From the IMG/VR virus record IMGVR_UViG_3300042542_004852: a stretch of DNA of 64,000 nt. One strand, written 5' to 3'. Shown piece after piece: positions 1-64,000 of this stretch. Positions within the stretch are counted from its first letter, which is position 1, and each line of letters starts with the position of its first letter. The notes beneath the pieces were generated by a model, which worked only from the letters and a program-made list of their open reading frames with translations, did no database searches and was not told the origin of the DNA. The translations under genes and the position numbers were made by a program. Source of the stretch: a virus.

Positions 1-1
1 T

Positions 2-448
2 ACACTTCTAGCAAAAGAATTAATCAATAATGATAATCCATTAATTATTGCAAATTCAGATCAATTTGTGGACTGGAATTCTAGCGAGTTCATGTATAAA
101 ATGCAAGAGCAAGATGTTGACGCTGGTATTCTAACATTCAAATCAAATCATCCAAAATGGTCTTATGCCAAAATTGACGAATACGGTTACGTTACAGAAG
201 TGGCAGAAAAAAATCCAATTTCAGATATTGCTACAGTAGGCATTTATTACTGGAAAAGGGGTAGAGATTATGTTCGTTTTGCAGAAATGATGATTGAGAA
301 AGGTATTAGATCAAACAATGAATTTTATGTTTGTCCAGTTTTTAATCAGGCGATTGAACACGGTTTAAAAATCAAAACATTTAATATTGAAAAAATGTTT
401 GGATTGGGAACTCCAGAAGATTTAAATTTTTATTTACAAAATCTATGA
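2..448 (+). CDS. Sugar-phosphate nucleotidyltransferase (GT-A/NTP_transferase fold), 5'-truncated by window edge
   Basis: Frame is open from base 2 (TLLAKELINNDNPLIIANSDQ...); motifs ANSDQ, VAEKNPIS, ATVGIYYW, EFYVCPVFN, GLGTPEDL are typical of dTDP-glucose pyrophosphorylase-like enzymes. Confidence 0.85.
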   Translation, partial: TLLAKELINNDNPLIIANSDQFVDWNSSEFMYKMQEQDVDAGILTFKSNHPKWSYAKIDEYGYVTEVAEKNPISDIATVGIYYWKRGRDYVRFAEMMIEKGIRSNNEFYVCPVFNQAIEHGLKIKTFNIEKMFGLGTPEDLNFYLQNL

Positions 449-1203
449 AAACTGCGATTTGCATTTCTGGTCATTTAAGACACTATAAAAATTTAAGAGA
501 TAACTTTCTTTCATTCAAGAATGTTTTAAAAAAATTTTCTGATGTAGATGTGTTTGTATCAACCTGGGACAAGCAGAATACTTTAAATAGTTGGTCACAC
601 GCTCATAATTTATCTAATGAAAAAACTGTTAAAAACATAGTTGATATTAACGAAGTTAAGGAAAATTATGAGACAGATAATGTTGAATTATTTAATTATG
701 ATTTTTATAGTTCTGAATATTCCCCAATCAGTTATAAAGATTTAACAGATAAAATTTATGATTGGGATTCTAGAGGCATTGGTGGAAATGTAATCAATTC
801 ATCTAAAATGTTTTTTTTAATTTACCAAGCAAACAAGCAAAAAAAATATCAAGAATTTCTAAATCAAAAAAAATATGACATTGTGTTCAGAGTAAGGCCA
901 GATTATGAATTTGAAAACCATGAAAATTTTTTTGAATCACTTGCGCTAGAGAGTAATGCAATATATTATGCTCTACCATATCCAACATCAAAAATAGATG
1001 ATCAATTCTCTTTTGGAGATTCACAAGTTATGGATAAGTATAGCTCTTGCTGGAATAAACAAGCGTCAATTTTTCATTCACATTTTTGGGGTGATCCAGA
1101 GGATATTTTAAAACATAGTATTTTTTCTATGCATGAAATTAAATTTATTCAGATACCTAGATTAGGTTTTCTTGGTTCTGATATTTCAAGCTTTAAAAGA
1201 TGA
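445..1203 (+). CDS. Putative glycosyltransferase-like protein
   Basis: N-terminal AICISGHLR, DVFVSTWD, YDIVFRVRPD and DQFSFG pattern, as seen in viral glycan-cluster proteins; gene context. Confidence 0.55.
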   Translation: MKTAICISGHLRHYKNLRDNFLSFKNVLKKFSDVDVFVSTWDKQNTLNSWSHAHNLSNEKTVKNIVDINEVKENYETDNVELFNYDFYSSEYSPISYKDLTDKIYDWDSRGIGGNVINSSKMFFLIYQANKQKKYQEFLNQKKYDIVFRVRPDYEFENHENFFESLALESNAIYYALPYPTSKIDDQFSFGDSQVMDKYSSCWNKQASIFHSHFWGDPEDILKHSIFSMHEIKFIQIPRLGFLGSDISSFKR

Positions 1204-1616
1204 AAATTATTTCACATAGAGGAAATTTAATTGGGCCATGCGATTTGGAAAATCATCCGACACGCATTCAAGAATTACTTAATGAAAAAATAGAGTGTGA
1301 GATTGATGTTTGGAGCATGAATCAAAAATTTTATTTAGGCCATGATTTTGCTAAATACGAAGTTGACTTTACATTTTTACAACAAAGTGGATTATGGTGC
1401 CATGCTAAAAATTTAGATGCATTAAATATAATGCTAGATAAAAAAATTAATTGTTTTTGGCATCAAACAGACGATTTTACCTTAACATCAAGTGGATTTA
1501 TTTGGACATTCCCAAATAAAAATATTACTTCAAAATCAATTATAGTTGATACTTCTCCAGAATGGAGAAATAAAAATTATGACTGTTATGGGGTATGCGC
1601 AGATTATATTTTATAA
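1200..1616 (+). CDS. Glycerophosphodiester phosphodiesterase/PLC-like small protein
   Basis: IISHRGN...EN...EIDVW...LGHD motif series of the GDPD-like TIM barrel. Confidence 0.7.
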   Translation: MKIISHRGNLIGPCDLENHPTRIQELLNEKIECEIDVWSMNQKFYLGHDFAKYEVDFTFLQQSGLWCHAKNLDALNIMLDKKINCFWHQTDDFTLTSSGFIWTFPNKNITSKSIIVDTSPEWRNKNYDCYGVCADYIL

Positions 1617-1619
1617 ATT

Positions 1620-2657
1620 ATGAAAACAATCATTATCACAGGAGTCACTGGTCAAGACGGTTCTTTAATGGCAGACCACCTGCTAGAAGACCCAAAAAAC
1701 TTTGTTTATGGAGCATGTCGCCGTTTGAGCGTTCCAAACCACCAAAACATTGAACACCTAAAAGATCACGAAAGATTCAAGCTTTTGGAGCTTGATCTCA
1801 CTGATGCGGAAAGCATTAATGAGGCAATTAGACAAATCAAGCCAGATTACTTCATCAACTTTGCCGCTAATTCTTTTGTTGGAAATAGCTGGAAGATGCC
1901 AATCAATCACATGCAAACAAATTGCATGGGTGTTCTTTATTGTCTTGAGGCAATTAAGAATCTTTCTCCACATACGAGATTTTACAACGCTGGCAGCAGC
2001 GAACAATTTGGAGACGTAGCCTATTCTCCACAAGATATTAACCATCCATTTAAGCCAAGATCGCCTTATGGAGCATCTAAATGCGCTGCGCATCACCTTG
2101 TTAAGGTATATCGTGAATCTTATGGAACTTATGCTGTTCAAGGCATCTTGTTTAATCATGAAGGTGTTCGTCGCGGTGAAGAGTTTGTCACTCGCAAAAT
2201 CACCAAAAACGTAGCTAGAATCTATAACTCTAAAAGAAGCGGCGAATCTTTCGCTCCAATCGAGCTTGGAAACATTGACTCAAAAAGAGATTGGAGTGAC
2301 GCTCAAGATTTTGTTCGCGGTGTTTGGATGATGTTGAATCAAGAATCTCCAAAAGATTATGTTCTTTCGGCAAATGAAACGCATTCAGTTCGTGAGTTTG
2401 TTGAGCTTGCTTTTAAAGCCGCCTTTATTGAAGGCGATTGGATTGGAGAAGGCTTGACCGAGCGTTTCGTTGATAAAGAAACTAGCAAGGATTTGTTGAT
2501 TATTAATCCAGCTTTCTATCGTCCAGCAGAAGTTGACCTTCTTTGGGGCGATTCAAACCCAGCAAGACAAGAACTTGGTTGGAACCCAAAAACATCATTT
2601 TCAAAATTAGTTAAAAAAATGGTTGCATCAGACCTCCATTGGCCTTATAATGATTAA
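1620..2657 (+). CDS. gmd: GDP-mannose 4,6-dehydratase
   Basis: ITGVTGQDGS, PRSPYGASK, GILFNHE, RGEEFVTRKIT, LGNIDSKRDW, RPAEVDLL. Confidence 0.95.
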   Translation: MKTIIITGVTGQDGSLMADHLLEDPKNFVYGACRRLSVPNHQNIEHLKDHERFKLLELDLTDAESINEAIRQIKPDYFINFAANSFVGNSWKMPINHMQTNCMGVLYCLEAIKNLSPHTRFYNAGSSEQFGDVAYSPQDINHPFKPRSPYGASKCAAHHLVKVYRESYGTYAVQGILFNHEGVRRGEEFVTRKITKNVARIYNSKRSGESFAPIELGNIDSKRDWSDAQDFVRGVWMMLNQESPKDYVLSANETHSVREFVELAFKAAFIEGDWIGEGLTERFVDKETSKDLLIINPAFYRPAEVDLLWGDSNPARQELGWNPKTSFSKLVKKMVASDLHWPYND

Positions 2658-2659
2658 TT

Positions 2660-3226
2660 ATGAATGTTCTGCAAATTGGATGTAATAATTGTGACGATCA
2701 TGTTTTTGATTTCGTCAAAGAAAATAAAAATTTAATCAATAATTTTTTTGTAGTTGATGCACTGCCTAAATGCTGCGAAAAAGCAAAAGAGGTTTATAGC
2801 TTTATTGATAATTTAAAAGTCTTCAATAATGCAATTGGTGTAGAAAATACAACTTGTAGATTTTATTTTCCAGAGGGTGACGAAGAATCCGCTCACGCAT
2901 CTCTCAATAAAGAGCATGTAATAAAACACCATCACCCTGATGTCAATTTTATTGATGTGGAGTGTATTGACATTAATGATTTCTTAAAAAATCTTCCGCC
3001 AATAGATCGTTTATATATTGACATTGAAGGTTTAGATGTGAAAACGCTAATGCACATGAATGAGGAATATTTTAATATTCCTTATATTGAATATGAATTC
3101 TATCATGGCCAAGACACATTCAATCCTGGAATAATGCATCATTTTCTCTTGCAAAAATTTGCATATCATGGATATTCGGTAAAACAAATATCTGAATACA
3201 ATTGTGCCGCAGAAAAAACTAAATAA
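2660..3226 (+). CDS. FkbM-family SAM-dependent methyltransferase
   Basis: LQIGCN, FNNAIG, LYIDIEGLD, IEYEF motifs. Confidence 0.75.
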   Translation: MNVLQIGCNNCDDHVFDFVKENKNLINNFFVVDALPKCCEKAKEVYSFIDNLKVFNNAIGVENTTCRFYFPEGDEESAHASLNKEHVIKHHHPDVNFIDVECIDINDFLKNLPPIDRLYIDIEGLDVKTLMHMNEEYFNIPYIEYEFYHGQDTFNPGIMHHFLLQKFAYHGYSVKQISEYNCAAEKTK

Positions 3227-3557
3227 AAAACTCATAGTTTCAAAATTTGTCGAGATTCCCGCTAAATCAAAACGGGAGTTTTGGCAAAGAGAATATGTAT
3301 TGCTGAATCGTTTAGTTGAGAGATACGGTCTAGAATTTCTAAGAGATACAAGTTTCTCCTTAAAAGGAGACAGCTTAGCTATTTTATTTGCGCCCAAAAT
3401 CCTTCAAGATTTAGATAAAAGATTCAAAATTTACAGCAGTGAATCTCGTATAACTAGGGAGCCTCAAATCATTTTGCAAGACGACCCGTTGCATAAACCA
3501 ATTTTAATTGAGCATAAACCCAAAACCATTAGAGATTTTTTACATGAAAAAGACTAA
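3204..3557 (+). CDS. Hypothetical protein
   Basis: ORF fills the gap between the methyltransferase and RecA genes; start uncertain. Confidence 0.6.
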   Translation: MPQKKLNKKLIVSKFVEIPAKSKREFWQREYVLLNRLVERYGLEFLRDTSFSLKGDSLAILFAPKILQDLDKRFKIYSSESRITREPQIILQDDPLHKPILIEHKPKTIRDFLHEKD

Positions 3558-4683
3558 AGAAACAGAAGACAAAAAAATCACTTCAAGCGAAATCCTTGAC
3601 TCTTTCCTAAAGCAAAATTCGGAAGATCACTATAATTTTGAAGAGACAGTTGACTACAAGGTTTCAAGCGGATCATTGCAGCTTGATCTTCAATTGGGCG
3701 GAGGTTTTGGTCCTGGCCTGCACAGATTTGTAGGAATAAATGAAGGCGGAAAAACCAGTGAAGCTCTAGAAGTAATGAAGAACTTCTTGATCGAAATTCC
3801 AAACTCTAAAGGTTTTTACATCAAGGCTGAAGGTCGTCTTTCTCCAGAAATGCAAAAGCGTTCTGGAATCAAGTTTGTTTTCAGCGCCGAAGAATGGGTT
3901 GTTGGAACTTGCTTTGTTTTTGAAAGCAATATTTATGAAACTGTTGTGGGAGCAATGAGACAACTGGTTTCGAAGAACGAAGAAACAATTAAATTCTGCT
4001 TTCTCTTGGATGCGGTTGATGGTCTTATCGCCAAGAACGATATGGACAAGTCCTTTGAGGAAAGCGCGAAGGTGGCTGGTGGCGCAGTGATTGCAGCCAC
4101 ATTCATGAAGAAGCTCTCTATTGCGCTTGCAAAGCGAGGCCACATGGCCATCTTCATTTCACAAGTCAGAGCAGACATCAAGCTTGACCCATACTCTAAA
4201 GCTCCTATTCGCCAGACATCTGCCACAGGAGGCAATGCACTGCTACACTTCGCAAACTGGATTCTTGAGTTTGAAGCTCGATTCAAGGGAGATTTGATTC
4301 TCAAAAATGCTGGCGACAAGAGCATTGACTTGGAAAAAAATCCTCCAATTGGACACTGGGCGAAAGTCACAATTAAGAAATCTCCAAACGAAAAAACCAA
4401 TCTAACCATCCCATATCCTATTCGGTATGGGCGTACAGGAGGTAAGTCTATCTGGATTGAGAAGGAGATTGTTGATCTACTCTTGGCTTGGGAACTTGTC
4501 AATAAGAGCGGTGCTTGGTTCTCTCCAAGCGAAGATTTCTTGCAGCTACTAGCTGAAAACTCTCTGACATTCCCACCTAAAATTCAAGGCGAAGCATCTC
4601 TTTTTAAGGTTGTTGAAGAGGACGCAGCGCTTCTTAGCTTTTTGATTGAATATTTTCGCAAAATGATCGCCAATGAAGTTTAA
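3544..4683 (+). CDS. RecA/UvsX-like recombinase
   Basis: SSGSLQLDLQLGGG, Walker A GINEGGKT, LLDAVD, IFISQVR, TGGNALLH; start taken at ATG 3544. Confidence 0.9.
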   Translation: MKKTKETEDKKITSSEILDSFLKQNSEDHYNFEETVDYKVSSGSLQLDLQLGGGFGPGLHRFVGINEGGKTSEALEVMKNFLIEIPNSKGFYIKAEGRLSPEMQKRSGIKFVFSAEEWVVGTCFVFESNIYETVVGAMRQLVSKNEETIKFCFLLDAVDGLIAKNDMDKSFEESAKVAGGAVIAATFMKKLSIALAKRGHMAIFISQVRADIKLDPYSKAPIRQTSATGGNALLHFANWILEFEARFKGDLILKNAGDKSIDLEKNPPIGHWAKVTIKKSPNEKTNLTIPYPIRYGRTGGKSIWIEKEIVDLLLAWELVNKSGAWFSPSEDFLQLLAENSLTFPPKIQGEASLFKVVEEDAALLSFLIEYFRKMIANEV

Positions 4684-5080
4684 AACTTTAAATGGTAAAG
4701 AAAAGTTGCTGAAAAATGCGTCAAAATATCTTATTAATTGGCGAACGAAAACTCGCAGCAAATTCCAAGACGAAGTTAAAAAGTTTTTAAAAGCATATTG
4801 GAATGATGATTTTGTGTTTGAAGAGCTAAGGCTCGTTGACACAAGAATGACTTTTGACTTTTATAATGCAAACAAAAAAATTGCAATTGAGGTCCAAGGT
4901 CAGCAGCATACAAAATTTGTTCCTTTCTTTCACGGCAATAGAAATAAATTTTTACAGCAATTAAAAAGAGACAATAAAAAGCTAGAATTTTGCGAGATGA
5001 ACGGCATCAAACTTGTTGAAATTTATTCTATTTCAGAATTGAATAAAGATTTTTTTGAATCGTATGAAATTTATCTGTAA
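4673..5080 (+). CDS. Vsr/DUF559-like endonuclease
   Basis: FDFY...IAIEVQGQQH...RDNKKLEFC pattern. Confidence 0.75.
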   Translation: MKFKTLNGKEKLLKNASKYLINWRTKTRSKFQDEVKKFLKAYWNDDFVFEELRLVDTRMTFDFYNANKKIAIEVQGQQHTKFVPFFHGNRNKFLQQLKRDNKKLEFCEMNGIKLVEIYSISELNKDFFESYEIYL

Positions 5081-5088
5081 TATAAAAC

Positions 5089-5373
5089 ATGCTGAATAAT
5101 AAAATCAAAGAAATTCCTCAGTTCGAAATGCCTTCAAACTTTATCGAACAAATCTATGAACTCAGCGGCAACGCAGACAAGTATAAAGGCGTTCTACTAG
5201 GTTATGTTTCAGAAGACGGCACACCAGTCATCTACTGCAAATATGATTCTCAAGTCGTAGAATTCGGCATGAGAAAAGCTTTGGAAAAATATCTTCAAAA
5301 TTCAGACGAGGCTGAAACTGCATATAGCCTTGGAGAAGAAGAAAATGATGAAGATGATGTTGACGAAGATTGA
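5089..5373 (+). CDS. Hypothetical protein with acidic C-terminus
   Basis: ORF between nuclease and helicase, preceded by a CTGTAA motif. Confidence 0.7.
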   Translation: MLNNKIKEIPQFEMPSNFIEQIYELSGNADKYKGVLLGYVSEDGTPVIYCKYDSQVVEFGMRKALEKYLQNSDEAETAYSLGEEENDEDDVDED

Positions 5374-5396
5374 TTTCTGAGTATCGTAATAGTAGC

Positions 5397-6914
5397 ATGA
5401 TCTACTCTTATGAACTTGAAAAGCAATTGCTGGCAGCACTCATTAAAAAGCCAGAGAACTATTTTGAAATCTCTGCATTCATTAATGAAAAAGACTTTTA
5501 TAGTGAAGACAATAGTTTAAATAAAACTATCTTCACAATCATTCGCCAAGCCCTAGAGGCGCACGAAGAAATTGATGACGTAATCATCGCACAACGAGTC
5601 CAGAATCTTGGAATCTCATTTGATGATGTGGTAAACGTGGCAGAATACGTCAAGAGTCTTGGCATGAGAAAGGTGGCCGATGGCAGTCTCATTAAAACAG
5701 CCAAAGAACTTAAAAAGTACACTATTCGCAGAGAGATTTTTGAATCCTCTCAAAATATTGCGAAAAAGATGAAAACTTTGCCAGCAGAAAGTTCCTATTC
5801 GGAAATCATTTCTGTAGCTGATAAAGAATATAACAGCCGAATCAATCAATATGAGGTTGGCAATGATTCTCCAGAAAACATCTATGATGAGATGGAATCA
5901 ATGATCGAAGACAGGGGCGCAAATCCTGTTACCGAATTTGGGATGATGGGACCGCATGAAAGAATCAATAGTATTTATGGTTCTCTTTTGCGGCCAGGAA
6001 ATATTACTGTTATTGTTGCTCGATCTGGCGTTGGTAAGACTCAGTTCTGCATGGACTATTCAACCAAAGTCAGTTTAGCATATAATGTTCCAGTATTGCA
6101 TTTTGATAATGGCGAAATGAGCAAGGAAGAATTGATTATGCGCCAATGCTCTGCGCTTAGTGGAGTTCCTATGCACTTGATTGAAAGCGGCCAGTGGCTG
6201 CGTGCGGGAAAAGAAACAGTCGATAAGGTTCGCAACATTTGGGCCAGAGTTAAGAAGCTACAATTTTATTATTATAATGTTGGCGGCTTAGATGTTGATT
6301 CGATGATCAATACATTGAAGAGATTTTACTATTCAAAAGTTGGTCGTGGCAACAAGATGATTTTTAGTTTTGACTACATCAAAACAACATCTGATAGCAC
6401 AGGCTCCAACAAAACAGAATGGCAAATGGTTGGAGAAATGGTTGATAAATTTAAACGATGCGTTCAGAAAGATATTCTATATGATGGGTTGCCAATCATT
6501 TCAATGATTACTTCTGTTCAGTCGAACCGTTCTGGCATCACTAATAATCGCAACTCTCAAAATGTTGTTGACGATGAAAGTATCGTATCTCTATCTGATC
6601 GAATTACTCAATTCTGTTCTCACATGTTTATTCTGAGAAATAAAACAACAGATGAAGTCTTGAATGAAGGAGTTAGATTTGGAACGCACAAGCTCATCAA
6701 TGTAAAAGCTCGACATTTGGGCAAAGATATTGCTGGCGCAGTAGAAGCTGTGCGCGTAGGCGATACGCTTCGCAAGAATTTCATTAATTTGGAATTTAAG
6801 AATTTTAATATCACAGAAAGAGGCGATCTCCGAGACATTGTTGAATTCAATGATATTGGCGAAGGTGCCGAAGAAAATGGAAGAAATACTGCCCCCGATT
6901 TTGATGAACTCTGA
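5397..6914 (+). CDS. dnaB: DnaB-like replicative helicase
   Basis: N-terminal ELEKQLLAALI, Walker A ARSGVGKT, FDNGEM, FDYIK, SVQSNR; start taken at ATG 5397. Confidence 0.9.
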   Translation: MIYSYELEKQLLAALIKKPENYFEISAFINEKDFYSEDNSLNKTIFTIIRQALEAHEEIDDVIIAQRVQNLGISFDDVVNVAEYVKSLGMRKVADGSLIKTAKELKKYTIRREIFESSQNIAKKMKTLPAESSYSEIISVADKEYNSRINQYEVGNDSPENIYDEMESMIEDRGANPVTEFGMMGPHERINSIYGSLLRPGNITVIVARSGVGKTQFCMDYSTKVSLAYNVPVLHFDNGEMSKEELIMRQCSALSGVPMHLIESGQWLRAGKETVDKVRNIWARVKKLQFYYYNVGGLDVDSMINTLKRFYYSKVGRGNKMIFSFDYIKTTSDSTGSNKTEWQMVGEMVDKFKRCVQKDILYDGLPIISMITSVQSNRSGITNNRNSQNVVDDESIVSLSDRITQFCSHMFILRNKTTDEVLNEGVRFGTHKLINVKARHLGKDIAGAVEAVRVGDTLRKNFINLEFKNFNITERGDLRDIVEFNDIGEGAEENGRNTAPDFDEL

Positions 6915-7950
6915 TCAAATAAAAGGCTCTCTTGAAAAGCTAGGTTACACTCTAAAAGATTTTGGAAATCATTGGAGAACAAAAGCTCTGTATCGCGGCG
7001 GCGATAATCCAACAGCGATTAAAGTGTATAAGAATAGCGGAGTATGGCAAGATTATGTTCAAGGCAATACTTCTATGCCTCTTGCTAAACTGGTTGAATT
7101 GACGCTGCAAACTAAAGACCCAAAAATCATCAAGCAGTATGTTAGTTATAACCAAGAAGTTCAAACGCATTATATCGCAAAAGAAAAAATAGAGATGGAT
7201 AAAATTTACCCCAAAGAATGCTTAAATAGACTTTTTCCAAACTTCTCTTTTTACAAGAAGCGCGGAATCAGTGAAGAAACACAGAAGCTTTATCAGTGTG
7301 GTCTGGCTGGAAATGGCCAAATGTATCAAAGAATAGTGTTTCCGATTTATGAATCTAACGCAGAAATCTTTGGATTCAGCGGTAGAAAAATTAACGACAA
7401 CAACGAATCTCCCAAGTGGAAGCATGTTGGCACAAAAACAAAATGGGTTTACCCAGCATTTGTTCCAAGAGAGCAAACAGTTGATTCTATTATTGACGAA
7501 AAGAAAGAAGTGATTTTGGTAGAAAGTATTGGAGACAGCTTGGCTTTGACAGAAGAAGGTTATCTAAATAACCTCGTTACTTTTGGATTAGACTGCTCTC
7601 CAGCGCTCTTGAACTATCTCTGCTCCAAAGACCTGCGTAAGATCATTATCGCCACAAATAACGATAATGAGAAGCAAAAGAATCATGGTAAAATCTCTGC
7701 TATGAAAAACTATATGAAACTCAGTCAGTTTTTTGACTTTGAGCAATTATCAGTTCAATTACCTTTGGCTAATGATTTTGGAGAAATGAGACAAAAAGAA
7801 ATGTCATTTAAGGACTGGTATCAAGAGTCAAATGTTTCTCAAGAAGCTAAATTAACTGATTATAAAGATTTCTGCTCTGCCAATCGTACTTCTTTTCAAG
7901 AAAAGAAATTGGAGAAATTTTTTAAAAAACTACAAAACTTTGGAATCTAA
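6904..7950 (+). CDS. DnaG-like primase (Toprim)
   Basis: KRGIS, RIVFPI, GFSGR, PKWKH, ILVESIGD, ATNND; follows the helicase gene. Confidence 0.85.
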   Translation: MNSDQIKGSLEKLGYTLKDFGNHWRTKALYRGGDNPTAIKVYKNSGVWQDYVQGNTSMPLAKLVELTLQTKDPKIIKQYVSYNQEVQTHYIAKEKIEMDKIYPKECLNRLFPNFSFYKKRGISEETQKLYQCGLAGNGQMYQRIVFPIYESNAEIFGFSGRKINDNNESPKWKHVGTKTKWVYPAFVPREQTVDSIIDEKKEVILVESIGDSLALTEEGYLNNLVTFGLDCSPALLNYLCSKDLRKIIIATNNDNEKQKNHGKISAMKNYMKLSQFFDFEQLSVQLPLANDFGEMRQKEMSFKDWYQESNVSQEAKLTDYKDFCSANRTSFQEKKLEKFFKKLQNFGI

Positions 7951-8977
7951 AAACCGAACATCACTATCAGCAAGTCGCATCAAAACTGCTCAATCATGCA
8001 GTTGGAAATATTGGTGTTCTTATCGTTTAAAATTACCTGATAAAAGCAATGACGGCGCTCGAAGAGGGTCAATATGTCACTTAGTTTTTGAATGCTTGGG
8101 CGAAAACCGCCACAAAAAACACTTTTCTCTCATCATCAAGAAAAGAGATGTCTTTTCTAGCAAAGCTATCGAAAGACTAATTCGCAAACATGCGAAAAAA
8201 GAAGGAGTTAATGACGAAGATAATATCAAGCAGATTTGTGATATGACACTTGCTGGTCTTCAATATGACTTCTTTGGAGCAGAAAATGGCAAACCTTCAG
8301 AAGCTTTGAGCGAGCAAGATTTTGAAATTGATGTTAAAGAAGGCAAGTTTGATTACAGAATCAAAGGCTTTATTGACAAACTCTTTCTTTATAAGAAGCA
8401 GGGGTTAGCTATCATCCGCGACTTTAAAAGCAGTAAAGAAGTTTTCAAGGGAAAAGACCTTGAGAATAACTTACAAGATTTGATGTATTCTCTTGCTGTT
8501 AAAAAGCAATTTCCAGACTATAACAATCGCTGTTCTGAATTCCTATTTTTAAAATTCTTACCAAATGAAAAAGGCGTTGTTAGGATGCCAGCACTAACAG
8601 AAGAAGAGTTAGACGGTTTTCAATCTGAGCTAACTGAAATCCAAAAATACTTGGATAATTTTGATATTCAAACGGCATTTTCTAATTTAGCAGCTAGACA
8701 AGATTACCCCAAAGATAATTCTTTTAGTGGTCCTTTACAATGTGGAAGAGCCATTCGCAAAGGACAACTCAAAAAAGATGGCAGCTTAATGTATCATTGC
8801 CCATATAAATTTGATTTTTACTATTATAAAATTTGCGACATGAAAGGGGTAATGATTGCCTCATGTTTCTTGGAGGACTTTGACGAATACATTAAAAAGT
8901 ATCCCGAAGATAAATATCTTTATCAGACGATGTTCTATAGCGGCTGTCCAGCATTCAATAAAGGAATTGACAGATAG
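7940..8977 (+). CDS. PD-(D/E)XK exonuclease, Cas4/AddB-like
   Basis: LSASRI...C, G..H..FE, GFIDKL, IRDFKS, C-terminal cysteines. Confidence 0.8.
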   Translation: MESKNRTSLSASRIKTAQSCSWKYWCSYRLKLPDKSNDGARRGSICHLVFECLGENRHKKHFSLIIKKRDVFSSKAIERLIRKHAKKEGVNDEDNIKQICDMTLAGLQYDFFGAENGKPSEALSEQDFEIDVKEGKFDYRIKGFIDKLFLYKKQGLAIIRDFKSSKEVFKGKDLENNLQDLMYSLAVKKQFPDYNNRCSEFLFLKFLPNEKGVVRMPALTEEELDGFQSELTEIQKYLDNFDIQTAFSNLAARQDYPKDNSFSGPLQCGRAIRKGQLKKDGSLMYHCPYKFDFYYYKICDMKGVMIASCFLEDFDEYIKKYPEDKYLYQTMFYSGCPAFNKGIDR

Positions 8978-8995
8978 AACGTATCATGCTAGATT
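8967..8995 (+). promoter_or_regulatory. sigma70-type promoter for the polymerase operon
   Basis: TTGACA-17bp-TAGATT with extended TG; ATG 9001 is 6 nt after the -10 (leaderless). Confidence 0.65.
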
Positions 8996-9000
8996 AAAGC

Positions 9001-9750
9001 ATGATTCCACTCTTCAAGAGCACATATAGTATAGGAAAGTCGATACTAACACTAGACGATCCAAAAGAAACCAAAGAAGGCGGTTCTGATAGCATCATCT
9101 CGATTGCGAAAGAAAACAAATTGTCAGAAATCTTCTTGGTGGAAGATTCAATGATCGGCTTTTTGGACGCTCATCAGAAATGCAAAGAGCATGATATTCA
9201 ATTAATTTTTGGCTCTAGAATATCTTGCTGCAACTCTGTGTCAGAAGAAGATAAGAAATCTTCCGAACATAAGATTATTGTCTTTGCCAAGAATGATAAA
9301 GGTGTTAAAAATTTAACTCGCATCTTTTCTTTGGCGAATCAAAAGAATGGTGGCTTTGTTGACTCTGTATCTCTACAAAATAACTGGTCAGACGATTTGA
9401 TGCTGTGCATTCCATTTTACGATTCTTTTATTTATAATAATAACTTTAGAGGCAAACAATGCTTGCCAAACTTTAAGTTTACAAAGACGACTTATTTTAT
9501 CGAGAGTAATGATTTACCATTTGATCATATTCTAAAAGCTAAGGTCGAAAAATGGGCATCAGCATTTGGCGATAGCATTCAGAAAACAAAGTCTATTTAC
9601 TATAAAAATCGCAAAGACTTTGAAGCTTGGCAGACATACAAATGTTTGTGCAAACGCGCTTTTGGTAAAGAGCAGTCGCTCTCCAGCCCAAACTTGGAAC
9701 ATTGTGGTAGTGATTCATTCTCTTGGGAGGCATTTAAAAATGAAAGATAA
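9001..9750 (+). CDS. Stand-alone PHP domain of DNA polymerase III alpha (degenerate)
   Basis: PLFKSTYSIGKS, IQLIFG, IIVFAKNDKGVKNL resemble the DnaE N-terminal PHP domain. Confidence 0.75.
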   Translation: MIPLFKSTYSIGKSILTLDDPKETKEGGSDSIISIAKENKLSEIFLVEDSMIGFLDAHQKCKEHDIQLIFGSRISCCNSVSEEDKKSSEHKIIVFAKNDKGVKNLTRIFSLANQKNGGFVDSVSLQNNWSDDLMLCIPFYDSFIYNNNFRGKQCLPNFKFTKTTYFIESNDLPFDHILKAKVEKWASAFGDSIQKTKSIYYKNRKDFEAWQTYKCLCKRAFGKEQSLSSPNLEHCGSDSFSWEAFKNER

Positions 9751-10375
9751 TTTACTAAGATTCGATTTCAATCAAAAATATATCATTCTGGACACAGAAA
9801 CAGAGGGGCTTAACCTACTTCATTCAAGACCTTGGCAAATCGCATGGATTGAAGCTGTTGGTAAGAAGATCATTTCGCGCCAAGAGAGATACATCTATTG
9901 GCCAGACTTTAAAATCAGCGATGGTGCGGCGAAAATCACTGGTTTTAATTATGATAAATATCGTGATCTTGCTCGCGATCCAAAAGAAGTTTGGGACGAA
10001 TTCGTTCCTTTTTTAGAAAGGGATAGCAATAAAATCATTGGCCAAAATATTCTTGGGTTTGATGTTTATATGCTTAATTCTTGGAGAAGAGCGATGGGTT
10101 TAGATTCAAGCTTTGACTATGTTGACCGTGTGCTTGATACAAAAGCTTTAGCAATGGCTATCGCCAAGGAATGCAGGTCTGTTGATTGTGATGACCTTAT
10201 CTGCTGGCAGTATCGCTGGTTAAATCATCGCGAAAAAGGAATTAAAACCAGTCAAGCTCACTTGCTAAAGCATTATGAAATTCCTCATGACCCTAGTAAA
10301 TTGCATGACGCACTTTATGACATCGAAATGACATTCCAAATTTTTCAGAAACAAATCTTTGAACTAGAAATCTAA
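9740..10375 (+). CDS. DEDDh 3'-5' exonuclease (epsilon-like)
   Basis: ILDTETEGL, GQNILGFD, LDT, HDALYD; start at ATG 9740. Confidence 0.9.
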   Translation: MKDNLLRFDFNQKYIILDTETEGLNLLHSRPWQIAWIEAVGKKIISRQERYIYWPDFKISDGAAKITGFNYDKYRDLARDPKEVWDEFVPFLERDSNKIIGQNILGFDVYMLNSWRRAMGLDSSFDYVDRVLDTKALAMAIAKECRSVDCDDLICWQYRWLNHREKGIKTSQAHLLKHYEIPHDPSKLHDALYDIEMTFQIFQKQIFELEI

Positions 10376-12930
10376 TGATCGAAAACTTCCAAAAATATCA
10401 GCAGCCAACACTTCCTGGCGTAAAACTTCCACAAATCATCATTGAACAAAAATACTATGATATTCTTGGAATCCCAAACACATCTTCAAATTATCAGTTT
10501 CTTCGTAAGCTATGCCACAAGGGAGTTTTAGAAAAAGAAATTGACAAAAAAGAAAACGCTCAAATTTATTATGAGCGCGTAAAAACAGAGCTTAGCTTAT
10601 TTGAAGAGCTTGGGTTTATTGATTATGTTCTCTTAAATTGGGACATTTTAAAATTCTGTCATGAGAATGAAATTCCTACTGGACCAGGGCGCGGTTCTGC
10701 CGCTGGTTCTTTGGTGCTGTATTTGATTGGCGTAACTAAGGTTGATCCGATTCAGTATGAATTATACTTCGAGCGATTTGTTTCGAAGAGTCGAGCAAAA
10801 AAGATTATCGTTGATGGGGAAACTTATTTAGACGGCTCTCTGCTAGCGGACGTTGATAATGATATTGCTTATGAACGCCGCCAAGAAGTGATTAAATTTA
10901 TTGAACAAAAATACTCTGGTAAAACATGCAAAATTCTTACGCTCAACACTTTGAGCAGTAAGCTTTGCGTAAAGGAATGCGGAAAACTTGTTGGCGAGCT
11001 ACCAGAATCATCAGTAAATGAAATCAGCGACTTGATTCCCAAGAAATTTGGTAAAGTTGCAAGCCTCAAAAATGCTTGCCAAGAAAATGATAAGTTTAGA
11101 GAATGGGCGAATGAAAATAAAAAAATCTTTGAAATCGCTCAGAAGCTTGAGGGCTTAATTAAAAATACTGGCGTTCATCCATCAGGCATTGCAATTAGTC
11201 ACTATGATTTGGAAGAGATTATGCCTCTTCAAACAACGGGAGAAGGCGATCTTGTTTCTGGCTATGACATGAATGATGTTGCTAGTTTGTGTGTTAAGTT
11301 TGATATTCTTGGCTTGCGCACTCTTTCAGTAATTCATGATGTCTGTAAGCAGATTGGTTTTGACATCACAAAACTAGATATGCAGAGCGAAGAGATTTAT
11401 AGCTATCTACAAAATCTACAAACTCCTCAAGGACTGTTTCAAATTGAAGCTGATACAAACTTCAAAGTCGCTCAAAAAGTGAGGCCAAAAAATCTAGAAC
11501 AGCTATCTGCTGTGGTTGCTATTGCTCGACCTGGAGCTTTAGACTTCTTGGACCGATATGCCCACTATGTTAATGTTGGCGATTTTCAAAGCGTGCATCC
11601 TTTCTTTGATGATGTTCTTCAATACACTGGTGGTATTCCACTGTATCAGGAGCAGCTAATGAGAATGGCAGTGAAAGTAGGCTTTACTCTTGACGAGTCT
11701 GAGCAGCTTCGCCGCATTGTGGGAAAGAAGAAAGTGGATCAAATGGCCGCTTGGCAAGATAAAATTAAGGAAAAAATTGAACAAAACAATCTTGATCCTG
11801 TCATTGGAGAAGTGCTATGGAAAGTTGCAGAAGATTCTGCAAACTATTCTTTCAACAAATCTCACTCCATTTCTTATGCGATTCTTGCTGCGTGGACTCT
11901 TTATCTAAAGTTTAAACATCCTCAGTATTTCTTTTTGAGCTTGTTGAAAATGACACAGTTTGAACCTGATTCATACTCAGAGATTAATAAAATTACCCAA
12001 GAGCTTCCTTATTTCGATATGAAGCTTTTGGCCCCAGACCTCACAAAATCCAAGACGGACTTCTCAATCGAGAAAAAAGATATTCGTTATGGATTAAACA
12101 GTATCAAAGGCATTTCAGATAATACCATGAGCGCTCTACTGGAGTTTTGCAATGCTGAATTAAAAAACAAATACGATGTTTTTTCAGTAGCCAAGCAAGC
12201 TGGATTAAATATTGGTGCTTTGTCTGCGCTTGTGCAAGCTGGAGCATTGAATAGTTTTTCAGAAGATCGCTGCCGAATGGTGTTGGAAGCTCAGTCATTT
12301 AACATTCTAACTGATAGAGAGAAGCGTTTGTTTTGCTCTTTGGGCGAGAAATATGACTTTGATATTTTGAAAACAATTCATGATTGCGTCAAAAATAAAC
12401 AAATTGGCGATGATAACAAACCGATCATGAGCGATAAAAGGTTTCAAACCTTCAAGCAAAAATATGCTGGCTATCGAGAAATCTACGACAAAAACTCAAA
12501 ATATCCAAAATTTGCCAATTGGTATTTTGAAACTAAATTGCTTGGATACTCTTATTCGCAAATTGTTAAAAATATCTTTTCAGAAGAAGATTCAGAAAAA
12601 TATGTGAATTGCATGACTTTCAACTCTCTTGACATCAATGAAAACGTGCGTATCGTAGGCGTTGTAAAAGACTGCTTCCGCAAGAAAAGCTCTAATGGAA
12701 ACAAATATGCAAAACTTGAAATCGCTGATGAAACAGGAAAAGTTAAAGCTATGCTTCTTGATTCTCGTCAAAAAGCTAGACTAACAGAATATCTTGATAA
12801 CGGCAATAAATTGCCAAAAGAAGAAAGCATCGTGATCATAACTGGTAAAAAAGGAGAAGACATATTATTCATAGATAAATTAGCGATCTTGGATGAGAAA
12901 ATTTATATGAAACTGTCTGAAATTAAATAG
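10375..12930 (+). CDS. dnaE: DNA polymerase III alpha catalytic core (lacks PHP)
   Basis: GPGRGSAAGSLV, FERF, DVDND, HPSGI, KFDILGL, YQEQLM, FNKSHS, C-terminal OB fold. Confidence 0.95.
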   Translation: MIENFQKYQQPTLPGVKLPQIIIEQKYYDILGIPNTSSNYQFLRKLCHKGVLEKEIDKKENAQIYYERVKTELSLFEELGFIDYVLLNWDILKFCHENEIPTGPGRGSAAGSLVLYLIGVTKVDPIQYELYFERFVSKSRAKKIIVDGETYLDGSLLADVDNDIAYERRQEVIKFIEQKYSGKTCKILTLNTLSSKLCVKECGKLVGELPESSVNEISDLIPKKFGKVASLKNACQENDKFREWANENKKIFEIAQKLEGLIKNTGVHPSGIAISHYDLEEIMPLQTTGEGDLVSGYDMNDVASLCVKFDILGLRTLSVIHDVCKQIGFDITKLDMQSEEIYSYLQNLQTPQGLFQIEADTNFKVAQKVRPKNLEQLSAVVAIARPGALDFLDRYAHYVNVGDFQSVHPFFDDVLQYTGGIPLYQEQLMRMAVKVGFTLDESEQLRRIVGKKKVDQMAAWQDKIKEKIEQNNLDPVIGEVLWKVAEDSANYSFNKSHSISYAILAAWTLYLKFKHPQYFFLSLLKMTQFEPDSYSEINKITQELPYFDMKLLAPDLTKSKTDFSIEKKDIRYGLNSIKGISDNTMSALLEFCNAELKNKYDVFSVAKQAGLNIGALSALVQAGALNSFSEDRCRMVLEAQSFNILTDREKRLFCSLGEKYDFDILKTIHDCVKNKQIGDDNKPIMSDKRFQTFKQKYAGYREIYDKNSKYPKFANWYFETKLLGYSYSQIVKNIFSEEDSEKYVNCMTFNSLDINENVRIVGVVKDCFRKKSSNGNKYAKLEIADETGKVKAMLLDSRQKARLTEYLDNGNKLPKEESIVIITGKKGEDILFIDKLAILDEKIYMKLSEIK

Positions 12931-12945
12931 TGTAAAAACATGAGG

Positions 12946-15327
12946 ATGAAAAAACTTAACTTGACCCCGCGTGTCAAAAAAGCTCTGGAGCAAGCCCAAG
13001 AACTTGCGAAGTCTTTGGGGCATGAGAGAATCAATTGCGCACACATGTTTAAGGCCATCATGGAATTAGATTATCCTATGTTCCGAACTGTTTTGCGTCC
13101 ATTCATGGTTAATCAGTATGAATTGGCAGAAAAGATTATTCCTTTTGTAGAAGAGAATCATCCAGACTTCTTTAAAAAGAAAGCTAATGAAAAGACTTGG
13201 CATAATGAAATTGAAGAAATACTTAAATTCGCAAACGAAACAAGCGGCAATTTAAAACAGGAATACATTGGCGTAGAGCATATCTTATATGCTTTAATAG
13301 TCACTTCTCCAACAGTGCGTGGATTTTTGGAACACAAACATTTTCCAATTGATGATTTTGCCGAATTATTAATTAATCATTTGGACCCAAATTCTGTCAA
13401 GAAAAAAGTCGAAACAGAACCCGAAACTCAAGAAGACACTGCTATCAAGCAGACCTATGTTAAAAAATACTGCACAAATCTAACCGAACTAGCCACAAAT
13501 AATAAATTAAATAATGTCTATGGCAGAGATGTTGAAATTGCAACTCTTGCAGAGACTTTCTTGAGAAAAACAAAGAATAATATTATTCTCATTGGCGATC
13601 CTGGCGTAGGCAAAACAGCCATCGTTGAAGGTTTGGCTTACAAGATTATTGTTGACGAAACCACTCCTCTTTTAAAGAACAAGATTTTGATTTCATTGAA
13701 CATGGCATCCATGATCGCTGGCACAAAATATCGCGGCCAATTTGAGCAAAGATTCCAAGGGCTTCTTGATGAACTAAAAGAAAATAGCAATTTTATCATT
13801 TTCATTGATGAAATTCACACTATGATTGGTGCTGGTAATGGAGAGGGAGCACTAGATGTGGCAAACATGCTCAAACCTGCTTTGGCTCGCGGAGAAATCA
13901 CTTGTATTGGCGCTACAACACATGCTGAATACAAGAAGCTGTTTGAGAAGGACGGTGCGTTAAAACGCCGCTTTGAAGCTATTACAATTGAAGAGCCAGA
14001 CAATCTTCAAACCAAAAAGATTCTCATGTCCTCAAAAAAACAATTTGAAGACTTTCATGGAGTGGTTTATTCAGAACAGATTATTGAAGACATTATTTTC
14101 CTTTGTGAGAAATATGTTCCTTACAAAAAATTTCCTGACAAAGCTTTCGACATGCTGGATTTGCTAGGATCAAGAGTAAAAATTGCTAACTTTGCTATTC
14201 CTAAAAAAATCAAGAATCTCGAAAAGAAAATCCAAAAGAACATCAACAACATCAAGAATCCAAAACACTCAAACGAGTGTGAAAAAATGATTGAGGAGTT
14301 TGGCCAAAAACTAATTGAATGGTCTGAAAAAGGTCGCAAATTTATTCCAATCTCAACAGATCATATCATTGATGTTTTTTCTCAAAAGCTAGGAATCAAT
14401 AAAAATAAAATTATTTTCGCAAATAATCTGCAAAATGAAGACATTTTCGAGACTCTTAAAAATGACATTTTTGGACAAGACGAGGCTTTGGTAAAAATTA
14501 GCGACATTCTAATCTGCTCAAAAGCTGGTCTTAAACCCAAAAACAAACCAATGGGCAAATTTTTATTTGTTGGCCCAACAGGAGTTGGCAAAACTTGGAC
14601 AGCCAAGTTGATCGCCGAAAAGTTCTTTGGCAACGAAAAGAGTTTGTTGAAACTTGACATGAGCGAGTATCAAGAATCAAGCTCAATCAATAAATTAATT
14701 GGTTCTGCTATTGGATATGTAAAATGTGAAGAAGGCGGCATACTAACAGAGTTCGTTAGAAATCGACCAAACAGCGTAATTCTTTTTGACGAAATTGAAA
14801 AGTCCCATAGAGACATTAACAATTTACTGCTTCAAATTTTGGATGATGGCTATGTGACTGACAGCATGGGTCGCAAAATTGATTTCTCAAACTCCATCAT
14901 TATTCTCACAAGTAATCTTGGCCACGAACAAGTTTCCAAAGCATCAATGGGTTTCTTGCCAGTTCAAGATGATCAAGATTCTAAATATAAAAAATCAATC
15001 GAGAACTTTTTTAAGCCAGAATTTCTGGCCAGATTAGACGATGTTGTTGTATTTAATAAGATTTCGAAGAATGAGTTTAAGAAAATATTTGATAAAATGA
15101 TTCAAAAAACATGCGAGTCTCTTCATCAAAACAATAAAAAAATTCACATCTCGGAAGACACAAAAGAGTTTTTATTGAAAAAGATTGAAGAAAATGGCAA
15201 CAACGCTCGATCCATTCAAAAAGTCTATCGTCAATATTTGGAAATTCCATTGGCTAAATTTATGCTTCAAAATCCCAATCCAGAAATTTCTGCAAAAATC
15301 TCTGATGCCAAGGTAATATTTGAATGA
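12946..15327 (+). CDS. ClpA/ClpC-like double AAA+ ATPase
   Basis: Clp-N repeats, GDPGVGKT, FIDEIH, GPTGVGKT, DMSEY, LFDEIEK, MGF loop; start 12940 or 12946. Confidence 0.92.
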   Translation: MKKLNLTPRVKKALEQAQELAKSLGHERINCAHMFKAIMELDYPMFRTVLRPFMVNQYELAEKIIPFVEENHPDFFKKKANEKTWHNEIEEILKFANETSGNLKQEYIGVEHILYALIVTSPTVRGFLEHKHFPIDDFAELLINHLDPNSVKKKVETEPETQEDTAIKQTYVKKYCTNLTELATNNKLNNVYGRDVEIATLAETFLRKTKNNIILIGDPGVGKTAIVEGLAYKIIVDETTPLLKNKILISLNMASMIAGTKYRGQFEQRFQGLLDELKENSNFIIFIDEIHTMIGAGNGEGALDVANMLKPALARGEITCIGATTHAEYKKLFEKDGALKRRFEAITIEEPDNLQTKKILMSSKKQFEDFHGVVYSEQIIEDIIFLCEKYVPYKKFPDKAFDMLDLLGSRVKIANFAIPKKIKNLEKKIQKNINNIKNPKHSNECEKMIEEFGQKLIEWSEKGRKFIPISTDHIIDVFSQKLGINKNKIIFANNLQNEDIFETLKNDIFGQDEALVKISDILICSKAGLKPKNKPMGKFLFVGPTGVGKTWTAKLIAEKFFGNEKSLLKLDMSEYQESSSINKLIGSAIGYVKCEEGGILTEFVRNRPNSVILFDEIEKSHRDINNLLLQILDDGYVTDSMGRKIDFSNSIIILTSNLGHEQVSKASMGFLPVQDDQDSKYKKSIENFFKPEFLARLDDVVVFNKISKNEFKKIFDKMIQKTCESLHQNNKKIHISEDTKEFLLKKIEENGNNARSIQKVYRQYLEIPLAKFMLQNPNPEISAKISDAKVIFE

Positions 15328-15348
15328 GAGCAGCGTAATTATTGAGCA

Positions 15349-15564
15349 ATGAATACTCGAACAAATAATATTGTTAGCGCGATGCGCTCTAGTCGTGGCC
15401 GTTTCTTCGGCCTTACCACCACTCAAGGTAATTCCGTGAATGGTCGTTTCGTCTCTGAAACCCCAAAGTATGTGCGCGTTTATGACCGAAACCGCAACGA
15501 AAACCTTACTCTCGCCAAGAGCAGTCTAGCTGCCTATCGGCAAGGCAGTAACGTAATCGCCTAA
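15349..15564 (+). CDS. Small basic hypothetical protein
   Basis: 71-aa ORF followed by a strong terminator. Confidence 0.7.
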   Translation: MNTRTNNIVSAMRSSRGRFFGLTTTQGNSVNGRFVSETPKYVRVYDRNRNENLTLAKSSLAAYRQGSNVIA

Positions 15565-15581
15565 CTGAAAAAATATAAATT

Positions 15582-15613
15582 AGAAACCCCTCGAAATCGA
15601 GGGGTTTCTTTTT
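15582..15613 (+). terminator. Intrinsic terminator
   Basis: AGAAACCCCTCGA-AA-TCGAGGGGTTTCT followed by a T run. Confidence 0.85.
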
Positions 15614-15622
15614 ATTATAATT

Positions 15623-16678
15623 ATGCCGAGAATAACTAATCTCTTTAAAGAAAAAGCTTATGTATTTTCTTCTGAGCCTAAAGTCTATGAAGGCGAAAAG
15701 ACGCTGATTAAAAAAATATATTCAGATAATAACTTACCGCAGCCTAAAAAAATTGAATTTTTAGACGCCAACATAAATAACGATCTATTTTTAGTTGAAA
15801 ATAATTTAGGTAAATTTTGTGTTAAATTAAGCTTGGATGAGAAAAACAAATTCCTTCATAAAGAATTTGAAATCTTACTTAGAAATTTTGATAAAAAAAT
15901 TATGATGTATCCATTGATGTGTGGGTACGCTAAAGAATATAATAATATTGAATATTCAATTACTGGATACGCTCCGATCCCAAATATCGGAGATGCTGGA
16001 ATAGCTAATTTGCTAAGTAACGAATCTTTGCCAATGTTTTTTGAAAATCTAAATAACTTTAGAATGGTAGAAAATCTACCTTCTCAGCAGGAGTTTTTAA
16101 ACAAGTATTTATATTTTGATTTATTAAAATTACCTGATTTTGACGCAAAATGGATTGAAAAGCATTTTGAAATTAAAAAGCTAATAAGTGAACAAGTTGC
16201 GTTTTTACAAAATTTTTTAATTAAAAATATTTCTATCGTTGAAAGTGATGTGAAAAAAGTTTGTCATGGTAATTTAAATAAATCTACAATTCTAGCTTTT
16301 GGAGAATACTTGCATGCAATCAATTGGGAAAACGCTTATGTTGGCAATTTTTTATTCGAAATGGCTTTATTAAAATTTGAACTATTTTACGATTTTAACT
16401 TTGAAAATTATTTATTCTCCGATTTTGAGGCGAGAACTAAAAAACAAATAAATCCAGTTAAGCTAAAAGACTACAAAACATTTGCAAGTTATTTTTCTTT
16501 GTTGAAAATAATGGTAGATTATTTAATAGAAGTTTATATATTAAGATGCAATCGAGAAAATAAAATTTTAGATTGCGCTATCAAATTCAGTAAGAATTAT
16601 GATAGTTTTTATCAACTCCCCAATTTCGATAAAAAGCTAAAACCCATAGCTGAATTTTTTGTAGAAAGTGTAATTTAA
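15623..16678 (+). CDS. APH/choline-kinase-like fold protein, catalytic Asp residues replaced
   Basis: NDLFLV...FCVKL...KEFEIL, CHGNLNKSTIL, AINWE, G..LFEMA. Confidence 0.65.
   Translation: MPRITNLFKEKAYVFSSEPKVYEGEKTLIKKIYSDNNLPQPKKIEFLDANINNDLFLVENNLGKFCVKLSLDEKNKFLHKEFEILLRNFDKKIMMYPLMCGYAKEYNNIEYSITGYAPIPNIGDAGIANLLSNESLPMFFENLNNFRMVENLPSQQEFLNKYLYFDLLKLPDFDAKWIEKHFEIKKLISEQVAFLQNFLIKNISIVESDVKKVCHGNLNKSTILAFGEYLHAINWENAYVGNFLFEMALLKFELFYDFNFENYLFSDFEARTKKQINPVKLKDYKTFASYFSLLKIMVDYLIEVYILRCNRENKILDCAIKFSKNYDSFYQLPNFDKKLKPIAEFFVESVI
16668..16673 (+). promoter_or_regulatory. Putative late promoter motif GTGTAA
   Basis: 15 nt upstream of ATG 16683; other + strand copies at 12930, 16881, 41540. 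Confidence 0.6.
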
Positions 16679-16682
16679 TTAT

Positions 16683-16886
16683 ATGCCTTTACCAAAACCC
16701 TCGGAGAAAGAAAAAGAACAAGAATTTGTTAGCCGCTGCATGGCGGATGACATGATGAACAAAGACTATAAAGATCAAAAACAAAGAGCCGCAGTTTGCT
16801 ATTCTCAATTCAAGCGCAGAATAAAAAACAAAGGCGAAGCCTCTTGGGACGACGTTCGCAAGGGAGATTCTCTCGGATTAGTGTAA
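16683..16886 (+). CDS. Conserved small phage protein (MPxPKP...FxSRCM...QRAAVC family)
   Basis: Motif recognised from phage head-associated proteins; GTGTAA motif upstream. Confidence 0.7.
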   Translation: MPLPKPSEKEKEQEFVSRCMADDMMNKDYKDQKQRAAVCYSQFKRRIKNKGEASWDDVRKGDSLGLV

Positions 16887-16911
16887 TTATACCAAAGGCA
16901 AAAGGAAAAAT

Positions 16912-18588
16912 ATGGCAACTTACGTTCTTCAAAACTCCGCTCAGCAAATTGATGCTGCTGTAACAGCAGCTTATTCTGGTCTTGTATTAGGTGGCACAGG
17001 ATTAGCTCGCATAACTGGCAACCAAACAATTAGCGGCGTTAAAACTTTTGCGGATCAAGCTGTTTTTTCTAGCGGTGCTATTTTAAATGGCCCAACTCAG
17101 TTAAATAATATTGGAACCATCACTCCTACTGGAAATGCTATTATAGATTTGGGCAGTGCTTCTAATCAATTTAAGACTGGTTGGTTTAGTGGTATTTCTG
17201 GAGCAAATGCAATTATTAGGAATCTAATCGTTTCAGACAGCTTCTCTGCGCCGATTATTGGATTACAATTAATTAATTCTACAGGTATCAGCGTTACCCT
17301 TTCTGGCACAACAAATTTAAACTCTGCTAATTTTAGCGGCAATATCAACTCTGCTGGAACAAATACCTTTAGCGGCAACCTAAATGTTTCTGGCAACTCA
17401 GTCTTTAATGGAACCATTACCGCCACTGGTAATAAAACGTTTTCTGGCACACTCTCTCAAACAGGCAATTTAAATTTATTTGGTGGTTTAAATCATTCTG
17501 GTGATTTTATATCTACTGGAAGTTTTAGTCATAGCGGATCGCTCACAAATAGCGGCAATGTAAATTTTGTGGGAGATTTAAGCTCAAGAGGAAATATTAC
17601 ATTTAATGGAGATGAAAATAAAAATTTCCAATTCACAGGAAACGGCGCAAACTTTATTGTTAGTGGTGCAAACTTTAATGTTAATGCGGCCTTAAATTTA
17701 ATTGGAGATTTTCTATTAACTGGAAATCAACATAATTTAGTAGGAAATTTATTCCATACTGGTGGCCACTATCACAGTGGACAATTAATCAATGTCGGAG
17801 AATTTAGACATACTGGAGACTTTACAGTAGTGGGTCTTTCCAATTTTAATGCGAGAGCAACCATGTCAAGTGGAGTTTCGTTAAACGGAAACGGATATAC
17901 GCCATCTCTTGTATTGCAGAAAAATCTAGTAAATCTATCTGTTCCATCTGGAGGAGCAATTGAATACGGCCAAAATGGTTCATTTTATTTCACTAATGAA
18001 ACTACTGGATATTCAAATAGAACTCTTTTAAACTCAATTTACACACTATTTCTACCAACACAATATTTTGTTGGTCCCCTTGCAAACACATTTGACACTT
18101 TGCCTTTAGGCAATACAGGTGTGTATCTGAATACAGGAACTTATCATATTGTTTATCATACAAGATTTAAAAAAGGCTCTACAGACAAAACTGTCATGAT
18201 GGGTTTAACAGGTGGAGGTTCTGCATCTTTCACCAATAGATTTGGCGGAATCAAAAAAAGACATTTCACAGATCAAGTTAATGCTGGATTTTCTTTTAAT
18301 ATCACTGGATCGTCTTCCGTCAATGCTGTATTTGCTTCTGGAGCGCTGGGCAGAAACGAATCTTTAACCATTGATTCTTCAACTGATGCTAGATCATTAG
18401 GATATTTTGAATTTGATTGTGTTGTAACTGTTACTGGACTAACTAAAGTGCGTCCATTTTTTAGATCAATTGATGCTTCTGCTTCAGATACTGTGACTGG
18501 TTCACAATTTGTGATGAGAGTAACTCCATTGAGCACTGGCATTGGTAGTGGATTGGCTTCTGCATCTGGTCCTTGGACGGATGCTTAA
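16912..18588 (+). CDS. Tail fibre/spike-like beta-repeat protein
   Basis: TGNQTISGVKTF fibre motif and G-periodic (SG/TG) beta-helix-like repeats. Confidence 0.7.
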   Translation: MATYVLQNSAQQIDAAVTAAYSGLVLGGTGLARITGNQTISGVKTFADQAVFSSGAILNGPTQLNNIGTITPTGNAIIDLGSASNQFKTGWFSGISGANAIIRNLIVSDSFSAPIIGLQLINSTGISVTLSGTTNLNSANFSGNINSAGTNTFSGNLNVSGNSVFNGTITATGNKTFSGTLSQTGNLNLFGGLNHSGDFISTGSFSHSGSLTNSGNVNFVGDLSSRGNITFNGDENKNFQFTGNGANFIVSGANFNVNAALNLIGDFLLTGNQHNLVGNLFHTGGHYHSGQLINVGEFRHTGDFTVVGLSNFNARATMSSGVSLNGNGYTPSLVLQKNLVNLSVPSGGAIEYGQNGSFYFTNETTGYSNRTLLNSIYTLFLPTQYFVGPLANTFDTLPLGNTGVYLNTGTYHIVYHTRFKKGSTDKTVMMGLTGGGSASFTNRFGGIKKRHFTDQVNAGFSFNITGSSSVNAVFASGALGRNESLTIDSSTDARSLGYFEFDCVVTVTGLTKVRPFFRSIDASASDTVTGSQFVMRVTPLSTGIGSGLASASGPWTDA

Positions 18589-18590
18589 TT

Positions 18591-19250
18591 ATGGCTTATC
18601 TAAATCACAACGTTCCCACAATCACTTGCTTAATTCGAAACGAATATTTGTTTAATCACGAAAAAGGTCACGGCGAATACACATCTGCTGATGTTCATTC
18701 TGTAGCTTCCATCGAGAAGCGAGTGCCTCTTTTTGAAGCTTATTTGGATAACGGCGTAAACTGGACGCGCCGACCAATCACAGCGTTTTGCTGGAAACCT
18801 TGCGATCCAGTGCCTCTTGAGCACGCAATGTATTGGGACTGCTTCAGTCCCTACGTTGACGTTCAAGTGCGTCAGAGGCTCAAAGGATTGCGAGCCAAGC
18901 TCATCACACCATCCAACACCAAAGAAGTTGGTGAATACCTCTTTACTCTTGACTGGAGTTGGGAAAACAAAAGCATTTTAGACACTAATTTTAGCGAAAC
19001 TCCAGAGCATAAATGCGCTCATTTCTTTAAAATGGATAACGGCAATTTCTACGCCTACCCAAATAATCGCATCGTCTGGCATGACGACGCATGGGTGAAA
19101 GAACCGATTGATAAAAATCCAGGTTATAAAATTGATTTAAATATTTATTCCGTGGAAAACAAGAGAACTAAATTTACAGATTATAGTTACATCACTGAAT
19201 TCTCAGATGCGCCAATCAATCATCCAGAACCTAAAACTGCCACAATGTAA
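18591..19250 (+). CDS. Conserved hypothetical phage protein
   Basis: MAYLNHNVP...YWDCFS...EHKCAH...YPNNRI; start at ATG 18591. Confidence 0.7.
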   Translation: MAYLNHNVPTITCLIRNEYLFNHEKGHGEYTSADVHSVASIEKRVPLFEAYLDNGVNWTRRPITAFCWKPCDPVPLEHAMYWDCFSPYVDVQVRQRLKGLRAKLITPSNTKEVGEYLFTLDWSWENKSILDTNFSETPEHKCAHFFKMDNGNFYAYPNNRIVWHDDAWVKEPIDKNPGYKIDLNIYSVENKRTKFTDYSYITEFSDAPINHPEPKTATM

Positions 19251-19608
19251 GCTCGGCGTTTCAAAAATCGCTGGAGCAGGAGTTGGAGTTTTTACTCTTT
19301 CTAGTTTTCAAAAAGGCTATCCAGTTTTTGGCCCAAGAGGAACAAACTACTTTATTCGCTGGGAAGAGTTAGCTGATGTGTCAAACGCTGTGAAAGACTA
19401 CATTCAGTGTATTTGCCACTCTGATGGTGATGGGTTCTTTATTGATAGTTTTTTGGACCAGATTGATTTGAGTTTTTATGTTAATCATTCTGAAACGCCC
19501 AACTTGTTTCACGACGAAAACGCAGACGTTTACTTCACAGCTAGAGAAATAAAAGCTGGAGAAGAGTTGACTCTTCTATATCCAGAGCACGAAAGAGACT
19601 GGATTTAA
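19207..19608 (+). CDS. SET-domain protein (lysine methyltransferase fold)
   Basis: SKIAGAGVGVF, YVNHSETPN, AREIKAGEELTLLY. Confidence 0.85.
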   Translation: MRQSIIQNLKLPQCKLGVSKIAGAGVGVFTLSSFQKGYPVFGPRGTNYFIRWEELADVSNAVKDYIQCICHSDGDGFFIDSFLDQIDLSFYVNHSETPNLFHDENADVYFTAREIKAGEELTLLYPEHERDWI

Positions 19609-20034
19609 TTAAGACCTATTCTGATAACAGAATAAGCCATAGTCAACCATAATTTCTAAAAATCTTTGAACAGTTATGGTGCGTGGTTGTTTAATGTGGT
19701 CCCAAATTGTGATCTCTGTGCTTGGCAACATTTTGTTTTGCTGCAATGCTAAACTTAAGAGTGTAATCAATTTGCTAAATTCTGCTTCATCTTCTCTATT
19801 TGCAGAGAGTTTGTAATTCTCTGGTTGCACATTGAAGGGATCAATTGATCCATTTGCAGCACTAGCAAAGTAAGCTATTGCACCATCAAAAGAATCAGCA
19901 TAAACCCAGCCGTCTATTGGGTATTCGTATGAATCTTTGTCAGATACGACCAACATGTAATTAGGCCCATTCACTATATTTGGGGCAAATAAAATTTCTG
20001 TTTCTTCTTTTTTGTAAAATCCTGCGTTGTTCAT
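19609..20034 (-). CDS. Hypothetical protein, possible fibre chaperone
   Basis: Directly downstream of the repeat-rich fibre gene. Confidence 0.55.
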   Translation of the reverse strand: MNNAGFYKKEETEILFAPNIVNGPNYMLVVSDKDSYEYPIDGWVYADSFDGAIAYFASAANGSIDPFNVQPENYKLSANREDEAEFSKLITLLSLALQQNKMLPSTEITIWDHIKQPRTITVQRFLEIMVDYGLFCYQNRS

Positions 20035-20038
20035 AAAA

Positions 20039-22396
20039 TTATCCTGATATTGTGAACCCTTTAAGCACTGCTTTATATGTTTGAAGCAAGCGAAACGCTA
20101 GTGTCTGTGCTGAACCACCAGCCATAGGTCTTGACATGGTAACACTTGTATTTGGCACTATGCTAACAATGACTGAATTGTATCTAACTGTTCCAGAACC
20201 ATTGGTTGTTAATGGCAATGCTGCTCCACCCAATGTACTAGCCACTTGAAAAGTATCAGCAGCAGCATTAACTACAAAATAAATTGTATTAATTACAATA
20301 CCCGTTGTGGTGGTGATGACTGAAAAAGCTACTTCATCTCCATCGCTCAATCCATGTGCTGTAAGATTTACTAAATCACCTGCATCTGTAAAGGTTACTG
20401 CTCTTCCTGTTGTGAGGATAGTATTGGTTCCTGTGACTTGCATGCCAACAGATAATCCAGTGGTGCTAGCCATTGTGATGGTTGTAGAACCAGCAGCAGG
20501 TGTTCCAGTTAATGAGACTGGTGTTGGAGCACCCCAGGTATTTGATATAGTTAAGGTTCTTGTTGCGCCTGCAAGTGCTGTTCCTAAATTTGTAAATATT
20601 GTTTCAAGAGCATCTTTTGCAAGTTTGCATTGGCTAAAAGACATAGAAACTCTTAAATTAGTAGCATTAAAAGTAGCCAAGCTAAAGCAGCTAGTGAGTG
20701 TTGAAGTTGTGCCAGTTACCAGATTCAAATTCATAGCGGGAAATGTAGTTAAGCTATAACATGCAATAACCATGTTTGTCATATCAGTTGCAGCAATTGT
20801 ATTAAATTCAGGAATAGTCATTAAACTGACACAGCTATTAAATGTGCCGTTAAATGAAGTTACTTTAATAGTATTGAATAATGGTACGCTTCTTAAGCTA
20901 TAACATTGAGTAAACATGCTAGCAAAACTAAGAACGTTTGCTGTATTAAACAAAGGCACAGATGACAAACTATAGCAAGTATAAAACATGCTAGCCATAT
21001 TTGTCACAGCGCCAGTATTAAATAACGGAACTGTTACTAAACTGACACAAAAATTAAACATACTAGACATTCCTGTCACAGCTATGGTATTGAATAAAGG
21101 AACTGTTTTTAAACTAATGCAGTTAAAAAACATATTAGTCATATCTGTTACTTTAATAGTATTCATTAACCCAACATTGATTAACGAATAACAGGAATAA
21201 AACATACTATTCATGGTCAATACATTAGCTGCATTAAAAGCTGGAACATTTTGTAATGAGAAGCATTGATAAAACATTTGGCCCATATTTGTAACAGCAA
21301 TAGTATTGAATAATGGTACTGTTTCCAAACTATGACAGTTATAAAACATACTATTCATGGTTGTCACAGCCACTGTATTGAATAATGGTACTGATACCAA
21401 ACCAGTGCAAATCCAAAACATACTACCCATGTCTGTTACTCTAACTGTATTAAATAATGGAACTGTTCTAAGACTATAGCAAGTATAAAACATTTGACTC
21501 ATAGTAGTACAGCTACGGGTATCATATAGCGGTACACTCACCAATGAATAACATTGGTAAAACATAGTGCTCATGTTTGTCACTGCTGCTGTATTGAATA
21601 GTGGGGCTATTGATAGGCTACGACAATCATAAAACATTGATGCAGCATTAAGCAAACCTGATAAATTTGCATTAGAACTGAATCTAACATCTAATAAACT
21701 CCAACATAAAGCAAACATACCTGATGTGTTCGTCACTGCTGCTGTTACACCAACATCAACAAGCAACAAACTATACATGCTGTATAGTAAATTTGCAAAA
21801 CTGGTTAATGTGCCTGTATTGATAAAATTAATGTATCTGCAACGTCTAGGATATATAGTAGATGCACCGCTTGTTGTCCCAATTGTTAATGATGTTAGAT
21901 TGGGAGCAGAAAGATATATTTCGTGTATGGGTTGACTGTAATAGTTAAGCGCCAGCATGGAAGAGTGTCTGGTCTGAAGATTTACAGATGTTATATTTGC
22001 TCCTCCTTGTGGTGTTATAATCACCCATGCTTGCTTGAAACCATCAGATGTTAGAGTGGAATTGGTTGGATCAAATGTATTGTAGTCATAGGAGTGTTGT
22101 GCAGCAACACCTGATGAGATGTTTTCTGTTATTCCATCTCCCCAATCAACTGTGTAGTTGCCTGCGATGGTGAAGGCTAGATAATTAGATGAATTATTTG
22201 ATACAAAAACCAACAAAGCAATCTTCTGTTCTGAGCTAGAGATAACAGGCGGTGCAAGCAAATCGGTGGGACGATCTGTGCTAGTTGCAGCCGCAATGGG
22301 TTTTTTTAGATTATTAAATCTATTATACCCCATGAAAGAGGATGAGATTATTTTATCCGCAGATGTTGCTGCTTTCTGGCCATATCTAATGCTCAT
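20039..22396 (-). CDS. BspA/DUF285-like LRR solenoid tail/adhesin protein
   Basis: About 15 tandem 22-aa repeats VPLFNTxxVTxMxxMFxxCxSL, PKD-like YTVDWGDG, C-terminal HGL..GD domain. Confidence 0.8.
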   Translation of the reverse strand: MSIRYGQKAATSADKIISSSFMGYNRFNNLKKPIAAATSTDRPTDLLAPPVISSSEQKIALLVFVSNNSSNYLAFTIAGNYTVDWGDGITENISSGVAAQHSYDYNTFDPTNSTLTSDGFKQAWVIITPQGGANITSVNLQTRHSSMLALNYYSQPIHEIYLSAPNLTSLTIGTTSGASTIYPRRCRYINFINTGTLTSFANLLYSMYSLLLVDVGVTAAVTNTSGMFALCWSLLDVRFSSNANLSGLLNAASMFYDCRSLSIAPLFNTAAVTNMSTMFYQCYSLVSVPLYDTRSCTTMSQMFYTCYSLRTVPLFNTVRVTDMGSMFWICTGLVSVPLFNTVAVTTMNSMFYNCHSLETVPLFNTIAVTNMGQMFYQCFSLQNVPAFNAANVLTMNSMFYSCYSLINVGLMNTIKVTDMTNMFFNCISLKTVPLFNTIAVTGMSSMFNFCVSLVTVPLFNTGAVTNMASMFYTCYSLSSVPLFNTANVLSFASMFTQCYSLRSVPLFNTIKVTSFNGTFNSCVSLMTIPEFNTIAATDMTNMVIACYSLTTFPAMNLNLVTGTTSTLTSCFSLATFNATNLRVSMSFSQCKLAKDALETIFTNLGTALAGATRTLTISNTWGAPTPVSLTGTPAAGSTTITMASTTGLSVGMQVTGTNTILTTGRAVTFTDAGDLVNLTAHGLSDGDEVAFSVITTTTGIVINTIYFVVNAAADTFQVASTLGGAALPLTTNGSGTVRYNSVIVSIVPNTSVTMSRPMAGGSAQTLAFRLLQTYKAVLKGFTISG

Positions 22397-22398
22397 AA

Positions 22399-22764
22399 TT
22401 ATGCAGTGATTCTGTTGACGTAACCATAAACATTGATTCCACTCGCTACTGAACTCAAACCATAAACAACGCTAGCAGTTGATCCGCTTCCCTCTAAAAC
22501 AAAACCAGGAGATACTAATATAGGACCAGCGTAAGCTTGAACATTAATTGGACCAAGAATATTTGTCGCGCCAGTCAAACCCCAATACACAGTCAAAAGA
22601 GCATCTGAGGCTCCAGTGTTATTGGCATATAGCCAAATTTCATCAAGGTCAGTGGCATTGTTTTGAGTGGCATGCAATTGAACACCTGGAACTCCAGTGG
22701 AGGTCAATAAAATACCAGCGCCAATTGCTGTTTGAGATAGTGGGATTTTTGAATAAGAAGGCAT
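22399..22764 (-). CDS. Small virion structural protein
   Basis: DEIWLYANN...INVYGYVNRI beta-rich protein in the fibre operon. Confidence 0.6.
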   Translation of the reverse strand: MPSYSKIPLSQTAIGAGILLTSTGVPGVQLHATQNNATDLDEIWLYANNTGASDALLTVYWGLTGATNILGPINVQAYAGPILVSPGFVLEGSGSTASVVYGLSSVASGINVYGYVNRITA

Positions 22765-22765
22765 A

Positions 22766-25480
22766 TTATGCGAACATTGAAATTGAAATAACTAAATTAG
22801 AATCATTAACACTAATGCTGCCACTACCGCCGCCACCCGTTCCAGCATTATCAGCGAAAGAACCAGTAACAGTTGAGCCGCCTCTCTGGAATAGAGTTAT
22901 AACTTTTGTAGTGTCACCAGTAATTGTCATGCCAGTGATGGCATCATTAAAACCAGTAATAGCATAGCCACTGATTGATTGGCCGTTACTCAAACCGTAA
23001 TAGCGGCCATCTGCCGCGCCCGTGGTCAGGAACGCGCCCGTGAGCGCGGAAGCGGCAAACGCTCCAGTTTGTGAGACTGTAATAAACGAACCAGTATTTG
23101 CAGCCAAAGCATAAGCTGAAATTCCTGATACATCTCCAGTATTAATTTGACGAGCAAACCAAGAACCGCTGCCCGAATCATACATCAGAGTATCATTAGT
23201 GCTTGCATTCTGAGCGTAAACTCGATGCAGTTCTTCAATTTCAAAACCATTTTGAGGTTTAACATAAACTTTACCGTTGTTTGATTGAGAACGTAAAACA
23301 ACACCTAAATAAACAAGATGATTGTTACCATAAGGTTTGTTGCCAGTGCCAAAAAGAATATCTCCAGTTGTACCAAGCCACATTGGATCGCCAGCCGCAG
23401 CAGCGCTCGTATTAAATCCCTCTAAGATTCCTTCTGATATAATATAGCCAAAGTCATTAGAGTTTAGGTTTTGAGCTAAAAGGCCAATGGTTTGCGAAGA
23501 GGTTCGTTCTCCAGTATTTGACGCTCTTTTAATTAATGGGTTTGCTCCATTGGCTCCGCCAATATAAACTGGTTGACCCTTGTTTAAAGTAAAAGGTTCG
23601 TCGTTTTTACCATACAAATGAATTGTATCAACAGCATCGCCGCTTATTAAAACTCCTGTAGTGTTAACAGTTGGCCTAGATATAAAATTTTTTATCCCAG
23701 AAATCGTTTCATTACCCGTTAAAGAAACATAACTGCCAGTTGAACTAGAACCTGAAAAGTTACTTATTTGATACTGTAAGTATCCGCTTACTCCAGTAAC
23801 ATAACTTGTTGTTGCATAACTGCTGAGATCAACTCCTGTTATAAATCCAGATGGATTACTATTTGGATAAAATGCTCCAGTTTGAGAAGCTGTAATGAAA
23901 GAACCAGTTTGCCCAGTAGTAATAAAAATACCTGTTTCACTTGGTCGCACAACAGAACCTGTAACAAATTGTCCAGTTTGTCCAGTGGTAACAAAAGCCC
24001 CAGTAGCAGATTGAAGAGCATAACGACTATCTGCTGCGCCTGTGGTCAAAAACGCTCCTGTTTGAGATGAAACAACAAAAGAGCCTGTTGTTCCTGTGCT
24101 AACAAATTGTCCCGTTTGAGAAGAAGTGATAAAATTACCAGTCTCACTTGGTCTAACTACGCTACCCGTAACAAAAGAACCAGTTGCTCCAGTAGAAACA
24201 AACTGTCCTGTTTGACTCGACGTAATAAAATTACCAGTTGCGCCAGTTGTTACAAACGCTCCTGTTTCACTTGGGCGAACCACTGAGCCAGTTACAAAGG
24301 AACCAGTAGCTCCAGTGCTGACAAACTGCCCTGTTTGAGAAGAGGTGATAAAAGAGCCTGTTTCGCTAGGACGAACAACAGAACCAGTGACAAAATTACC
24401 TGTTGAACCAGTAGAAACAAACTGTCCTGTTTGAGATGTTGTAATGAAATTACCAGTTTCACTTGGCCTCACAACACTGCCCGTAACAAATGAACCAGTT
24501 GAACCTGTTGATACAAATTGGCCTGTTTGAGATGAGGTGATAAAAACCCCAGTTTGACCAGTTGTTACAAATGCTCCTGTTTCGCTTGGACGTACTACAG
24601 AACCAGTCACAAAAGAGCCAGTTGATCCCGTTCCAACAAACTGCCCAGTTTGAGAAGTTGTGATGAAAGAACCAGTTTGCCCAGTTGTTACGAAAACCCC
24701 CGTAGCTGACTGCAAAGCATAACGGCCATCAGCAGCGCCAGTAGTAAGAAATGCGCCAGTCTGAGATGAGACAACAAAAGTTCCTGTTTGTCCAGTCGTT
24801 ACAAACTGTCCAGTTTGGGAGGCTGTAATGAAATTACCAGTCTGTCCAGTGGTTACAAAAACTCCTGTTGAAGACTTTGTAACATAATTGGTTAAATCAA
24901 CTCCAGTAATATAACCACTAGGATTAGAATTTAAAGGATAAAAAACTCCAGTTAATGATCCTGTTTGAGAAGTTGTAATAAAACTTCCAGTTTCGCTTGG
25001 GCGCACTACCAAACCTGTTACAAAAGAACCTGTAGAGCCTGTCGAAACAAATTGACCAGTTTGAGAGTTAGTGATAGCTTCACCACTCAATAAAACTCCA
25101 GTGCCACTAATTGTTGGACGAACTAAAAAATTCTTTAATGAATTAATCGTTTGGCTGCTACCAGTATCCAAAAACGCACCAGTATTGGAGGGGCGAACAA
25201 CAGCGCCTTGCACATACCCATTGGGATTGGATGAATAAGGATAAAAAACTCCAGTATAAAAACCCGTCTGACCTGTTCCAACAAACTGTCCAGTTTCGCT
25301 TGGGCGAACTACTGAACCAGTTACATAATACGCAGAGAGCGAATCGCTTCCTCCTGGAGCATGAGTTTCGGCATGCTTTGGAAAACCCTCACTGATTGTT
25401 AAATCAATCTCATTTGGAGGCTGTAAATTTAAATCAAATTGTGCTGGAGGATTAATTGTGACTGAAATATCAGTAGCCAT
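22766..25480 (-). CDS. Long tail-fibre-like protein with 8-aa Thr/Gly repeats
   Basis: Dozens of FVTTGQTG/VVRPSETG units, HAETHAPGGSD, GNETISGIKNF. Confidence 0.75.
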   Translation of the reverse strand: MATDISVTINPPAQFDLNLQPPNEIDLTISEGFPKHAETHAPGGSDSLSAYYVTGSVVRPSETGQFVGTGQTGFYTGVFYPYSSNPNGYVQGAVVRPSNTGAFLDTGSSQTINSLKNFLVRPTISGTGVLLSGEAITNSQTGQFVSTGSTGSFVTGLVVRPSETGSFITTSQTGSLTGVFYPLNSNPSGYITGVDLTNYVTKSSTGVFVTTGQTGNFITASQTGQFVTTGQTGTFVVSSQTGAFLTTGAADGRYALQSATGVFVTTGQTGSFITTSQTGQFVGTGSTGSFVTGSVVRPSETGAFVTTGQTGVFITSSQTGQFVSTGSTGSFVTGSVVRPSETGNFITTSQTGQFVSTGSTGNFVTGSVVRPSETGSFITSSQTGQFVSTGATGSFVTGSVVRPSETGAFVTTGATGNFITSSQTGQFVSTGATGSFVTGSVVRPSETGNFITSSQTGQFVSTGTTGSFVVSSQTGAFLTTGAADSRYALQSATGAFVTTGQTGQFVTGSVVRPSETGIFITTGQTGSFITASQTGAFYPNSNPSGFITGVDLSSYATTSYVTGVSGYLQYQISNFSGSSSTGSYVSLTGNETISGIKNFISRPTVNTTGVLISGDAVDTIHLYGKNDEPFTLNKGQPVYIGGANGANPLIKRASNTGERTSSQTIGLLAQNLNSNDFGYIISEGILEGFNTSAAAAGDPMWLGTTGDILFGTGNKPYGNNHLVYLGVVLRSQSNNGKVYVKPQNGFEIEELHRVYAQNASTNDTLMYDSGSGSWFARQINTGDVSGISAYALAANTGSFITVSQTGAFAASALTGAFLTTGAADGRYYGLSNGQSISGYAITGFNDAITGMTITGDTTKVITLFQRGGSTVTGSFADNAGTGGGGSGSISVNDSNLVISISMFA
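23860..25330 (-). repeat. Coding tandem repeat (24-nt unit, higher-order 96-nt unit)
   Basis: Repeated FVTGSVVRPSETGxFITxSQTGQFVSTGxTGS; synonymous codons differ between copies. Confidence 0.85.
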
Positions 25481-25827
25481 TATTCAAGCCCCCTTCCTTG
25501 AACATCTACATCGCCCTTGATAATTCTAACTGGGCAACCGCTGCTAGGTGGGTAAATAAAAATTTCTTGCTCGTAAGCATCATAAGACAATTGAGATGTT
25601 TGACTGCCATTTAATTCTAAATTAATAATGCCAGAGCCTGTGCTTAGAATTGTTGCTGTCCAATTTGGGCCAAAAGAACCGTCCCATTTTCTTCGCAAAT
25701 ATCCAGATACGCTGTAGCCAGAAAGAGAGTATTCTCCTGTTGAAGTGCTTAAATCAACAGAATAAGAATAGCATGCGCCCCTCTCTAGTGCATTTGAACC
25801 AGTTAAATTATATGTGCCTGCTGCCAT
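25480..25827 (-). CDS. BppU-N-like baseplate/fibre attachment protein
   Basis: GIINLELNGSQTSQL...Y..EI...RIIKGDV pattern. Confidence 0.6.
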   Translation of the reverse strand: MAAGTYNLTGSNALERGACYSYSVDLSTSTGEYSLSGYSVSGYLRRKWDGSFGPNWTATILSTGSGIINLELNGSQTSQLSYDAYEQEIFIYPPSSGCPVRIIKGDVDVQGRGLE

Positions 25828-25842
25828 ATATAGAATTACACT

Positions 25843-26058
25843 TTAAATAGAAGAGTTTTTTACTTCAACAGCAGAAATTTGCCCATCTCCTGAATAAAAA
25901 TAATAATTTGAGCCTTCTTCTTTGGAAGGAATACATAATTCTGAATCTGAATAATTTCCTCCAGAAAATAAAAAATTATAAATCTCCCCGTCTTCTGATT
26001 TTAAGACTTCAGAAGATGATGAAATTTCAACGATTGGATAATTAAAGTTAGTTGTCAT
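25843..26058 (-). CDS. Hypothetical protein
   Basis: Start at MTTNF (26058) abuts the upstream stop. Confidence 0.5.
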   Translation of the reverse strand: MTTNFNYPIVEISSSSEVLKSEDGEIYNFLFSGGNYSDSELCIPSKEEGSNYYFYSGDGQISAVEVKNSSI

Positions 26059-26059
26059 G

Positions 26060-28054
26060 TTATGGGAAATAAACCATTTGCGGAGAGCCGCTAAAAGAAG
26101 AAGCTCCACTAAATGCAGCGACATTATACCAGTAATAATTTCCTCCACCTAATATGCCATAATCTTCATAAGTGTTAGCTGAACCACTAAAAATTTCATA
26201 ATAATCAACGCTATCTTCAGAGCGATAAACAGAATATGAAACAGCATTAGTGGCTGAAGTCCAATTAATATCGCCAAATCCACCGCCATCAACGGCTGTA
26301 AAAGTAAACGATCCAAGCGAGTTTGGGCATTCGCTTACAGAACCATAACCATCAGTATAATAATACGTTGTGCCATCATATACAAAGTATCCAGTATAGG
26401 GCACTGTCGCATTTATATCAGAATAAGCAAAATCACTAACGTTAAAAGTACTAACGAATGTATAAACTGTCGCAGCGCTAGCGGCGCAATTTGTTCCCAC
26501 ATGAGAATAAATTGGTGATGGCTCTGGCGGTGGCGGTGATGGCGGTGGTGCTGGTGGTGGTACTGGCGGGGGAGGAGGAGGTGGCGGCGCTGGCGGTGGC
26601 GGTGGCGGTTGTGTTGTAGTCGTTGTTGTTGATGGACTCGCTTCTGGAGAATCGCAATAGTTTATAAAATCTGCTGTATTATCCCTTGTTAAAAGAAGCA
26701 AGCCATCACTTGATAATCCTGGACTTGCGCAGATAGAAGGAATGATTCGAGTAGCGCTTGCGTCATTAAAATAAAGATAATTGTCAAGATCAATGCCAGA
26801 ACCATCAATTGACTGCAATTTCAAACCCTCATAAGTGAACAACTGCGCACCTTCTTTTTCTGATCTTTGGCCCCACTTCATCAGCAAACCATTCTGCTCA
26901 TTGCAGGTAAAAGAAAAACCAAACTCAACAGTAAGATTAGAGGCGTAGTCAATGCTGTGACTATGAGATTCTAGCTTGGCATTGTCGATTTTTAAATATT
27001 TATTATTTGTTAAAAAGCCTTTGTAGTTTTGATCAGCATAACCAGAAAGAGTCCCAATGGATTGGTTAATATATTTTAACTCATTAGGGTCGATAAATTG
27101 AAGCTCAAGAGAGTATGATGGCTCATTGCTCATGGCTCCAGTAAGAATCGGCACTCCAGAATTGAGCGCCAAAGCTGTTGCAGAAATATTTAAATTGCCA
27201 ACAATTGGGAACTTAATTTTTTTATCATAAATGAAATCGCTGCCAAAACCATAGCTTGCTTCACGCTCAATTCCAATCGAAAAACCAATCGAGGAAATTG
27301 CCGCATCTGCCCAAGGAGAGATTTTAATTGATGGAACTTGCGGATTTTCTGTGACTATATTAAATGCTGTTGTTTGATATGTTGGCAAAATTGGTTGGCC
27401 AGTAACCGAAGTATTTAAGGCATTAAGGTTAGTAATAAACTCAGAATTATCAATGCTCAATTGAGCCGCTCCATCTTTATTGCCAACAGCAAGGTTAATA
27501 GCTGGAATGTTAACGAGATTCGAGGAAACCACTTGCATTTCCATGTTTACCGCTTCCATCTGAATTGAAGTTTTTGGAAGACTCGCTGCTGCAATTGCTA
27601 AGTTATAGTTGCTTAGAGTGCAGTTGCCAAAAGAAATCATTTCCAAACCATTTAAGTTGCCACGATCCTTAATTTGTTGGATTAAATCAAGTCCAAAAAG
27701 ATCACTCAGGATAAAATAAAGATTGCATGATTGACCGTTGCTTCCTTTAAAGATGGATTGGAAATCCCCCCATCCTTTAAAAAACATTCCGAGCAAGTTT
27801 TCGTTATCGAACGTGAGTGAGGAAATATAATCGAAAGAAAGAGAAACGGTTGGCGAAAAAGCCAAGCTCTCAACTGAGAATTCTTGACCTCCAATTTGTT
27901 TTGAACGAATGCGATTGCCTTGAACGTCAAACGCAAGATTATCAACAAAAGCAATTGGAAATAAACCTCTTTTATATGGCGCAAAATCTTCCACTGCTTG
28001 AAAAGCAGGACTTAAATCAGAAGCTAAGATGATTGAATTGCTTTTAATAATCAT
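26060..28054 (-). CDS. Tail-tube-like protein with poly-Thr/Pro linker and FN3-like C-terminal domain
   Basis: N-terminal part resembles 43548-44714; TTTTTTQPPPPPP linker; W.SATNAVSYSVYRS...YYWYNVAA. Confidence 0.65.
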   Translation of the reverse strand: MIIKSNSIILASDLSPAFQAVEDFAPYKRGLFPIAFVDNLAFDVQGNRIRSKQIGGQEFSVESLAFSPTVSLSFDYISSLTFDNENLLGMFFKGWGDFQSIFKGSNGQSCNLYFILSDLFGLDLIQQIKDRGNLNGLEMISFGNCTLSNYNLAIAAASLPKTSIQMEAVNMEMQVVSSNLVNIPAINLAVGNKDGAAQLSIDNSEFITNLNALNTSVTGQPILPTYQTTAFNIVTENPQVPSIKISPWADAAISSIGFSIGIEREASYGFGSDFIYDKKIKFPIVGNLNISATALALNSGVPILTGAMSNEPSYSLELQFIDPNELKYINQSIGTLSGYADQNYKGFLTNNKYLKIDNAKLESHSHSIDYASNLTVEFGFSFTCNEQNGLLMKWGQRSEKEGAQLFTYEGLKLQSIDGSGIDLDNYLYFNDASATRIIPSICASPGLSSDGLLLLTRDNTADFINYCDSPEASPSTTTTTTQPPPPPPAPPPPPPPPVPPPAPPPSPPPPEPSPIYSHVGTNCAASAATVYTFVSTFNVSDFAYSDINATVPYTGYFVYDGTTYYYTDGYGSVSECPNSLGSFTFTAVDGGGFGDINWTSATNAVSYSVYRSEDSVDYYEIFSGSANTYEDYGILGGGNYYWYNVAAFSGASSFSGSPQMVYFP

Positions 28055-30345
28055 GACATAAATATTCCAAATCGAGCATTAAATGGTCTGTGAAAACCAG
28101 AGTTTAAATTAAAAGAGGCATTATTAGAGAACACTAAGACCTCACCTAAATTTCCAATAAAATGTTTTGGCGATGCAGTTTCAGTTGCTCCCACAGATAG
28201 TTTAATGGCGCTTAAATTACTAACAGAAATTGTTCCAGTATTAGCGGTTCTGCCGTTAACATAACCAGTAAAATGTGTTGAATTACGAATAAAACCAATG
28301 GAATAATATTGATCAGTGTTGATACTGCCAGTTATAACATTAACATTGGCACCATCTCTAAATGTTACTGTTCCTCCGCTGTAAAACAAACCATAATCTT
28401 TTGATTGTGAAAAATTAATTAAGCACTGATCGCCAGTATTATTAAACTTTGCCAAAACAAAAGCTGATAAATAATCTCCAGAATTATTAATTCCACTTCC
28501 AGTCATGACAGACTGATTAAACCGATAAGTTGGTCTTGCAGCTATTTCGTTGTTTTGTTTTTCAACCCAAGTAGAAATAAATGGAGAATTATTTTGTAAA
28601 ACTTTATACTCTCCCAAAGAAGAATTCCAACTTCCGCTGAGTTTTATTCCATCTAGTCCATCAAAAGAATTGCTCAACCAGATGGGAAACACGCTAGAAT
28701 TTACATATCCAGTTGGAACAATTGGAAGAGTTAAATTTTTATAAAGCTGTGTCCAATTGCGATAATCTATTGATGCAACATATAAATAATCCAATCCAGA
28801 CTGAGGAATAGGATTTAACAAGGTAAAGTTAAGATCGCTGTTAATAGTTAAAACTCCAGATTGTCCAGAGCCATAAGCCAATGCTTTTAAAGCTTGAGTA
28901 AAATCAGTTTGGAAAATACGATTTGAATTCAAATTTAAACCAGTTAAAGCAAAACAGTTATCAATATTAATATTTCTAAGAGCATTTCCTGACAAATTAA
29001 TATTTTTAATTCCAGTCACTCCACTGCAATTAAAATTAGTCAATAAATTGGAACTCACATCAATATTTGAAATATTCTTAGCATTATTAAAGTTAATTTC
29101 CGTAATGTAGTTATCAGAAAAATCAATTTGTTCTATATTGGCTTTAGGATTAAAAGAAACATTTGAAAGATTTTGATATTTGCAATTTAAATACTCAATT
29201 GGTCGATAGATTTTTGTATCTCTTAGCGGCCAGTTTCCCCAATTGATATTGATGTTTTGGCCAGTTGACGAAAGTTTTTCGCCAGAGGTATCAACGACAC
29301 ATATTTCATCTGATGGCGTTAGCTGCATAGACAAACTATCAGAAACTGTAGATTGGCCCAAAATTAAACTAGGAGAATCTGTGAGTTTTTTTAATCCCAG
29401 TGGGTCTTCAACCAAGGTAACTCTTAAATTATTTGAATCTTGATAATTCCAAGAATGCGACCAGTCTTCAGCATAAAAGATTTTTGGTCTGTTATAGATT
29501 TTGGGCAAATTAAAAATAAATTTTCTATAGCCAAGTTTATTTTCCAAGAAATGCAACATTGACTTGAGTTTAAAATCAGAAATATTTTTATATTCTAAAG
29601 TTAATGATTGAATAGCATGGATATTTTGATTATCCTTGATTCTTTGAGAGAAGGAATTTTTAAATTCGTTTTTAGTATTTTTAGGCTGCGTTTCAACAGA
29701 CATGCCCAAATCATTTTCGTAAAAAAATTCTTGCGTCCAATAGTCTGAATTAATTGGAGAAGCTTCTAAAGAACTAACGTGATCTTCTTTGCAATAAAAA
29801 AAATTATCAAAAAAATTATCTGCCTGCAATGAAAAATATATTGGCTGATATTTTTGGTAAAATTGTCCAGTTTTCCAGCTAATGAAATCATAATTAACAA
29901 AAGACATTCCGCTCCAGTTTAAGAAAGACGAATTCCTCTCAACAGAAAATTTCAAATTAATACTGTACAAATTATTGTTTAGCATTTGAACGCCAAACGA
30001 ATCTACGAAACCAGTTAGACTTCTATATATCTGAGAAACATCATTAACGGCAAAAGCTCCAGTGCCACTTTGGCTTTCAAAAAAGTTGATTATTTTTTGA
30101 GCATCATTTTCATTAACATTAAAATTCAAATTACAATCGGCAACAATGTTGTTTAAAGTTATAGGAATTGAGGTATATGTATTATTGTTATACATATACT
30201 TATTTTTCTTACATAAAAAATTAATTGTTGAACCGTAACTTGGACTGAAATCAAAAGAATTTAAATTAGCAATACCCGACAGATTTCTATCTCGATTGTA
30301 GAAATATTGCGAATTAATTTGATAACCATTGTAAGCTGTTGACAT
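28051..30345 (-). CDS. Minor tail protein (tail-tip domains + LRR + LamG-like)
   Basis: Duplicated gpM-like units (FFESQSG / FLENKLG), LRR segment, GYVNG...FIGNLGEVLVF. Confidence 0.65.
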   Translation of the reverse strand: MSTAYNGYQINSQYFYNRDRNLSGIANLNSFDFSPSYGSTINFLCKKNKYMYNNNTYTSIPITLNNIVADCNLNFNVNENDAQKIINFFESQSGTGAFAVNDVSQIYRSLTGFVDSFGVQMLNNNLYSINLKFSVERNSSFLNWSGMSFVNYDFISWKTGQFYQKYQPIYFSLQADNFFDNFFYCKEDHVSSLEASPINSDYWTQEFFYENDLGMSVETQPKNTKNEFKNSFSQRIKDNQNIHAIQSLTLEYKNISDFKLKSMLHFLENKLGYRKFIFNLPKIYNRPKIFYAEDWSHSWNYQDSNNLRVTLVEDPLGLKKLTDSPSLILGQSTVSDSLSMQLTPSDEICVVDTSGEKLSSTGQNININWGNWPLRDTKIYRPIEYLNCKYQNLSNVSFNPKANIEQIDFSDNYITEINFNNAKNISNIDVSSNLLTNFNCSGVTGIKNINLSGNALRNINIDNCFALTGLNLNSNRIFQTDFTQALKALAYGSGQSGVLTINSDLNFTLLNPIPQSGLDYLYVASIDYRNWTQLYKNLTLPIVPTGYVNSSVFPIWLSNSFDGLDGIKLSGSWNSSLGEYKVLQNNSPFISTWVEKQNNEIAARPTYRFNQSVMTGSGINNSGDYLSAFVLAKFNNTGDQCLINFSQSKDYGLFYSGGTVTFRDGANVNVITGSINTDQYYSIGFIRNSTHFTGYVNGRTANTGTISVSNLSAIKLSVGATETASPKHFIGNLGEVLVFSNNASFNLNSGFHRPFNARFGIFMS

Positions 30346-31145
30346 TATAAATATCCTATGTAATTGTTAACAATACTCAGTGAACTATCAGAGCTTGAGG
30401 AAAGCTGCTGAGAAATTTCCTGAATATTAGGAATAGTTAAATGAATCATTTCACTATTATTATCTCTGCTTTTGACTGAAATATCAAATTGTTTTTGTTC
30501 TGCGCTAGTTAAAAAGAATTCGTGGTTTTCTAAAGTCATATTAGAAGCATCAAAAGTGAGCGAAGCAGAGACGTTAACTGGCGGCAAAAATACCACCTCA
30601 TCAACTTCTTTTGCGCTATCAAGAGAATAAATTCCTTGGCGATTAATTGAATACTCGAAAGAAAAACTTTTTACTCTATTGTTTGATGTGTTATCTCCAG
30701 AAACAGAGATTGACCTTGGGCTTGGAATAAAAAGACTTGGATGCTCTTGCGTTTTTAAAACTTCTAGCGATGGTTCTAATTTTCCATAAACAGTGATGCC
30801 GCAAGAGATTGAAGGAATCTCGCCAACCGTGCAGGAAATGCCATATTGGTTCAAGAACCCGCTTGTAAATCCATAAGATTTTCCGTTATAACTTAAACTG
30901 CCAGAAAAACTAGAGTCGCCAGTAAAAGCCAAAAGCGGGTCTTGGTACAACATGCTGCGCTGTAAAGATATTTCGGCTTGGATTGGATTGTTGAGATTAT
31001 AGCCATAAGTTGATCCTAGTGTTAAAGAATTTTCTAATGGGACACTGTAATTAATACTGATGCTCTCAACTCCAGAAAGTTGATAGCCATTAACAACAAA
31101 AACTTGATCGTATGGTTGAACTGAAAGTGATCGGTCTATGCTCAT
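30345..31145 (-). CDS. Tail-tube-like/distal tail protein
   Basis: Follows the tape measure gene; RQGIYSL...PPVNVSASLTF motif shared with the major tail protein. Confidence 0.6.
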   Translation of the reverse strand: MSIDRSLSVQPYDQVFVVNGYQLSGVESISINYSVPLENSLTLGSTYGYNLNNPIQAEISLQRSMLYQDPLLAFTGDSSFSGSLSYNGKSYGFTSGFLNQYGISCTVGEIPSISCGITVYGKLEPSLEVLKTQEHPSLFIPSPRSISVSGDNTSNNRVKSFSFEYSINRQGIYSLDSAKEVDEVVFLPPVNVSASLTFDASNMTLENHEFFLTSAEQKQFDISVKSRDNNSEMIHLTIPNIQEISQQLSSSSDSSLSIVNNYIGYL

Positions 31146-34100
31146 CGTGATTTTTCAAGCGATCCTCCTAGTCTTTTTTCTTGAGCGATAACATCTAACA
31201 CAGCTTGGCGGATTTTCTTTTGAAGCTCTCTATCTCTTTCATTCATATCCGCAGGGTTTTCTTCCTGTTGATCAGTGGATGAAACATTAACAACCACATT
31301 GCTCTGAGAAGAGTTTGAAGTTGTCTGAATCAGTTCGTCAAGTTTGGAAATTAAAGCTTGAGTCATTTCAGCAGAAGAGCTTTCGCTGCCAACTGATTGA
31401 CCGTTGTTTAACTTATTAAGGTTTTGAACACCAAGGCGTTGAGTGGCGCGATTGTTGAGAACAAATTCGCCACCAGTAAGCATCGCTGGAACGTCGTCTT
31501 TGGTTCCAGAGCCACCAGAAATTAAACCGCCAGAAGCGCGTTTTATATATGGATTATAACGACCATCTGTTGAGTAAGGGACTATCTCCTGTTGTATATA
31601 TGATGGTAATGGTAGAAGAGAATTGTCTGAGCCGCTGCCCTGAGCTTTCGGGCCTGAACTTTTATTGAAAAAACCTTTGAATTGAGAAAACAAATTGGCC
31701 AAACTAAATTTCTTCAAGAAAGAATTGTTAGTTTGTAAATTTGTGCTTTCTGTTATCGTAGGTTGTAGTGTTGACGACATTACTCCTTGAACTGACTGGC
31801 TTGCTATATTCCCACTCATTGCATTTTGCCTAGCGATAGCTAAATCAGAAAGCTGAGTTCCTGTTCCTTTAAAAATATTAGCTAATCCACCTTGACCACC
31901 TGCACCAGTGAACATGCCTTTTGCTCCAGCCATGAATTTTGCTCCAAAGCCAAAGGTTTTTCCACCAGCGGCAGCGGTTTTTGCACCAGAAGCAATAGCA
32001 TTTTTTGCTCCAGACAGCATGGCACTACCAGCAAAATTAAGAGCAGTAGATGCAACTGCTGAAATGATTGCCATTTGTAATTGTTTTTTACGAGCTTTTT
32101 TATCTTTGGCAATTTGATCCAACAATTGAGAGTATTCTTTTTCTTTTTGTAATCCTTGTAAATAAACTCCAAAAGCCTCATCTTTTGACTGCTGAACTCT
32201 TTCAAACATTGGGCTGTTCTCTCTGCCGAAAGAAGAGAGTCGAGCGCTTTCTGGCTCCAAGCCAACGCTTGCGCCACTCATTCCAAAGCCGCCCATGTAG
32301 TCATATTGACCACCAGTAAAGCTTTGGGTTGCAAAAGTGAGAAGTTCGTTTTTGCCAGTGATTGCGCCTTGGCCATAGTCGCCAGGAGTAAAGAATCCAC
32401 TACGGCCAGTTTGTGTTGGGAATGTTTCTGGATCAACTAAACCGCCAGTGGCGTAGCCGCGCATGTTGCCGCTGTTGATGGCATCAAGGAATCCTTTGCC
32501 GTATTTATTGACAGCAGATTTTTTCACAACATATTCGCCGCCCATGAGCATTGCTGGCACATCGTCTTTGGTTCCAGAGCCGCCTTTAATAAAACCGCCA
32601 GAAGCTTTGGTGGTTACACCGCCAGGGAAAGCTGATTTTAAAGCACTAAACCCAGTATTCGCCAAGCTTCCCAACCCACCAGTAACCATGTCAGCAAGGT
32701 TAGAAATGTTCTTGCGTGTGATTTCTTGGAAGAAACTTGTGGCAGCGTCAGTGAGCGCTGTTTTAAGGTCTTTCGCGCCACTGATTGCATCGTTCAATCC
32801 TTGAGCAAGATTAGAAGAGAACAAGTTCGGAATCTCTTCGCCAAGAGTTGTGCGATAGTTGTCAATGCGTTCTTGAATAGTGTCCAAGCCTTTTTCGAAG
32901 CCTCTTCCGCCGCTTCTTTGTTCTGCGGTTTGTTTATTTTTTAGATCAGCAAGCTCTTCAACTGTTGCTCCCTGCTCTTTAAGAGCTAAAAACTCTTTTA
33001 AATATTTTAATTCATATTCTAGTTCGCGGCGACGAGTGGCAGATTCAGCAGTGGCAAGTTCAAATCCTTTTTCGCGTAAAGCTGTTTGAGCAGCGATAGT
33101 GGCTAAATCTTGTTCTCCGCCCTGCTTTGGAGCTTTAGAAATAACGTCTTGCTTGATTAAATTAGAAGCAAGATCATTCGGGTTAGTGGATTGTAATGCT
33201 CCAAATTTAAGATCAGCAAGTTCTCTAGGAAGCGATCCAAAATAATCTCTAATACGCTGACTGAGCATGAGTGAAACATCTGACATCTCACCAATGCTTT
33301 GAGACAGTTCTTGTGTTGCTGTTTTTGCTTTTTCTGTCGCTACAGTAGCTCTATCATTAGCTAATGTTCCTTGTTGATTTAAATCAGTACCTTTTGCTGT
33401 AGATTTGTTATTTTCATCTTGAGCTTCGGTCATTTTTTCAGTAAGTTCTTTTCTTCGCTGTTCAATTTCAGCTAAACGTTTGGCGCTTTCAGGAGTTAAT
33501 CCTGATGTTCCAGGCTGAGGCAAACTATCTAATTGATCTTGTAAATTTTTAATTGCTAAATCTGCTAGTGCTTTGTCTTGATCAGTAAAATTCCCGTTTT
33601 TTATTTCTTGCGCATTTTTCAACTCTGACATTATTTTTTCCTTGGCGAGTGCGGTCAAAATAATACTAGAAAATTTTTCAGCACTGCCAACAATAGTAAC
33701 ATCAAACATGTCTGCTGTTAATTTAGTTTGCGCAAAAGCTAAATCAGAAGCTTTTTTTTCTGCATCTTGTATGTTTTTAGCAATATCATTTAACGATGTT
33801 TGTCCAATAAATTGTAAAGCTCCAATCTGTTCCTTTGTATTTTCACCTGTTAGTGGCGAGGTCAGGGCCGATTGTTGTGCATTATAGATTTGATTGCGAA
33901 TATCTCTTTTTTGATTAAAAGGTAAACTATCTGGTATTTCGCTTTGCAAGTTAGAAAGCTCGTCAGAAATAGTTTTTCTAAAATCAGTAATGACATCTTG
34001 TATTTCTCTATCTCTAGTAACAGAAACCCTGTCCTTTTGTTTGGAAAGTTTTGCCGATTCACTTAGGCCAATTAAACTTCTTTCAAATTTAGTATCTTCA

Positions 34101-37100
34101 ATTTCTCTACGAGTTTTTAAAATTTCTTGATCAAGCCCAAAAGTTTTTTCTAAAGTTTTTACTTGTTTTTCTATAGCTTTAGTAAGTTTTTCTTCCGCAA
34201 GTGAGCGTTGATCAATGAGAGTTTTATTAGCAAAATCTAATTTTGCCTGAGCTTGTTTTAGTTTTAACTGTCTATCTAATTCAAGATTTGTTTTCTTATT
34301 TTGTTCGTATTCTTTCGCCGCTGCTTCAGGATCAATAAATGATATTAATCCTTTTTCTTGTATTAATCTAACTAACTCTTCTGCGGAACCCTGTGATTTT
34401 GCAAGAAAATCCTGAACTTCCTTTAAGCCAGATAGCGTTTTTTCATCAACTGCGCTACTGCCAATACCACTTGTCAATTTTTCAGATACGCTAGTGTTAA
34501 TTTTTTCTAATTGAGCAGCAAGATTTTTAGCTTTTTCAGCTCCAGTGTCTAACTCAATTTCTTTTAAAGAATTCTGAAACTCTCCGAAACTTTTTGCAGT
34601 ATTTGAAAGAGAAGAATCTAATTCCAAAAGAGTTTTATTTGAAAATTTAGAAAACGCGGTATCTAAATCAATTTTTAAAATGCTATCTCTAAGAGCGTTG
34701 TACTCAGAAGCTAACGATGCAACTAAAATTTCATTTTCTTTTAATCTATTAATTACAGATTTAGTCTGTTCGCTTGATAATTTTTGAGCATCTGCGAAAT
34801 CCTTTGCTCTTTTGATATTTTCTCCAATAATAACTGATTCTTTTAAGAATATATTTAATCTATCTTGATTTTCCTGTGTAGATAAATCTATTTTTCTTGC
34901 TCCGCCTTTGGAAAGATTCCCTTGGATAAAAGCCTCTGTTTGTCCAGCTATGTTTTCTTTATTTATTCCTCTGGCAGCATATCCAGCATTGATAGACTGA
35001 ATTACTTTTGTAATTTCATCCTCTGCCAAGGTATTGCCTGCGGCGTTTTCATAGGTTTTTCCTGCAAAAGAAACTTGATCCCTTAATCCAAGAGAAGTAA
35101 TTTCTCTTCCTATTTCTGTCCAAGTTCTACTATTAAAACCTTTATTAGCTACATTTAGAGCCTCTTTACCAAAATCGGTAAGAGAAGAAGTGACTTCATT
35201 TACTGATTGATCAAGCCTGTCAAAAGCAACTGACATGTCTTTTTTGAAGAATCCTTTAACTCCTTCGCCAATAGTATTTGCAATATAAGCGGCAGTTAAA
35301 ACTTGTCCAACAACAGGAATAGCTTTTGTAGTTGCTGCGCCAATTTTTGATAAACGACCACCTATGCCACTAATAGCACCAGCAATAGGCTTGGCTCCAA
35401 GTATTTTTTTGAATGGTGCGGATACTTTATCTCCTAAGCCTTTTAAAATATCTTGACCACCTTTAAAGCTGGATAAAAAGAAATACATTTGAGACAATCC
35501 GCCAATAACCTGAGTCAAGCTTTGTCCAAATTTTGCAGCAGTTCCTCCAGCCTCTTCCAAACCAGTAGTTAAAAATGTCATAGCGCTTTGAGCAATAATT
35601 AATTTACCAGCTAAATCAGCAAAGCCCTCTTTCGCTTCTTTTGGAGCTTGTACAAGCTGATTTTGAGCAGCTTGAAAAGCTTTTAAACCAGCACCAGTCT
35701 GAGTATTTAATTTATTTTTATTAACTTGAATGCCTGTTACGAATTTTTCAAGTTCCTTAATCGCATCTTCTTGCGTGATTTTATTTTTAGCTAATTTTTT
35801 ATTAATTTCATCAATTAAATTTGCAAAACCTGTAAGTTGTTGATTGACTGATTTTGGTAAAGATGCTCCAAAAGCTTTTCGATCAATTGGCGCAGGAGCA
35901 AAATTCGGCACAAATCCATTTGCCGCGCCATAAAGCTTTGGATTCACGCCTTCCTTGCGTGCGCGAGCGATGCCTTGGAAACCGCCAGCAGGCTCGTCTC
36001 TTCGATTGGCCACCATTAACCCCATTGGGTTCATGGATGATTTTAAAGCAGCGCTTTGATCAACATAGATTTGTGAATCTGAAAGACCAGCGCTTTTTTC
36101 GCGAGCAATAGCTTGCTGTAAAGCAGCAGCAGCAAAGTTTGGAACGTAACCAGCGGAGGCATTAAACTTTTGTATGCCACCAGCTTTTTTTAGTTTTTCA
36201 ATACTTTCTAGTGAAACTTTTCCTTCGAAGTTTCTTGCAATTGCAAAATTAAAAAGTCCTTTTGATGCGCTTGTGCTCTGTAAAGTTCTCAAAACATCTT
36301 TTTCACTGCGAATTTGAGAAGTTGGGCCTGGCGCTTTAGTTGGTTTTATTAATTTTTCAACGTTTTTTTGACTTTGTTCTTTATAAATTTTAGATGCAAA
36401 ACTTTCTCTAGTAGAATCATTATCGGCGTATTTAGCCTCAACAAAATCAACAGTATTAGGAATTCCAAAAAATTTATTAAATTTTGAGTTGGCTACTCCT
36501 TTAAAGTCAAAAAGAGCATTTGAATTTCTCTCTGATTGAGCTTTTAATAGTTCTTCGTCTTGAAGAGCGGAGCTAATAGCACTTTCAAAAATAGAACCAA
36601 CCAAACTTGGAACAGAGCCTTTATTAGATAATTGAGTAGCCGCTATTGGAGATAAAGGTTTACCAATAAGATCATTCGAGTAGTCAGAAGCATCTTGCAA
36701 AGCTAAATCGGTATATTTTTTTTCTAAGCTTTGAGAGCTGTATTTTTGATTAAATTTTTGCAGCTTACTTGTATTTTTCAAACTCTCAATATCTTGAATT
36801 CCATAAATATCAGCTAAGTAGCTGACTCTTTCGCCGTCTCTAGGTTTATAAGAAATTAATTGTTTTTTTCTAGCGCCTCCTAAATCATTAACAAGCATTG
36901 CGTACTTGTCGCCAGTCTTTTCAACCCCTAAATCTTCTGAAGCTAAGACTTTTTCTTTTGAGCGCAATATTTCAAATCTCTTCTTTGATGTAGCTGGGTC
37001 TGCTAATTGAACGCTTTTTTGCAAAGCTCTAATAAATTTAAAATTATTTTTTTCAATTTTTAAAGACCCGCTCAATTGAGCGGCACTTCTAACATCTCCT

Positions 37101-39379
37101 CCTGTTAAGCCTTGAATTTGTCTTACTTTTCTGCGGTTTTCTATCTCTTCATTAGAGACGCCTAAATAAGTTATTTTACCTCCAGAACGCAATGATGCAT
37201 TAAGTATTGATTCAAATTTTTTACTTAATCCTGTTTCGGTTTTGCTAAGTCCAGCAGCAGATAAAATTGTAAAAGAACTAGCTCTTCTAACATCTTCAAG
37301 AGAAGAAATAAAAGTGCCTAAACTTTTGGCATAGGTGCTTTTACCTGCTCCAGAAGGAGCAACTAAAACATCTTTTTTCTTGGTTGATGCTAAAACATTT
37401 TCAAGAATTAGTTTTTTATTTTCTCCTAAAAAACGATCTGAATCATAAATATAATTGCCAGCAAAATTAGGAACAAATCCACCAGCCGCACTAATCTTCT
37501 TTGCTCCCGCTGGCAAGCCTATGCTCTTCACCATGTCTTGATTAAAGATGGCAGAACCGCCGCCAGCATAATTAGGAACAATGTACTCGCTTGTATTGGC
37601 AATCATTGTGCCGCGTTTGCCGCCGCCAAACGCAAAGTTTGGAATAGAAACAACTTTGGAACTTGGCGAGGCTCCACCTACGCCACGACGAACATCTGAA
37701 GCTTCTTGCGCTGGCAAGTATCCGCCAGCAGCTTTGCTTTTGCGCTGTAATCCTTCAGATGTTGCGCGGTATCCTTGAGCATAAACTGGTGAAGCGATGC
37801 CTCCAGCCACACCCTGAATAGTTTGCATAGCAGCGGCCTGTTGATTCAAAAGCCCTAAGAATTTTAACGCTTGTGCATTTTGTCCGCCCTGAGTACTTAA
37901 AATAGCGTTTGCAATACCTTGATTTCTTATCAGTGTTTGAACAATAGATTCTTGCACCAGCTTTTGATCAGCAGCAGCTTTTCCAATACCAAAAAACGCT
38001 TTTAAGCTTTGAAGGCCAAATTTAGCTAAATCAAGAGACAGCTTACCAATAATTGCCAAGAAAATTCCAAGACCAGGACCGCTTAATACACCACCAATAC
38101 CTTTAACAAAACCCTTGGCAAAATTAGAACCAAGATCGTCTCCTTGTAAGAGACTGTTCGCGCCCTCTAAGAAAGAATTAATTCCATCTAAAAGACCGTT
38201 AAGATTATCAGTTAATCCTAATTCTCCTAATATGCTTCCTAATTGCTTACCAGTATTAGCGACCTTATTAAGAATAGCATCAAGAGATTGATTTAATTTT
38301 TCATTAGCAACATAAGCTTCATTTGTGGCTCCTGCTGATTTTTTAGTCGCTTCAGCAGCAATGCTATTTTTTTTAGTCAAATCACCAACAAGGGCAATTA
38401 ATTGGTTAATTTGGAAAGTTCCAGCTATGTCTTTAAAAATTCCACTTTGAGTAAGTTTGCTAAATCCTTGTACGTCATTAGCAAGATTTTGTAAAATCTT
38501 CGATGCTGGAAGAATTTCACCTGATAAATCTTGAACTATAATACCAACCCCTTTTAATTTTTCTAATTTATCCACTTCTCCCAATCGGGTAAAAATAGTT
38601 TTAAGGGAGTTTCCAATTACAGCACCACCGCGAGATGTGTCAGCTTGTAAAGCAGTGACAATACCAGCCAACTCATCAAATGTGACTCCAGCCTGTTGTG
38701 CCGCAGCACCAGTTCTTTCAAAAGCTTGTATCAAGTCAGCAGAAGAAACTTTGAAGGCTTGGTCAACCGCAGCAAGTTTATTTAAAATTCGAGAAGCTGA
38801 AAGACCTTCTCTTGCAAATGCGCTAACTGCCGCACTCAAACCTTCAACTGATTTTGTTGTTTCTAAACCAGTAGTTCTAGTTAATATAAGGGCATCTTTT
38901 GTTCTGCTCAAAGTATCCTCTAATTTCAAACCTTGTCGAGAAAACTCTAGAGCAGCTTTGGAAACTTCACTAAAACTTTGACCAGTCTCTTTTGCAATAT
39001 TAAAAAGACCTTGGCTAAGCTCTTTTGTTTTGCCAGTGAATTGATCACCAACAACAGAGATTGCAGTAATAGCCTTCTCCACTTCAATTGTGGAGCTAAC
39101 AAGACTTTTAAAAGCGTTTGTTACAGCGTTAACAACACCAACAGAAGCTCCGAAAGCAAGAACGCGAGCATTTGCAGCGTCGAGAGACTTTGTGAACTCA
39201 TCTGCTTGGCCAGTTAAACGGCCAAGGGGCTGAGAAAGAGAGCTGAATGCTTTTGCGCCACTTGCCCCGCCCAAATTAAATTTAACTTTATTAACAGCGC
39301 TTTGACAAACACCTTGTAAATAGGTAGCTGCTTGATCTGCGTTTTGAAACTGTGCGTTAAGAGGGACATTTATAGCCAT
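31142..39379 (-). CDS. Tail tape measure protein (TP901-like core) with internal cargo domains
   Basis: 2745 aa; AALEFSRQG, RGGAVIGNSLKTIFTRL TMP core, coiled coils, ASGG..GSGTKDDVPAML..GE motifs. Confidence 0.92.
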   Translation of the reverse strand: MAINVPLNAQFQNADQAATYLQGVCQSAVNKVKFNLGGASGAKAFSSLSQPLGRLTGQADEFTKSLDAANARVLAFGASVGVVNAVTNAFKSLVSSTIEVEKAITAISVVGDQFTGKTKELSQGLFNIAKETGQSFSEVSKAALEFSRQGLKLEDTLSRTKDALILTRTTGLETTKSVEGLSAAVSAFAREGLSASRILNKLAAVDQAFKVSSADLIQAFERTGAAAQQAGVTFDELAGIVTALQADTSRGGAVIGNSLKTIFTRLGEVDKLEKLKGVGIIVQDLSGEILPASKILQNLANDVQGFSKLTQSGIFKDIAGTFQINQLIALVGDLTKKNSIAAEATKKSAGATNEAYVANEKLNQSLDAILNKVANTGKQLGSILGELGLTDNLNGLLDGINSFLEGANSLLQGDDLGSNFAKGFVKGIGGVLSGPGLGIFLAIIGKLSLDLAKFGLQSLKAFFGIGKAAADQKLVQESIVQTLIRNQGIANAILSTQGGQNAQALKFLGLLNQQAAAMQTIQGVAGGIASPVYAQGYRATSEGLQRKSKAAGGYLPAQEASDVRRGVGGASPSSKVVSIPNFAFGGGKRGTMIANTSEYIVPNYAGGGSAIFNQDMVKSIGLPAGAKKISAAGGFVPNFAGNYIYDSDRFLGENKKLILENVLASTKKKDVLVAPSGAGKSTYAKSLGTFISSLEDVRRASSFTILSAAGLSKTETGLSKKFESILNASLRSGGKITYLGVSNEEIENRRKVRQIQGLTGGDVRSAAQLSGSLKIEKNNFKFIRALQKSVQLADPATSKKRFEILRSKEKVLASEDLGVEKTGDKYAMLVNDLGGARKKQLISYKPRDGERVSYLADIYGIQDIESLKNTSKLQKFNQKYSSQSLEKKYTDLALQDASDYSNDLIGKPLSPIAATQLSNKGSVPSLVGSIFESAISSALQDEELLKAQSERNSNALFDFKGVANSKFNKFFGIPNTVDFVEAKYADNDSTRESFASKIYKEQSQKNVEKLIKPTKAPGPTSQIRSEKDVLRTLQSTSASKGLFNFAIARNFEGKVSLESIEKLKKAGGIQKFNASAGYVPNFAAAALQQAIAREKSAGLSDSQIYVDQSAALKSSMNPMGLMVANRRDEPAGGFQGIARARKEGVNPKLYGAANGFVPNFAPAPIDRKAFGASLPKSVNQQLTGFANLIDEINKKLAKNKITQEDAIKELEKFVTGIQVNKNKLNTQTGAGLKAFQAAQNQLVQAPKEAKEGFADLAGKLIIAQSAMTFLTTGLEEAGGTAAKFGQSLTQVIGGLSQMYFFLSSFKGGQDILKGLGDKVSAPFKKILGAKPIAGAISGIGGRLSKIGAATTKAIPVVGQVLTAAYIANTIGEGVKGFFKKDMSVAFDRLDQSVNEVTSSLTDFGKEALNVANKGFNSRTWTEIGREITSLGLRDQVSFAGKTYENAAGNTLAEDEITKVIQSINAGYAARGINKENIAGQTEAFIQGNLSKGGARKIDLSTQENQDRLNIFLKESVIIGENIKRAKDFADAQKLSSEQTKSVINRLKENEILVASLASEYNALRDSILKIDLDTAFSKFSNKTLLELDSSLSNTAKSFGEFQNSLKEIELDTGAEKAKNLAAQLEKINTSVSEKLTSGIGSSAVDEKTLSGLKEVQDFLAKSQGSAEELVRLIQEKGLISFIDPEAAAKEYEQNKKTNLELDRQLKLKQAQAKLDFANKTLIDQRSLAEEKLTKAIEKQVKTLEKTFGLDQEILKTRREIEDTKFERSLIGLSESAKLSKQKDRVSVTRDREIQDVITDFRKTISDELSNLQSEIPDSLPFNQKRDIRNQIYNAQQSALTSPLTGENTKEQIGALQFIGQTSLNDIAKNIQDAEKKASDLAFAQTKLTADMFDVTIVGSAEKFSSIILTALAKEKIMSELKNAQEIKNGNFTDQDKALADLAIKNLQDQLDSLPQPGTSGLTPESAKRLAEIEQRRKELTEKMTEAQDENNKSTAKGTDLNQQGTLANDRATVATEKAKTATQELSQSIGEMSDVSLMLSQRIRDYFGSLPRELADLKFGALQSTNPNDLASNLIKQDVISKAPKQGGEQDLATIAAQTALREKGFELATAESATRRRELEYELKYLKEFLALKEQGATVEELADLKNKQTAEQRSGGRGFEKGLDTIQERIDNYRTTLGEEIPNLFSSNLAQGLNDAISGAKDLKTALTDAATSFFQEITRKNISNLADMVTGGLGSLANTGFSALKSAFPGGVTTKASGGFIKGGSGTKDDVPAMLMGGEYVVKKSAVNKYGKGFLDAINSGNMRGYATGGLVDPETFPTQTGRSGFFTPGDYGQGAITGKNELLTFATQSFTGGQYDYMGGFGMSGASVGLEPESARLSSFGRENSPMFERVQQSKDEAFGVYLQGLQKEKEYSQLLDQIAKDKKARKKQLQMAIISAVASTALNFAGSAMLSGAKNAIASGAKTAAAGGKTFGFGAKFMAGAKGMFTGAGGQGGLANIFKGTGTQLSDLAIARQNAMSGNIASQSVQGVMSSTLQPTITESTNLQTNNSFLKKFSLANLFSQFKGFFNKSSGPKAQGSGSDNSLLPLPSYIQQEIVPYSTDGRYNPYIKRASGGLISGGSGTKDDVPAMLTGGEFVLNNRATQRLGVQNLNKLNNGQSVGSESSSAEMTQALISKLDELIQTTSNSSQSNVVVNVSSTDQQEENPADMNERDRELQKKIRQAVLDVIAQEKRLGGSLEKSR

Positions 39380-39400
39380 ACCTTATTCCTTAAAAGGTTA

Positions 39401-40381
39401 TTACACCTTTTGTCCCATAACTTCCATCATTTGTTCCATATTTAATTGTCCATTATTTTTCTTCAACAGTTCCGAAAGCGAAACTTTCTTAGCTTCTGGA
39501 TCAACAAAATCTAAATCTTCTTTTTTAGAGTTAAAGAGAGCAGTGGCAGAATTATCTTTCGCAGAGTTTGAGAGCTTTGTTTTGTTTCGGCTGCTTTCGG
39601 CGAAATCTATGAGGGCTTTTGGGTCTTTGCGAATAGAATCTGGAATCTTGTCAACGTTTTGGAAAATGTTTAAAAACATTCTGCCATAAGCAATAACTTT
39701 GAGTTGATACAGCGAAAACTTAATCAAAGGCTTGGCGAAAAAATCCCAAGGCTTCTCACAGTGGCTTAAATACAAGCTAAAACAGTCTTGTAAAACAGCA
39801 TGCTGAATATTCTCGTCAGAGAATTTGTTCATGATATTGTAGTAAGAGTCCATGAGTGACGAAAGCTCACTGTTATCTAGTTCGCCAAAGTCTTCATCTG
39901 AAAAAAGCAGTTTTGTAGTTTGCTCGTCGCTGTATAGAAGATTTCTTAAAAAATCTTCGTTGGATCGGTTGTTCGCATACTCTGTGGCAGTCTTGCCTAC
40001 GAGTTGTTTTTTTTGACTTTTTAATTCAAAAAGTTTAAATTTTTCTTCATCAATTAATTTTTGATGACCTTCTTTTTGAGAAGGCAGCATCAGCTTGCTC
40101 TTTGTCTTCTCTAGGTTTTGCACGAAGCTTTCTAGCTCTAAGATTTTATTTTCATCATCTTTGCTCCAAGTGCCATCTCTGTCTAGTCGCGCTAATACAT
40201 CTTTTTCTTCTTGGATGCCTTTTGCAATGGCTCGATTTTTATGTTGTTCGAAATTATTATTTAAGAACTCTTGATCCTTTAATGAAAAATGGCGCAAAAA
40301 CACGGTTTGATCTTTAAAATCAAACCGTGTGTATCCATCAAAAATCTCGTTAACAATCTCTATGTAAAGATTGTCATTCAA
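39401..40381 (-). CDS. Putative tail assembly chaperone
   Basis: Position immediately upstream of the tape measure gene. Confidence 0.55.
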   Translation of the reverse strand: MNDNLYIEIVNEIFDGYTRFDFKDQTVFLRHFSLKDQEFLNNNFEQHKNRAIAKGIQEEKDVLARLDRDGTWSKDDENKILELESFVQNLEKTKSKLMLPSQKEGHQKLIDEEKFKLFELKSQKKQLVGKTATEYANNRSNEDFLRNLLYSDEQTTKLLFSDEDFGELDNSELSSLMDSYYNIMNKFSDENIQHAVLQDCFSLYLSHCEKPWDFFAKPLIKFSLYQLKVIAYGRMFLNIFQNVDKIPDSIRKDPKALIDFAESSRNKTKLSNSAKDNSATALFNSKKEDLDFVDPEAKKVSLSELLKKNNGQLNMEQMMEVMGQKV

Positions 40382-41202
40382 GACTTAGCTTTTTTCTTTT
40401 TTGGCGAATCTTCTTTTGGCAACTCTTCTTTTGGGGACTCTTCTTTCTGGGGAGTTTCCGAATCTCCTTTGTCTTCAAACAAGCCATCGAAATCTTCTTT
40501 ATTGGAAGTTTGGTTATAAAACCAAAAAGCTGCAACATTGGAAATCTTTCGGGCGATCTCAAAATAAAGAGGGTCTTCTTGCTCTTCTTTTTGATAGTAG
40601 TCTTCGAGACGATCTTCAAAGTCTTCGCCACTAAAATATGGCTTTGGCTTGTCTTGATTCTCTTTTTGAATATAAGTGAGATTGATGATGTACCAAATAA
40701 GAAGACGATTTTGAGCCTTCATGTCGGCAGTGTGATCAAAGAGAGACTGATAAGCCATTTCAGTCTTGACAATTTGATCGCGAACCTGAGCCATCTCAAG
40801 AGAGACAGCTTCAGTTTTCTTTTTGCGATTATCGTCAGTCTTGTTGACGGTTTCGTTTTCAGTATATTCTCTCTGTAGTTCCAAGAGCTTTTGATAGTTC
40901 TGGTAAAGAGTTTTTGCTTCTGTTTCGCTCATCAAGCCGCCAGTGTCAGAATACTTTTTGACAAGCATTGCTTTGGTAAGAATGCCTTTTTTAATGCAGC
41001 GGGACATTTCCACGCTATATTCCAAATCAGCTTCTTCGATTTGACGGCGCGAAGGCTTCTTGAGAAACACCTTGATGGGAGATTTCTCGCTTACTTTTTT
41101 AGTTACCTTCACTTCATTGCCTTGTTCGTCGTTTGAGACGGACTCAACAGGTTTCTCGACTGTTTCATAAACAGTAAAATTGTAGATGTCTTTGAATTCC
41201 AT
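40378..41202 (-). CDS. Putative tail assembly chaperone
   Basis: Position; helical, with charged C-terminal PKEE repeats. Confidence 0.5.
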   Translation of the reverse strand: MEFKDIYNFTVYETVEKPVESVSNDEQGNEVKVTKKVSEKSPIKVFLKKPSRRQIEEADLEYSVEMSRCIKKGILTKAMLVKKYSDTGGLMSETEAKTLYQNYQKLLELQREYTENETVNKTDDNRKKKTEAVSLEMAQVRDQIVKTEMAYQSLFDHTADMKAQNRLLIWYIINLTYIQKENQDKPKPYFSGEDFEDRLEDYYQKEEQEDPLYFEIARKISNVAAFWFYNQTSNKEDFDGLFEDKGDSETPQKEESPKEELPKEDSPKKKKAKS

Positions 41203-41217
41203 ATTCCTTGTTATATA

Positions 41218-41508
41218 TTAATCTTTAAAAACGAAACTTACAGTAAAATTATTTAATTCTGAATCTGAGGAGCGCATAGTCTCATTGCCCAAATCTAAAA
41301 TCTTTTTTCTGATATAAGACATTTTATCATCATCAAGATAGTCTCCCATATTTAAAATGGAAGAATATTGTTCTGGCAAATTTTCACGCATTTTTTTATG
41401 GGCATCATCGTGATCCCGTTTTAGCTCTTCTACAATTCTTAAAAATTGTTTAAAAAGATGCTTAGTGTTTTCGTTATAGTGACGAGATAAGATTTTTTTT
41501 GCGTTCAT
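41218..41508 (-). CDS. Hypothetical protein
   Basis: ORF with AAGG motifs upstream. Confidence 0.65.
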   Translation of the reverse strand: MNAKKILSRHYNENTKHLFKQFLRIVEELKRDHDDAHKKMRENLPEQYSSILNMGDYLDDDKMSYIRKKILDLGNETMRSSDSELNNFTVSFVFKD

Positions 41509-41556
41509 GCCTTATACCTTTATTATAATAAAAGAAAAAGTGTAAAAATAAATAAC

Positions 41557-42009
41557 ATGGCTGGATTTTTATCAGAAAACCAAAAAACTAACATCAAATC
41601 AATCATTGATCAAATCCACGATACTTTTGCTCGCGAGATCACTGTATTCAAAATTGGTCAAAGAACTGTAATCTCTTCTTCTGCCAATTACAACGCTCTT
41701 TATCGCCAACAGTCTTCTAATACAGAAACAACAGAAGTATCACAGACTTTTCAAGCGCGAATTAAATATGTTGAGATGAGCGAAACATTCTTGCAAGAAT
41801 CTCAATCGAACTCATCTGGCCAAGATAAAATTATTCTTCCTGCGGGAACTGTTAAAATTAAAGTAAATTTAGAAGGCTACGAATATGTTCGCGAAGCTAA
41901 GAGAGTTGAATTGGATGGGCGGCGCTTTTCCATCAAAAGCGATGGCAAACCTCTTGGCATGTTTGGGCCGCAGTATTATGAATTTATTTTAATTCCAATG
42001 GACGAATAA
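41557..42009 (+). CDS. Putative head-closure protein
   Basis: Beta-rich 150 aa, first gene of the neck/tail block. Confidence 0.55.
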   Translation: MAGFLSENQKTNIKSIIDQIHDTFAREITVFKIGQRTVISSSANYNALYRQQSSNTETTEVSQTFQARIKYVEMSETFLQESQSNSSGQDKIILPAGTVKIKVNLEGYEYVREAKRVELDGRRFSIKSDGKPLGMFGPQYYEFILIPMDE

Positions 42010-42632
42010 TGGCAAAAAAAGTTTCTTTAAAATCTTTCGCAAAAGAATTACAAAAATTTGTTGTTCGCGAAACTGTAAAGCAAAATCGCAAAGCTTTCCA
42101 GCAAAGAATCATAGTTGCTTTTGAAAAAATCAAAAAAGAAATGCTTGAAGAGTTTTTGGCGCATCCTGTTTCTGTTGAAATTCTTGGAGGACCAAACGCT
42201 CAAAATACCAGTGAAACTTTGGGAGGTTACGGCAATTTATTTTCTTTTATTGGTTTTAATGAGGGAGACTCGCCGCTTCAGTCAGTGATTGACTTGATTG
42301 AATCAAGCAAGATAGAAGATGGTCGAGATACTGAATCTGGGTTTTTAATGAAGATTTTTTTACCTTCAAAAGAGGAAGTTTTTTCTGTTACTCCTATGCC
42401 TTGGGCAAGTGGTCGCTCTTGGGCAGAAGGCATAGAGCGAGGAATATCTGGCTTTGGCTCTTATTTAAATACAGACTCAAACTTAAGTCGTTCTAGCGCA
42501 GGCGTTCAAGCGCAAAGTGTAATTAGAAAAGGTAAGTTTAAAAATACTGCATACATTTCTGCGCTATTAAGTAAATACGCCAAAAAATTCCAGCAAATCG
42601 ACAAAAGCGTCGTACTCACGGGCATTCTATGA
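42009..42632 (+). CDS. Putative neck/tail-completion protein
   Basis: Synteny between head closure and tail terminator; WAEGIERG. Confidence 0.5.
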   Translation: MAKKVSLKSFAKELQKFVVRETVKQNRKAFQQRIIVAFEKIKKEMLEEFLAHPVSVEILGGPNAQNTSETLGGYGNLFSFIGFNEGDSPLQSVIDLIESSKIEDGRDTESGFLMKIFLPSKEEVFSVTPMPWASGRSWAEGIERGISGFGSYLNTDSNLSRSSAGVQAQSVIRKGKFKNTAYISALLSKYAKKFQQIDKSVVLTGIL

Positions 42633-43501
42633 TTCCTCAATTTCAACATAAACTATCATCGTCTTTTCTCTTGTGGTTTGATAATTATTTATTAACCAAA
42701 GGTCAAGCATACACCAACACAACTGGTCGTTTTTATTATTATCAAGATGAAAGAGTTCCTAACACATACAAAGTTTTTGGCAGTCCTTATAAACAATGGG
42801 TTTCCGACTATTCTATTACTGGCGCAACAATTCCTTCTGGAGTTTTTATTAACGGGTCATTTTCTGGCCGCGCTACTGGTTCAAACAATAGCACAAGCTC
42901 AAGAATTCTTGACTTTGACAATGGCCGCGCCTTAATTAGTGGCGCTGCAACTGGAGCAGTTGTCACAGGAGCTTTCGCCACTAAAGATTTCAGTGTTTAC
43001 TATAGCAATGAAACAGAGGAAGACTTGTTGATTGAAAATAAATTCATTCCGCAAAGTAAAATAGGCACAAATCTAAGCCCCACATACGTTCAACCATACG
43101 ATCAAGTTGTTCCCGCAATTTATATCTGCAACACTGCGTTCGAGAATAAGCCTTTTGCATTTGGCGGCATGGATCAAACAACTACCAATTTAAATGCAGT
43201 AGTAATCGCCGAAAATCCTTATCAACTTGATGGAGTTTTATCTATTTTTGCTGATTCAAAAAATGAGAGTATTGTTGATGTTCCTTTTGACAGTTATCCC
43301 TTTACTGAATATGGAGATTTAAAAAGCGGATATTACAACTATCAGAATTTAAAAACCCAATATCAAAACAGCAATAAATATTTTATTGAAAGAGTTAAAA
43401 CATCCAAAATGAATGACAAACCAAGAAAGTCATTAGTTAATGATTTGTATGTTGGATTTATTGATTTTGACGTTTCTATTATGAGGTATCCTAGAATATA
43501 G
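42629..43501 (+). CDS. Putative tail terminator/neck protein
   Basis: Immediately upstream of the major tail protein; PAIYI...PFAFGG. Confidence 0.5.
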   Translation: MIPQFQHKLSSSFLLWFDNYLLTKGQAYTNTTGRFYYYQDERVPNTYKVFGSPYKQWVSDYSITGATIPSGVFINGSFSGRATGSNNSTSSRILDFDNGRALISGAATGAVVTGAFATKDFSVYYSNETEEDLLIENKFIPQSKIGTNLSPTYVQPYDQVVPAIYICNTAFENKPFAFGGMDQTTTNLNAVVIAENPYQLDGVLSIFADSKNESIVDVPFDSYPFTEYGDLKSGYYNYQNLKTQYQNSNKYFIERVKTSKMNDKPRKSLVNDLYVGFIDFDVSIMRYPRI

Positions 43502-43547
43502 TTCTCATTCATCTTATTTAAATGTAAATAAAGCAAACTTTCTATTT

Positions 43548-44714
43548 ATGGCAAGAAATCGCGTAATCTATCAATCTGAAGGGCTGTTTGTAAGCAGCGG
43601 ACTCTCATCTCAAACCTCTGGACAACACAAGCAATTAAAGCGTGTACAGAGCGCTAACTATAGCTTTGAAATCACTCGTCAAGACGTAAACCAATTTGGG
43701 CAGCTTGCTCGTATTGACGCTCTCGTTCTACAGTCTCCGACTGTGAGCTTGGACCTCTCATACTACCTCGCTGATGGATTCAATGAATCCGCTCTTGGTT
43801 TCTATATGCGAGGCAATGGTGCTGGTAATAAAGGCCCAGCATCCGAAGCTAACTTTGCCTCTGGACAAATGGTTAGCTCTTCTGGCGTTAACTTTTATAT
43901 CGTGACTGATAGCGAAGGCATTGACCTTAACTACGATACTGGCAGCGCCAACGCTCTTGTGGGCAAAGGTGTTATTGGTATTGGCAATGGCTTCATCACC
44001 GACTATACTCTTAATGCTGCTGTTGGCGACCTACCAACAGTTTCAGTCTCCGTTGAAGGTCTTGGTTTTTGTGCTGCTACTTATGCTACAGGCGTAAGCG
44101 GAACATATACTGGCACTGGTTTTGCTGGTCCAGCCATTAATCCAGAAAACGGAACAAAGCTTCTCTCCACTGGCGTAAACGGTTGGGTAATGCTACCTAA
44201 TCCTTCAACTGGCGATGGCGTAACCGCTCTCCGCCCTGGTGACATTACACTAGATTTCGGCGGATTTACTGGAACAGGTTTCGGTACTCCAGCTTCTATT
44301 CTTGAAGGTGCAAATTCAATCAACATTCAAAGCGTGAGTATTTCTCTTCCAATGAGCCGCACTCCAATTGAGCGTCTTGGTAGCCGTTTCGCGTTCGCTC
44401 GCGTGACTGACTTCCCTGTAACCGCTACAATGACAGTGAATGCTCTTGTGAACGAAACACAAGCTCGTAACCTTGCTGACATGATTGATGACGGAGCCGA
44501 AAGAGACATCACTCTTACCATCAAAGCTCCTGGCACAAATACTCCTGCTGTGCAATACGCTTTTAAAGCTGCTCGTCTTGATAGCGAAAGCTACTCTTCT
44601 GACATTGGCTCTAACAAGAGTGTTGATCTTAGCTTCTCCACTCAAATTGGTGGTCCTAATGATACTGTTCACGGTATCTACTTCTCAGGTTCTTCCGACA
44701 GAGCGTTCGTCTAA
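43548..44714 (+). CDS. Major tail (tube) protein
   Basis: MARNRVIYQS...RVQSANYSFEITRQDVNQFG; high-expression codon bias; followed by a terminator. Confidence 0.75.
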   Translation: MARNRVIYQSEGLFVSSGLSSQTSGQHKQLKRVQSANYSFEITRQDVNQFGQLARIDALVLQSPTVSLDLSYYLADGFNESALGFYMRGNGAGNKGPASEANFASGQMVSSSGVNFYIVTDSEGIDLNYDTGSANALVGKGVIGIGNGFITDYTLNAAVGDLPTVSVSVEGLGFCAATYATGVSGTYTGTGFAGPAINPENGTKLLSTGVNGWVMLPNPSTGDGVTALRPGDITLDFGGFTGTGFGTPASILEGANSINIQSVSISLPMSRTPIERLGSRFAFARVTDFPVTATMTVNALVNETQARNLADMIDDGAERDITLTIKAPGTNTPAVQYAFKAARLDSESYSSDIGSNKSVDLSFSTQIGGPNDTVHGIYFSGSSDRAFV

Positions 44715-44727
44715 TACTCAATAAAAT

Positions 44728-44760
44728 AAAACCCCGCTCCCAAAAGGAGCGGGGTTTTTT
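44728..44760. terminator. Bidirectional intrinsic terminator
   Basis: AAAACCCCGCTCC-CAAAA-GGAGCGGGGTTTTTT between convergent genes. Confidence 0.9.
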
Positions 44761-44782
44761 GTTTACGCTTTCAATATTCGCT

Positions 44783-45280
44783 TTATAGGTAACCGCCAGG
44801 ATAATAGGAGTATGGAAACCCGCTTCCAGACTGATAGCCAGCTTCAATGCCGCCAAGTTGACGAGGTTCAGCCTTGTAGCTATTATAAGCATAAACAAGG
44901 TCTTTAAGTTTCATCTGAGAATCTGTAGATAAACCGCGATAAACTTTACTCACTTCGTTGCGATTAACAAACGTGATTGAATTATCGCCATCAGAAACAG
45001 AAAGAATATTGTCGCCATTATTACTAGATGCCAAGATGCCGCGAAGAGCATTTCGAGCTTGGCGTGAATAAAAATTGCTTAAATAAAGCTCTTTGAAAAT
45101 AGACTTCTCTTCTTCTCCCAAGGAGGGATCAGAACCACTAAAATTTGTATAAAGCAAATTATTAAGAAGCCCTAAATTAGTCGAAAACCAACCGCTGATT
45201 TGAGTGAAAGTGGTTGTGCTAGCGTCAGAGCCAAACTCTACAGAAAAAACTTCGTGTGCTAAATCAGAATATACGCTCAT
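44783..45280 (-). CDS. Putative head-tail adaptor
   Basis: Downstream of the capsid genes; ILSVSDGDNSITF. Confidence 0.5.
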   Translation of the reverse strand: MSVYSDLAHEVFSVEFGSDASTTTFTQISGWFSTNLGLLNNLLYTNFSGSDPSLGEEEKSIFKELYLSNFYSRQARNALRGILASSNNGDNILSVSDGDNSITFVNRNEVSKVYRGLSTDSQMKLKDLVYAYNSYKAEPRQLGGIEAGYQSGSGFPYSYYPGGYL

Positions 45281-45645
45281 TAAAACTCTCCTAAGATTTT
45301 AAGGGTTTTTTGGTGCTGTGGATTGTTTGGATCAAGCTGCACAGACTTGGTTGATAGAGAAAGCATTTTGCCTGTTGCATTAAGGTTATAGCTGCGACAC
45401 TGCTTGGCAAGAGCCTTCTTTAGTTGTGGCTTTTGCAAGTAAGGGCTAAGACCAACACGCATAGCTAGAGATTGCATTTCAGCATAATTCATTTCAGCCA
45501 AGCGGTCTTCAAACACTTGTGGGTCAGTGGTCTTAAATGGATTCACTTCTTGCACGCCTAGAATTTTTTCTAGCTTCAAAACCTTTTCCTTGTATTCTTT
45601 GCCGTTGATGTGTTCAATGCTATTTAATTCGTTCTGTAGATTCAT
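45280..45645 (-). CDS. Hypothetical protein
   Basis: ORF downstream of the capsid terminator. Confidence 0.65.
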   Translation of the reverse strand: MNLQNELNSIEHINGKEYKEKVLKLEKILGVQEVNPFKTTDPQVFEDRLAEMNYAEMQSLAMRVGLSPYLQKPQLKKALAKQCRSYNLNATGKMLSLSTKSVQLDPNNPQHQKTLKILGEF

Positions 45646-45679
45646 ATATTATAATACAGTTAAACTTTTAAAAGTAAAC

Positions 45680-45710
45680 AAAAAAGGGACTGCCCTTTCG
45701 AGCAGTCCCT
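45680..45710 (-). terminator. Intrinsic terminator after the major capsid gene
   Basis: Minus strand AGGGACTGC-TCGAAAGG-GCAGTCCC-TTTTTT. Confidence 0.85.
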
Positions 45711-45725
45711 GATTTAAGCAGTGGA

Positions 45726-46838
45726 TTAGACAATCACACCGAGGAGAGCACGGTTGTCGAGAACCATACGACCTTCTTCGAGAGAACCGAAGTAGCCAAT
45801 CTTGTTCTGACGGATGCTGTATTGGTCGTCAGCGATGAGAGTGAACTCAGAACCGCTTTCGCTGTCGATGGCAGTGGCGCGGATGAGAGACTCACGGCCA
45901 CGGTCAAGACCAACGGCGATTTCTTGAGTAGCTGGGTTGAAGCTACCGCCATAAACAGTGTCGAAGATGGTGTTGTACTTTTGATTTTCGCCGAACTCAT
46001 TGATTACCATGAGGGAAACACCATAGAACTCTGGAAGACCAGCGGAGTTGTATAGAGCCATACGCATTTCATCAGGAGCAGCGATACCGTTTGAGCGGTA
46101 GTCGGAACCGCCTAGAGCAGCAGCGCCAGCGCCCTTGGTGTTGATGGGGTTGTAAGCCATTGAGCGAATAGAGTTTTCCAACTCAGGGCTGATGATGAGA
46201 TCAGTGATGCCACGGGCATTAGCAGCGCCTTCTGGAGTACCCTTAGAGAAGGAAGTGTTGATGCGGCGAGCACGGGTGATGAGGTTGTTGAAGTCTTGTA
46301 GCAAGAAGCTGCCAGCAGTGGTAGCATCAATGATGTGGGAAAGACCATTGGTGCTAGCATTGGCAAGAGCAGTCATAAGAAGGTTTGCGCTGGTGCGCTC
46401 CTGCTTAAGAAGGATTTCTTGAGCCATGCGAGTGAAGGTTTTGCTAACTACGTCCATGCGGCTTTTGGCTGCATAGCGACGATCAAAGCTGAGAGCAGAG
46501 TCGAGAGTGTAGGTAGCAATCTTCATTTCAGAAACAGTCGGAAGGACTTGGTTCTGTGGAAGACCACCAGCAACGCTTTGGCTGTAAACAGTGATATAGT
46601 CCTCGTCGGAAATATCATAGTAAAGGTCAAGCGGGATGGAAGGATTGTCGTCAGCGTTGAACTGAAGCTGAGTAAATAGATTACTTAGAGTCGGAGCGTT
46701 GTTGATGACTTCGGCGAGAACAGGGCCGATGAACTCGGCAAGAGCTACTTGAGCTTCGTAAGCGACCTGACGGTTGCGTGAAGCCATAGCCTTGATTAGT
46801 TCGATTTGTTCTGGAGTTCTTTTGAGAGAGATTTTCAT
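45726..46838 (-). CDS. Major capsid protein
   Basis: 370 aa, strong codon bias, order portal-protease-decoration-capsid-terminator; ITDLIISPE, LPEFYGV HK97-like features. Confidence 0.8.
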   Translation of the reverse strand: MKISLKRTPEQIELIKAMASRNRQVAYEAQVALAEFIGPVLAEVINNAPTLSNLFTQLQFNADDNPSIPLDLYYDISDEDYITVYSQSVAGGLPQNQVLPTVSEMKIATYTLDSALSFDRRYAAKSRMDVVSKTFTRMAQEILLKQERTSANLLMTALANASTNGLSHIIDATTAGSFLLQDFNNLITRARRINTSFSKGTPEGAANARGITDLIISPELENSIRSMAYNPINTKGAGAAALGGSDYRSNGIAAPDEMRMALYNSAGLPEFYGVSLMVINEFGENQKYNTIFDTVYGGSFNPATQEIAVGLDRGRESLIRATAIDSESGSEFTLIADDQYSIRQNKIGYFGSLEEGRMVLDNRALLGVIV

Positions 46839-46865
46839 ATTAAATTGTTTCCTCCTTGGTTAAGA

Positions 46866-47483
46866 TTACATGCGAAGACCGATCACGGCGAAGCCGCCAG
46901 CGAATTGATCTGTGGTGGATTGGGAAGTGCGTGAGCCAGTGCCAAGGACAAGACCAAGCTTGCCAGCGTCGGAGTGGAGACAGCCAGTGACTTTACCAGC
47001 ATTAGCAGAAAGCTTGAAGCCGCTGCCAACAGTGAGAGTGCCATCAATAGCATTAGCGCCAACAGAGAACATACCGCGAGTGGCAACTGGAACAGCTTGT
47101 CCAGGAAGCACGCACATGAGTTCTTCAGCCTTTTGGCGATAGTAAAGAAGCTTTTCACCGTTTTCGTCAAACTTTGCAGTCTGGCGAAGAGTGATGCCAA
47201 GGCAGTTGGTGGTGTCGCCAGAGGCGGCAGGAGTCACCTTGAGGTTGACGGATGGGTAGCTGTTAGCGCCAACAAACGGATAGTCGGTTTTGCCGAGGTA
47301 GCTGTCGGTAGCGTAGCTTACGGGGTCTAGGTCAAAGTTTCCAGCGGAAACCTTAACAAAAACACCAGCATCACCACTGCCAACGCCAGTTACGGATTCG
47401 TTGACGGCAGCATCTGCTAGTGCGTACAGATTGATGACATCTTGGTCATCATATTGACGGAATGGGAGTAGTCTGGTAGCCAT
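46866..47483 (-). CDS. Capsid decoration/cement protein
   Basis: Gly-rich beta protein between scaffold and capsid; high-expression codons; VPVATRG. Confidence 0.65.
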   Translation of the reverse strand: MATRLLPFRQYDDQDVINLYALADAAVNESVTGVGSGDAGVFVKVSAGNFDLDPVSYATDSYLGKTDYPFVGANSYPSVNLKVTPAASGDTTNCLGITLRQTAKFDENGEKLLYYRQKAEELMCVLPGQAVPVATRGMFSVGANAIDGTLTVGSGFKLSANAGKVTGCLHSDAGKLGLVLGTGSRTSQSTTDQFAGGFAVIGLRM

Positions 47484-47497
47484 ATTAGTTAGTTAAA

Positions 47498-49030
47498 TTA
47501 GGAAATTAAAATATTTTCGCGAGAAAATGCAGAGGCAAATTTTTCTTTAAGACTCTTATTTTCTTGGGAAGTTTCTCCGTTGTTATTCGGGATGGTTTTT
47601 TCAGCAGAAGCCTTGGCTTTTTCAAGTGCTTCTTCTGCGAGTTCAGCTTCGGTCTTTGTGGAAGCAGTGGATTGGTTGAGTTCGCTTAGGCGCTTTTCAA
47701 CTTCAGCAGTGATCTTTGCTTCTGTTTCTTCAGCCAAACGACCAAGGTGTTCCTTGTTCTTATGCTTAAGCACAACAGAAAGCTTATCTTGATAAGATGC
47801 GAAAGCTTCGTCAGAGGCTTCAATAGCTTGAAGCTCAGAAGCGATAACTTTACGATCTTCGTCTTCAAGAGAGTAAAGATTGTCAATTTGCTCCATGCGA
47901 GCATTAAAGCGAGCCAAGGCTTTTTCAGCTTCTTGAGCGGCTTCAATTTCTTGGAGCTTGACTTTTGTGTCAGACAAGTCTTTTTGAAGAGTTTCGACAG
48001 AAGCCAAGAGTTCTTTGGCTTTGGTTTCGGAAGCTTCTTTCTCAGTTTTAGCAGAGCGATACTCTTCGTCTTTTTGACGAATTGCATCAGCAAATGTGCT
48101 AGTCATACTGGCGATGGCTTCTTCCGAGATTTTCTTCTCTGTGAGAGAAGCTTTGAGTTCTGAAAGGAATGATTCTAAATCCATAGATTTTTTAATGTTT
48201 ACATCTTTAAGATTAAATTGGGAAATATTTTTTGTATTCATTGCAAATACTTTTTTATCTCGCGGGTCTTTGAATGATACGTTTTCTTCTGGGGTGATGC
48301 CATTATCAAGCAGCAAGCCTTTGACATTAGCGGCTGGATTAGCGGTGAAACCAATGCCAAGAGGATAAACAGAACCCTTTACCAAGCGATAAATTTTGGA
48401 GCCATCTTCCATTTTACCATTGCCACCATAAGCGCGAAGCTTGCCTTTGAGTTCGTCAATATGCTTTGGGTTCGAAATGATTTCAGCCTCTTTTAAATTT
48501 GTGCTTCCAACAGCCAAAACATATTCATTAAATCCAAGCTCCCAACTTGCAGAAACTGTGTTGAAAAGATTGCTGCTTTCACTGGTTGATTTGTAAATCA
48601 AATCAGTAAATTTAGGATCAACAAGCTTATAGATTACTGCGCCCAAAGCTAGATTAATTAAGCCATTTGTTTCAATAACTTCCTGATTATTTAGGGGAAC
48701 ATTTTCGCCCCAAGAATTGAAACCAGCCGAAACAATATGGCCCACAATTTGTTTCTTATTGTGCTCAATGTTTGTTGGTTTGTGGATGAAGTATGGCGCG
48801 ATTTGAACAGCAGTTTGAGAGTCAATGCCGTCATCGTTGCGATTGAATTGGTTCACGACAGCAGCGTCAAAAGCTACTCCCATGAGGTCAATGTTTTTGC
48901 CCAAGTCAATGCTTTGACTAGGCAACAGACTCTTAAGATTCTCTAGCGAAGCTGTGGAAATAAAAGAGTTTTCGCCAATTTTACACTGGCGAATAGAAAC
49001 ATCAAATTCTGTTTTATATTTAAAATCCAT
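47498..49030 (-). CDS. Prohead protease / scaffold fusion
   Basis: N.NDD, KPTNIEH, VGHI, SASWEL, GFTANPAA protease domain plus C-terminal coiled coil. Confidence 0.75.
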   Translation of the reverse strand: MDFKYKTEFDVSIRQCKIGENSFISTASLENLKSLLPSQSIDLGKNIDLMGVAFDAAVVNQFNRNDDGIDSQTAVQIAPYFIHKPTNIEHNKKQIVGHIVSAGFNSWGENVPLNNQEVIETNGLINLALGAVIYKLVDPKFTDLIYKSTSESSNLFNTVSASWELGFNEYVLAVGSTNLKEAEIISNPKHIDELKGKLRAYGGNGKMEDGSKIYRLVKGSVYPLGIGFTANPAANVKGLLLDNGITPEENVSFKDPRDKKVFAMNTKNISQFNLKDVNIKKSMDLESFLSELKASLTEKKISEEAIASMTSTFADAIRQKDEEYRSAKTEKEASETKAKELLASVETLQKDLSDTKVKLQEIEAAQEAEKALARFNARMEQIDNLYSLEDEDRKVIASELQAIEASDEAFASYQDKLSVVLKHKNKEHLGRLAEETEAKITAEVEKRLSELNQSTASTKTEAELAEEALEKAKASAEKTIPNNNGETSQENKSLKEKFASAFSRENILIS

Positions 49031-49031
49031 A

Positions 49032-49547
49032 TTATAAATCTACAGTATTTCTCCAAGCTTCTTTGGTTTCTTTTAATTCATCTTCTCTTGTTTCGTTTTT
49101 TTCGTGCAACTCCCATTTGCGAAGCTGTTCTACAGTGAGAATCCTAACAGAATTACTTGAGGTTTTTGGCTTTTCACGATACTCCATCTTGTCGCCTTTT
49201 TTGGCGGCAGATTTTGACTCTTCATACTCTTCTTCTTCTTCTTCTTCTTCTTCCTCTTCCTCTTCCTCTTCCTCTTCACCCTCCTCCTCTTTTTCGATTT
49301 CTTCAAGATCGTCTTCTTCATCTTCTGCCATGATCTTTTCTTTCATTTTGTCGAATGAGACAGCACAAGACATAGCAGCTTCACGATCTGTTTTACCAGA
49401 GCTTTCCGACATGCATTTTGCCATAAACTTCCTGTAAGAAGTTTTTTCTTTATCGCTCATCTTTTTTTCCGCAATTGAGATTTCAATTGTGGAACCATTA
49501 ATGACAACTGTTTTTTCGAGAGGAATTGGAACTTCGTTAGGACTCAT
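49032..49547 (-). CDS. Acidic hypothetical protein with poly-Glu tract
   Basis: About 18 consecutive Glu; lies between portal and protease. Confidence 0.65.
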   Translation of the reverse strand: MSPNEVPIPLEKTVVINGSTIEISIAEKKMSDKEKTSYRKFMAKCMSESSGKTDREAAMSCAVSFDKMKEKIMAEDEEDDLEEIEKEEEGEEEEEEEEEEEEEEEEEYEESKSAAKKGDKMEYREKPKTSSNSVRILTVEQLRKWELHEKNETREDELKETKEAWRNTVDL

Positions 49548-51504
49548 TTGTGCGACTATGATGTAGGATGGCTGCTGAATAAAAATCTAATTTGTGAGAT
49601 TCGGCGATCTCAGAAACTTCATCGAGAAGCCCTAAAGATTCTATTACATTAAAATCTTTTACACATTCAAGAGCTTTATTGCCCCAATCATTTTTTTCAT
49701 GGGAGCAAATAATCTTTTTGCAAAGCTCTTCAATGGCAGAGTTTTGCTGCTTGCTTAGTCTCTTAACGCCCAAGTTTTCTTTGGTTTGAGCTTTTACGTT
49801 GTTTTCAAAAGCTTCGATTTCGTAAACAATCTCTTGAATGTTTTTGCGCGAGAAATTGGCTTCTGTAATTGCTCCTTGTGGACGACCAGCAGATTTAGGT
49901 GTTTGATTTGTTTCTTGTCCGTTAGCGTCTGCAATAACTGGCACACCGCCAACAAGCGGGTTGTAGAAGCCTTTCTCACGATCATTAACAAAGCTCTGTT
50001 GCGCTGGAGCAATCTCTTCAGCTTGTGGGAATCTACCAGTATTAAACACTGTAAGACCTTGCTGCGGAGTGATGACTCCAAGTTCCATGAGTCTAGTGGT
50101 AACACGGAGAAGTTGAGTGTTGTCTTTGAAGTCGATTTCTTTGAAGCGAGCCTCTGGGTAAGAGCGAAAGCCAAGAGCTTTAGAGATTCTTTTGATTTCT
50201 GGCTGCAAGAACTCGTTCAAGAAAGCTTGACGGCTCTCTTTGAGACGATCAATAAACATGTCAATTTTTGTGGCAATGTTACCATACTTGTCATCGCCAA
50301 AGAAAATGTTTTGAAGACCTTGCTCAATGTCTTTATTTAGTGTTTCATATTTGGCTGGTCCAAGAACTTTGTTAAGGTCTGGAATAACGAAATTAGCCTC
50401 TGTTGTATAGTCTGAGATGAGCACTCTTCCGACAGATTCGTTTCGGAAGAGGTCTTGCATGGCTTGGAGATTGTGATGGTTGATTCCTCCTTTATCGGGT
50501 GGTGCGCCCATTGTGATAAGTAGAATGACATTCTCAACGGTTCTTGTGATTGCTTGGTCCATTTTCTTGAGTTCAAGCTTGGCATTGATGTCTTGAAGAA
50601 CAGGAAAACCAAAAGGAATAGAGAAAGGCTCATAGTCTTGTTTTTTATAAAATGCGAAATGTAGTTTTTCTGGATTGATTTTGATTTTTAAGCCGTTCTT
50701 GGCGAAGCCGCCTTTTTGAATATTTTTGCGATCTTCTTCGGGGAAAGAGTTTAGCAACTCAATGTCTTCTTCGGATTGTGGATTGCGCAATCTTTCCAAA
50801 TCATATTCAGATAGAACTTTTTCATAACTTGTTGCATTAAAAGTTGTCACGCGCTTAGCAACAATATCAAAAGGATTTAAAAGAATATACTTGAGAGGAA
50901 TCTGGTTTCTAATCTCTGCACCTTCTTCTGCATACATGGTGGAGAGCTTTTTAAAGTCCTCTAAATCAAACTTACCATCAACTCTGTAGATGAAGATGTT
51001 GCCGCTGCGATAGTATTCGCGGAAAAACTGGTCTTTCAAATCCCATACGCGAATCTTACGCATCCAGCGATAAAAGAAGTCTTTTGCTTTGTCTGTGCCG
51101 CCTTCAAAAAAGATTTCGCCATTGGAAAATTCCGACATCAAATCAATAGCATTGCGGAAAATAGGAACATTGGCGTAGGCTTTTTGACATAGCTCAATCG
51201 CCTCCCGAACATAAACACCGTCGTTAGAAAAGCTATAAGGCAACATGCCAGCACGAATGCTGCTGTAGCGATCAAAAGTCGGAGCAAGAGCCGCACGATT
51301 AACTCTGCTAGAAGTTGCATCTGTTCTGCTTAAACCTTCTCTGGAAGCTTTTGCAAATTGAACCATAGAAGCATCAGAAGTGTAAAATGGTTCACCAGCC
51401 GAAACAGGCTCAGTATTTGCAGTAATTGTTGATTGAAAGTTCGGAAGAGACTTTTGATTGAACTTTGTCCAATAGTCGGATTTTTTGTTGTAAGAGCGGG
51501 CCAT
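49537..51504 (-). CDS. Portal protein
   Basis: 655 aa downstream of terminase; FRNAIDLMSEF, EYYRSGN. Confidence 0.8.
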   Translation of the reverse strand: MARSYNKKSDYWTKFNQKSLPNFQSTITANTEPVSAGEPFYTSDASMVQFAKASREGLSRTDATSSRVNRAALAPTFDRYSSIRAGMLPYSFSNDGVYVREAIELCQKAYANVPIFRNAIDLMSEFSNGEIFFEGGTDKAKDFFYRWMRKIRVWDLKDQFFREYYRSGNIFIYRVDGKFDLEDFKKLSTMYAEEGAEIRNQIPLKYILLNPFDIVAKRVTTFNATSYEKVLSEYDLERLRNPQSEEDIELLNSFPEEDRKNIQKGGFAKNGLKIKINPEKLHFAFYKKQDYEPFSIPFGFPVLQDINAKLELKKMDQAITRTVENVILLITMGAPPDKGGINHHNLQAMQDLFRNESVGRVLISDYTTEANFVIPDLNKVLGPAKYETLNKDIEQGLQNIFFGDDKYGNIATKIDMFIDRLKESRQAFLNEFLQPEIKRISKALGFRSYPEARFKEIDFKDNTQLLRVTTRLMELGVITPQQGLTVFNTGRFPQAEEIAPAQQSFVNDREKGFYNPLVGGVPVIADANGQETNQTPKSAGRPQGAITEANFSRKNIQEIVYEIEAFENNVKAQTKENLGVKRLSKQQNSAIEELCKKIICSHEKNDWGNKALECVKDFNVIESLGLLDEVSEIAESHKLDFYSAAILHHSRTNES

Positions 51505-51513
51505 TAATTTATA

Positions 51514-51519
51514 TTACAC
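51514..51519 (-). promoter_or_regulatory. Putative late promoter motif GTGTAA (portal/head operon)
   Basis: 15 nt upstream of the portal ATG; other - strand copies at 25836, 39401, 56673, 57406, 58348. Confidence 0.6.
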
Positions 51520-51552
51520 GCAAATCTTACAAATCCCACTTTCAAAGTTACT

Positions 51553-53415
51553 TTAGACAAAAAATGGAGTGAATGTAGCTTCTGTATCTTCTGCTTTAAA
51601 ATTCATCATGTCAAAGTAGGTTTGAACCATCCAGTTGCCTAGAACCAAAGAAGAGTAAGAGTCACGACGAGCTTTATCTGCGCCATTTTGCCTCTTTAGG
51701 TTTGATGGCAAGTCGAAAGACTGTGTGCCTTGGCTAGTTGTTGAAACTTGAATAAGAGCACACTCAGCCTTGGTCAAATCAATCATGTCTTTCTGGTGCT
51801 CGATAAAATCAATCATTTTTGCGGCTGTATTCTTTTCATCCGCATCTGCTACTCTCAAGAACCTGATTTGGTCAATGGGAATGCTCTTGCCTCTTTGGCG
51901 TTGATAGTCATCATTAACTGCGCTGCAAGCAAACCAAATTCTCTTATGATCAAAAGAAGACTGCAATGATTCGTTTGCAAACCGAATCCACTGTGAAGTT
52001 GGGCGGCGAAGATGGCATATCTTTTTAGACGATAAGTTGTATTGATTGCGAGCTTCGCGCAAAGATGCGTCGTAGTTTTGAACATCATCAAAGTCTGCGT
52101 CAAAGCAGTCGATTTTTAAATCATTACTTTTGAACAAGTCGCTTTCGTTGCAAGCGTTTAGGAATTGTACACCGCCATTGTAGTCACCAACAATGCAAAC
52201 AATATTGAAGTTTGTTAAGATATAATAAAAATAAAAAATATGATCTTTCAGGCGAGTGCCAGAAATAGCATAGCTATGAACAACTGTTCCTATTCGCTTT
52301 TCTTTATTGATTTTAATAACATGCATGCCAAAGTCGTCAGAGCTTTCGCTTTCAGACCAAGATGGGTCAAAAGATAAAATATATTCATCGTTTGGTTCGC
52401 CAGCAATTTCCACACATTGACCTTGACCATCTTCAATGGTGCAAGCTGCCATTTTGCTAACTTTAAAATAACCGCTGGAATCATCAGTGAATATCGAGCC
52501 AAACTCGCGATCAAACTGAGACTGACTCAATGTTGATTTTGCTTGCTGAATTAAAGACTGATCGTACAACTGAGTTGGCGCACAGTCATAACTCAAGTGC
52601 ATGATAACGCGATGTGCCACATCACTTTTTTCAGGATTTAAAATAAGATGCTCGTATTGCTGATATAGTTTATACAAGTATTCAAATTTGTAGGAGGCAG
52701 AAGAAAGCCCAATTATTTTATTGTTCGGCCATTGAGCGCGATCTTCTTCTTGCATTTTGCCAGTTTCAATCAATTCTGTTTCTAGGTTATAAATTTCCTG
52801 ACGCTCTGTGGGGTTTTCCACAACAGATAAGAAAGGCAAAATAACCTCATTAAAGATTCGTTCTGGCATGAGCAAGAACTCGTCAATAATCATTCTTTGA
52901 AAACGGAAGCCGCGTAGTTTTTCGCCATCACCAAGAGGCAGCGCAGTGATCTTGCTGCGGCCAATTTCCATGACCCACTGATCGTTATTTTTAGAAACTC
53001 TTGTGACTGCCTCGGCGAACATAGAGGCTTTTGGCGTTTTCATAATGTCTTCAATCTTGCTGAAAATCATTCTACTCTGACGAAAGCTTTTAGATATGAT
53101 GCCAATATGCACTCCTTGATGCAGAACAGCGTCTAGAGCAGCGAATAAACCTGTTGTAAAGCTTTTACTCTGGCCACGACTCCAAACGCCTAGAAAGTAA
53201 TCTGTGAGCATCATGGACTTGATTGCCATGTGCTGAAATGGAAACAATTTAATACCAGTCAATAATTCGCAAGTGAAAGACGGATTCTCCTTGAGAAACT
53301 TGTACAGCATGATCTTAGCCTCTCTCTCTTCTAAAAAACCTTTCGCATCAAGGATTTCTTGATTGATGTTTAGAAAGTGTTTTCTTCTTTTTTGATTGCC
53401 TTCAGTCCAAGCCAT
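51553..53415 (-). CDS. Terminase large subunit
   Basis: PFQ, SRGQSKSF, LRGFR, IIDE, GLSSA, nuclease-domain SFDPS and RRDSYS. Confidence 0.9.
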   Translation of the reverse strand: MAWTEGNQKRRKHFLNINQEILDAKGFLEEREAKIMLYKFLKENPSFTCELLTGIKLFPFQHMAIKSMMLTDYFLGVWSRGQSKSFTTGLFAALDAVLHQGVHIGIISKSFRQSRMIFSKIEDIMKTPKASMFAEAVTRVSKNNDQWVMEIGRSKITALPLGDGEKLRGFRFQRMIIDEFLLMPERIFNEVILPFLSVVENPTERQEIYNLETELIETGKMQEEDRAQWPNNKIIGLSSASYKFEYLYKLYQQYEHLILNPEKSDVAHRVIMHLSYDCAPTQLYDQSLIQQAKSTLSQSQFDREFGSIFTDDSSGYFKVSKMAACTIEDGQGQCVEIAGEPNDEYILSFDPSWSESESSDDFGMHVIKINKEKRIGTVVHSYAISGTRLKDHIFYFYYILTNFNIVCIVGDYNGGVQFLNACNESDLFKSNDLKIDCFDADFDDVQNYDASLREARNQYNLSSKKICHLRRPTSQWIRFANESLQSSFDHKRIWFACSAVNDDYQRQRGKSIPIDQIRFLRVADADEKNTAAKMIDFIEHQKDMIDLTKAECALIQVSTTSQGTQSFDLPSNLKRQNGADKARRDSYSSLVLGNWMVQTYFDMMNFKAEDTEATFTPFFV

Positions 53416-54325
53416 TTAATAATCCTCCGTTAATATAAAATTGTAAATCTACGTTCCAAAGCTTTTTGCCATGAACCAAAAGAAGAGGAATAAGTTTTTC
53501 ACTGTTCTTGCGATTGCTGGAGAATACAAACTGGCAGCAGTCTTTAAATTCCATTTGCAAAGCTCTCATATTGTGGTAGATGTAAGCAAGATTGCTCTTG
53601 TGAGAGTTTTTGCCATTGTTTTTCTGTATCTGTTCAAAGTCGCTTTCCACAACCACAAAAATGAAACACTCCTGCTCCCGCGCACGCGAGAGTTCACGCT
53701 TGAATCGTTCCAAGTTATCTTCGCTCACTGTGGATTTAAAATCTGATTCAGACTTGCGATCAACAAACGTATAATTAAAATACTTTGGCTCAACACAGTA
53801 ATCTCCCAAATCCAGCTTTAGAAATTCGCTGTTCTTGAAGGATAGGGGTTGCTGCTCTCGCGTGTCAATGAAAATTTTTGGGTTTGGATTGGCGAGGCAT
53901 TCTTTTGGAAACTTATCGCCAAACATAAGCTTGGAGCCGCAACTCTCAGTTGCCGCAGAGTAACTGCCAAAAAACTTTTTAAAAACTGAAATACTTGGCA
54001 AACCATAACTCTTCAGGATAACTTCGCATGGTGCAAATCCATCCTTGGTCTTTGAACAAAGCATGTCTAAAAGAATCATACAAACTCCCAAATCTTTATT
54101 GTATTGTTGATTAAAGAACTTATCTTGATTCTCACTACTGAGAAAATAAGTTTGAAAATACTGCTCTTTGTTTTTAAAAGGCAATAAATCGCCAGTAAGC
54201 AAGTCTTTGCGCCTAAAATGCTTTACATAATAATCATGTAAAAACATGTCATGCTTTTTGATGTGAGCATGGAGACTGCGTTCTGAATCGAACCCTTGTT
54301 GACATTCTAAACAATTAAATAACAT
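53402..54325 (-). CDS. C2H2 zinc finger + ERCC4/XPF-like nuclease
   Basis: CLEC...HIKKH; IDTREQ, LDLGDY, VDRKS..DF, RFKREL. Confidence 0.8.
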   Translation of the reverse strand: MLFNCLECQQGFDSERSLHAHIKKHDMFLHDYYVKHFRRKDLLTGDLLPFKNKEQYFQTYFLSSENQDKFFNQQYNKDLGVCMILLDMLCSKTKDGFAPCEVILKSYGLPSISVFKKFFGSYSAATESCGSKLMFGDKFPKECLANPNPKIFIDTREQQPLSFKNSEFLKLDLGDYCVEPKYFNYTFVDRKSESDFKSTVSEDNLERFKRELSRAREQECFIFVVVESDFEQIQKNNGKNSHKSNLAYIYHNMRALQMEFKDCCQFVFSSNRKNSEKLIPLLLVHGKKLWNVDLQFYINGGLLNGLD

Positions 54326-55367
54326 CTTCTTTTGAAACACCAAGAACTCTCGCTTTCCATTCGCCCATGCTCTCTAGTCTATTAGCTTCTTCGCTAATTA
54401 TCTTCTTTTGCATCTCTGCAATCTTGACCATGTTTTTGCGCTCTTCCTCATCCTGAAACAACTGAACCAAAGAAATAATTGATGCATTTTCTTTGTATTT
54501 ATTTTTCATTCTTTCGGCGCGATCACCTTGTAGTTTTTTAGTGAGATTTTCAATGCGCCCTTCGCATTGATGGTATTCGCTGGACTTTGCCTTGATGATT
54601 TCAGCAAGCCTCATGGTTATATCTTGTTGATCATCAATCTCATCAAATTGATCGTTAAGTTTATTCAAGTGCTTGCCAACAACTTCCAAGTTGATGATTT
54701 CTTTGCACACGTTCATGTAAAGATTCAGTTCATCAGAGGATAGGTCTGGCTTGTCCCAAGTTAAACGAATAAATTCTTCTTCAAAAAGAATGCGATCTTT
54801 TTGCGACAAGTAATTATTCATGATTGTCACAAAGCGAGAATTAGAAAGATTAATAGTGAGCTTATCAATGCAAATCTTATACTGGCGAGAAATTTTGTTT
54901 TCGTCTAGAGTCAAACCTGTAGCATCATTGATCTTTTTTAAGACGCGGCTAGAAGCTTTTGGCGGAATGTACTCTGTGAGCAGTGCAGACTCAGAATTAC
55001 CAACAAGATCAGGGTTCACTAGCCTAATGTAGTCAAGAATCGCTCTTTGTTCCATGCCAAGCTTTTTAACTTCGCGATCTTGGAAAATTAATTCAGCAAT
55101 GCGAAAAGTGGACGTTCCAGCTTGACTCTGCAAAAGAGCAAACTGTTTTTGAGCGTCATTTAATTCAATGCTTTCGCTCTTTTCTTTTTTTGTGGTTGTG
55201 AAGGAGTAATTGTTATCAATTAAAAATTGCCTAACCAAACGGCCTTCTTTTTTTCTTCCATCCAAAGACTGATCATTGAAACACCTTTTAGTGAGTTCGT
55301 TGAGATCAGTGATTTGCAAATAGTTTTCGCTAATGAATTTTTTTTGCTCTTCTGTGAGATCGCTCAT
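54315..55367 (-). CDS. Hypothetical protein, candidate terminase small subunit
   Basis: HTH-like N-terminus plus coiled coil, upstream of terminase. Confidence 0.45.
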   Translation of the reverse strand: MSDLTEEQKKFISENYLQITDLNELTKRCFNDQSLDGRKKEGRLVRQFLIDNNYSFTTTKKEKSESIELNDAQKQFALLQSQAGTSTFRIAELIFQDREVKKLGMEQRAILDYIRLVNPDLVGNSESALLTEYIPPKASSRVLKKINDATGLTLDENKISRQYKICIDKLTINLSNSRFVTIMNNYLSQKDRILFEEEFIRLTWDKPDLSSDELNLYMNVCKEIINLEVVGKHLNKLNDQFDEIDDQQDITMRLAEIIKAKSSEYHQCEGRIENLTKKLQGDRAERMKNKYKENASIISLVQLFQDEEERKNMVKIAEMQKKIISEEANRLESMGEWKARVLGVSKEDVI

Positions 55368-56050
55368 AAAATGTCTTTATTCTTTAAGATTTCAACAGCC
55401 TTGTCTCGAAAAAGCTTTTTGAGATTTTTGATTTGCTTGTAGCCGATTTTACGATTTTTTTCGCTGCTGCGATAGCCTAAAAATTTTGCAACATCTTCGT
55501 CCGACATCTTTTCGAAGAAAAGCATTTGGTAGGCGCGAAAATAGTTTTCTGACAATACTTTTTTCATCTCTTGATTAAGCAAAGAGATTGATTGAGAATA
55601 GTCTAGTTGATGCAGAGGCATCTCTTCAACTTCGCGAGAGTGATTTTCCAACTCTAGCGGAAGCTTGATGTTATAACCGTATCTCTTGCTCTTGGACCAA
55701 ACAGCATACTTTTCACAAGAGGAGTCTTGTGATCCGCTGATGTTTAGAGAACAAAAATCATCGCCCAAATTGTAAGGGCAACTCATGCACGGTTTAACGT
55801 AATTTGTGTAATTGTTGCGAATAAGATTTCGAATCTGATTAGCAATGACGCGAGAAAGCCAAGGTTCAAGAGCTTTCTTCTGGTCCCACATGTTCCACTT
55901 CTTGAAAATATGTAATTTAATGATTTGCTCAACGTCTTCGAAAGACATCCATTTTAATACGTTAAGCTGCCATTTGTTTCGGCGCTTTCGTATTTCGATT
56001 TCAATGATTGGTAGCTTTTCCTCGAAAAGAATTTTTTTACGTCTTGGCAT
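55364..56050 (-). CDS. ECF-like sigma factor with Cys-rich insertion
   Basis: Region 2 FEDVEQ...WD...LEPWLSRVIANQIRNLIR; region 4 LSENYFRAYQMLFFEKMSDEDVAKFLG; CMSC...C...C between them. Confidence 0.75.
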   Translation of the reverse strand: MPRRKKILFEEKLPIIEIEIRKRRNKWQLNVLKWMSFEDVEQIIKLHIFKKWNMWDQKKALEPWLSRVIANQIRNLIRNNYTNYVKPCMSCPYNLGDDFCSLNISGSQDSSCEKYAVWSKSKRYGYNIKLPLELENHSREVEEMPLHQLDYSQSISLLNQEMKKVLSENYFRAYQMLFFEKMSDEDVAKFLGYRSSEKNRKIGYKQIKNLKKLFRDKAVEILKNKDIL

Positions 56051-56384
56051 GTTTGTCTTTAAGTTCGCTTAAAGACATTGCACGATTTCTTCTAGAGAAT
56101 GTTCTTGGTTGACCAAAAAGCTCGCCTAATTGATAGCTACGATTGCTAGAATCGTCGTTTTCAATTTCATAAGCAAGAGAGGAAAGATTAGGAATTTCAG
56201 AAACATCAGAAAACTCTTCTGAGCTTTCATCTTCTTCTTTAATAGTTTCTTCTCTTTTGTTGGGCGCAGGTAGTTTAGCTGATGCGGTGGCAGTTAATTT
56301 TGTACCGCATTTTCCGCAAAAGTTTGGAGCAGAGACTGTGTAAGTTATTTTATTGCCACAGTTGGTACAGAATGAAACGGCCAT
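56037..56384 (-). CDS. Zinc-ribbon protein
   Basis: FCTNCG...PNFCGKCG. Confidence 0.75.
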   Translation of the reverse strand: MAVSFCTNCGNKITYTVSAPNFCGKCGTKLTATASAKLPAPNKREETIKEEDESSEEFSDVSEIPNLSSLAYEIENDDSSNRSYQLGELFGQPRTFSRRNRAMSLSELKDKHAKT

Positions 56385-56385
56385 A

Positions 56386-56664
56386 TTATTTAGATTTTAA
56401 TTCTTTTTTGATTTCGTCAGTGTCTCGCTTTATATATTCAAGCTTAGTGTTGATTAATTCAACTATTGATTGAATTTTTTGATCAAGCATTTTGTTTTTT
56501 GATTCCACTTCGACTACTCTCTCATCAAGAACTTGCAAATCTACTATAGAGGCATAATTACTGTTAAGCCACAAAACAAGAACGCCCACAAGAACTAATA
56601 CAGTGCTCTTAATGGCTTCGAACCAATCAAGGCTAATTTTATTTGTTGAGGGCTTCTCTGGCAT
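56386..56664 (-). CDS. Single-TM coiled-coil protein (holin-like?)
   Basis: Hydrophobic VLVLVGVLVLWL followed by a heptad pattern. Confidence 0.5.
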   Translation of the reverse strand: MPEKPSTNKISLDWFEAIKSTVLVLVGVLVLWLNSNYASIVDLQVLDERVVEVESKNKMLDQKIQSIVELINTKLEYIKRDTDEIKKELKSK

Positions 56665-56672
56665 GTTTTAAT

Positions 56673-57395
56673 TTACACTTTTTTATCCATGTTTTCGATT
56701 TTTTCAACGATAAATTTAAGAATTTCGCTGCGGAAAATATCGCTCTTGTCAAACTTAAAAACATGAATTCCTCTGGCTTTACTTTCTTCGTTATCGAAAC
56801 AATCTAAGAAGCGTGAGAAGCCGCTGCTGCGAATATCGCTTTGCATCAAATCACCAGATAAGAAAATCTTGGCATTCTCGCCAACGCGAGTGAGAAGCGT
56901 TACAAGCTCTTTTTTAGAGAAGTTTTGGCACTCATCACAAACAACAACTTTGTTTTGCCAGCTTGAGCCGCGCACAAAGTTTACTGGCATAGCGTTAATA
57001 ACGCCATCTTTGCGCAAGGATACCATTGTTGGCGCTGTGATGATTTCGTCCATCTTGTCCTCAAGAGGAAGCAAGAAAGGCAAGAACTTCTCATCCACTG
57101 TTCCTGGCAAGCTGCCCAAGCCTTTGTCGCCGCTCTCTGCAATGCTGCGGATGTATGTTAAGTCCCAATCTCTGTTTGATGCTAAAAGATTCAACGCAGA
57201 ATACACGCTCATGTAAGTTTTCGCGCTTCCTGCTGGACCTGCTATAAATACTATTTTTGTTTCGGGGTTTAAACAAATTTCGAGCAGTTGCTTTTGCTTT
57301 TCGGAAAATTTAAATTTGCGCTGTTTGAACTCGACTTTACGTTCCATTGAACCGATTTCAATAGAACCCTCTGAAGACTTTTTAGATTTGGCCAT
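56673..57395 (-). CDS. phoH: PhoH-like ATPase
   Basis: GPAGSAKT, LGSLPG, RGSSW, DECQN, LTRVG, GDLMQSD. Confidence 0.92.
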   Translation of the reverse strand: MAKSKKSSEGSIEIGSMERKVEFKQRKFKFSEKQKQLLEICLNPETKIVFIAGPAGSAKTYMSVYSALNLLASNRDWDLTYIRSIAESGDKGLGSLPGTVDEKFLPFLLPLEDKMDEIITAPTMVSLRKDGVINAMPVNFVRGSSWQNKVVVCDECQNFSKKELVTLLTRVGENAKIFLSGDLMQSDIRSSGFSRFLDCFDNEESKARGIHVFKFDKSDIFRSEILKFIVEKIENMDKKV

Positions 57396-57412
57396 TCAGA
57401 TTATATTACACT

Positions 57413-58321
57413 TTAATAAATATTTTCTCTGATTGTTACTGAACCATTTAAAGAATTTCCTTGCTGCTGAGTGAGTGATTGACCAACGATTTTGCCGCTC
57501 ACATCAATGGCAAAAACATAATCACTGCGGGGATTAAAAGAAGTTCCAGTGATAAAATGCCTGAAAGGAGAAAACCTAAAACTCACAAAAGAACCATCGC
57601 CGCTGCCATTAAAATCAATAATTTGTCCCACATTTTCGCCCTCAATGGTGACTGTGCGCTCAACGCTGTTTAAAAGAACTCTCTCTGGTGTTTTATAGCC
57701 AATGGTGTAAACGGGCGTGCGAGAGCAGGAAACGCTGATTTGAGCGCTCTTCTTGCTTTGAGGTAGTGGCTCTAGGTTGCCAGTGATGCCCACTGCTAAA
57801 GCATGCAAAGAATCAAAATAAGCTCCTGTTCCAGCTTGCTTCAGAAGATTTGGCGCATCTGCCATGCCAGTAAATGTTGTGCCCTCAATTGTGTCAACAT
57901 CGTAACTATTAAAATCGGCGCTAAAAATGATTGGCTGATAGGGAGTGATTTGAATCGAGTAAGAATTAAGGTGACAGTCTTTAAACAAGAAATTGCCCAC
58001 TCTAATCTGATGTCCTGTTTCAAATTCACCAGTGAGCGCCAAAACTCCTGTTTGAGAAACGCTGCGAGAATTCGCGTTCTCCCCAATCATGGGAAACCAA
58101 GAGAAAGAAACTTTGGCAGCTAATGGTGCTGTGGGTGCAAAATCGTTTCTGATGGGAGTCTTGCCCAAATATTTTCGCGGCTCTAGAGATGAGTCAAAAT
58201 TTATGCTCACTTCATTTGCAGCCATCAAGTCGCTGTTTTCGTCTCCTGTTAGAGGAGCTTGATTGACTGTGCTGAAATTTGCGAAAACGGGAACGTTTGT
58301 GTATTTAATGAATTTTGACAT
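57413..58321 (-). CDS. Tail-tube-like structural protein
   Basis: Start MSKFIKY (58321); RTPVYTIG motif shared with tail tube paralogues. Confidence 0.5.
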   Translation of the reverse strand: MSKFIKYTNVPVFANFSTVNQAPLTGDENSDLMAANEVSINFDSSLEPRKYLGKTPIRNDFAPTAPLAAKVSFSWFPMIGENANSRSVSQTGVLALTGEFETGHQIRVGNFLFKDCHLNSYSIQITPYQPIIFSADFNSYDVDTIEGTTFTGMADAPNLLKQAGTGAYFDSLHALAVGITGNLEPLPQSKKSAQISVSCSRTPVYTIGYKTPERVLLNSVERTVTIEGENVGQIIDFNGSGDGSFVSFRFSPFRHFITGTSFNPRSDYVFAIDVSGKIVGQSLTQQQGNSLNGSVTIRENIY

Positions 58322-58349
58322 TGACCTTTTCTTTTTCTTATGATAAATT
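58321..58349 (+). promoter_or_regulatory. sigma70-type promoter of the deaminase gene
   Basis: TTGACC-17bp-TAAATT with extended TG; ATG 7 nt downstream. Confidence 0.55.
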
Positions 58350-58355
58350 ACACCA

Positions 58356-58763
58356 ATGAACAAGAGTTTAGAAAAGTGCGTGGAAATAACTAAAGGACTA
58401 AAGCCTCACAAACAGAATGGCCGCAGTTTTCATGCCACTTTTATTTTTGACAAGAAGAGACTGCTCAGCATTGGCTATAACGACTATAAAAAGCATCATC
58501 CCTATCACAAGCTGGGCAAGTACATTGGCTACAAAACCAACCCTGAAAAATACCAGCCCTGCTTGCATTCTGAGATTAGTGCCTTGTTGAAACTGGGTGA
58601 AGAAGATTTGAGTCGTTGTGTTTTTGTTAATGTGAGAATAGACCAGAGAGGCGAACTAGCCCTAGCAAAGCCTTGCCAAAATTGCGAAAGAGTTTTGCGG
58701 CAGGTTGGTTTTAAAAAGCTTTTTTATTCTTCTGAAAAAGGGTTTGTGGAAATGATGGGTTGA
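58356..58763 (+). CDS. Zn-dependent cytidine/dCMP deaminase-like protein
   Basis: SIGYN, HSE and PCQNC motifs. Confidence 0.85.
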   Translation: MNKSLEKCVEITKGLKPHKQNGRSFHATFIFDKKRLLSIGYNDYKKHHPYHKLGKYIGYKTNPEKYQPCLHSEISALLKLGEEDLSRCVFVNVRIDQRGELALAKPCQNCERVLRQVGFKKLFYSSEKGFVEMMG

Positions 58764-58900
58764 TTTTTTTTCTTGTTTTAATAGCACTGGGTTTTTTTAG
58801 AGGGGGGTGTTTTTTTATTAATTAGGGGGGGTAGTGAGTGCAAGATGGTGAGGAGCATGGGGGGAGATGAATGGTTGTTTTTAAGAGTGGAGATTGAGAA

Positions 58901-58963
58901 AACCCACCCCTGGCGCGTTTAGGAGATTTCCTTAGGTCAAATTCTTAGGAAATGGGGGTGGGT
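58901..58963. repeat. Inverted repeat enclosing three 13-bp-phased YTTAGG boxes
   Basis: ACCCACCCC ... GGGGTGGGT; boxes at 58918, 58931, 58944. Confidence 0.7.
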
Positions 58964-59161
58964 GCTTTTCTTAGTCAACACTAGGGCAGTTACCTACGCC
59001 GCCCTAATGGGGGGCAAGCTGTCAAACGAAAAAAGAAAAAACAAATAGTGGCACTTGGCACACTAATTACCATAAAAGAAAAACACTAAAAATAAATGCA
59101 CGTTGCGCTTGCAGGTCTGCGGATTTGTGGCAATATATAAACAGTTAACCAAACGAACAAC

Positions 59162-59365
59162 ATGCAAAACGAAATCAACCTGAACGCCCTCGAAACCAAA
59201 ACTCTCACCGCTCTTCAGTGGGTTATCATCCGCAACGCCTTGCAAGATAAAATGGAGGAATTCGACAGCGCTGCCAGTTGGGCAGAATCCAAGGGCTACA
59301 ACAGCGAAACCTACTACCGCAACGAATACGCGAAACGCTCTCAAATCTTGAAAGCTATCGCATAA
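59162..59365 (+). CDS. Small early protein (helical, AESK/YYRNE family)
   Basis: Promoter-like TTGCAG-16-CAATAT upstream; similar to 62779-62943. Confidence 0.75.
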   Translation: MQNEINLNALETKTLTALQWVIIRNALQDKMEEFDSAASWAESKGYNSETYYRNEYAKRSQILKAIA

Positions 59366-59371
59366 AATCGC

Positions 59372-59399
59372 TTGCGCGTTTAACCTTTCTCTCTACATT
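59372..59399 (+). promoter_or_regulatory. Early promoter, 16-bp spacer
   Basis: TTGCGC-16-TACATT. Confidence 0.65.
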
Positions 59400-59405
59400 C
59401 TAATT

Positions 59406-59654
59406 ATGGAAACAAAACAAATGCACAAGGTCTTAGTTCTGGAACAGCACAGCGATGCTGAAAGATTCTCCATCGCGGGATGGGAACGCAGCGCTTCGGT
59501 GCGCCGTTCATGGAATGAAATGGTTGAAAAATTCCCCGAATGCGTGCGCGAAGTGTCTGTGAACGCTTGCCCTTGCTACGGTTCCTCTCACTGGAAACAA
59601 GGCAAAGACGGACGAATTGAAATCGTCTCTTTGAACTGTGATTCAAGCGATTAA
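59406..59654 (+). CDS. Small early protein
   Basis: Own promoter, probably leaderless. Confidence 0.7.
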   Translation: METKQMHKVLVLEQHSDAERFSIAGWERSASVRRSWNEMVEKFPECVREVSVNACPCYGSSHWKQGKDGRIEIVSLNCDSSD

Positions 59655-59658
59655 TCGC

Positions 59659-59686
59659 TTGCGCGTCCCTCTTTCCCCTCTACTAT
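59659..59686 (+). promoter_or_regulatory. Early promoter, 16-bp spacer
   Basis: TTGCGC-16-TACTAT. Confidence 0.7.
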
Positions 59687-59695
59687 CCTCTTGCC

Positions 59696-59908
59696 ATGAA
59701 CAACGTCTCCCTTGCCACCCTTCCAGAACTTGACCTCCGCTCCATTGAACTTGACGGCGTGGACTTTCGCGACTATCCCGACTTCTGTGATGCTTTTATC
59801 AGCTATGCGGAAGCAAAGGACGGGACACCTCTGACAAGCGAGCAACTGGAAATCTTGAATGAAGATTCCGACTTGATTCACACGCTTGCGCATGATTCCT
59901 GCCACTAA
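59696..59908 (+). CDS. Small acidic phage protein (DGVDxRDYPDFCDAFI family)
   Basis: Own promoter; motif recognised as recurrent in phage hypotheticals. Confidence 0.8.
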   Translation: MNNVSLATLPELDLRSIELDGVDFRDYPDFCDAFISYAEAKDGTPLTSEQLEILNEDSDLIHTLAHDSCH

Positions 59909-59922
59909 TCGCGCAAAATCGC

Positions 59923-59950
59923 TTGCGTTCCCCTCTTTCCCCCCTATACT
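59923..59950 (+). promoter_or_regulatory. Early promoter, 16-bp spacer
   Basis: TTGCGT-16-TATACT. Confidence 0.7.
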
Positions 59951-59971
59951 CTCAGCACCCCGCCCCCCACT

Positions 59972-60193
59972 ATGAAAAGCATTCAATTCAAAACCTTCAC
60001 GCTCTACATTCAATTTTCAGGCTTTAGCCAATCAAAGAAACACATTCACCTTCCCTTCTATGTCAAGGCATGGCGCAAGCATCCAGCCTATGACAAGCAT
60101 CTTCAAATTGCCATCTCTAACGCTGCGGTCAGCACTGGCCTTTCTCCCTCTACTAAGCCTGTCTGTTACTCGCTACTTGCGGGAATGTGCTAA
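59972..60193 (+). CDS. Small early protein
   Basis: Own promoter. Confidence 0.65.
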   Translation: MKSIQFKTFTLYIQFSGFSQSKKHIHLPFYVKAWRKHPAYDKHLQIAISNAAVSTGLSPSTKPVCYSLLAGMC

Positions 60194-60200
60194 AAAGCAC

Positions 60201-60228
60201 TTGCGCCCCTCTTTCCCCTTTCTACTCT
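60201..60228 (+). promoter_or_regulatory. Early promoter, 16-bp spacer
   Basis: TTGCGC-16-TACTCT. Confidence 0.7.
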
Positions 60229-60237
60229 ACTCCTGCC

Positions 60238-60420
60238 ATGAACGCCCCCCTCTCCAAACGTGAAAGATTCGCCCTCCGAACATCCAAGGCCAGCGGCTTG
60301 CCAAACGGCTTTGGCCCGCGCCTAGTTAACCCTGCGCCCTACGTCTGCCAGTGTGCAAGTTGCAAGGTTGAACGTGAACTCGGCCTTTCCCTTCGCACTC
60401 CAAAGCAGTGCGAAGCATAA
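60238..60420 (+). CDS. Small basic protein with CxCxxC motif
   Basis: MNAPLSKRERF...CQCASC; start placed after the promoter. Confidence 0.65.
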   Translation: MNAPLSKRERFALRTSKASGLPNGFGPRLVNPAPYVCQCASCKVERELGLSLRTPKQCEA

Positions 60421-60451
60421 GCAAACAACCTAAGCAACAACACTACCCACT

Positions 60452-60616
60452 ATGCAATTCTCACCTACTGCCGAAGACATGCATGCGCTCGCTAGCGAGC
60501 ACGACGCACGCTGTGATTCACCTAATCCCGAATGGGATGATTTCCTACGGGAGCAGGAGGATAAGTTCTTAGACGCCTTCTATGAGAGGGCAGTGGAAAA
60601 GTCCTACGAACTTTGA
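60452..60616 (+). CDS. TAEDMHA-family acidic peptide 1 (54 aa, not in ORF track)
   Basis: MQFSPTAEDMHALASEHDARCDSPNPEWDDFLREQEDKFLDAFYERAVEKSYEL. Confidence 0.8.
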   Translation: MQFSPTAEDMHALASEHDARCDSPNPEWDDFLREQEDKFLDAFYERAVEKSYEL

Positions 60617-60659
60617 CTAAGCCTAGGCTAGGAAACTCTTAAGCCCCTTAAGTGGGGAG

Positions 60660-60710
60660 CCTAAGAACTTTACCTAGGCCAGGGGCCTTGGGGTAGGTAA
60701 AATTCCTAAG
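60660..60710 (+). repeat. 51-bp four-box dyad element, copy 1
   Basis: CCTAAG-aacttta-CCTAGG...GGTAGG-taaaatt-CCTAAG; TTTACCTA-17bp-TAGGTAAA. Confidence 0.9.
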
Positions 60711-60854
60711 ACTCTAAGCCTAGTTCACCTAAGACAATCCCTTGCCTTTCCCTAAGACGATTCTCTTGTCAAGAGAAACAAAAGAAATCTTTTCTGCAAT
60801 CTTGGCATGATAATTTCCATAAATGAAAAAGATGAAAACAAAACAAAAAAGAAT

Positions 60855-60882
60855 TTGCGGTTCTCTTGCCATGTGGCATAAT
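60855..60882 (+). promoter_or_regulatory. Early promoter, 16-bp spacer
   Basis: TTGCGG-16-CATAAT with TG and an upstream A-tract. Confidence 0.7.
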
Positions 60883-60887
60883 AAGTC

Positions 60888-61166
60888 ATGGAAACGAAAA
60901 CACTGCTTACAAACGAACAAGTCCTCGCCCTTCTCAACAACGTCGCCCCCCGCGCCGTGACCATCACGAAAGATGAAACTCCGCTGGAAAACATTCTCGC
61001 TTCTCTCACTTCTTTCAACTACGAGAAAGAGGACGGCGTGACTCGCGTGGAAGGCGCAACTTTCCAGCACGTTGCAATCTCAAAGAACACTGGCAAGCAG
61101 TATGCCACGTTTAAAACGTCCGATGGAAAGTTCAAGTCTTTCTTCACTGCTCAAATTCAATTCTAA
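60888..61166 (+). CDS. Small early protein (paralogue of 62991-63275)
   Basis: Own promoter; LLTNEQVLALL...NTGKQYAT...KFKSF. Confidence 0.75.
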   Translation: METKTLLTNEQVLALLNNVAPRAVTITKDETPLENILASLTSFNYEKEDGVTRVEGATFQHVAISKNTGKQYATFKTSDGKFKSFFTAQIQF

Positions 61167-61203
61167 TTTGCCAAGCCAGAAAAACCCTTCACCTTCTAAC
61201 CCT

Positions 61204-61446
61204 ATGAAAAACAAAATCCCCATGCAAGAAAACATCACAATCTCCCGCGAAACTTTTTCCACTCTGCTTTCTTTCGCTAAGCGCGAGCAGACAATCTGCG
61301 ACAACAACGCCAGAAACGCCCTTAAGAAAGTCGAGGAACTCCCGAACGACATTTTCTGGCAGGACTCGGTAAACTTCTGGAGGCAGGAAAGCCAGAACGC
61401 CCAGAACACCTACACAAAAGCCCTAGAAGAAGCGCAGACGCTCTAA
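61204..61446 (+). CDS. Small helical early protein (FWRQE)
   Basis: Start at ATG 61204 or 61222. Confidence 0.7.
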   Translation: MKNKIPMQENITISRETFSTLLSFAKREQTICDNNARNALKKVEELPNDIFWQDSVNFWRQESQNAQNTYTKALEEAQTL

Positions 61447-61454
61447 TCGGGCCT

Positions 61455-61505
61455 CCTAGGTAATTTACCTAGGGGAAGGCCCCTGGCATAGGTAAAATCC
61501 CTAAG
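61455..61505 (+). repeat. 51-bp four-box dyad element, copy 2
   Basis: CCTAGG-taattta-CCTAGG...CATAGG-taaaatc-CCTAAG. Confidence 0.9.
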
Positions 61506-61528
61506 ACTCTTACCCTAGGAGTCTTACC

Positions 61529-61588
61529 TAAGAAGTCTATTTACTATTAGAGCATTTAGTATTTACTATTAGGGCGTTTCGAATTTGC
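61529..61588 (+). repeat. 60-bp upstream module B, copy 1
   Basis: 52/60 identical to 61991-62050; tandem TATTTACTATTAG at 22-bp period. Confidence 0.85.
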
Positions 61589-61620
61589 AGTTTGATGAAT
61601 AAAAAACATGAAAAAAAGAT

Positions 61621-61648
61621 TTGCGCGTTCTTTGTTTTCTGTTATTCT
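61621..61648 (+). promoter_or_regulatory. Early promoter, 16-bp spacer
   Basis: TTGCGC-16-TATTCT with TG. Confidence 0.7.
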
Positions 61649-61686
61649 ATGCGCGTAGTCAGTTAACCATTAATATATCCTCTGTT

Positions 61687-61884
61687 ATGCAATTCTCTAT
61701 CACCGCTGAAGACATGCACGCCGCCCGCCCCGCTTATGACCTTGATGAGGTCAACGGTTTTGAGGGCGAAGAACCCTCCGACAATCAAGAGTTTGACACT
61801 CATGATGATTATGTTGAGCCGATGGAGGACCAGTGGCTTGATAGCTACTACGAAAGCCAGACCGAATGCGACTTCGGTGAATGA
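61687..61884 (+). CDS. TAEDMHA-family acidic peptide 2 (65 aa)
   Basis: MQFSITAEDMHAARPAYDLDE...EDQWLDSYYESQTECDFGE. Confidence 0.8.
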   Translation: MQFSITAEDMHAARPAYDLDEVNGFEGEEPSDNQEFDTHDDYVEPMEDQWLDSYYESQTECDFGE

Positions 61885-61890
61885 CCTACG

Positions 61891-61915
61891 AGGGCGGCGA
61901 AAGCCGCCCTTTTTT
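61891..61915 (+). terminator. Intrinsic terminator
   Basis: AGGGCGGC-GAAA-GCCGCCCT-TTTTT. Confidence 0.9.
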
Positions 61916-61925
61916 ATATACATTG

Positions 61926-61976
61926 CCTAGGAGGTTTACCTAGGCCGCGCCCCCTGGGATAGGTAAAATCCCTAAG
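61926..61976 (+). repeat. 51-bp four-box dyad element, copy 3
   Basis: CCTAGG-aggttta-CCTAGG...GATAGG-taaaatc-CCTAAG. Confidence 0.9.
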
Positions 61977-61990
61977 ATTTTCGCCTTAGG

Positions 61991-62050
61991 TAAGAAGTCT
62001 ATTTACTATTAGGCGCTTTAGTATTTACTATTAGGAGATTTCGAGTTTGC
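61991..62050 (+). repeat. 60-bp upstream module B, copy 2
   Basis: See 61529-61588. Confidence 0.85.
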
Positions 62051-62079
62051 TATTTAGGGAATAAAAAATCATTTTTTTC

Positions 62080-62107
62080 TTGCGCGGACGAGGTAAACCG
62101 CTATTCT
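62080..62107 (+). promoter_or_regulatory. Early promoter, 16-bp spacer
   Basis: TTGCGC-16-TATTCT. Confidence 0.7.
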
Positions 62108-62115
62108 ATAGCCCT

Positions 62116-62247
62116 ATGAACGAAATGAACTTCTCCACTACCGCCGAAGATATGCACGCCGCCGCCGCTGAGTTCAACGAGTTTTACGACTTGTTGCGCG
62201 AGGAGGCATGGGAGCATCAAGAAGCTTCTCTCACGCAAAACAACTAA
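62116..62247 (+). CDS. TAEDMHA-family acidic peptide 3 (43 aa, not in ORF track)
   Basis: MNEMNFSTTAEDMHAAAAEFNEFYDLLREEAWEHQEASLTQNN. Confidence 0.75.
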   Translation: MNEMNFSTTAEDMHAAAAEFNEFYDLLREEAWEHQEASLTQNN

Positions 62248-62258
62248 ACTTAAATCTT

Positions 62259-62456
62259 ATGATGACACCCGACGAATATGATCCCCCCTCTTATGGGGGC
62301 ACTCCCACGCAGGAAGCCCATGCAGAAATGACTCTTTTGTTTGGCGCGGAAAAACCAACTCGCGCTTGGATTCTTACGGACTTTGATGTGTGGGCACCGA
62401 ATCCTTTTTACTGTGGGCCTCCACAGCCTCATCCAGAAGACGATGACCATTGGTGA
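62259..62456 (+). CDS. Small phage protein (AWILTDxDVW..NPFY.GPP.PHPE family)
   Basis: Start at ATG 62259 after the preceding stop. Confidence 0.75.
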   Translation: MMTPDEYDPPSYGGTPTQEAHAEMTLLFGAEKPTRAWILTDFDVWAPNPFYCGPPQPHPEDDDHW

Positions 62457-62464
62457 GCATAAGC

Positions 62465-62515
62465 CCTAGGAGAAATACCTAGGGCACGCCCCTTGGCGTA
62501 GGTAAAATCCCTAAG
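62465..62515 (+). repeat. 51-bp four-box dyad element, copy 4
   Basis: CCTAGG-agaaata-CCTAGG...CGTAGG-taaaatc-CCTAAG. Confidence 0.9.
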
Positions 62516-62585
62516 AGAAAACAAAAAAACTTTCCTGCAATCTTGGCATGCTAATTACTAGAATAAAAACAAGTTAAAAAAGGCA

Positions 62586-62613
62586 TTGCGCGAATCTCTT
62601 TTTCTGTTATCTT
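62586..62613 (+). promoter_or_regulatory. Early promoter, 16-bp spacer
   Basis: TTGCGC-16-TATCTT with TG. Confidence 0.7.
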
Positions 62614-62619
62614 GTGGCC

Positions 62620-62748
62620 ATGAAGAAAATCACATTTCGCAAGCCAAAAATCCTCTCCTTCCGCCTCTCCACTCGCAAAGTCGGCGGCATTCGTTTCGTG
62701 CGCGTGGGAAAACTTGTCTTTTCTTTCTGCGTGTCAAAAAAGGCTTGA
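62620..62748 (+). CDS. Very basic 42-aa peptide (not in ORF track)
   Basis: MKKITFRKPKILSFRLSTRKVGGIRFVRVGKLVFSFCVSKKA; ATG 7 nt after the -10. Confidence 0.7.
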   Translation: MKKITFRKPKILSFRLSTRKVGGIRFVRVGKLVFSFCVSKKA

Positions 62749-62772
62749 CTTCTCTCCTTTCTCGCTTATCTT
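62745..62772 (+). promoter_or_regulatory. Early promoter, 16-bp spacer (exact duplicate of 62940-62967)
   Basis: TTGACTTCTCTCCTTTCTCGCTTATCTT. Confidence 0.8.
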
Positions 62773-62778
62773 ATCCCC

Positions 62779-62943
62779 ATGAACGAAGAAATCTTCACCA
62801 CAATCTTTATCTCACTTACGCAACGCTTTGACCTTGCCTGCAAAGAAGTTGCCGAGTCGAAAAATGAAAAACTCAAAGACTACTGGCGGGAAGAAGCGGA
62901 CAAAGCTCTTCAAGCTCGTCGATATATTGTAGAAAAGATTTGA
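62779..62943 (+). CDS. Small helical protein, 54 aa (not in ORF track)
   Basis: MNEEIFTTIFISLTQRFDLACKEVAESKNEKLKDYWREEADKALQARRYIVEKI. Confidence 0.75.
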   Translation: MNEEIFTTIFISLTQRFDLACKEVAESKNEKLKDYWREEADKALQARRYIVEKI

Positions 62944-62967
62944 CTTCTCTCCTTTCTCGCTTATCTT
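62940..62967 (+). promoter_or_regulatory. Early promoter, 16-bp spacer (duplicate)
   Basis: Identical 28 bp to 62745-62772. Confidence 0.8.
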
Positions 62968-62990
62968 TAACCCGTAACCAAAACAACACT

Positions 62991-63275
62991 ATGAAAGACC
63001 TCATCACCAAAGAAAACCTAGTCGCCCTTCTTCGTTCTAAGAAAGAAGCAGTCATCGAAGCCCTGAACAATAAACACGTTGTTTACCTGAACGAAGGAAA
63101 TTCAAGCGTCAAAACCAACGGCGTGCGCAGTTTCACCATCAAGGACATTGAAGGCGTGAACACTGGCAAGGCTGGCCGCACCTACATCACGGCCAAGGTC
63201 ATCGACCATGATGACGGCGATGCCGAAAAATATCGTTCCCTTCACATCGCGGGCCTTGAACTCGCTTGGGAATAG
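62991..63275 (+). CDS. Small early protein, possible SH3/WYL-like beta fold
   Basis: MKDLITKENLVALL...RTYITAK...KYRSLHI. Confidence 0.75.
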   Translation: MKDLITKENLVALLRSKKEAVIEALNNKHVVYLNEGNSSVKTNGVRSFTIKDIEGVNTGKAGRTYITAKVIDHDDGDAEKYRSLHIAGLELAWE

Positions 63276-63281
63276 TCTTTT

Positions 63282-63345
63282 GAAGAGAGACGGCAATCGG
63301 AAAATGCCCCTAATAGGCTAGTAGGTTCAAACCCTACCCTCTTCT
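63282..63345 (+). ncRNA. tRNA-like element lacking an anticodon loop
   Basis: Acceptor GAAGAG/CTCTTC, D arm GGCA-ATCGGAAAA-TGCC, stub CCT-AAT-AGG, T arm GTAGG-TTCAAAC-CCTAC. Confidence 0.65.
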
Positions 63346-63367
63346 TTACTTTTAATCAATAAAAAAT

Positions 63368-63625
63368 ATGCTACGCCTAGAATCCTCCACTACTTCTGTA
63401 AATGCCGCTTGGCATTATCTCTTGGAAAATAAATGCAGCTTCAGCGCTCCTGTGCAAATGCTTTCTTCTCGCGCCTTGCAAAAGGCAAAGCTCAAACCCA
63501 TCGCGCCGATTGAAACCAGAGTAAAAATCCTCTCTAGGGCTAACGCTAAAAAGAAAGCCAAAACTTTCTTGCTTAAAGCAGAGGAAAAAATTTCAAACCT
63601 CGTAAAAAAAATCTCTAGGCGGTGA
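63368..63625 (+). CDS. Small basic protein
   Basis: 85-aa ORF after the tRNA-like element. Confidence 0.6.
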   Translation: MLRLESSTTSVNAAWHYLLENKCSFSAPVQMLSSRALQKAKLKPIAPIETRVKILSRANAKKKAKTFLLKAEEKISNLVKKISRR

Positions 63626-63634
63626 TAAGACAAA

Positions 63635-63671
63635 GGGGGTGGAGAGGTTAGTGTTGTTCCTCTCTGCCCCC
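63635..63671 (+). terminator. 13-bp hairpin, possible terminator
   Basis: GGGGGTGGAGAGG-11nt-CCTCTCTGCCCCC (two G-U pairs); weak U tract. Confidence 0.5.
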
Positions 63672-63679
63672 TAAGTTTT

Positions 63680-63730
63680 CTTAGATGATTTACCTAGGCC
63701 AGGCGGCCTGGGGTAGGTAAAATTCCTACG
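63680..63730 (+). repeat. 51-bp four-box dyad element, copy 5
   Basis: CTTAGA-tgattta-CCTAGG...GGTAGG-taaaatt-CCTACG. Confidence 0.85.
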
Positions 63731-63842
63731 CTCAAATGGCAAATTCCCTACCGTTTCTTAAGAAAGATGCCTAAGAAGTCTATTTAAGACTTTCCTATTT
63801 AGTATTAGGGGGTTTCGAATTTGGATTTTTATCTTTTTCTAT

Positions 63843-63870
63843 TTGACAGAAGCGCTTTTGCCTCTATAGT
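63843..63870 (+). promoter_or_regulatory. Early promoter, 16-bp spacer
   Basis: TTGACA-16-TATAGT; ATG 7 nt downstream. Confidence 0.8.
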
Positions 63871-63876
63871 AGAAAC

Positions 63877-64000
63877 ATGAACCACACATTAGAAACCGCA
63901 GGCAACCTACTCCGTCAAATCAGCGAAGAAAGCAGAGGCGTGGCCTTGACAAAGGAACAAGCGCACATTTTCAACGCAGTGTTCTACAGGGGCATGCTGG
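63877..64000 (+). CDS. Small early protein, 3'-truncated
   Basis: MNHTLETAGNLLRQISEESRGVALTKEQAHIFNAVFYRGML... Confidence 0.65.
   Translation, partial: MNHTLETAGNLLRQISEESRGVALTKEQAHIFNAVFYRGML

Follow-up and report, generated by a model that had tools for sequence, protein, structure and literature searches.

The tape measure gene and its repeated peptide

The window, which is the whole stretch of 64,000 nucleotides analysed here, comes from an uncultured, ~130-kb phage. The longest gene of its tail module, P0001, has head/tail genes on one side and genes of the distal tail on the other, and shares its strand with the large terminase gene (51553-53415). Features are collected in Table 1, where residue i of P0001 corresponds to window position 39379-3(i-1). 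By its family matches P0001 is a tape measure protein (TMP) of the TP901 type, as the earlier note on this DNA had supposed. PF10145 (PhageMin_Tail) is matched with E 3.7e-27 (95.9 bits against a gathering cut-off of 33.2), and eight tape-measure families of PHROGs match as well, the top one with E 6.7e-55. A Pfam scan of the entire protein gave PF10145 alone, without the hallmark domains MuF, MPTase / zincin peptidase and ArdC-N.

Table 1. Features of the tape measure gene and a nearby tail gene
Feature	Residues (aa)	Window position	Strand	Remarks
TMP gene P0001		31142..39379	(-)	2745 aa; ORF list and translation
PF10145 domain	129-320	38420..38995	(-)	TP901-type minor tail / TMP; Pfam
Motif cluster	550-640	37460..37732	(-)	AAGGYLP, SIPNFA, 14 aa, IVPNYA, 27 aa, AGGFVPNFA
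AAGGYLP	550-556	37712-37732	(-)	motif-related; translation
SIPNFA	579-583	37631-37645	(-)	motif copy, then FGGG
IVPNYA	600-605	37565-37582	(-)	motif copy, then GGG
AGGFVPNFA	632-640	37460-37486	(-)	motif copy; end of motif cluster
Module A	641-~800	36980..37459	(-)	P-loop, kinase-like; ~150 aa
Walker A VLVAPSGAGKST	671-682	37334-37369	(-)	APSGAGKST at aa 674-682
Decayed A/B joint KEKVLASED	808-816	36932..36958	(-)	aligns with AGGFIPNFA of closest relatives
Module B	~817-1074	36158..36931	(-)	~260 aa; fold unmatched
GSIFESAI	928-935	36575-36598	(-)	in module B; translation
LFDFK	956-960	36500-36514	(-)	in module B; translation
FVEAK	979-983	36431-36445	(-)	in module B; translation
SAGYVPNFA	1075-1083	36131-36157	(-)	motif copy 4; in low-confidence stretch, model residues 450-459
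Module F1	1084-1152	35924..36130	(-)	small alpha/beta module, ~70 aa
ANGFVPNFA	1153-1161	35897-35923	(-)	motif copy 5; low-confidence model residues 526-546
764-aa ORF		28051-30345		two genes downstream of TMP; matches PHROG minor tail protein family

A repeated G(F/Y)VPNFA motif had been described in this protein, and every copy was found again in the translation, five PN[FY]A copies in total. The consensus has ten residues, A-[AS]-x-G-[FY]-[IV]-P-N-[FY]-A. It was built from copies chosen by a pattern with G, P and N fixed, and the apparent invariance of these three residues is partly by design; they were also seen in every motif copy listed from relatives. Across the 64-kb window, G[FY][IV]PN[FY]A is confined to this one reading frame, while 3-9 copies are present in each of the 119 other TMP relatives listed, out of 566 matched (E <= 1e-3). 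With these counts, the repeats are not due to chance. The cluster of copies at aa 550-640 is the most conserved segment of the region compared, being 82-99% identical in many relatives which have nothing in common downstream.

Is the motif conserved as protein or as DNA? The PN[FY]A codons of the five copies are CCA AAC TTT GCG, CCT AAT TAT GCT, CCT AAT TTT GCT, CCA AAC TTT GCT and CCG AAT TTT GCT, and the longest nucleotide run common to all five is about 12 nt. Since the codons differ among the copies, the conservation appears to be at the protein level and not that of a DNA recombination site. The AlphaFold model (pLDDT 82) has three long low-confidence stretches with one motif copy in each; a fourth stretch is short, a loop of 4 residues (model 384-387) within module B. 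In this model the peptide sits in flexible linkers between modules.

Modules between the motifs

The stretch between the motif cluster and copy 4 had been taken as a single AT-richer insert of ~430 aa. It is bracketed by the motif as described, but the 433 aa comprise modules A and B, and in P0001 the motif copy between the two has decayed. The decay is seen in the alignment of P0001 with P0003, P0004, P0040 and P0065, which keep a motif copy between A and B, and the AlphaFold confidence at this joint falls to 60-73. The composition claim stands if the comparison is with the two GC-rich motif clusters (GC 0.47-0.50) alone. Much of the remaining gene has the same GC as the insert (0.32-0.36), so the composition gives no sign of foreign origin, and low GC as a mark of foreign DNA was rejected. 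The insert had zero matches above threshold in Pfam, PHROGs or PDB sequences. Structure prediction, which had been proposed as a check, gave separately folding modules with confident models (pLDDT about 85-97 for A and 86 for B), showing at the level of models that the modules fold on their own.

Module A starts with YDSD and has, besides Walker A, an arginine-rich segment (NRRKVR and GDVR). The Walker A noticed earlier is confirmed, with APSGAGKST satisfying the pattern [AG]xxxxGK[ST]. In a HMMER search module A is a discrete unit of ~150 aa, and it has free-standing homologues, proteins of 151-159 aa whose ends coincide with the module borders and in which the P, G, G and K of Walker A are invariant. 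For the genomic context of the free-standing genes, one scan was empty and a profile scan gave just another giant ORF. The top VIA matches of the model are all kinases, with zeta toxin 6epg_B at Z 8.5 (147 aligned, rmsd 3.6), adenylate kinase 7owe_E at Z 7.6 and polynucleotide kinase 4gp6_A at Z 6.6; the tool's stated background level is a Z near 8. Adenylate kinase is also the top match of Foldseek (E 3.4e-3). Against Pfam, module A gave a sub-threshold AAA_30 alone (13.7-15.2 bits, with the cut-off at 27), and no kinase family reached threshold for it or for the free-standing homologues scanned, of which one (P0145) passes the generic AAA family PF00004 (28.9 bits against 21.2). Walker A and the resemblance of the model together support a P-loop, kinase-like domain, in agreement with the kinase or NTPase first suspected here. 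An APLN segment, otherwise invariant, is IEKN in P0001, and this copy of module A may be inactive.

Module B has a conserved centre made of G-x-[ILVM]-F-E (aa 928-932), D958, E981-x-K983, S993 and K997. In alignment A2, which holds 35 module B sequences of 17-55% identity, G129, F132, D159 and K184 are invariant and E133, F172, S194 and K198 are found in 90% or more of the sequences. The model places E932 on a helix, D958 before a short strand and E981-x-K983 on a strand, and a helix lies between the strands of D and ExK. These residues had been likened to the series of PD-(D/E)XK nucleases; the E/D/(E/D)xK series is indeed kept across relatives, but it comes without a nuclease fold, profile or PDB sequence match. 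Foldseek gave no convincing match in PDB and BFVD, no nuclease was found there or in the wide VIA search, and the top hit of the latter (Z 5.7) was limited to a helical hairpin. No Pfam family was found across the 35 members and no PDB sequence matched the profile. Since a confident model matched no PD-(D/E)XK fold and profile and PDB sequence searches gave nothing, module B as a nuclease is unproven. In the ESM Atlas a single lead for module B, Tox-REase-7, was sub-threshold (score 0.75).

The small module F1 is modelled with pLDDT about 75-83 in its first half (H458-472, E480-484) and 53-69 in the remainder (E497-501, H511-518), and the ESM Atlas gave no lead for it. It lies in an island of DNA (aa 1076-1161) with 73-93% nucleotide identity to relatives.

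Exchange of modules among relatives

How do the modules behave in evolution? In the 119 listed relatives they are added, dropped, reordered and replaced at the motif, with variable spacing between motifs, and the modules fall into 38 clusters. Module A is present in 76 of the 119 and module B, under strict thresholds, in 55; the order is A-B in 29 proteins and B-A in 10. Both are missing from many relatives, so that a tail can work without either. F1 is found in all 119, in two copies in 8 of them, and is always the last of the array. The expectation that related TMPs would hold different domains between the motifs is thereby borne out, with the junctions at the motif. For example, P0005 misses module A by a clean motif-to-motif gap in the alignment. 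At the protein level, P0037 shares 99% identity with P0001 over aa 1-640, becomes unalignable from the first residue past the motif, and carries unrelated cassettes up to aa 1053. Such comparisons of sequence show relatives swapping modules exactly at the motif peptide.

The same picture is given by DNA homology of the gene to 46 related genes. Motif windows take up 2.3% of the gene length and hold 70 of the 162 internal homology breakpoints (43%). Homology to relatives stops at nt 1917-1922 of the gene, i.e. at aa 640, and restarts at aa 1076-1079 in motif copy 4, and islands of homology stop at aa 1159-1162 in copy 5.

As for distribution, a tblastn search with the array region (aa 527-1193) gave zero matches in 50,697 cultured-phage records. 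A scan of 185,579 species genomes gave a single match, to a contig from a Verrucomicrobiales MAG. Those lytic enzymes that are recognisable in the relatives (lysozyme, GH19, SLT, VanY and NlpC/P60) all lie in the C-terminal third of the TMP. They were considered as possible contents of the array and rejected, their Pfam domains standing at aa ~1860-3710, outside the part fenced by PNFA motifs.

Interpretation and alternatives

We propose, with a probability of roughly 0.6, that the N-proximal third of P0001 is an array of autonomous modules on ten-residue joints which is delivered into the host. The array consists of the motif cluster, the P-loop kinase-like A, the acidic/lysine-centred B of unmatched fold, and the ~70-aa F1. 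The TMP would exit the tail before the DNA, with its head-proximal N-terminal part adjoining the DNA end, so that the modules would ride in with it and act early; for an ATP-using module, the cytoplasm would be the site of action. As a joint the motif would be essential for function: it would either be cut, or dock or hinge so that the ruler could carry modules in a folded or refoldable state. Three copies of folded domains of 150-280 aa would not fit side by side in the tube lumen of a siphophage. Part of the array, namely the universal F1 and the common B, may serve tail assembly or channel formation and not be cargo. More tentatively, since we give it less than an even chance, the PNFA peptide might be a dedicated cut-or-dock signal by which the flanked modules are loaded and delivered before the genome, phages trading effector cassettes with one another. 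The TMP would then be a plug-and-play rail throughout a large clade of uncultured phages. Kinases, nuclease-like domains and many folds without a match would be among the tradeable cassettes.

What does the joint do? One possibility is a polyprotein, in which a protease of phage or host, or self-cleavage, would cut each motif and free A-B, F1 and parts of the ruler, either inside the virion or once they are injected. A conserved short peptide is present at each domain junction, and its repetition within disordered linkers matches the layout of cleavage sites in viral polyproteins. Free-standing A homologues start and stop exactly at the module borders; loss of a site would merely fuse two modules, as tolerated at the A/B joint of P0001; and T5 pb2 and lambda gpH are processed (PMC10038345). 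However, no protease was recognised in P0001 by Pfam, nor did a PHROGs screen reveal one among 20 neighbouring ORFs, 14 of them without any match. T4 gp21 and phiKZ gp175, two maturation proteases of phages, cleave at motifs with two or three defined residues, and a nearly invariant ten-residue motif exceeds these in length. Three copies stand within 65 residues, separated by 14 and 27 aa, and cuts at all of them would yield pointless small peptides; cutting would also part the N-terminal 640 aa from the ruler. We regard cleavage at every motif as rather doubtful, and it is further weakened by P23-45 gp96, which functions uncleaved (PMC10770324) and is as such a precedent for the other use of a joint. 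There the linear motif would stay uncut and bind a partner or act as a hinge, the modules being kept unfolded or threaded while the ruler continues and covalent attachment stays. A long, strongly conserved motif with aromatics and apparently invariant G, P and N suits a binding peptide, the triple tandem copy at aa 579-640, the best conserved, suits multivalent binding to a symmetric ring, and the monomer model shows flexibility at the motifs. The tail assembly chaperone, tube lumen, terminator or portal ring and other TMP chains are candidate partners, and the ORFs at 39401-40381 and 40378-41202 are candidates for such chaperones. On the other side, the A/B joint of P0001 does without the motif, and a single-chain model cannot show binding. 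Docking or hinging is conceivable in our judgement, though short of probable.

The modules may also be no effectors at all. B, F1 and perhaps A could be parts for tail assembly or the channel, with their diversity reflecting adaptation to host envelopes; binding of the DNA end or building of a trans-envelope conduit are examples. The presence of F1 in all the listed relatives, always last, the commonness of B-like modules, the lack of an enzyme fold match for B and the missing APLN segment in P0001's A are in keeping with this. But the P-loop, Walker A and arginine-rich lid of A are kept even in free-standing genes, the invariant D and K and nearly invariant E of B across 17-55% identity are typical of active sites, and a tail that works in many relatives without A and B does not depend on them. 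A purely structural array is thus unlikely to our mind. Finally, the motif had been suggested as a recombination anchor. Exchange junctions do lie at the motif, so this much of the suggestion holds; a DNA-level site is unlikely. If the coding sequence were kept as homology for cassette swapping, breakpoints would accumulate at motif codons, as observed, and the identity switch of P0037 directly after the motif would be expected. Yet the five copies differ in codons with so short a common run, the conserved letters are those of amino acids even where third bases are free, and selection for intact modules would also leave breakpoints at module borders. We consider this the case with only a slim chance.

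Comparison with known systems

TMPs with a single embedded enzyme are already known. A literature search found no description of the motif, or of TMPs that, throughout a family, string exchangeable modules together by a single invariant peptide. If the modules are delivered, there would be a widespread and simple route of protein injection through long non-contractile tails, dozens of unannotated module families would likely be active in the first seconds of infection, and flanking by the peptide would be a natural design rule for loading cargo into phage tails. In any case, a single short peptide is a sharp experimental handle for mutation, cleavage or binding assays.

The models suggest that module A shares the P-loop kinase core with zeta toxin, AvrRxo1, polynucleotide kinase and adenylate kinase (6epg, 4z8q, 4gp6, 7owe; Z 8.5-6.5 over 115-147 residues). 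Walker A and the arginine-rich segment are common to both sides, whereas identity in the alignments is 8-19% and module A is smaller, about 150 aa.

Gp96 of Thermus phage P23-45 is a 5002-aa TMP with an N-terminal virion RNA polymerase that stays uncleaved; the polymerase is in the virion and on the phage DNA 5 minutes after infection, and a metallopeptidase and membrane segments follow further along the protein (PMC10770324). Like gp96, P0001 has an enzyme-type module on the N-terminal part of a giant TMP, where delivery would be a shared property. Unlike P0001, gp96 has one fixed enzyme without a repeated junction peptide, exchange of modules is not reported for it, and the modules of the two proteins have no sequence relation.

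In T5 (pb2) and mycobacteriophage TM4, domains or motifs of cell-wall hydrolases are built into the TMP and expelled with it at infection (PMC10038345; PMC1796659). T5 pb2 is cut after R1127, between ruler and enzyme domain, and both parts are expelled (PMC10038345). The relatives of P0001 similarly hold wall-lytic domains in the C-terminal third of the TMP. However, the enzymes of T5 and TM4 act on peptidoglycan and lie near the tip end, while the array of P0001 is N-proximal, made of modules other than wall hydrolases, and fenced by a repeated peptide.

Polyvalent proteins are variable arrays of 2-15 domains on one polypeptide, delivered with the invading DNA; their domains undergo mosaic exchange and a processing that releases them has been proposed (Iyer et al. 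2017, PMC5512222). TMPs go unmentioned in that paper, as does a common junction peptide, and by Pfam P0001 differs in being without the MuF, MPTase and ArdC-type hallmarks. What the P0001 family has in common with polyvalent proteins is a variable domain array with mosaic exchange, to which delivery and a function in conflict would, as we infer, be added.

A motif-fenced array in the tape measure protein

All of the finding lies within a single ORF that matches PF10145 in Pfam (95.9 bits, aa 129-320) and eight PHROG tape-measure families (best E 6.7e-55), and these matches identify it as a tape measure protein (TMP), as the earlier note had named it. Its neighbours are given in the table below. 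The PHROG scan of 20 neighbouring ORFs left 14 without a match, which indicates a phage lineage remote from cultured phages. In the presumed structural block, 10 of 13 ORFs scanned had no PHROG match at E <= 1e-3. The two ORFs directly upstream of the TMP also lack a PHROG match, and their position makes them candidates for tail assembly chaperones.

Every motif copy listed in the earlier note was confirmed at its coordinates, and the Walker A and the E/D/ExK series it named are both present; the motif is absent from all other frames of the 64-kb window. The codons differ among the five copies, with a longest common run of ~12 nt, and the conserved entity, as read from sequence, is the peptide. 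With aa 527-1193 as the query, 566 TMPs of ~2100-4400 aa were retrieved from 5.8 billion proteins. Among the best 119 of these 566 matches, all 119 proteins carry 3-9 motif copies at very different spacings. The consensus from 431 distinct copies is A-[AS]-x-G-[FY]-[IV]-P-N-[FY]-A with variable flanks, where G, P and N were fixed beforehand by the collecting pattern.

When the 119 proteins were cut at the motif, modules no shorter than 30 aa numbered 360 and fell into 38 clusters. Module number, kind and order all vary among the 119 architectures (A-B order in 29 proteins, B-A order in 10), so that related TMPs do hold different modules between their motifs, as had been supposed. The longest relatives (P0031, P0050, P0063, P0097 and P0103; 2787-4358 aa) have two arrays with F1 ending each, and it looks as if the whole array unit was duplicated or a second one acquired. 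Lytic domains recognisable in relatives stand in the C-terminal part, far downstream and outside the array, while Pfam recognises no wall hydrolase in the window's own TMP.

Features of the window and lytic domains of related TMPs (aa, residues of the protein; module counts by strict profile search in the best 119 of 566 matches)
Feature	Position	Strand	Remark
TMP ORF, 2745 aa	31142..39379	minus	
Large terminase	51553-53415	minus	same strand as TMP, upstream of it
764-aa ORF	28051-30345		two genes downstream of TMP; matches PHROG minor tail protein family
ORFs of 326 and 274 aa	39401-41202	minus	4-nt overlap
Presumed structural block	20039-31145, 44783-51504	minus	
Motif copies 1-5	aa 579-583, 600-605, 632-640, 1075-1083, 1153-1161		
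Module A	aa 641-~800		found in 76/119
Module B	aa ~817-1074		found in 55/119
Module F1, 70 aa	between copies 4 and 5		found in 119/119, two copies in 8; always closes array
Second repeated element, two copies	31448-32618 (aa ~2255-2645)		DDVPA at 32552-32566 and 31484-31498
Lysozyme	aa 1862-1986 of P0059		
GH19 (chitinase-like)	aa 2111-2163 of P0071		
SLT	aa 1991-2077 of P0038		
VanY	aa 3280-3362 of P0097		
NlpC/P60	aa 3636-3709 of P0031		

Exchange at the motif

Where do the modules change? The relative P0037 is 99% identical to the window's TMP over aa 1-640, and the alignment ends at the final residue of motif copy 3; it picks up again only from aa 1054, at 62% identity, with two unrelated cassettes between. 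DNA homology to the listed relatives repeatedly stops at nt 1917-1922 of the gene (aa 640), restarts at aa 1076-1079 and stops again at aa 1159-1162, so that F1 and its two motifs form a DNA island of 73-93% identity. Of 162 internal homology-segment ends, 70 (43%) fall inside motif windows that make up 2.3% of the gene. These alignments show that phages of a large clade exchange modules at the motif peptide. Selection for intact modules would also leave breakpoints at module borders.

A second repeated element, ASGG[FL]I.GGSGTKDDVPAML.GGE[YF]V, occurs twice in the window. Its copies cross-match in DNA (78-86% identity) within and between relatives, and C-terminal homology blocks begin at them. 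In the fragmentary relative P0153, a module-A homologue is immediately preceded by a GFANGGPV joint and an element of similar type, GEFV. This second type of joint may have the same role as the motif.

The insert and its predicted folds

The 433-aa insert described earlier between the motifs is present, not as a single unit but as modules A and B, and it is AT-richer than the GC-rich motif clusters only, not than the rest of the gene. In an exhaustive HMMER search its first ~150 residues matched as a discrete unit in many TMPs and also in free-standing proteins of 151-159 aa, which begin at the post-motif YDSD/FDSD and end where the next motif would start; the other ~250 residues match separately. 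In P0003 and P0004, the closest relatives with the same module order, a copy AGGFIPNFA stands between A and B and aligns with KEKVLASED in the window's TMP, thus the A/B joint has decayed in this phage. P0005, which has no module A, shows a clean motif-to-motif gap in the alignment.

An AlphaFold model of aa 625-1170 (single chain, 43 aligned sequences) has a mean pLDDT of 82, with low confidence only at model residues 1-14, 384-387, 450-459 and 526-546. Except for 384-387, four residues within module B without a motif, each stretch holds one of copies 3, 4 and 5, which makes the motif, as modelled and at least in the single chain, a flexible linker between folded domains.

The top structural matches of module A are all P-loop kinases, the best with a Z near 8, the tool's stated background: zeta toxin 6epg_B (Z 8.5, 147 aligned, rmsd 3.6), adenylate kinase 7owe_E (7.6), polynucleotide kinase 4gp6_A (6.6), AvrRxo1 (6.5) and PezT (6.5). 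The top Foldseek match has E 3.4e-3. All Pfam models fall below threshold on the window's module A; among the free-standing homologues scanned, P0145 exceeds the cut-off of the generic AAA model PF00004 (28.9 bits vs 21.2) and no kinase family reaches threshold. We read A as a predicted small kinase-like P-loop NTPase, and the kinase or NTPase first proposed fits the modelled P-loop, though not backed by any Pfam kinase family. The window's copy has IEKN (segment SLKIEKNNF, within 36980-37459) in place of the invariant APLN of the free-standing homologues, where close relatives have APLN or APTN. This copy may be impaired, and together with the decayed A/B joint the segment may be a sign that the module is losing its function.

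Module B modelled alone (35 sequences) has a pLDDT of 86. Across 17-55% identity G, F, D and K are invariant, and each of E, F, S and K is kept in 90% or more of the 35 sequences (G928, F931, E932, D958, E981-x-K983, S993 and K997 in the window's TMP); more divergent B-like modules retain the conserved residues. Their pattern and placement on a helix and two strands of the model fit a PD-(D/E)XK site, as suggested from the sequence before, but Foldseek PDB, BFVD and VIA wide match no nuclease or other fold (best Z in VIA wide 5.7, to a helical hairpin alone), and neither Pfam nor PDB sequences give a match. Module B as a nuclease is thus a lead and not a result, with a sub-threshold ESM Atlas neighbour annotated Tox-REase-7 (score 0.75) as the sole hint.

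Possible working of the array and known systems

In the array, a conserved linker peptide is shown to connect autonomous modules. What does the peptide do? We infer that it is an obligatory joint. It may be a cutting site, as its polyprotein-like pattern and the match of module borders to the ends of free-standing homologues would suggest, but no protease was recognised in the TMP or the 20 neighbouring ORFs screened. It may instead be an uncut docking or hinge element, for which that result speaks; the length and strong conservation of the motif and its three tandem copies, spaced by 14 and 27 aa, point the same way, and the uncut TMP gp96 of P23-45 is a precedent (PMC10770324). For F1, universal among the best 119 of 566 matches, and perhaps also for B, a purely structural role is possible.

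In full-text literature, searches for the motif strings, whether or not combined with 'tape measure', returned nothing relevant, and the region of aa 527-1193 is absent from the 50,697 cultured-phage records searched. A scan of 185,579 species genomes matched the motif cluster in a single contig, CALFSW010000038.1 (29.5 kb) of a Verrucomicrobiales MAG, possibly a host hint or a mis-binned phage contig.

In T5, trimeric pb2 fills the tube and is cleaved after R1127 between ruler and enzyme domain; infection expels both parts, which may refold in the process (PMC10038345). P23-45 gp96 carries its N-terminal RNA polymerase in the virion as part of the uncut TMP, and 5 minutes after infection this polymerase is on the phage DNA (PMC10770324). 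By analogy with both, the N-proximal array would be last out of the tail, adjoining the DNA end, and its modules would then be able to act in the cytoplasm or close to it, as an ATP-using module must. The paper on polyvalent proteins (PMC5512222) does not mention tape measure proteins.

Follow-up and report, generated by a model that had tools for sequence, protein, structure and literature searches.

An uncultured tailed phage of ~133 kb carries a 51-bp near-palindromic dyad that is repeated between small early-gene units. The element is genuine and is retained in relatives. Its most likely role is that of a protein-binding 'punctuation' site lying after a terminator and ahead of the promoter that follows, and not that of an integron-like recombination site. 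Specifically, within a terminator-dyad-promoter module of PeSL-like type, the dyad may act as a composite operator or insulator for a putative DNA-binding protein, a reading given a probability of about 0.4. The window, meaning the whole 64,000-nucleotide stretch that was analysed, contains all five same-orientation copies that had been predicted, together with two stand-alone sites, the first of which corresponds to a left half-site proposed near 58980:

60660-60710, + strand: dyad copy 1, CCTAAG-N7-CCTAGG-core-GGTAGG-N7-CCTAAG
61455-61505, + strand: dyad copy 2, starting 8 nt past the stop of the gene at 61204-61446
61926-61976, + strand: dyad copy 3, with a canonical terminator just 5'
62465-62515, + strand: dyad copy 4, starting 8 nt past a stop codon
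63680-63730, + strand: dyad copy 5, with degenerate outer boxes (CTTAGA at 63680, CCTACG at 63725)
58982-58996, + strand: stand-alone TAGG-N7-CCTA opening the first early unit
61516-61530, + strand: stand-alone TAGG-N7-CCTA, 11 nt 3' of copy 2

The invariant letters of the dyad form two TAGG-N7-CCTA sites, set at a spacing of exactly 32 bp on either side of a GC-rich CCAGG-CSG-CCTGG palindrome. Zero-mismatch matches to TACCTAGG-N15-TAGGTAAAAT are confined to the five dyad places, against an expectation of 0.00 from 100 dinucleotide-preserving shuffles. The four-box formula of the original prediction describes the copies except at the outer boxes of copy 5, and its box letters need correction in copy 4, which carries AATACCTA instead of TTTACCTA. 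The same prediction took the GC-rich core to be free, which it is not. Relatives share the palindrome as a core consensus, which copy 5 represents perfectly (CCAGGCGGCCTGG) and of which the cores of copies 2-4 are degraded forms. The dyad is confined to a ~10-kb early-gene array: all 11 occurrences of TAGG-N7-CCTA in the window fall in 58982-63714, with 0 in the first 58.9 kb. Extra C[CT]TA[AG]G boxes accumulate around it at preferred offsets, with ~1.8 within 120 nt of each dyad versus ~0.23 expected. Of the 64 palindromic hexamers, 33 are missing from the genome, and the array has 32 of those at zero but contains 10 copies of CCTAGG. This abundance in spite of palindrome avoidance marks the box as a selected exception.

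Conservation was followed in relatives drawn from IMG/VR and metagenomes, which carry 8-10 copies per array and yielded 54 distinct copies. The predicted constant spacing of the inner arms extends to all of these, as TACCTA-N17-TAGGTA is kept in the five window copies and shows no indel in the 54. The invariant columns of the latter are exactly TA(GG)...TACCTA...TAGGTA...(CC)TA; N positions are free, as is the centre of the dyad, and the rate of divergence in the 17-nt core is about double that of the flanks. All dyads share the gene orientation in every array examined. Distant relatives keep the architecture, with about 51 bp, A/T arms, a GC-rich 17-19-bp centre and restriction to the array, and their dyad sequence is lineage-specific and uniform inside each genome. 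In an L248-type lineage, the inner GC palindrome occurs alone, without TACCTA arms and in both orientations, so the arms may be an addition to an older element. Across 185,579 species genomes, no copy of the dyad pattern was found.

The surroundings of the dyad are organized in a recurrent order, illustrated by the following elements of the window:

61890-61919, + strand: canonical intrinsic terminator with a 9-bp GC stem, a GAAA loop and a T tract; its end lies ~7 nt 5' of copy 3
63635-63671, + strand: 14-bp hairpin of -27 kcal/mol, closing the unit ahead of copy 5
60777-60838, + strand: upstream module A, lying between dyad and promoter and marked by a TTGGCAYG...TAATT motif; also at 59030-59091 and 62518-62579
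61544-61596, + strand: upstream module B, with paired TATTTACTATTAG followed by GTTTCGAATTTG; also at 62006-62058 and 63780-63832
62745-62772, + strand: sigma-70-like per-gene promoter TTGACT-16-TATCTT, near-leaderless with the ATG 6 nt on; others at 62940-62967 and 63843-63870

TTGCGC/TTGACT-N16-TAnnnT promoters are present in the individual early units, many of which have a terminator of their own as well. In 16 of 48 dyad contexts, the end of a strictly defined canonical terminator falls 4-8 nt 5' of box 1, and none was found in the 150 nt 3' of the dyad (0/48). The next promoter is placed downstream of the dyad, with the -35 hexamer 24 nt past box 4 in minimal units. With a terminator before it and a promoter after it, the element sits in a mostly untranscribed spacer in those units. 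Because modules A or B intervene, the dyad-to-promoter distance ranges from ~24 to >150 nt. A T-rich arm precedes the GC core, and AAAAT-CCTAAG comes after the right arm. The hallmark of an intrinsic terminator, a GC-rich hairpin directly followed by a U tract, is absent from the dyads; as predicted, no U tract lies 3' of any copy. These modules alternate with ORFs of 40-280 aa, whose gene content is variable across relatives.

Such an arrangement is a PeSL-like composite of early sigma-70-like promoter and terminator around small ORFs in a hyperplastic region. In T4-like phages, PeSLs consist of a sigma-70 promoter and a terminator stem-loop flanking small non-essential early ORFs in hyperplastic regions, and indels and replacements between relatives arise at these repeated motifs by homologous recombination (PMC2839356, PMC4122927). 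The module described here occupies the same structural role, and its promoter repeats mark most breakpoints. It differs by the additional 51-bp dyad with invariant TAGG/CCTA between terminator and promoter, and by its occurrence in a siphovirus-like lineage that is unrelated and encodes a DnaE-type polymerase and a tape measure protein of 2745 aa. The stoperators of Cluster A mycobacteriophages, which are 13-bp asymmetric sites spread genome-wide and bound by the monomeric immunity repressor of a temperate phage (PMC9283540, PMC6550527), are similar in having many copies in short gaps among small early genes, one orientation and lineage-specific variants. Two array genes are also homologues of L5 gp82 and gp88. 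In contrast to stoperators, the element is a 51-bp dyad limited to one array in an apparently lytic phage, and neither an integrase nor a repressor-like HTH was found in the complete relative.

Integron attC sites are built of R''/L''-L'/R' core sites (RYYYAAC ... GTTRRRY) over 57-141 bp, with extrahelical bases, and serve promoterless cassettes under a common Pc. The dyads resemble them as four-box imperfect palindromes with a more variable centre, placed in one orientation between small gene units. However, all 54 dyad copies are 51 bp long with TAGG/CCTA boxes, none has RYYYAAC/GTTRRRY core sites, and the units have their own promoters, breakpoints mostly elsewhere and no IntI. REP elements are GTAG-flanked palindromes associated with a Y1 HUH transposase (RAYT). 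Like REP/BIME sequences, the dyads are multi-copy GC-rich extragenic palindromes located after genes or terminators and show hairpin-associated variability, but they are phage-borne and restricted to one array with a single orientation and fixed geometry, and no RAYT was detected (PF01797 absent).

The operator alternative is the best supported of those listed in the original prediction. Its argument that fixed geometry favours protein recognition over simple termination or duplication is strengthened by the invariant TAGG/CCTA letters, the flanking boxes and the missing U tract. One or more sequence-specific proteins would recognise the dyad as double-stranded DNA, reading it as two 15-bp TAGG-N7-CCTA sites, 32 bp apart around CCAGG-N3-CCTGG, with auxiliary CYTARG boxes nearby. 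Since 32 bp is about three helical turns, both sites would lie on one face of the DNA. A dimer of dimers or a larger oligomer could bridge both sites at every unit boundary, and this bridging would either control all early units jointly, by shut-off or activation, or insulate promoters from read-through. The resulting punctuation module (terminator, dyad, A-rich stretch, promoter) would separate early-gene units transcribed by the host RNA polymerase. Comparable designs include the sites of phi29 p4, whose inverted arms reportedly have 15 bp between them, and the NtrC sites at glnAp2, which are said to be 32 bp apart. The likeness concerns short inverted arms with a long uncontacted spacer, or dyads ~32 bp apart on one helical face; the differences are that no homologous regulator was found here, the promoter distance is variable and the sequences are unrelated. 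This variable distance is also unlike a classical fixed-position activator site.

Variation among lineages bears on the operator reading in both directions. In the L246/L053 lineage, the inner palindrome has gained 1 bp on each side and the linkers have each lost 1 nt, with N17 kept; this is expected if both arms are contacted at a fixed distance, and a hairpin would not require it. In contrast, an 18-nt core in all copies of lineage L247 indicates that arm spacing is not absolute across lineages. Lineage-specific, genome-uniform dyads follow the pattern of operator/regulator specificity groups, although uniformity within a genome could stem from gene conversion among repeats rather than co-evolution with a protein. 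The data show the anatomy and position of the dyad, its array restriction, its conservation pattern and its variants in different lineages; protein binding, the identity of the protein and the direction of regulation are inferred. The candidate binding protein encoded at 61204-61446 has the fold of a plain helical hairpin. HTH_3 and ParB_N had no match in the complete relative G006 or in partial relatives, and no DNA-binding family matched among the small array proteins.

A folded form of the dyad is an unlikely explanation, yet several features are consistent with it. The fold could be an RNA hairpin on read-through transcripts that stabilises 3' ends, undergoes RNase III-type processing or terminates transcription without a U tract, or else a cruciform or a hairpin of single-stranded DNA. 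Self-complementarity reaches 84%, and in 29 of 47 cores the inner stem is perfect over at least 5 bp, against ~3.1 bp in shuffles. Copies 2 and 4, located shortly past a stop codon as predicted, have no other terminator and must be transcribed. Loop triplet flips (CGG/CCG, GGG/CCC) and a core mutating at 2x the rate of the flanks are as expected for a hairpin in vivo, and they indicate DNA that behaves as a hairpin-prone palindrome, which speaks against the operator reading. The additional nucleotide of L247 falls in the loop, the GC palindrome of the L248-type lineage lies among further hairpins upstream of a U-run, and stem mismatches are mostly A.C on the + strand, equivalent to G.U on the - strand. 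Nevertheless, positions 18/19 and 33/34 are systematically non-complementary, there is no compensatory covariation beyond one register shift, and sliding partners by +1 column scores above the true pairing. The paired-cell fraction does not exceed that of shuffles (62/500), which gives no sign of a selected fold; predicted folds vary between copies, with unremarkable z-scores in 3 of 5, and the dyads have no Rfam matches. Canonical terminators, where present, are always 5' of the dyad and promoters 3', so the dyad would often be outside the RNA, and a hairpin model gives no role to the invariant asymmetries at unpaired positions or the extra flanking boxes, nor does it account for N17 remaining unchanged as the stem grows in L246/L053. 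Other DNA transactions (an N4-like virion-RNAP hairpin promoter, a polar fork or transcription barrier, a gyrase or topology site, or a cos/pac-like nuclease target) are rather improbable. N4 early promoters have a 5-7-bp stem and 3-nt loop read by a virion-packaged single-subunit RNA polymerase. The 5-bp stem and 3-nt loop of the consensus core share this geometry, seen in 29 of 47 cores, but many copies have only a degraded hairpin, the L250 and L256 types lack it, and sigma-70-like promoters already exist in every unit. The T7/N4-type RNA polymerase domain PF00940 was not matched, although control genomes were equally silent. All copies share one orientation, with transcription, and tandem strong promoters would put torsional stress exactly at unit boundaries. 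With its A/T arms and GC-rich centre of 17-19 bp, the dyad is similar to cos-type sites, and an ERCC4-nuclease/zinc-finger gene adjoins the large terminase gene; however, a genome with ten cos-like sites would destroy itself, and nothing links the ERCC4 protein to the dyad.

It is rather unlikely that the dyads are chiefly recombination substrates, either as PeSL-like hot spots of homologous exchange or as an integron-like system with an unrecognised recombinase. The array is nonetheless hyperplastic, with unit content and order varying between lineages. In the diverged relative L206, a dyad-bounded unit with 94-aa and 62-aa genes is located after the f9 unit and not before it; close relatives retain the dyad order and idiosyncratic cores. 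Colinearity of L206 with g003/g004 returns within 2 nt of the left edge of a dyad, and the left half of the junction dyad is like the dyad following that unit elsewhere, its right box like the dyad preceding the next unit. Such a relocation, with homology resuming exactly at the dyad edge, fits PeSL-like homologous exchange at regulatory repeats, but a conserved island always marks the end of a BLAST block, which makes exact edge coincidence weak evidence. One relative lacks exactly dyad 3, its module and one gene, from 15 nt 5' of the dyad; core variants are swapped among orthologues faster than flanks diverge, and 3 of 4 close-relative contigs break off inside the array. The expectation that synteny breaks map to the element held at only a few dyad edges, as most indel and mosaic boundaries are at TTGCGC/TTGACT promoter repeats inside units (59415-60199, 61178-61216, 62744 and 62772-62933 of the window), and single genes shift between units. 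The invariant letters are not explained by recombination alone. The tyrosine, serine and Y1-HUH recombinase families (PF00589, PF00239, PF01797) had no match in the 100%-complete relative G006 or the partial relatives G005 and G007-G009, and no such recombinase was present among the scanned ORFs of the window. Together with the units' own promoters, the fixed length and the lack of attC core sites, this leaves the proposed integron-like, tyrosine-recombinase reading not supported. Highly improbable, too, is the idea that lytic phages have a shuffling system dedicated to such cassettes and functionally analogous to integrons. In it, whole promoter-bearing early or anti-defence units would be cut and rejoined in the GC core, which evolves fast and tends to flip, by a host enzyme or a recombinase outside the recognised families. 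If true, it would explain the chimeric dyads, the core exchange between copies and the relocation of dyad-bounded units.

If the dyad is an operator or insulator, exchange between phages may be a by-product of its conservation, with dyad islands and promoter repeats offering points for homologous recombination. These conserved sequences would then be possible reshuffling points for early units, as PeSLs are in T4-like phages.

The five 51-bp dyads of the original prediction were all recovered, each lying on the plus strand between small early-gene units, and a stringent pattern matches them with 0 mismatches against 0.00 matches in shuffled sequence:

60660-60710, plus strand: dyad copy 1
61455-61505, plus strand: dyad copy 2
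61926-61976, plus strand: dyad copy 3
62465-62515, plus strand: dyad copy 4
63680-63730, plus strand: dyad copy 5

Relatives' dyads were gathered by pattern scans of IMG/VR and metagenomes, with extra lineages reached through a protein-guided search; hits of the metagenome and loose viral scans were mostly chance single matches, and only multi-copy or full-pattern loci were kept. The relatives' arrays carry 8-10 copies each. Aligned without gaps, 54 distinct copies with a 17-nt core (N17) share as invariant letters the TA of box 1, TACCTA, TAGGTA and the TA of box 4; the CC of box 4 is almost invariant, and the GG of box 1 is present in only 39-47 of the 54. Because of these invariant letters, the true units are two TAGG-N7-CCTA sites with centres 32 bp apart. 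TAGG-N7-CCTA occurs 11 times in the 64-kb window, always within 58982-63714, and two of these sites stand alone:

58982: stand-alone TAGG-N7-CCTA site
61516: stand-alone TAGG-N7-CCTA site

The GC-rich core between the two sites has the consensus CCAGG-CSG-CCTGG, degraded in window copies 2-4. Further C[CT]TA[AG]G boxes surround the dyads (about 1.8 within 120 nt of each, some 8 times expectation) at preferred offsets. Outside the array the dyad is absent, both from the remaining 58.9 kb of the window and from the relatives. With box spacings of 13 and 19 nt, the TAG triplets of the window dyads (element positions 3-5, 16-18 and 35-37) occupy all three plus-strand frames, so each dyad stops translation in every forward frame, which is probably a by-product.

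The window belongs to an uncultured tailed phage without a close cultured relative. Its products include tail proteins, among them a tape measure protein of 2745 aa, as well as a large terminase and a polymerase of the DnaE type. Identity of this polymerase to its counterparts in cultured phages does not exceed about 31%, and no DNA match was found in 50,697 phage records. The dyad array is a block of about 10 kb of rightward genes encoding 40-280 aa, and most of these genes possess a separate promoter, in which a -35 hexamer of TTGCGC or TTGACT type and a TAnnnT -10 are 16 bp apart, with the ATG a few nucleotides on. Homologous canonical terminators lie a constant distance ahead of many dyads; under a strict test, a terminator ended 4-8 nt before box 1 in 16 of 48 contexts, and none was found within 150 nt downstream (0/48). 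In the most compact units, 11 nt separate the terminator from the dyad and 24 A-rich nt separate the dyad from the -35 hexamer; others carry one of two repeat modules between dyad and promoter. Repeat modules and genes of note are as follows:

59030-59091, 60777-60838 and 62518-62579 (window), 1922-1968 (relative locus L247), 381-423 and 1653-1688 (relative locus L248): module A, motif TTGGCAYG-N4-TAATT/TTGY
61544-61596, 62006-62058 and 63780-63832: second repeat family, paired TATTTACTATTAG followed by GTTTCGAATTTG, after some dyads
60452-60616, 61687-61884 and 62116-62247: three paralogous small acidic proteins, each from a different unit, with a common M(Q/N)FSxTAEDMHA head
53402-54343, minus strand: 313-aa protein that combines a C2H2-type zinc finger with an ERCC4 nuclease domain

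In sequence, the module A motif looks like a sigma-54 -24/-12 element (TGGCAC-N5-TTGC) whose -12 part is imperfect; if it is a real one, the dyads would occupy the position of enhancer sites. The TATTTACTATTAG/GTTTCGAATTTG family may represent an origin or a further set of operators. In the relative loci L006/L007 (reverse complement), it has grown after the last dyad into a tandem ATTATTA-type array that adjoins a minus-strand tRNA and a strand switch. A T-arm-like GGTTCAAACCCTACC lies within 63282-63452 of the window, and ARAGORN predicts no tRNA gene in 58000-64000. Relatives of the acidic proteins occur in the L206, L248 and L249 arrays, and a number of them are far longer, reaching 211 aa. 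The zinc-finger/ERCC4 gene lies directly upstream of, and overlaps, the large terminase gene, in the slot usually held by the small terminase.

The best-supported reading, tentatively held at a probability of about 0.4, is that the dyad acts at the DNA level as a punctuation element or operator, putatively recognised by a protein and set within a terminator-dyad-promoter module. That it acts instead as a folded RNA or DNA element is unlikely. Pairing reaches 84% in the 54-copy alignment, a value not above shuffles, and partners slid by +1 outscore the true pairing in covariation. Only two pairs in the alignment change on both sides, owing to an inner palindrome shifted outward by 1 nt in one clade; there the inner stem gains 1 bp per side and the linkers lose 1 nt each, with TACCTA-N17-TAGGTA retained. 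A selected hairpin is left without covariation support, and the folds of single copies are mutually inconsistent. When orthologous copies are compared, 13.6% of positions in the 17-nt core are different, as opposed to 7.1% in alignable flanks and 6.4% in the arms, and the central triplet of the core switches orientation (CGG/CCG, GGG/CCC); the core is therefore a hairpin-prone mutational hot spot between arms held fixed. A known RNA family was discarded, as no Rfam family matches the dyads, and an intrinsic terminator was rejected since the U tract is missing and the real terminators sit 5' of the dyad. A sigma-70 promoter (TACCTA-N17-TAGGTA, or TAAAAT as -10) was rejected too: its hexamers depart from the consensus, and relatives do not conserve the final T of TAAAAT (TAAAAC, TAAACT, TAAACC).

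A primarily recombinational role is less probable still. Tyrosine, serine and Y1-HUH recombinases are absent from a 100%-complete relative and from four partial ones. The integron-like interpretation originally offered fails the tests applied to it. Close relatives conserve dyad order and even idiosyncratic cores. Synteny breaks fall mostly at promoter repeats inside units, where indels and identity jumps between close relatives were located (window 59415-60199, 61178-61216, 62744 and 62772-62933). One relative lacks exactly dyad 3, its module and one 43-aa gene, and in the more diverged L206 a whole dyad-bounded unit has been relocated, with colinearity regained within 2 nt of the dyad left edge and a junction dyad that looks chimeric. 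Single genes also move from unit to unit. This shuffling matches the behaviour described for the promoter-early stem-loop (PeSL) cassettes of T4-like phages, in which homologous exchange occurs at any conserved regulatory repeat (PMC2839356, PMC4122927). That the dyad serves another DNA transaction is just as doubtful as a mainly recombinational role. A host repeat or a CRISPR-repeat mimic was dismissed, the consensus pattern giving 0 matches across 185,579 species represented by one genome apiece.

The dyad boxes also stand out against the composition of the genome. In window 1-58900, 33 of the 64 palindromic hexamers are missing, as is CCGG, for which 75 occurrences are expected, and GTAC and ACGT are depleted 4-5-fold. 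The array avoids 32 of the same 33 hexamers, yet contains CCTAGG 10 times against 1 expected. The complete relative G006 (loci L258-L265) lacks 23 palindromic hexamers as well as CCGG. Such extreme avoidance suggests heavy type II restriction pressure.

Deeper arrays, located through a shared DUF932 gene, which is the only gene common to all lineages examined, have the same layout with a different element sequence:

L247: element with an 18-nt core in all 8 copies
L248/L249 (records G007-G009): CCAGGG-N4-CCCTGG, present 14-18 times, never outside the array, beside other hairpins
L250 (including the complete 147.7-kb record G006): 51-bp TCTAACAG-N-TTTTTAT-[19-nt C-rich core]-ATAAAAA-N-CTGTTAGA
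L256: TTTTGTGGTT, a 24-nt spacer, then AACCACAAAA

The L248/L249 element has its centre in both orientations and lacks TACCTA arms. The L250 element is restricted to the array, often without its left outer box and with tandem CTAACAG boxes nearby; in that of L256, the left arm is fused with the terminator T tract and the right arm lies 6-16 nt from the -35 hexamer. Element sequence is nearly uniform in each genome and different across lineages, a pattern with two alternative explanations, namely that the element co-evolves with a trans-acting factor or that its copies undergo gene conversion. Just past the early array of L248, a group I intron (7896-8146; Rfam RF00028, 60.5 bits) sits among phage tRNA genes. 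The ends of G006 repeat about 23 kb at an offset of about 124.4 kb, in copies that are not letter-identical. Either this is a long terminal repeat, or a circular or concatemeric genome has been over-assembled.

Searches for a binding protein gave no match to HTH_3 or ParB_N in the relatives. A T7-like RNA polymerase was likewise not detected in relatives, by a search to which control genomes were equally silent. No DNA-binding domain was found in the small array proteins, whose only informative Pfam/PHROG families are DUF932, L5 gp88-like, L5 gp82-like and DUF7717. In the relative locus L002 (4108-4896, 5160-5999 and 6599-6958), and at equivalent places in L206, the array beyond the window encodes homologues of gp88 and gp82 of mycobacteriophage L5, a DUF932 protein and DUF7717. 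The 80-aa protein at 61204-61446, considered as a ribbon-helix-helix candidate, was rejected on its AlphaFold model of two long helices in a helical hairpin; it has no usable Atlas match.

The dyad family appears to be undescribed in the literature searched. If a protein binds the dyads, all early (host-takeover/anti-defence) units in a widespread clade of uncultured freshwater phages of about 125-135 kb would be controlled or insulated by a single factor. The window, L246, L247 (18-nt core), L248, L250 and L256 types form a natural series of specificity variants on one architecture, useful for studying the co-evolution of operator and regulator specificity. In phage contigs from metagenomes, the motif can serve as a marker of early-gene arrays and accounts for assembly breaks there. 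The dyads extend to an unrelated group of phages the PeSL idea that conserved regulatory punctuation also provides a scaffold for the recombination by which accessory genes are shuffled.

Follow-up and report, generated by a model that had tools for sequence, protein, structure and literature searches.

A conserved tRNA mimic without an anticodon arm at a two-gene junction of uncultured phages, and its possible role as an RNA processing signal

A 64-kb stretch of viral DNA, which we refer to in its entirety as the window, carries between two small genes a 64-nt element with the acceptor stem, D arm, and T arm of a tRNA and a 3-bp stub at the site of the anticodon arm. What use does a phage operon have for a tRNA-shaped element that has nothing with which to read a codon? 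The first-pass annotation of this DNA, made from the letters alone, described a tRNA mimic and proposed that it splits the early transcript or serves as a decoy RNA for tRNA-targeting defenses; it also named a decayed tRNA gene as an option. The features on which our analysis rests are listed in Table 1.

The window is part of the genome of an uncultured tailed phage of ~130 kb (related contigs reach 118–139 kb) and encodes a 2745-amino-acid tape-measure protein, a DNA polymerase, the large terminase subunit, and PhoH, among others. The best protein matches to the large terminase subunit share ~26–27% identity and come from Bacillus-type phages, and thus point to no cultured relative. A DNA similarity search of INPHARED (GenBank phage records) with positions 62000–64000 and with the element returned no match. 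The window also contains a GDP-mannose 4,6-dehydratase gene, a gene for a Lon-like ATP-dependent protease, and a weak match to sigma-70 region 2.

Table 1 Features of the locus, variant forms of the element, and further observations in the window and in related phages
Feature	Position or locus	Strand	Remarks
94-amino-acid gene, upstream	62991..63275	+	Stop codon 6 nt before the element; no Pfam match
85-amino-acid gene, downstream	63368..63625	+	A-rich leader at 63351-63367 (repeat family D8)
Sigma-70-like promoter	62940..62967	+	Consensus match only; repeat family D3; identical copy at 62745
Hairpin and U-rich tail after the 85-amino-acid gene	63634..63672	+	ΔG -29.9 kcal/mol; z = -4.6; 0/200 shuffles as stable
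Whole tRNA-like element	63282..63345	+	64 nt; acceptor stem, D arm, 3-bp stub, T arm, discriminator
Acceptor stem, 5′ strand	63282..63287	+	Pairs with 63339-63344; 98.6% of cells paired
D arm	63292..63308	+	4-bp stem (63292-63295/63305-63308); 9-nt loop that includes GG
Stub at the anticodon-arm site	63309..63317	+	3-bp stem, 3-nt loop
T arm	63321..63337	+	5-bp stem, canonical 7-nt T loop
Acceptor stem, 3′ strand, and discriminator U	63339..63345	+	Read from the sequence; followed by a U-rich trailer without CCA
9-nt stub form	Window and four other distinct sequences		L020 has one loop substitution
18-nt hairpin form	L098
33-nt arm form	L014, also as L105
Branched ~46-nt arm form	L013, L022, L034, L035, L115		Arm conserved in sequence across phages
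GDP-mannose 4,6-dehydratase gene	1620-2657	+
Lon-like ATP-dependent protease gene	12940-15327	+
Weak sigma-70 region 2 match	55364-56050	-
Ordinary tRNA genes in related phages	L044:1498-1574; L045:1501-1571; L052:6142-6215	-	Arg(tct) and Gln(ttg)
Type B tRNA-like RNA	L027:3294-3431	+	137 nt
Type B tRNA-like RNA	L014:3422-3523	+	101 nt
Duplicated mimic	L047:6501-6719		Run of N inside
191-amino-acid Cys-rich ORF	L048:845-1420	-	Weak HNH match, E = 0.011
Dyad repeats	60649-60723; 61444-61518; 61915-61989; 62454-62528; 63669-63743		~75 nt each; variable GC-rich core
Box repeats	61544; 62006; 63780
Promoter repeats	62579; 62738; 62933

Minimum free energy (MFE) and centroid folds of the single 64-nt sequence agree on one four-way junction. 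The sequence itself, these two predictions, and an RNAalifold analysis of relatives thus confirm the fold that had been proposed, with an acceptor stem, a D arm with a GG loop, a stub, and a T arm. All of the annotated helices stand; the gap between acceptor stem and D arm is 3 nt and not 2, one nucleotide above the canonical spacing. At position 7, A63288 faces C63338 in an A·C mismatch, and the acceptor helix is otherwise 6 bp long. A 3-nt linker separates the stub from the T stem, and base 63345 is the discriminator. The T arm fits the motif GGTTCRANYCC, which has been used for finding plant t-elements. The statement that no CCA is encoded holds for the window; trailers are U-rich in the family, and a few relatives encode ACCA.

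The fold energy of the element is ordinary (z = -1.38 alone and -0.35 with flanks). The combination of parts is not. We required an acceptor stem with at least 6 of 7 Watson–Crick pairs, a T arm that fits the T-loop consensus, and, in the D arm, a 4-bp stem and a GG loop. The window has one such set, and 200 random 64-kb sequences with its first-order composition have none. This combined pattern, rather than fold energy alone, establishes that the element is not a product of chance. Two covariance models, R1 and R2, score the window element at 95.9 and 80.6 bits, respectively. R1 also gave a 16-bit match at 60061-60121 on the minus strand; it is absent with R2, and we took it as chance.

To which class of RNA does the element belong? 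ARAGORN called no tRNA and no tmRNA across the whole 64-kb window, and Rfam 15 gave no match to the element at gathering score. The permissive mode of Rfam returned tRNA-Sec only, at 15.4 bits against a cut-off of 47 bits. ARAGORN was among the checks suggested with the original annotation. Run on the relatives as well, the two programs gave the element no tRNA or tmRNA call apart from an ARAGORN call on L014 that is discussed below. A tRNA has a 5-bp stem and a 7-nt loop with U33 and an anticodon where the element has a 3-bp stem and a 3-nt loop; we therefore rejected it as a tRNA. Its other tRNA features are present, namely the 6-bp acceptor stem with the A·C mismatch, the T arm with its consensus loop, and the D arm with GG. 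Because it lacks an anticodon arm, the element cannot decode.

We likewise rejected tmRNA, bacterial Y RNA, and protein-coding sequence as identities for the element. Pair 3:70 is A-U in all 12 variants known to us rather than the G3:U70 of tmRNA, the element is a closed 64 nt, and the tmRNA families of Rfam gave no match in gathering or permissive mode. The ends of the element form an acceptor stem and not a Ro-binding helix, the Y RNA families of Rfam do not match, and no Ro/TROVE domain (rsr) was found among the larger window ORFs scanned against Pfam and PHROGs. The length variants of the family, at +9, +23, and +38 nt, are not all multiples of three.

Three routes led to relatives of the locus: the 94-amino-acid protein (59 homologue clusters, 68–99% identity), matches in IMG/VR to exact DNA patterns, and a single pattern scan of metagenomes. 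The fetched loci were then screened with R1. In the metagenome scan, 15 of 69 matches were true members and the remaining 54 were chance matches in coding DNA. Twelve distinct element sequences were obtained, all of them on the same strand and directly after the same 94-amino-acid gene. Each locus carries one element in the window and ~267 kb of related DNA. On a 132,645-bp ENA scaffold (L047), whose upstream protein is 99% identical, the mimic is duplicated around a run of N, which looks like a scaffolding artifact rather than a tandem pair. An exact-pattern scan with both halves of the element through one genome each of 185,579 bacterial and archaeal species gave no match, and so yielded neither a host tRNA ancestor nor a prophage copy.

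In the 12-sequence alignment, which was fitted to a covariance model and so favors the structure, 99.4% of pair cells hold standard pairs, as against 37–57% when the 3′ partners are slid by 1–3 columns. RNAalifold recovered the same helices from a plain MAFFT alignment of seven variants. Both sides of a pair have changed in four cases: acceptor pair 5, where A-U became G-C in three variants, and T-stem pairs 2, 3, and 4. Three of the five T-stem pairs thus changed on both sides, with 100% of cells paired. The covariation score of the alignment exceeds those of all 500 shuffles. The check that the first-pass annotation had called for, covariation among homologues, therefore came out in favor of the fold. 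As few as four events could account for these compensatory pairs, and the support is accordingly solid and not deep. The D stem is invariant in all 12 distinct sequences and is neither supported nor contradicted by covariation, and no covariation stands behind the 3-bp stub stem.

The element is 92–94% identical between phages whose upstream coding sequences share 75–76% identity and whose downstream 250 nt share ~45–50%. This excess over the flanks, together with the compensatory changes, indicates that the folded RNA is under purifying selection. The conservation does not reflect a reading frame, since the length variants differ by 9, 23, and 38 nt. Unpaired positions are also held: the D loop varies at two positions only, and D loop, stub, and linker are almost invariant among relatives. 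On the strength of these comparisons, we regard the element as a genuine, conserved, non-decoding tRNA mimic, found so far in one lineage of uncultured phages.

Length variation in the family is confined to the anticodon position, which holds 9, 18, 33, or ~46 nt; the bare, armless form is the most widespread. None of the four forms contains a usable anticodon arm (5-bp stem, 7-nt loop). In the long form, the D loop has CG or UG instead of GG and the T loop changes at position 55, from UUC-type to UGC-type. These changes look coordinated and fit a kept 18:55 elbow contact, a suggestion only, as the loop alignment is ambiguous.

Could the element be a tRNA pseudogene that has lost its anticodon arm and is decaying? 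Its overall frame is that of a tRNA, related phages carry real tRNA genes elsewhere, and ARAGORN calls a tRNA-Glu on the 87-nt variant of L014. That call is forced, however: it depends on a mismatched stem and on a 17-nt extra region without structure, and the tRNA model of Rfam gave this variant no match. The short form persists with compensatory changes despite the divergence of the neighboring gene by 25%, no variant has a proper anticodon stem-loop, and neither half of the element was matched exactly in the 185,579 species genomes. The option of decay, which had been tied to relatives with a full tRNA at this site, thus fails on the relatives in hand, and we consider it very improbable.

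The ordinary tRNA genes of the related phages were noted on their own account. One tRNA-Arg has a T-stem sequence identical to that of the mimic, and a doubtful ARAGORN tmRNA call overlaps a tRNA-Gln. Some of these genes encode CCA and some do not; the host must therefore add CCA to the transcripts of the latter.

The slot between the two genes is not always occupied by the mimic. In L015 and L041 the same two genes flank an empty slot, which shows that the element is dispensable, and in L029-L033 and L038-L040 another gene lies downstream and the element is absent. In L027 and L028 the slot is filled by an unrelated 137-nt tRNA-like RNA whose acceptor stem differs and whose T arm is canonical. 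It belongs to a family that we designate type B, characterized by a common G/C-rich 7-bp acceptor stem, a canonical T arm, and long, odd interiors. The type B copy of L014 directly follows the mimic of that phage; it scores 32 bits with RF00005 in a genome search and receives no ARAGORN call.

This exchange of occupants raises the alternative of a DNA-level recombination joint or small mobile module, in which the RNA shape would be incidental or ancestral. The precise absence of the element from L015 and L041 and the ability of the slot to take different modules favor it. So do the direct repeats at the slot edges, a 5-nt U-rich word at both edges of the element in the window and a 6-nt repeat at both edges of the type B occupant in L027, and the HNH-like ORF that adjoins the element in one relative. 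The repeats are short, however, and fit insertion, slippage deletion, and exchange via conserved flanks equally. Loci have a single copy each, the 267 kb of related DNA show no spread, and the compensatory G-C/A-U changes indicate selection on a folded single strand, that of the operon's coding strand. We judge this alternative distinctly unlikely. The HNH-like ORF itself, found in L048 (the IMG/VR record of L009), takes the place of most of the gene that follows the mimic and may be a homing-endonuclease insertion beside it.

The position of the element suggests how it is expressed. It lies in the 92-nt spacer, on the same strand as the 85-amino-acid gene and 22 nt before its start codon; with the stop codon of the 94-amino-acid gene so close upstream, there is no room for a promoter of its own. 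The promoter at 62940 probably drives the 94-amino-acid gene, the mimic, and the 85-amino-acid gene together. The stable hairpin beyond the second gene, which a consensus scan missed because of its 11-nt loop, is likely an intrinsic terminator that closes the two-gene unit. Given promoters upstream, none within, and a terminator after the second gene, the layout implies that the element is almost certainly transcribed inside a bicistronic mRNA, as part of an early unit.

Such a location would also suit an mRNA 3′ end or insulator that works without tRNA enzymes, the junction and U-rich tail acting as a weak terminator, an attenuator, or a block to 3′ exonucleases. The consensus scan marks the T arm and the U-rich tail as terminator-like, and the element directly follows the 94-amino-acid gene in all carriers, whatever lies downstream. 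Its closing stem, however, is AU-rich and 6 bp long, its T hairpin has 5 bp with no U run directly after, and a far stronger hairpin terminator stands 290 nt downstream. A simple hairpin would be enough for this purpose, yet selection has kept GG in the D loop, a consensus T loop, and the four-way junction. We consider this explanation unlikely. Like the DNA module and the decaying tRNA, a terminator is a poorer fit to the compensatory changes and to the tRNA-specific features than readings that involve tRNA enzymes.

The acceptor/T-arm helix and the D/T elbow are what RNase P reads at the 5′ end of a tRNA, and what RNase Z or exonucleases and the CCA-adding enzyme read at the 3′ end. We propose these enzymes because a discrete RNA, or any tRNA-like effect, requires factors that read the elbow. 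For RNase P, RNase Z, and the CCA-adding enzyme it is established that the anticodon arm is dispensable (see also PMC1920247). In the phage family, only this dispensable part varies and the acceptor, T, and D arms are kept, as would be expected of a processing signal. Bacterial RNase P prefers U at position -1. All variants except one type, which has C, carry U at this position, in agreement with a candidate RNase P site, and the U-rich trailer is typical of CCA-less precursors.

We therefore favor, with a probability of roughly 0.5, the reading that the element is a tRNA-like processing (punctuation) signal that would split the message and release a small tRNA-shaped RNA. From the sequence, fold, conservation, and operon position that we observe, we infer the enzymatic steps and their consequences as follows. 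Host RNase P would cut just 5′ of G63282, and RNase Z or 3′ exonucleases would trim after the discriminator; the CCA-adding enzyme might then add CCA to the released RNA. Cuts at the element would divide the bicistronic message, uncouple the fates of its two halves, and free the tRNA-shaped RNA. The ordinary fold energy, the few events that may underlie the compensatory pairs, and the empty slots of some relatives weigh against this reading. As originally interpreted, then, the element is a tRNA mimic with an elbow and without an anticodon arm, and a processing signal fits its anatomy, given its mid-operon site, its lack of a promoter, the U at -1, and the confinement of variability to one position; on the decoy, the evidence points neither way.

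Does the released RNA have a role of its own? The near-invariant unpaired positions exceed the needs of a pure cutting signal and hint that it may, and we see a real chance that an excised RNA has a function of its own. This consideration leads to a live rival of the processing signal, namely a trans-acting, tRNA-shaped RNA cut from the mRNA. It could act as a sponge or decoy for a reader of the acceptor or elbow (an acceptor-modifying toxin, the CCA-adding enzyme, and RNase P are candidate targets) or as a scaffold that presents interchangeable arms. We hold this rival to be possible, if tentative. It would account for loop and linker nucleotides that are more invariant than cutting demands, for the alternative conserved modules of 18, 33, and 46 nt at the anticodon position, the last conserved in sequence, and for the second, unrelated tRNA-like RNA that can fill the slot.

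Several observations speak against it. Well-known anticodon nucleases could not be decoyed, and the element is unlikely to be a decoy for them, since it has no anticodon loop to bind. We saw no tRNA-related enzyme or toxin gene among the larger window ORFs scanned against Pfam and PHROGs. As antisense guides to local targets, the variable arms were rejected: they are no more complementary to the surrounding 5–6 kb of the loci in which they lie than shuffled arms are. Finally, the armless form is the most widespread. It is still more tentative to picture the tRNA chassis specifically as a scaffold, excised and stabilized by host tRNA enzymes, that displays no module or one of 18, 33, or 46 nt and acts in trans on a host factor, the 64-nt form being the bare scaffold.

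Returning to the processing signal, we find its closest counterparts in the t-elements of plant mitochondria (Hanic-Joyce et al. 1990; Forner et al. 2007, PMC1920247). T-elements are non-canonical tRNA-like folds by mRNA ends that were found via the GGTTCRANYCC T-arm motif; mRNA ends arise from their cleavage by RNase P and RNase Z, and non-templated C or CA can be added to the excised RNA (PMC1920247). Like them, the phage mimic has a well-kept T arm with this motif and lies inside an mRNA precursor beside a coding region; the anatomy of a t-element is present, with the T-arm motif, a stop codon 6 nt before the element, and a start codon 22 nt after it. The t-elements differ in being organellar and unrelated in sequence, and their cleavage has been mapped experimentally whereas that of the phage mimic is predicted. 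In the phage family, the D arm and elbow are kept, and variation is specific to the anticodon position. By this analogy, the mimic is best read as a counterpart of t-elements in functional class and not as a member of a homologous family.

Other tRNA mimics share some of these properties. MALAT1 and NEAT1 carry the tRNA-like modules mascRNA and menRNA at their 3′ ends. RNase P and RNase Z excise mascRNA, which receives CCA and does not decode. Like the phage mimic, mascRNA is co-transcribed with a longer RNA. Unlike it, mascRNA is eukaryotic and nuclear, has a small anticodon-like arm, and stands at the 3′ end of a lncRNA rather than at a two-gene junction. In the tRNA-like domain of tmRNA, too, an acceptor stem and a T arm are present, the D region is reduced, and the anticodon is absent. 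The phage mimic differs from it in having A3-U70, no tag frame, and no pseudoknots, and its halves are joined by 9 nt instead of a long body.

Bacterial Y RNAs such as YrlA, reportedly described by Chen et al. in 2014, resemble the phage mimic as non-coding tRNA mimics with D-/T-arm elbows, and some of them are encoded by phages. In a Y RNA the two ends pair into the Ro-binding helix, which takes the place of the anticodon stem, and the acceptor-like stem is closed. The phage mimic has the opposite topology, and the larger window ORFs that were scanned include no Ro (rsr) gene. In phages P1 and P7, the precursor of C4 antisense RNA is a transcript with tRNA-like features from which host RNase P releases the functional piece. 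C4 is an antisense repressor with known targets, whereas we found no target complementarity in the phage mimic family.

Cutting signals shaped like tRNAs within messages are textbook knowledge for mitochondria and are known in a few eukaryotic lncRNAs. A large IMG/VR survey of structured RNAs mentions tRNA-like candidates without a mechanism (PMC10690425). Our full-text literature search found no paper on conserved tRNA mimics without an anticodon that lie between the genes of phage operons, and Rfam 15 has no family for the phage mimic. If host RNase P and RNase Z cut here, phages would possess a simple, portable way to uncouple the genes of one transcript, and tRNA-gene finders would be systematically blind to one class of phage RNA elements. 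Should the released RNA act in trans instead, it would represent a new kind of tRNA mimic in phage–host conflict; as a scaffold, it would define a class of phage small RNA so far undescribed. The family offers a clean natural test set, in which loci that are otherwise alike have a bare element, a short arm, a long arm, or an empty slot.

The surroundings of the two-gene unit have an organization of their own. Between ~60.6 and 64 kb, small-gene cassettes follow one another in an array that also carries repeated promoters, boxes, and five dyad repeats. The dyad repeats delimit the cassettes, and the box and promoter repeats lie alongside them.
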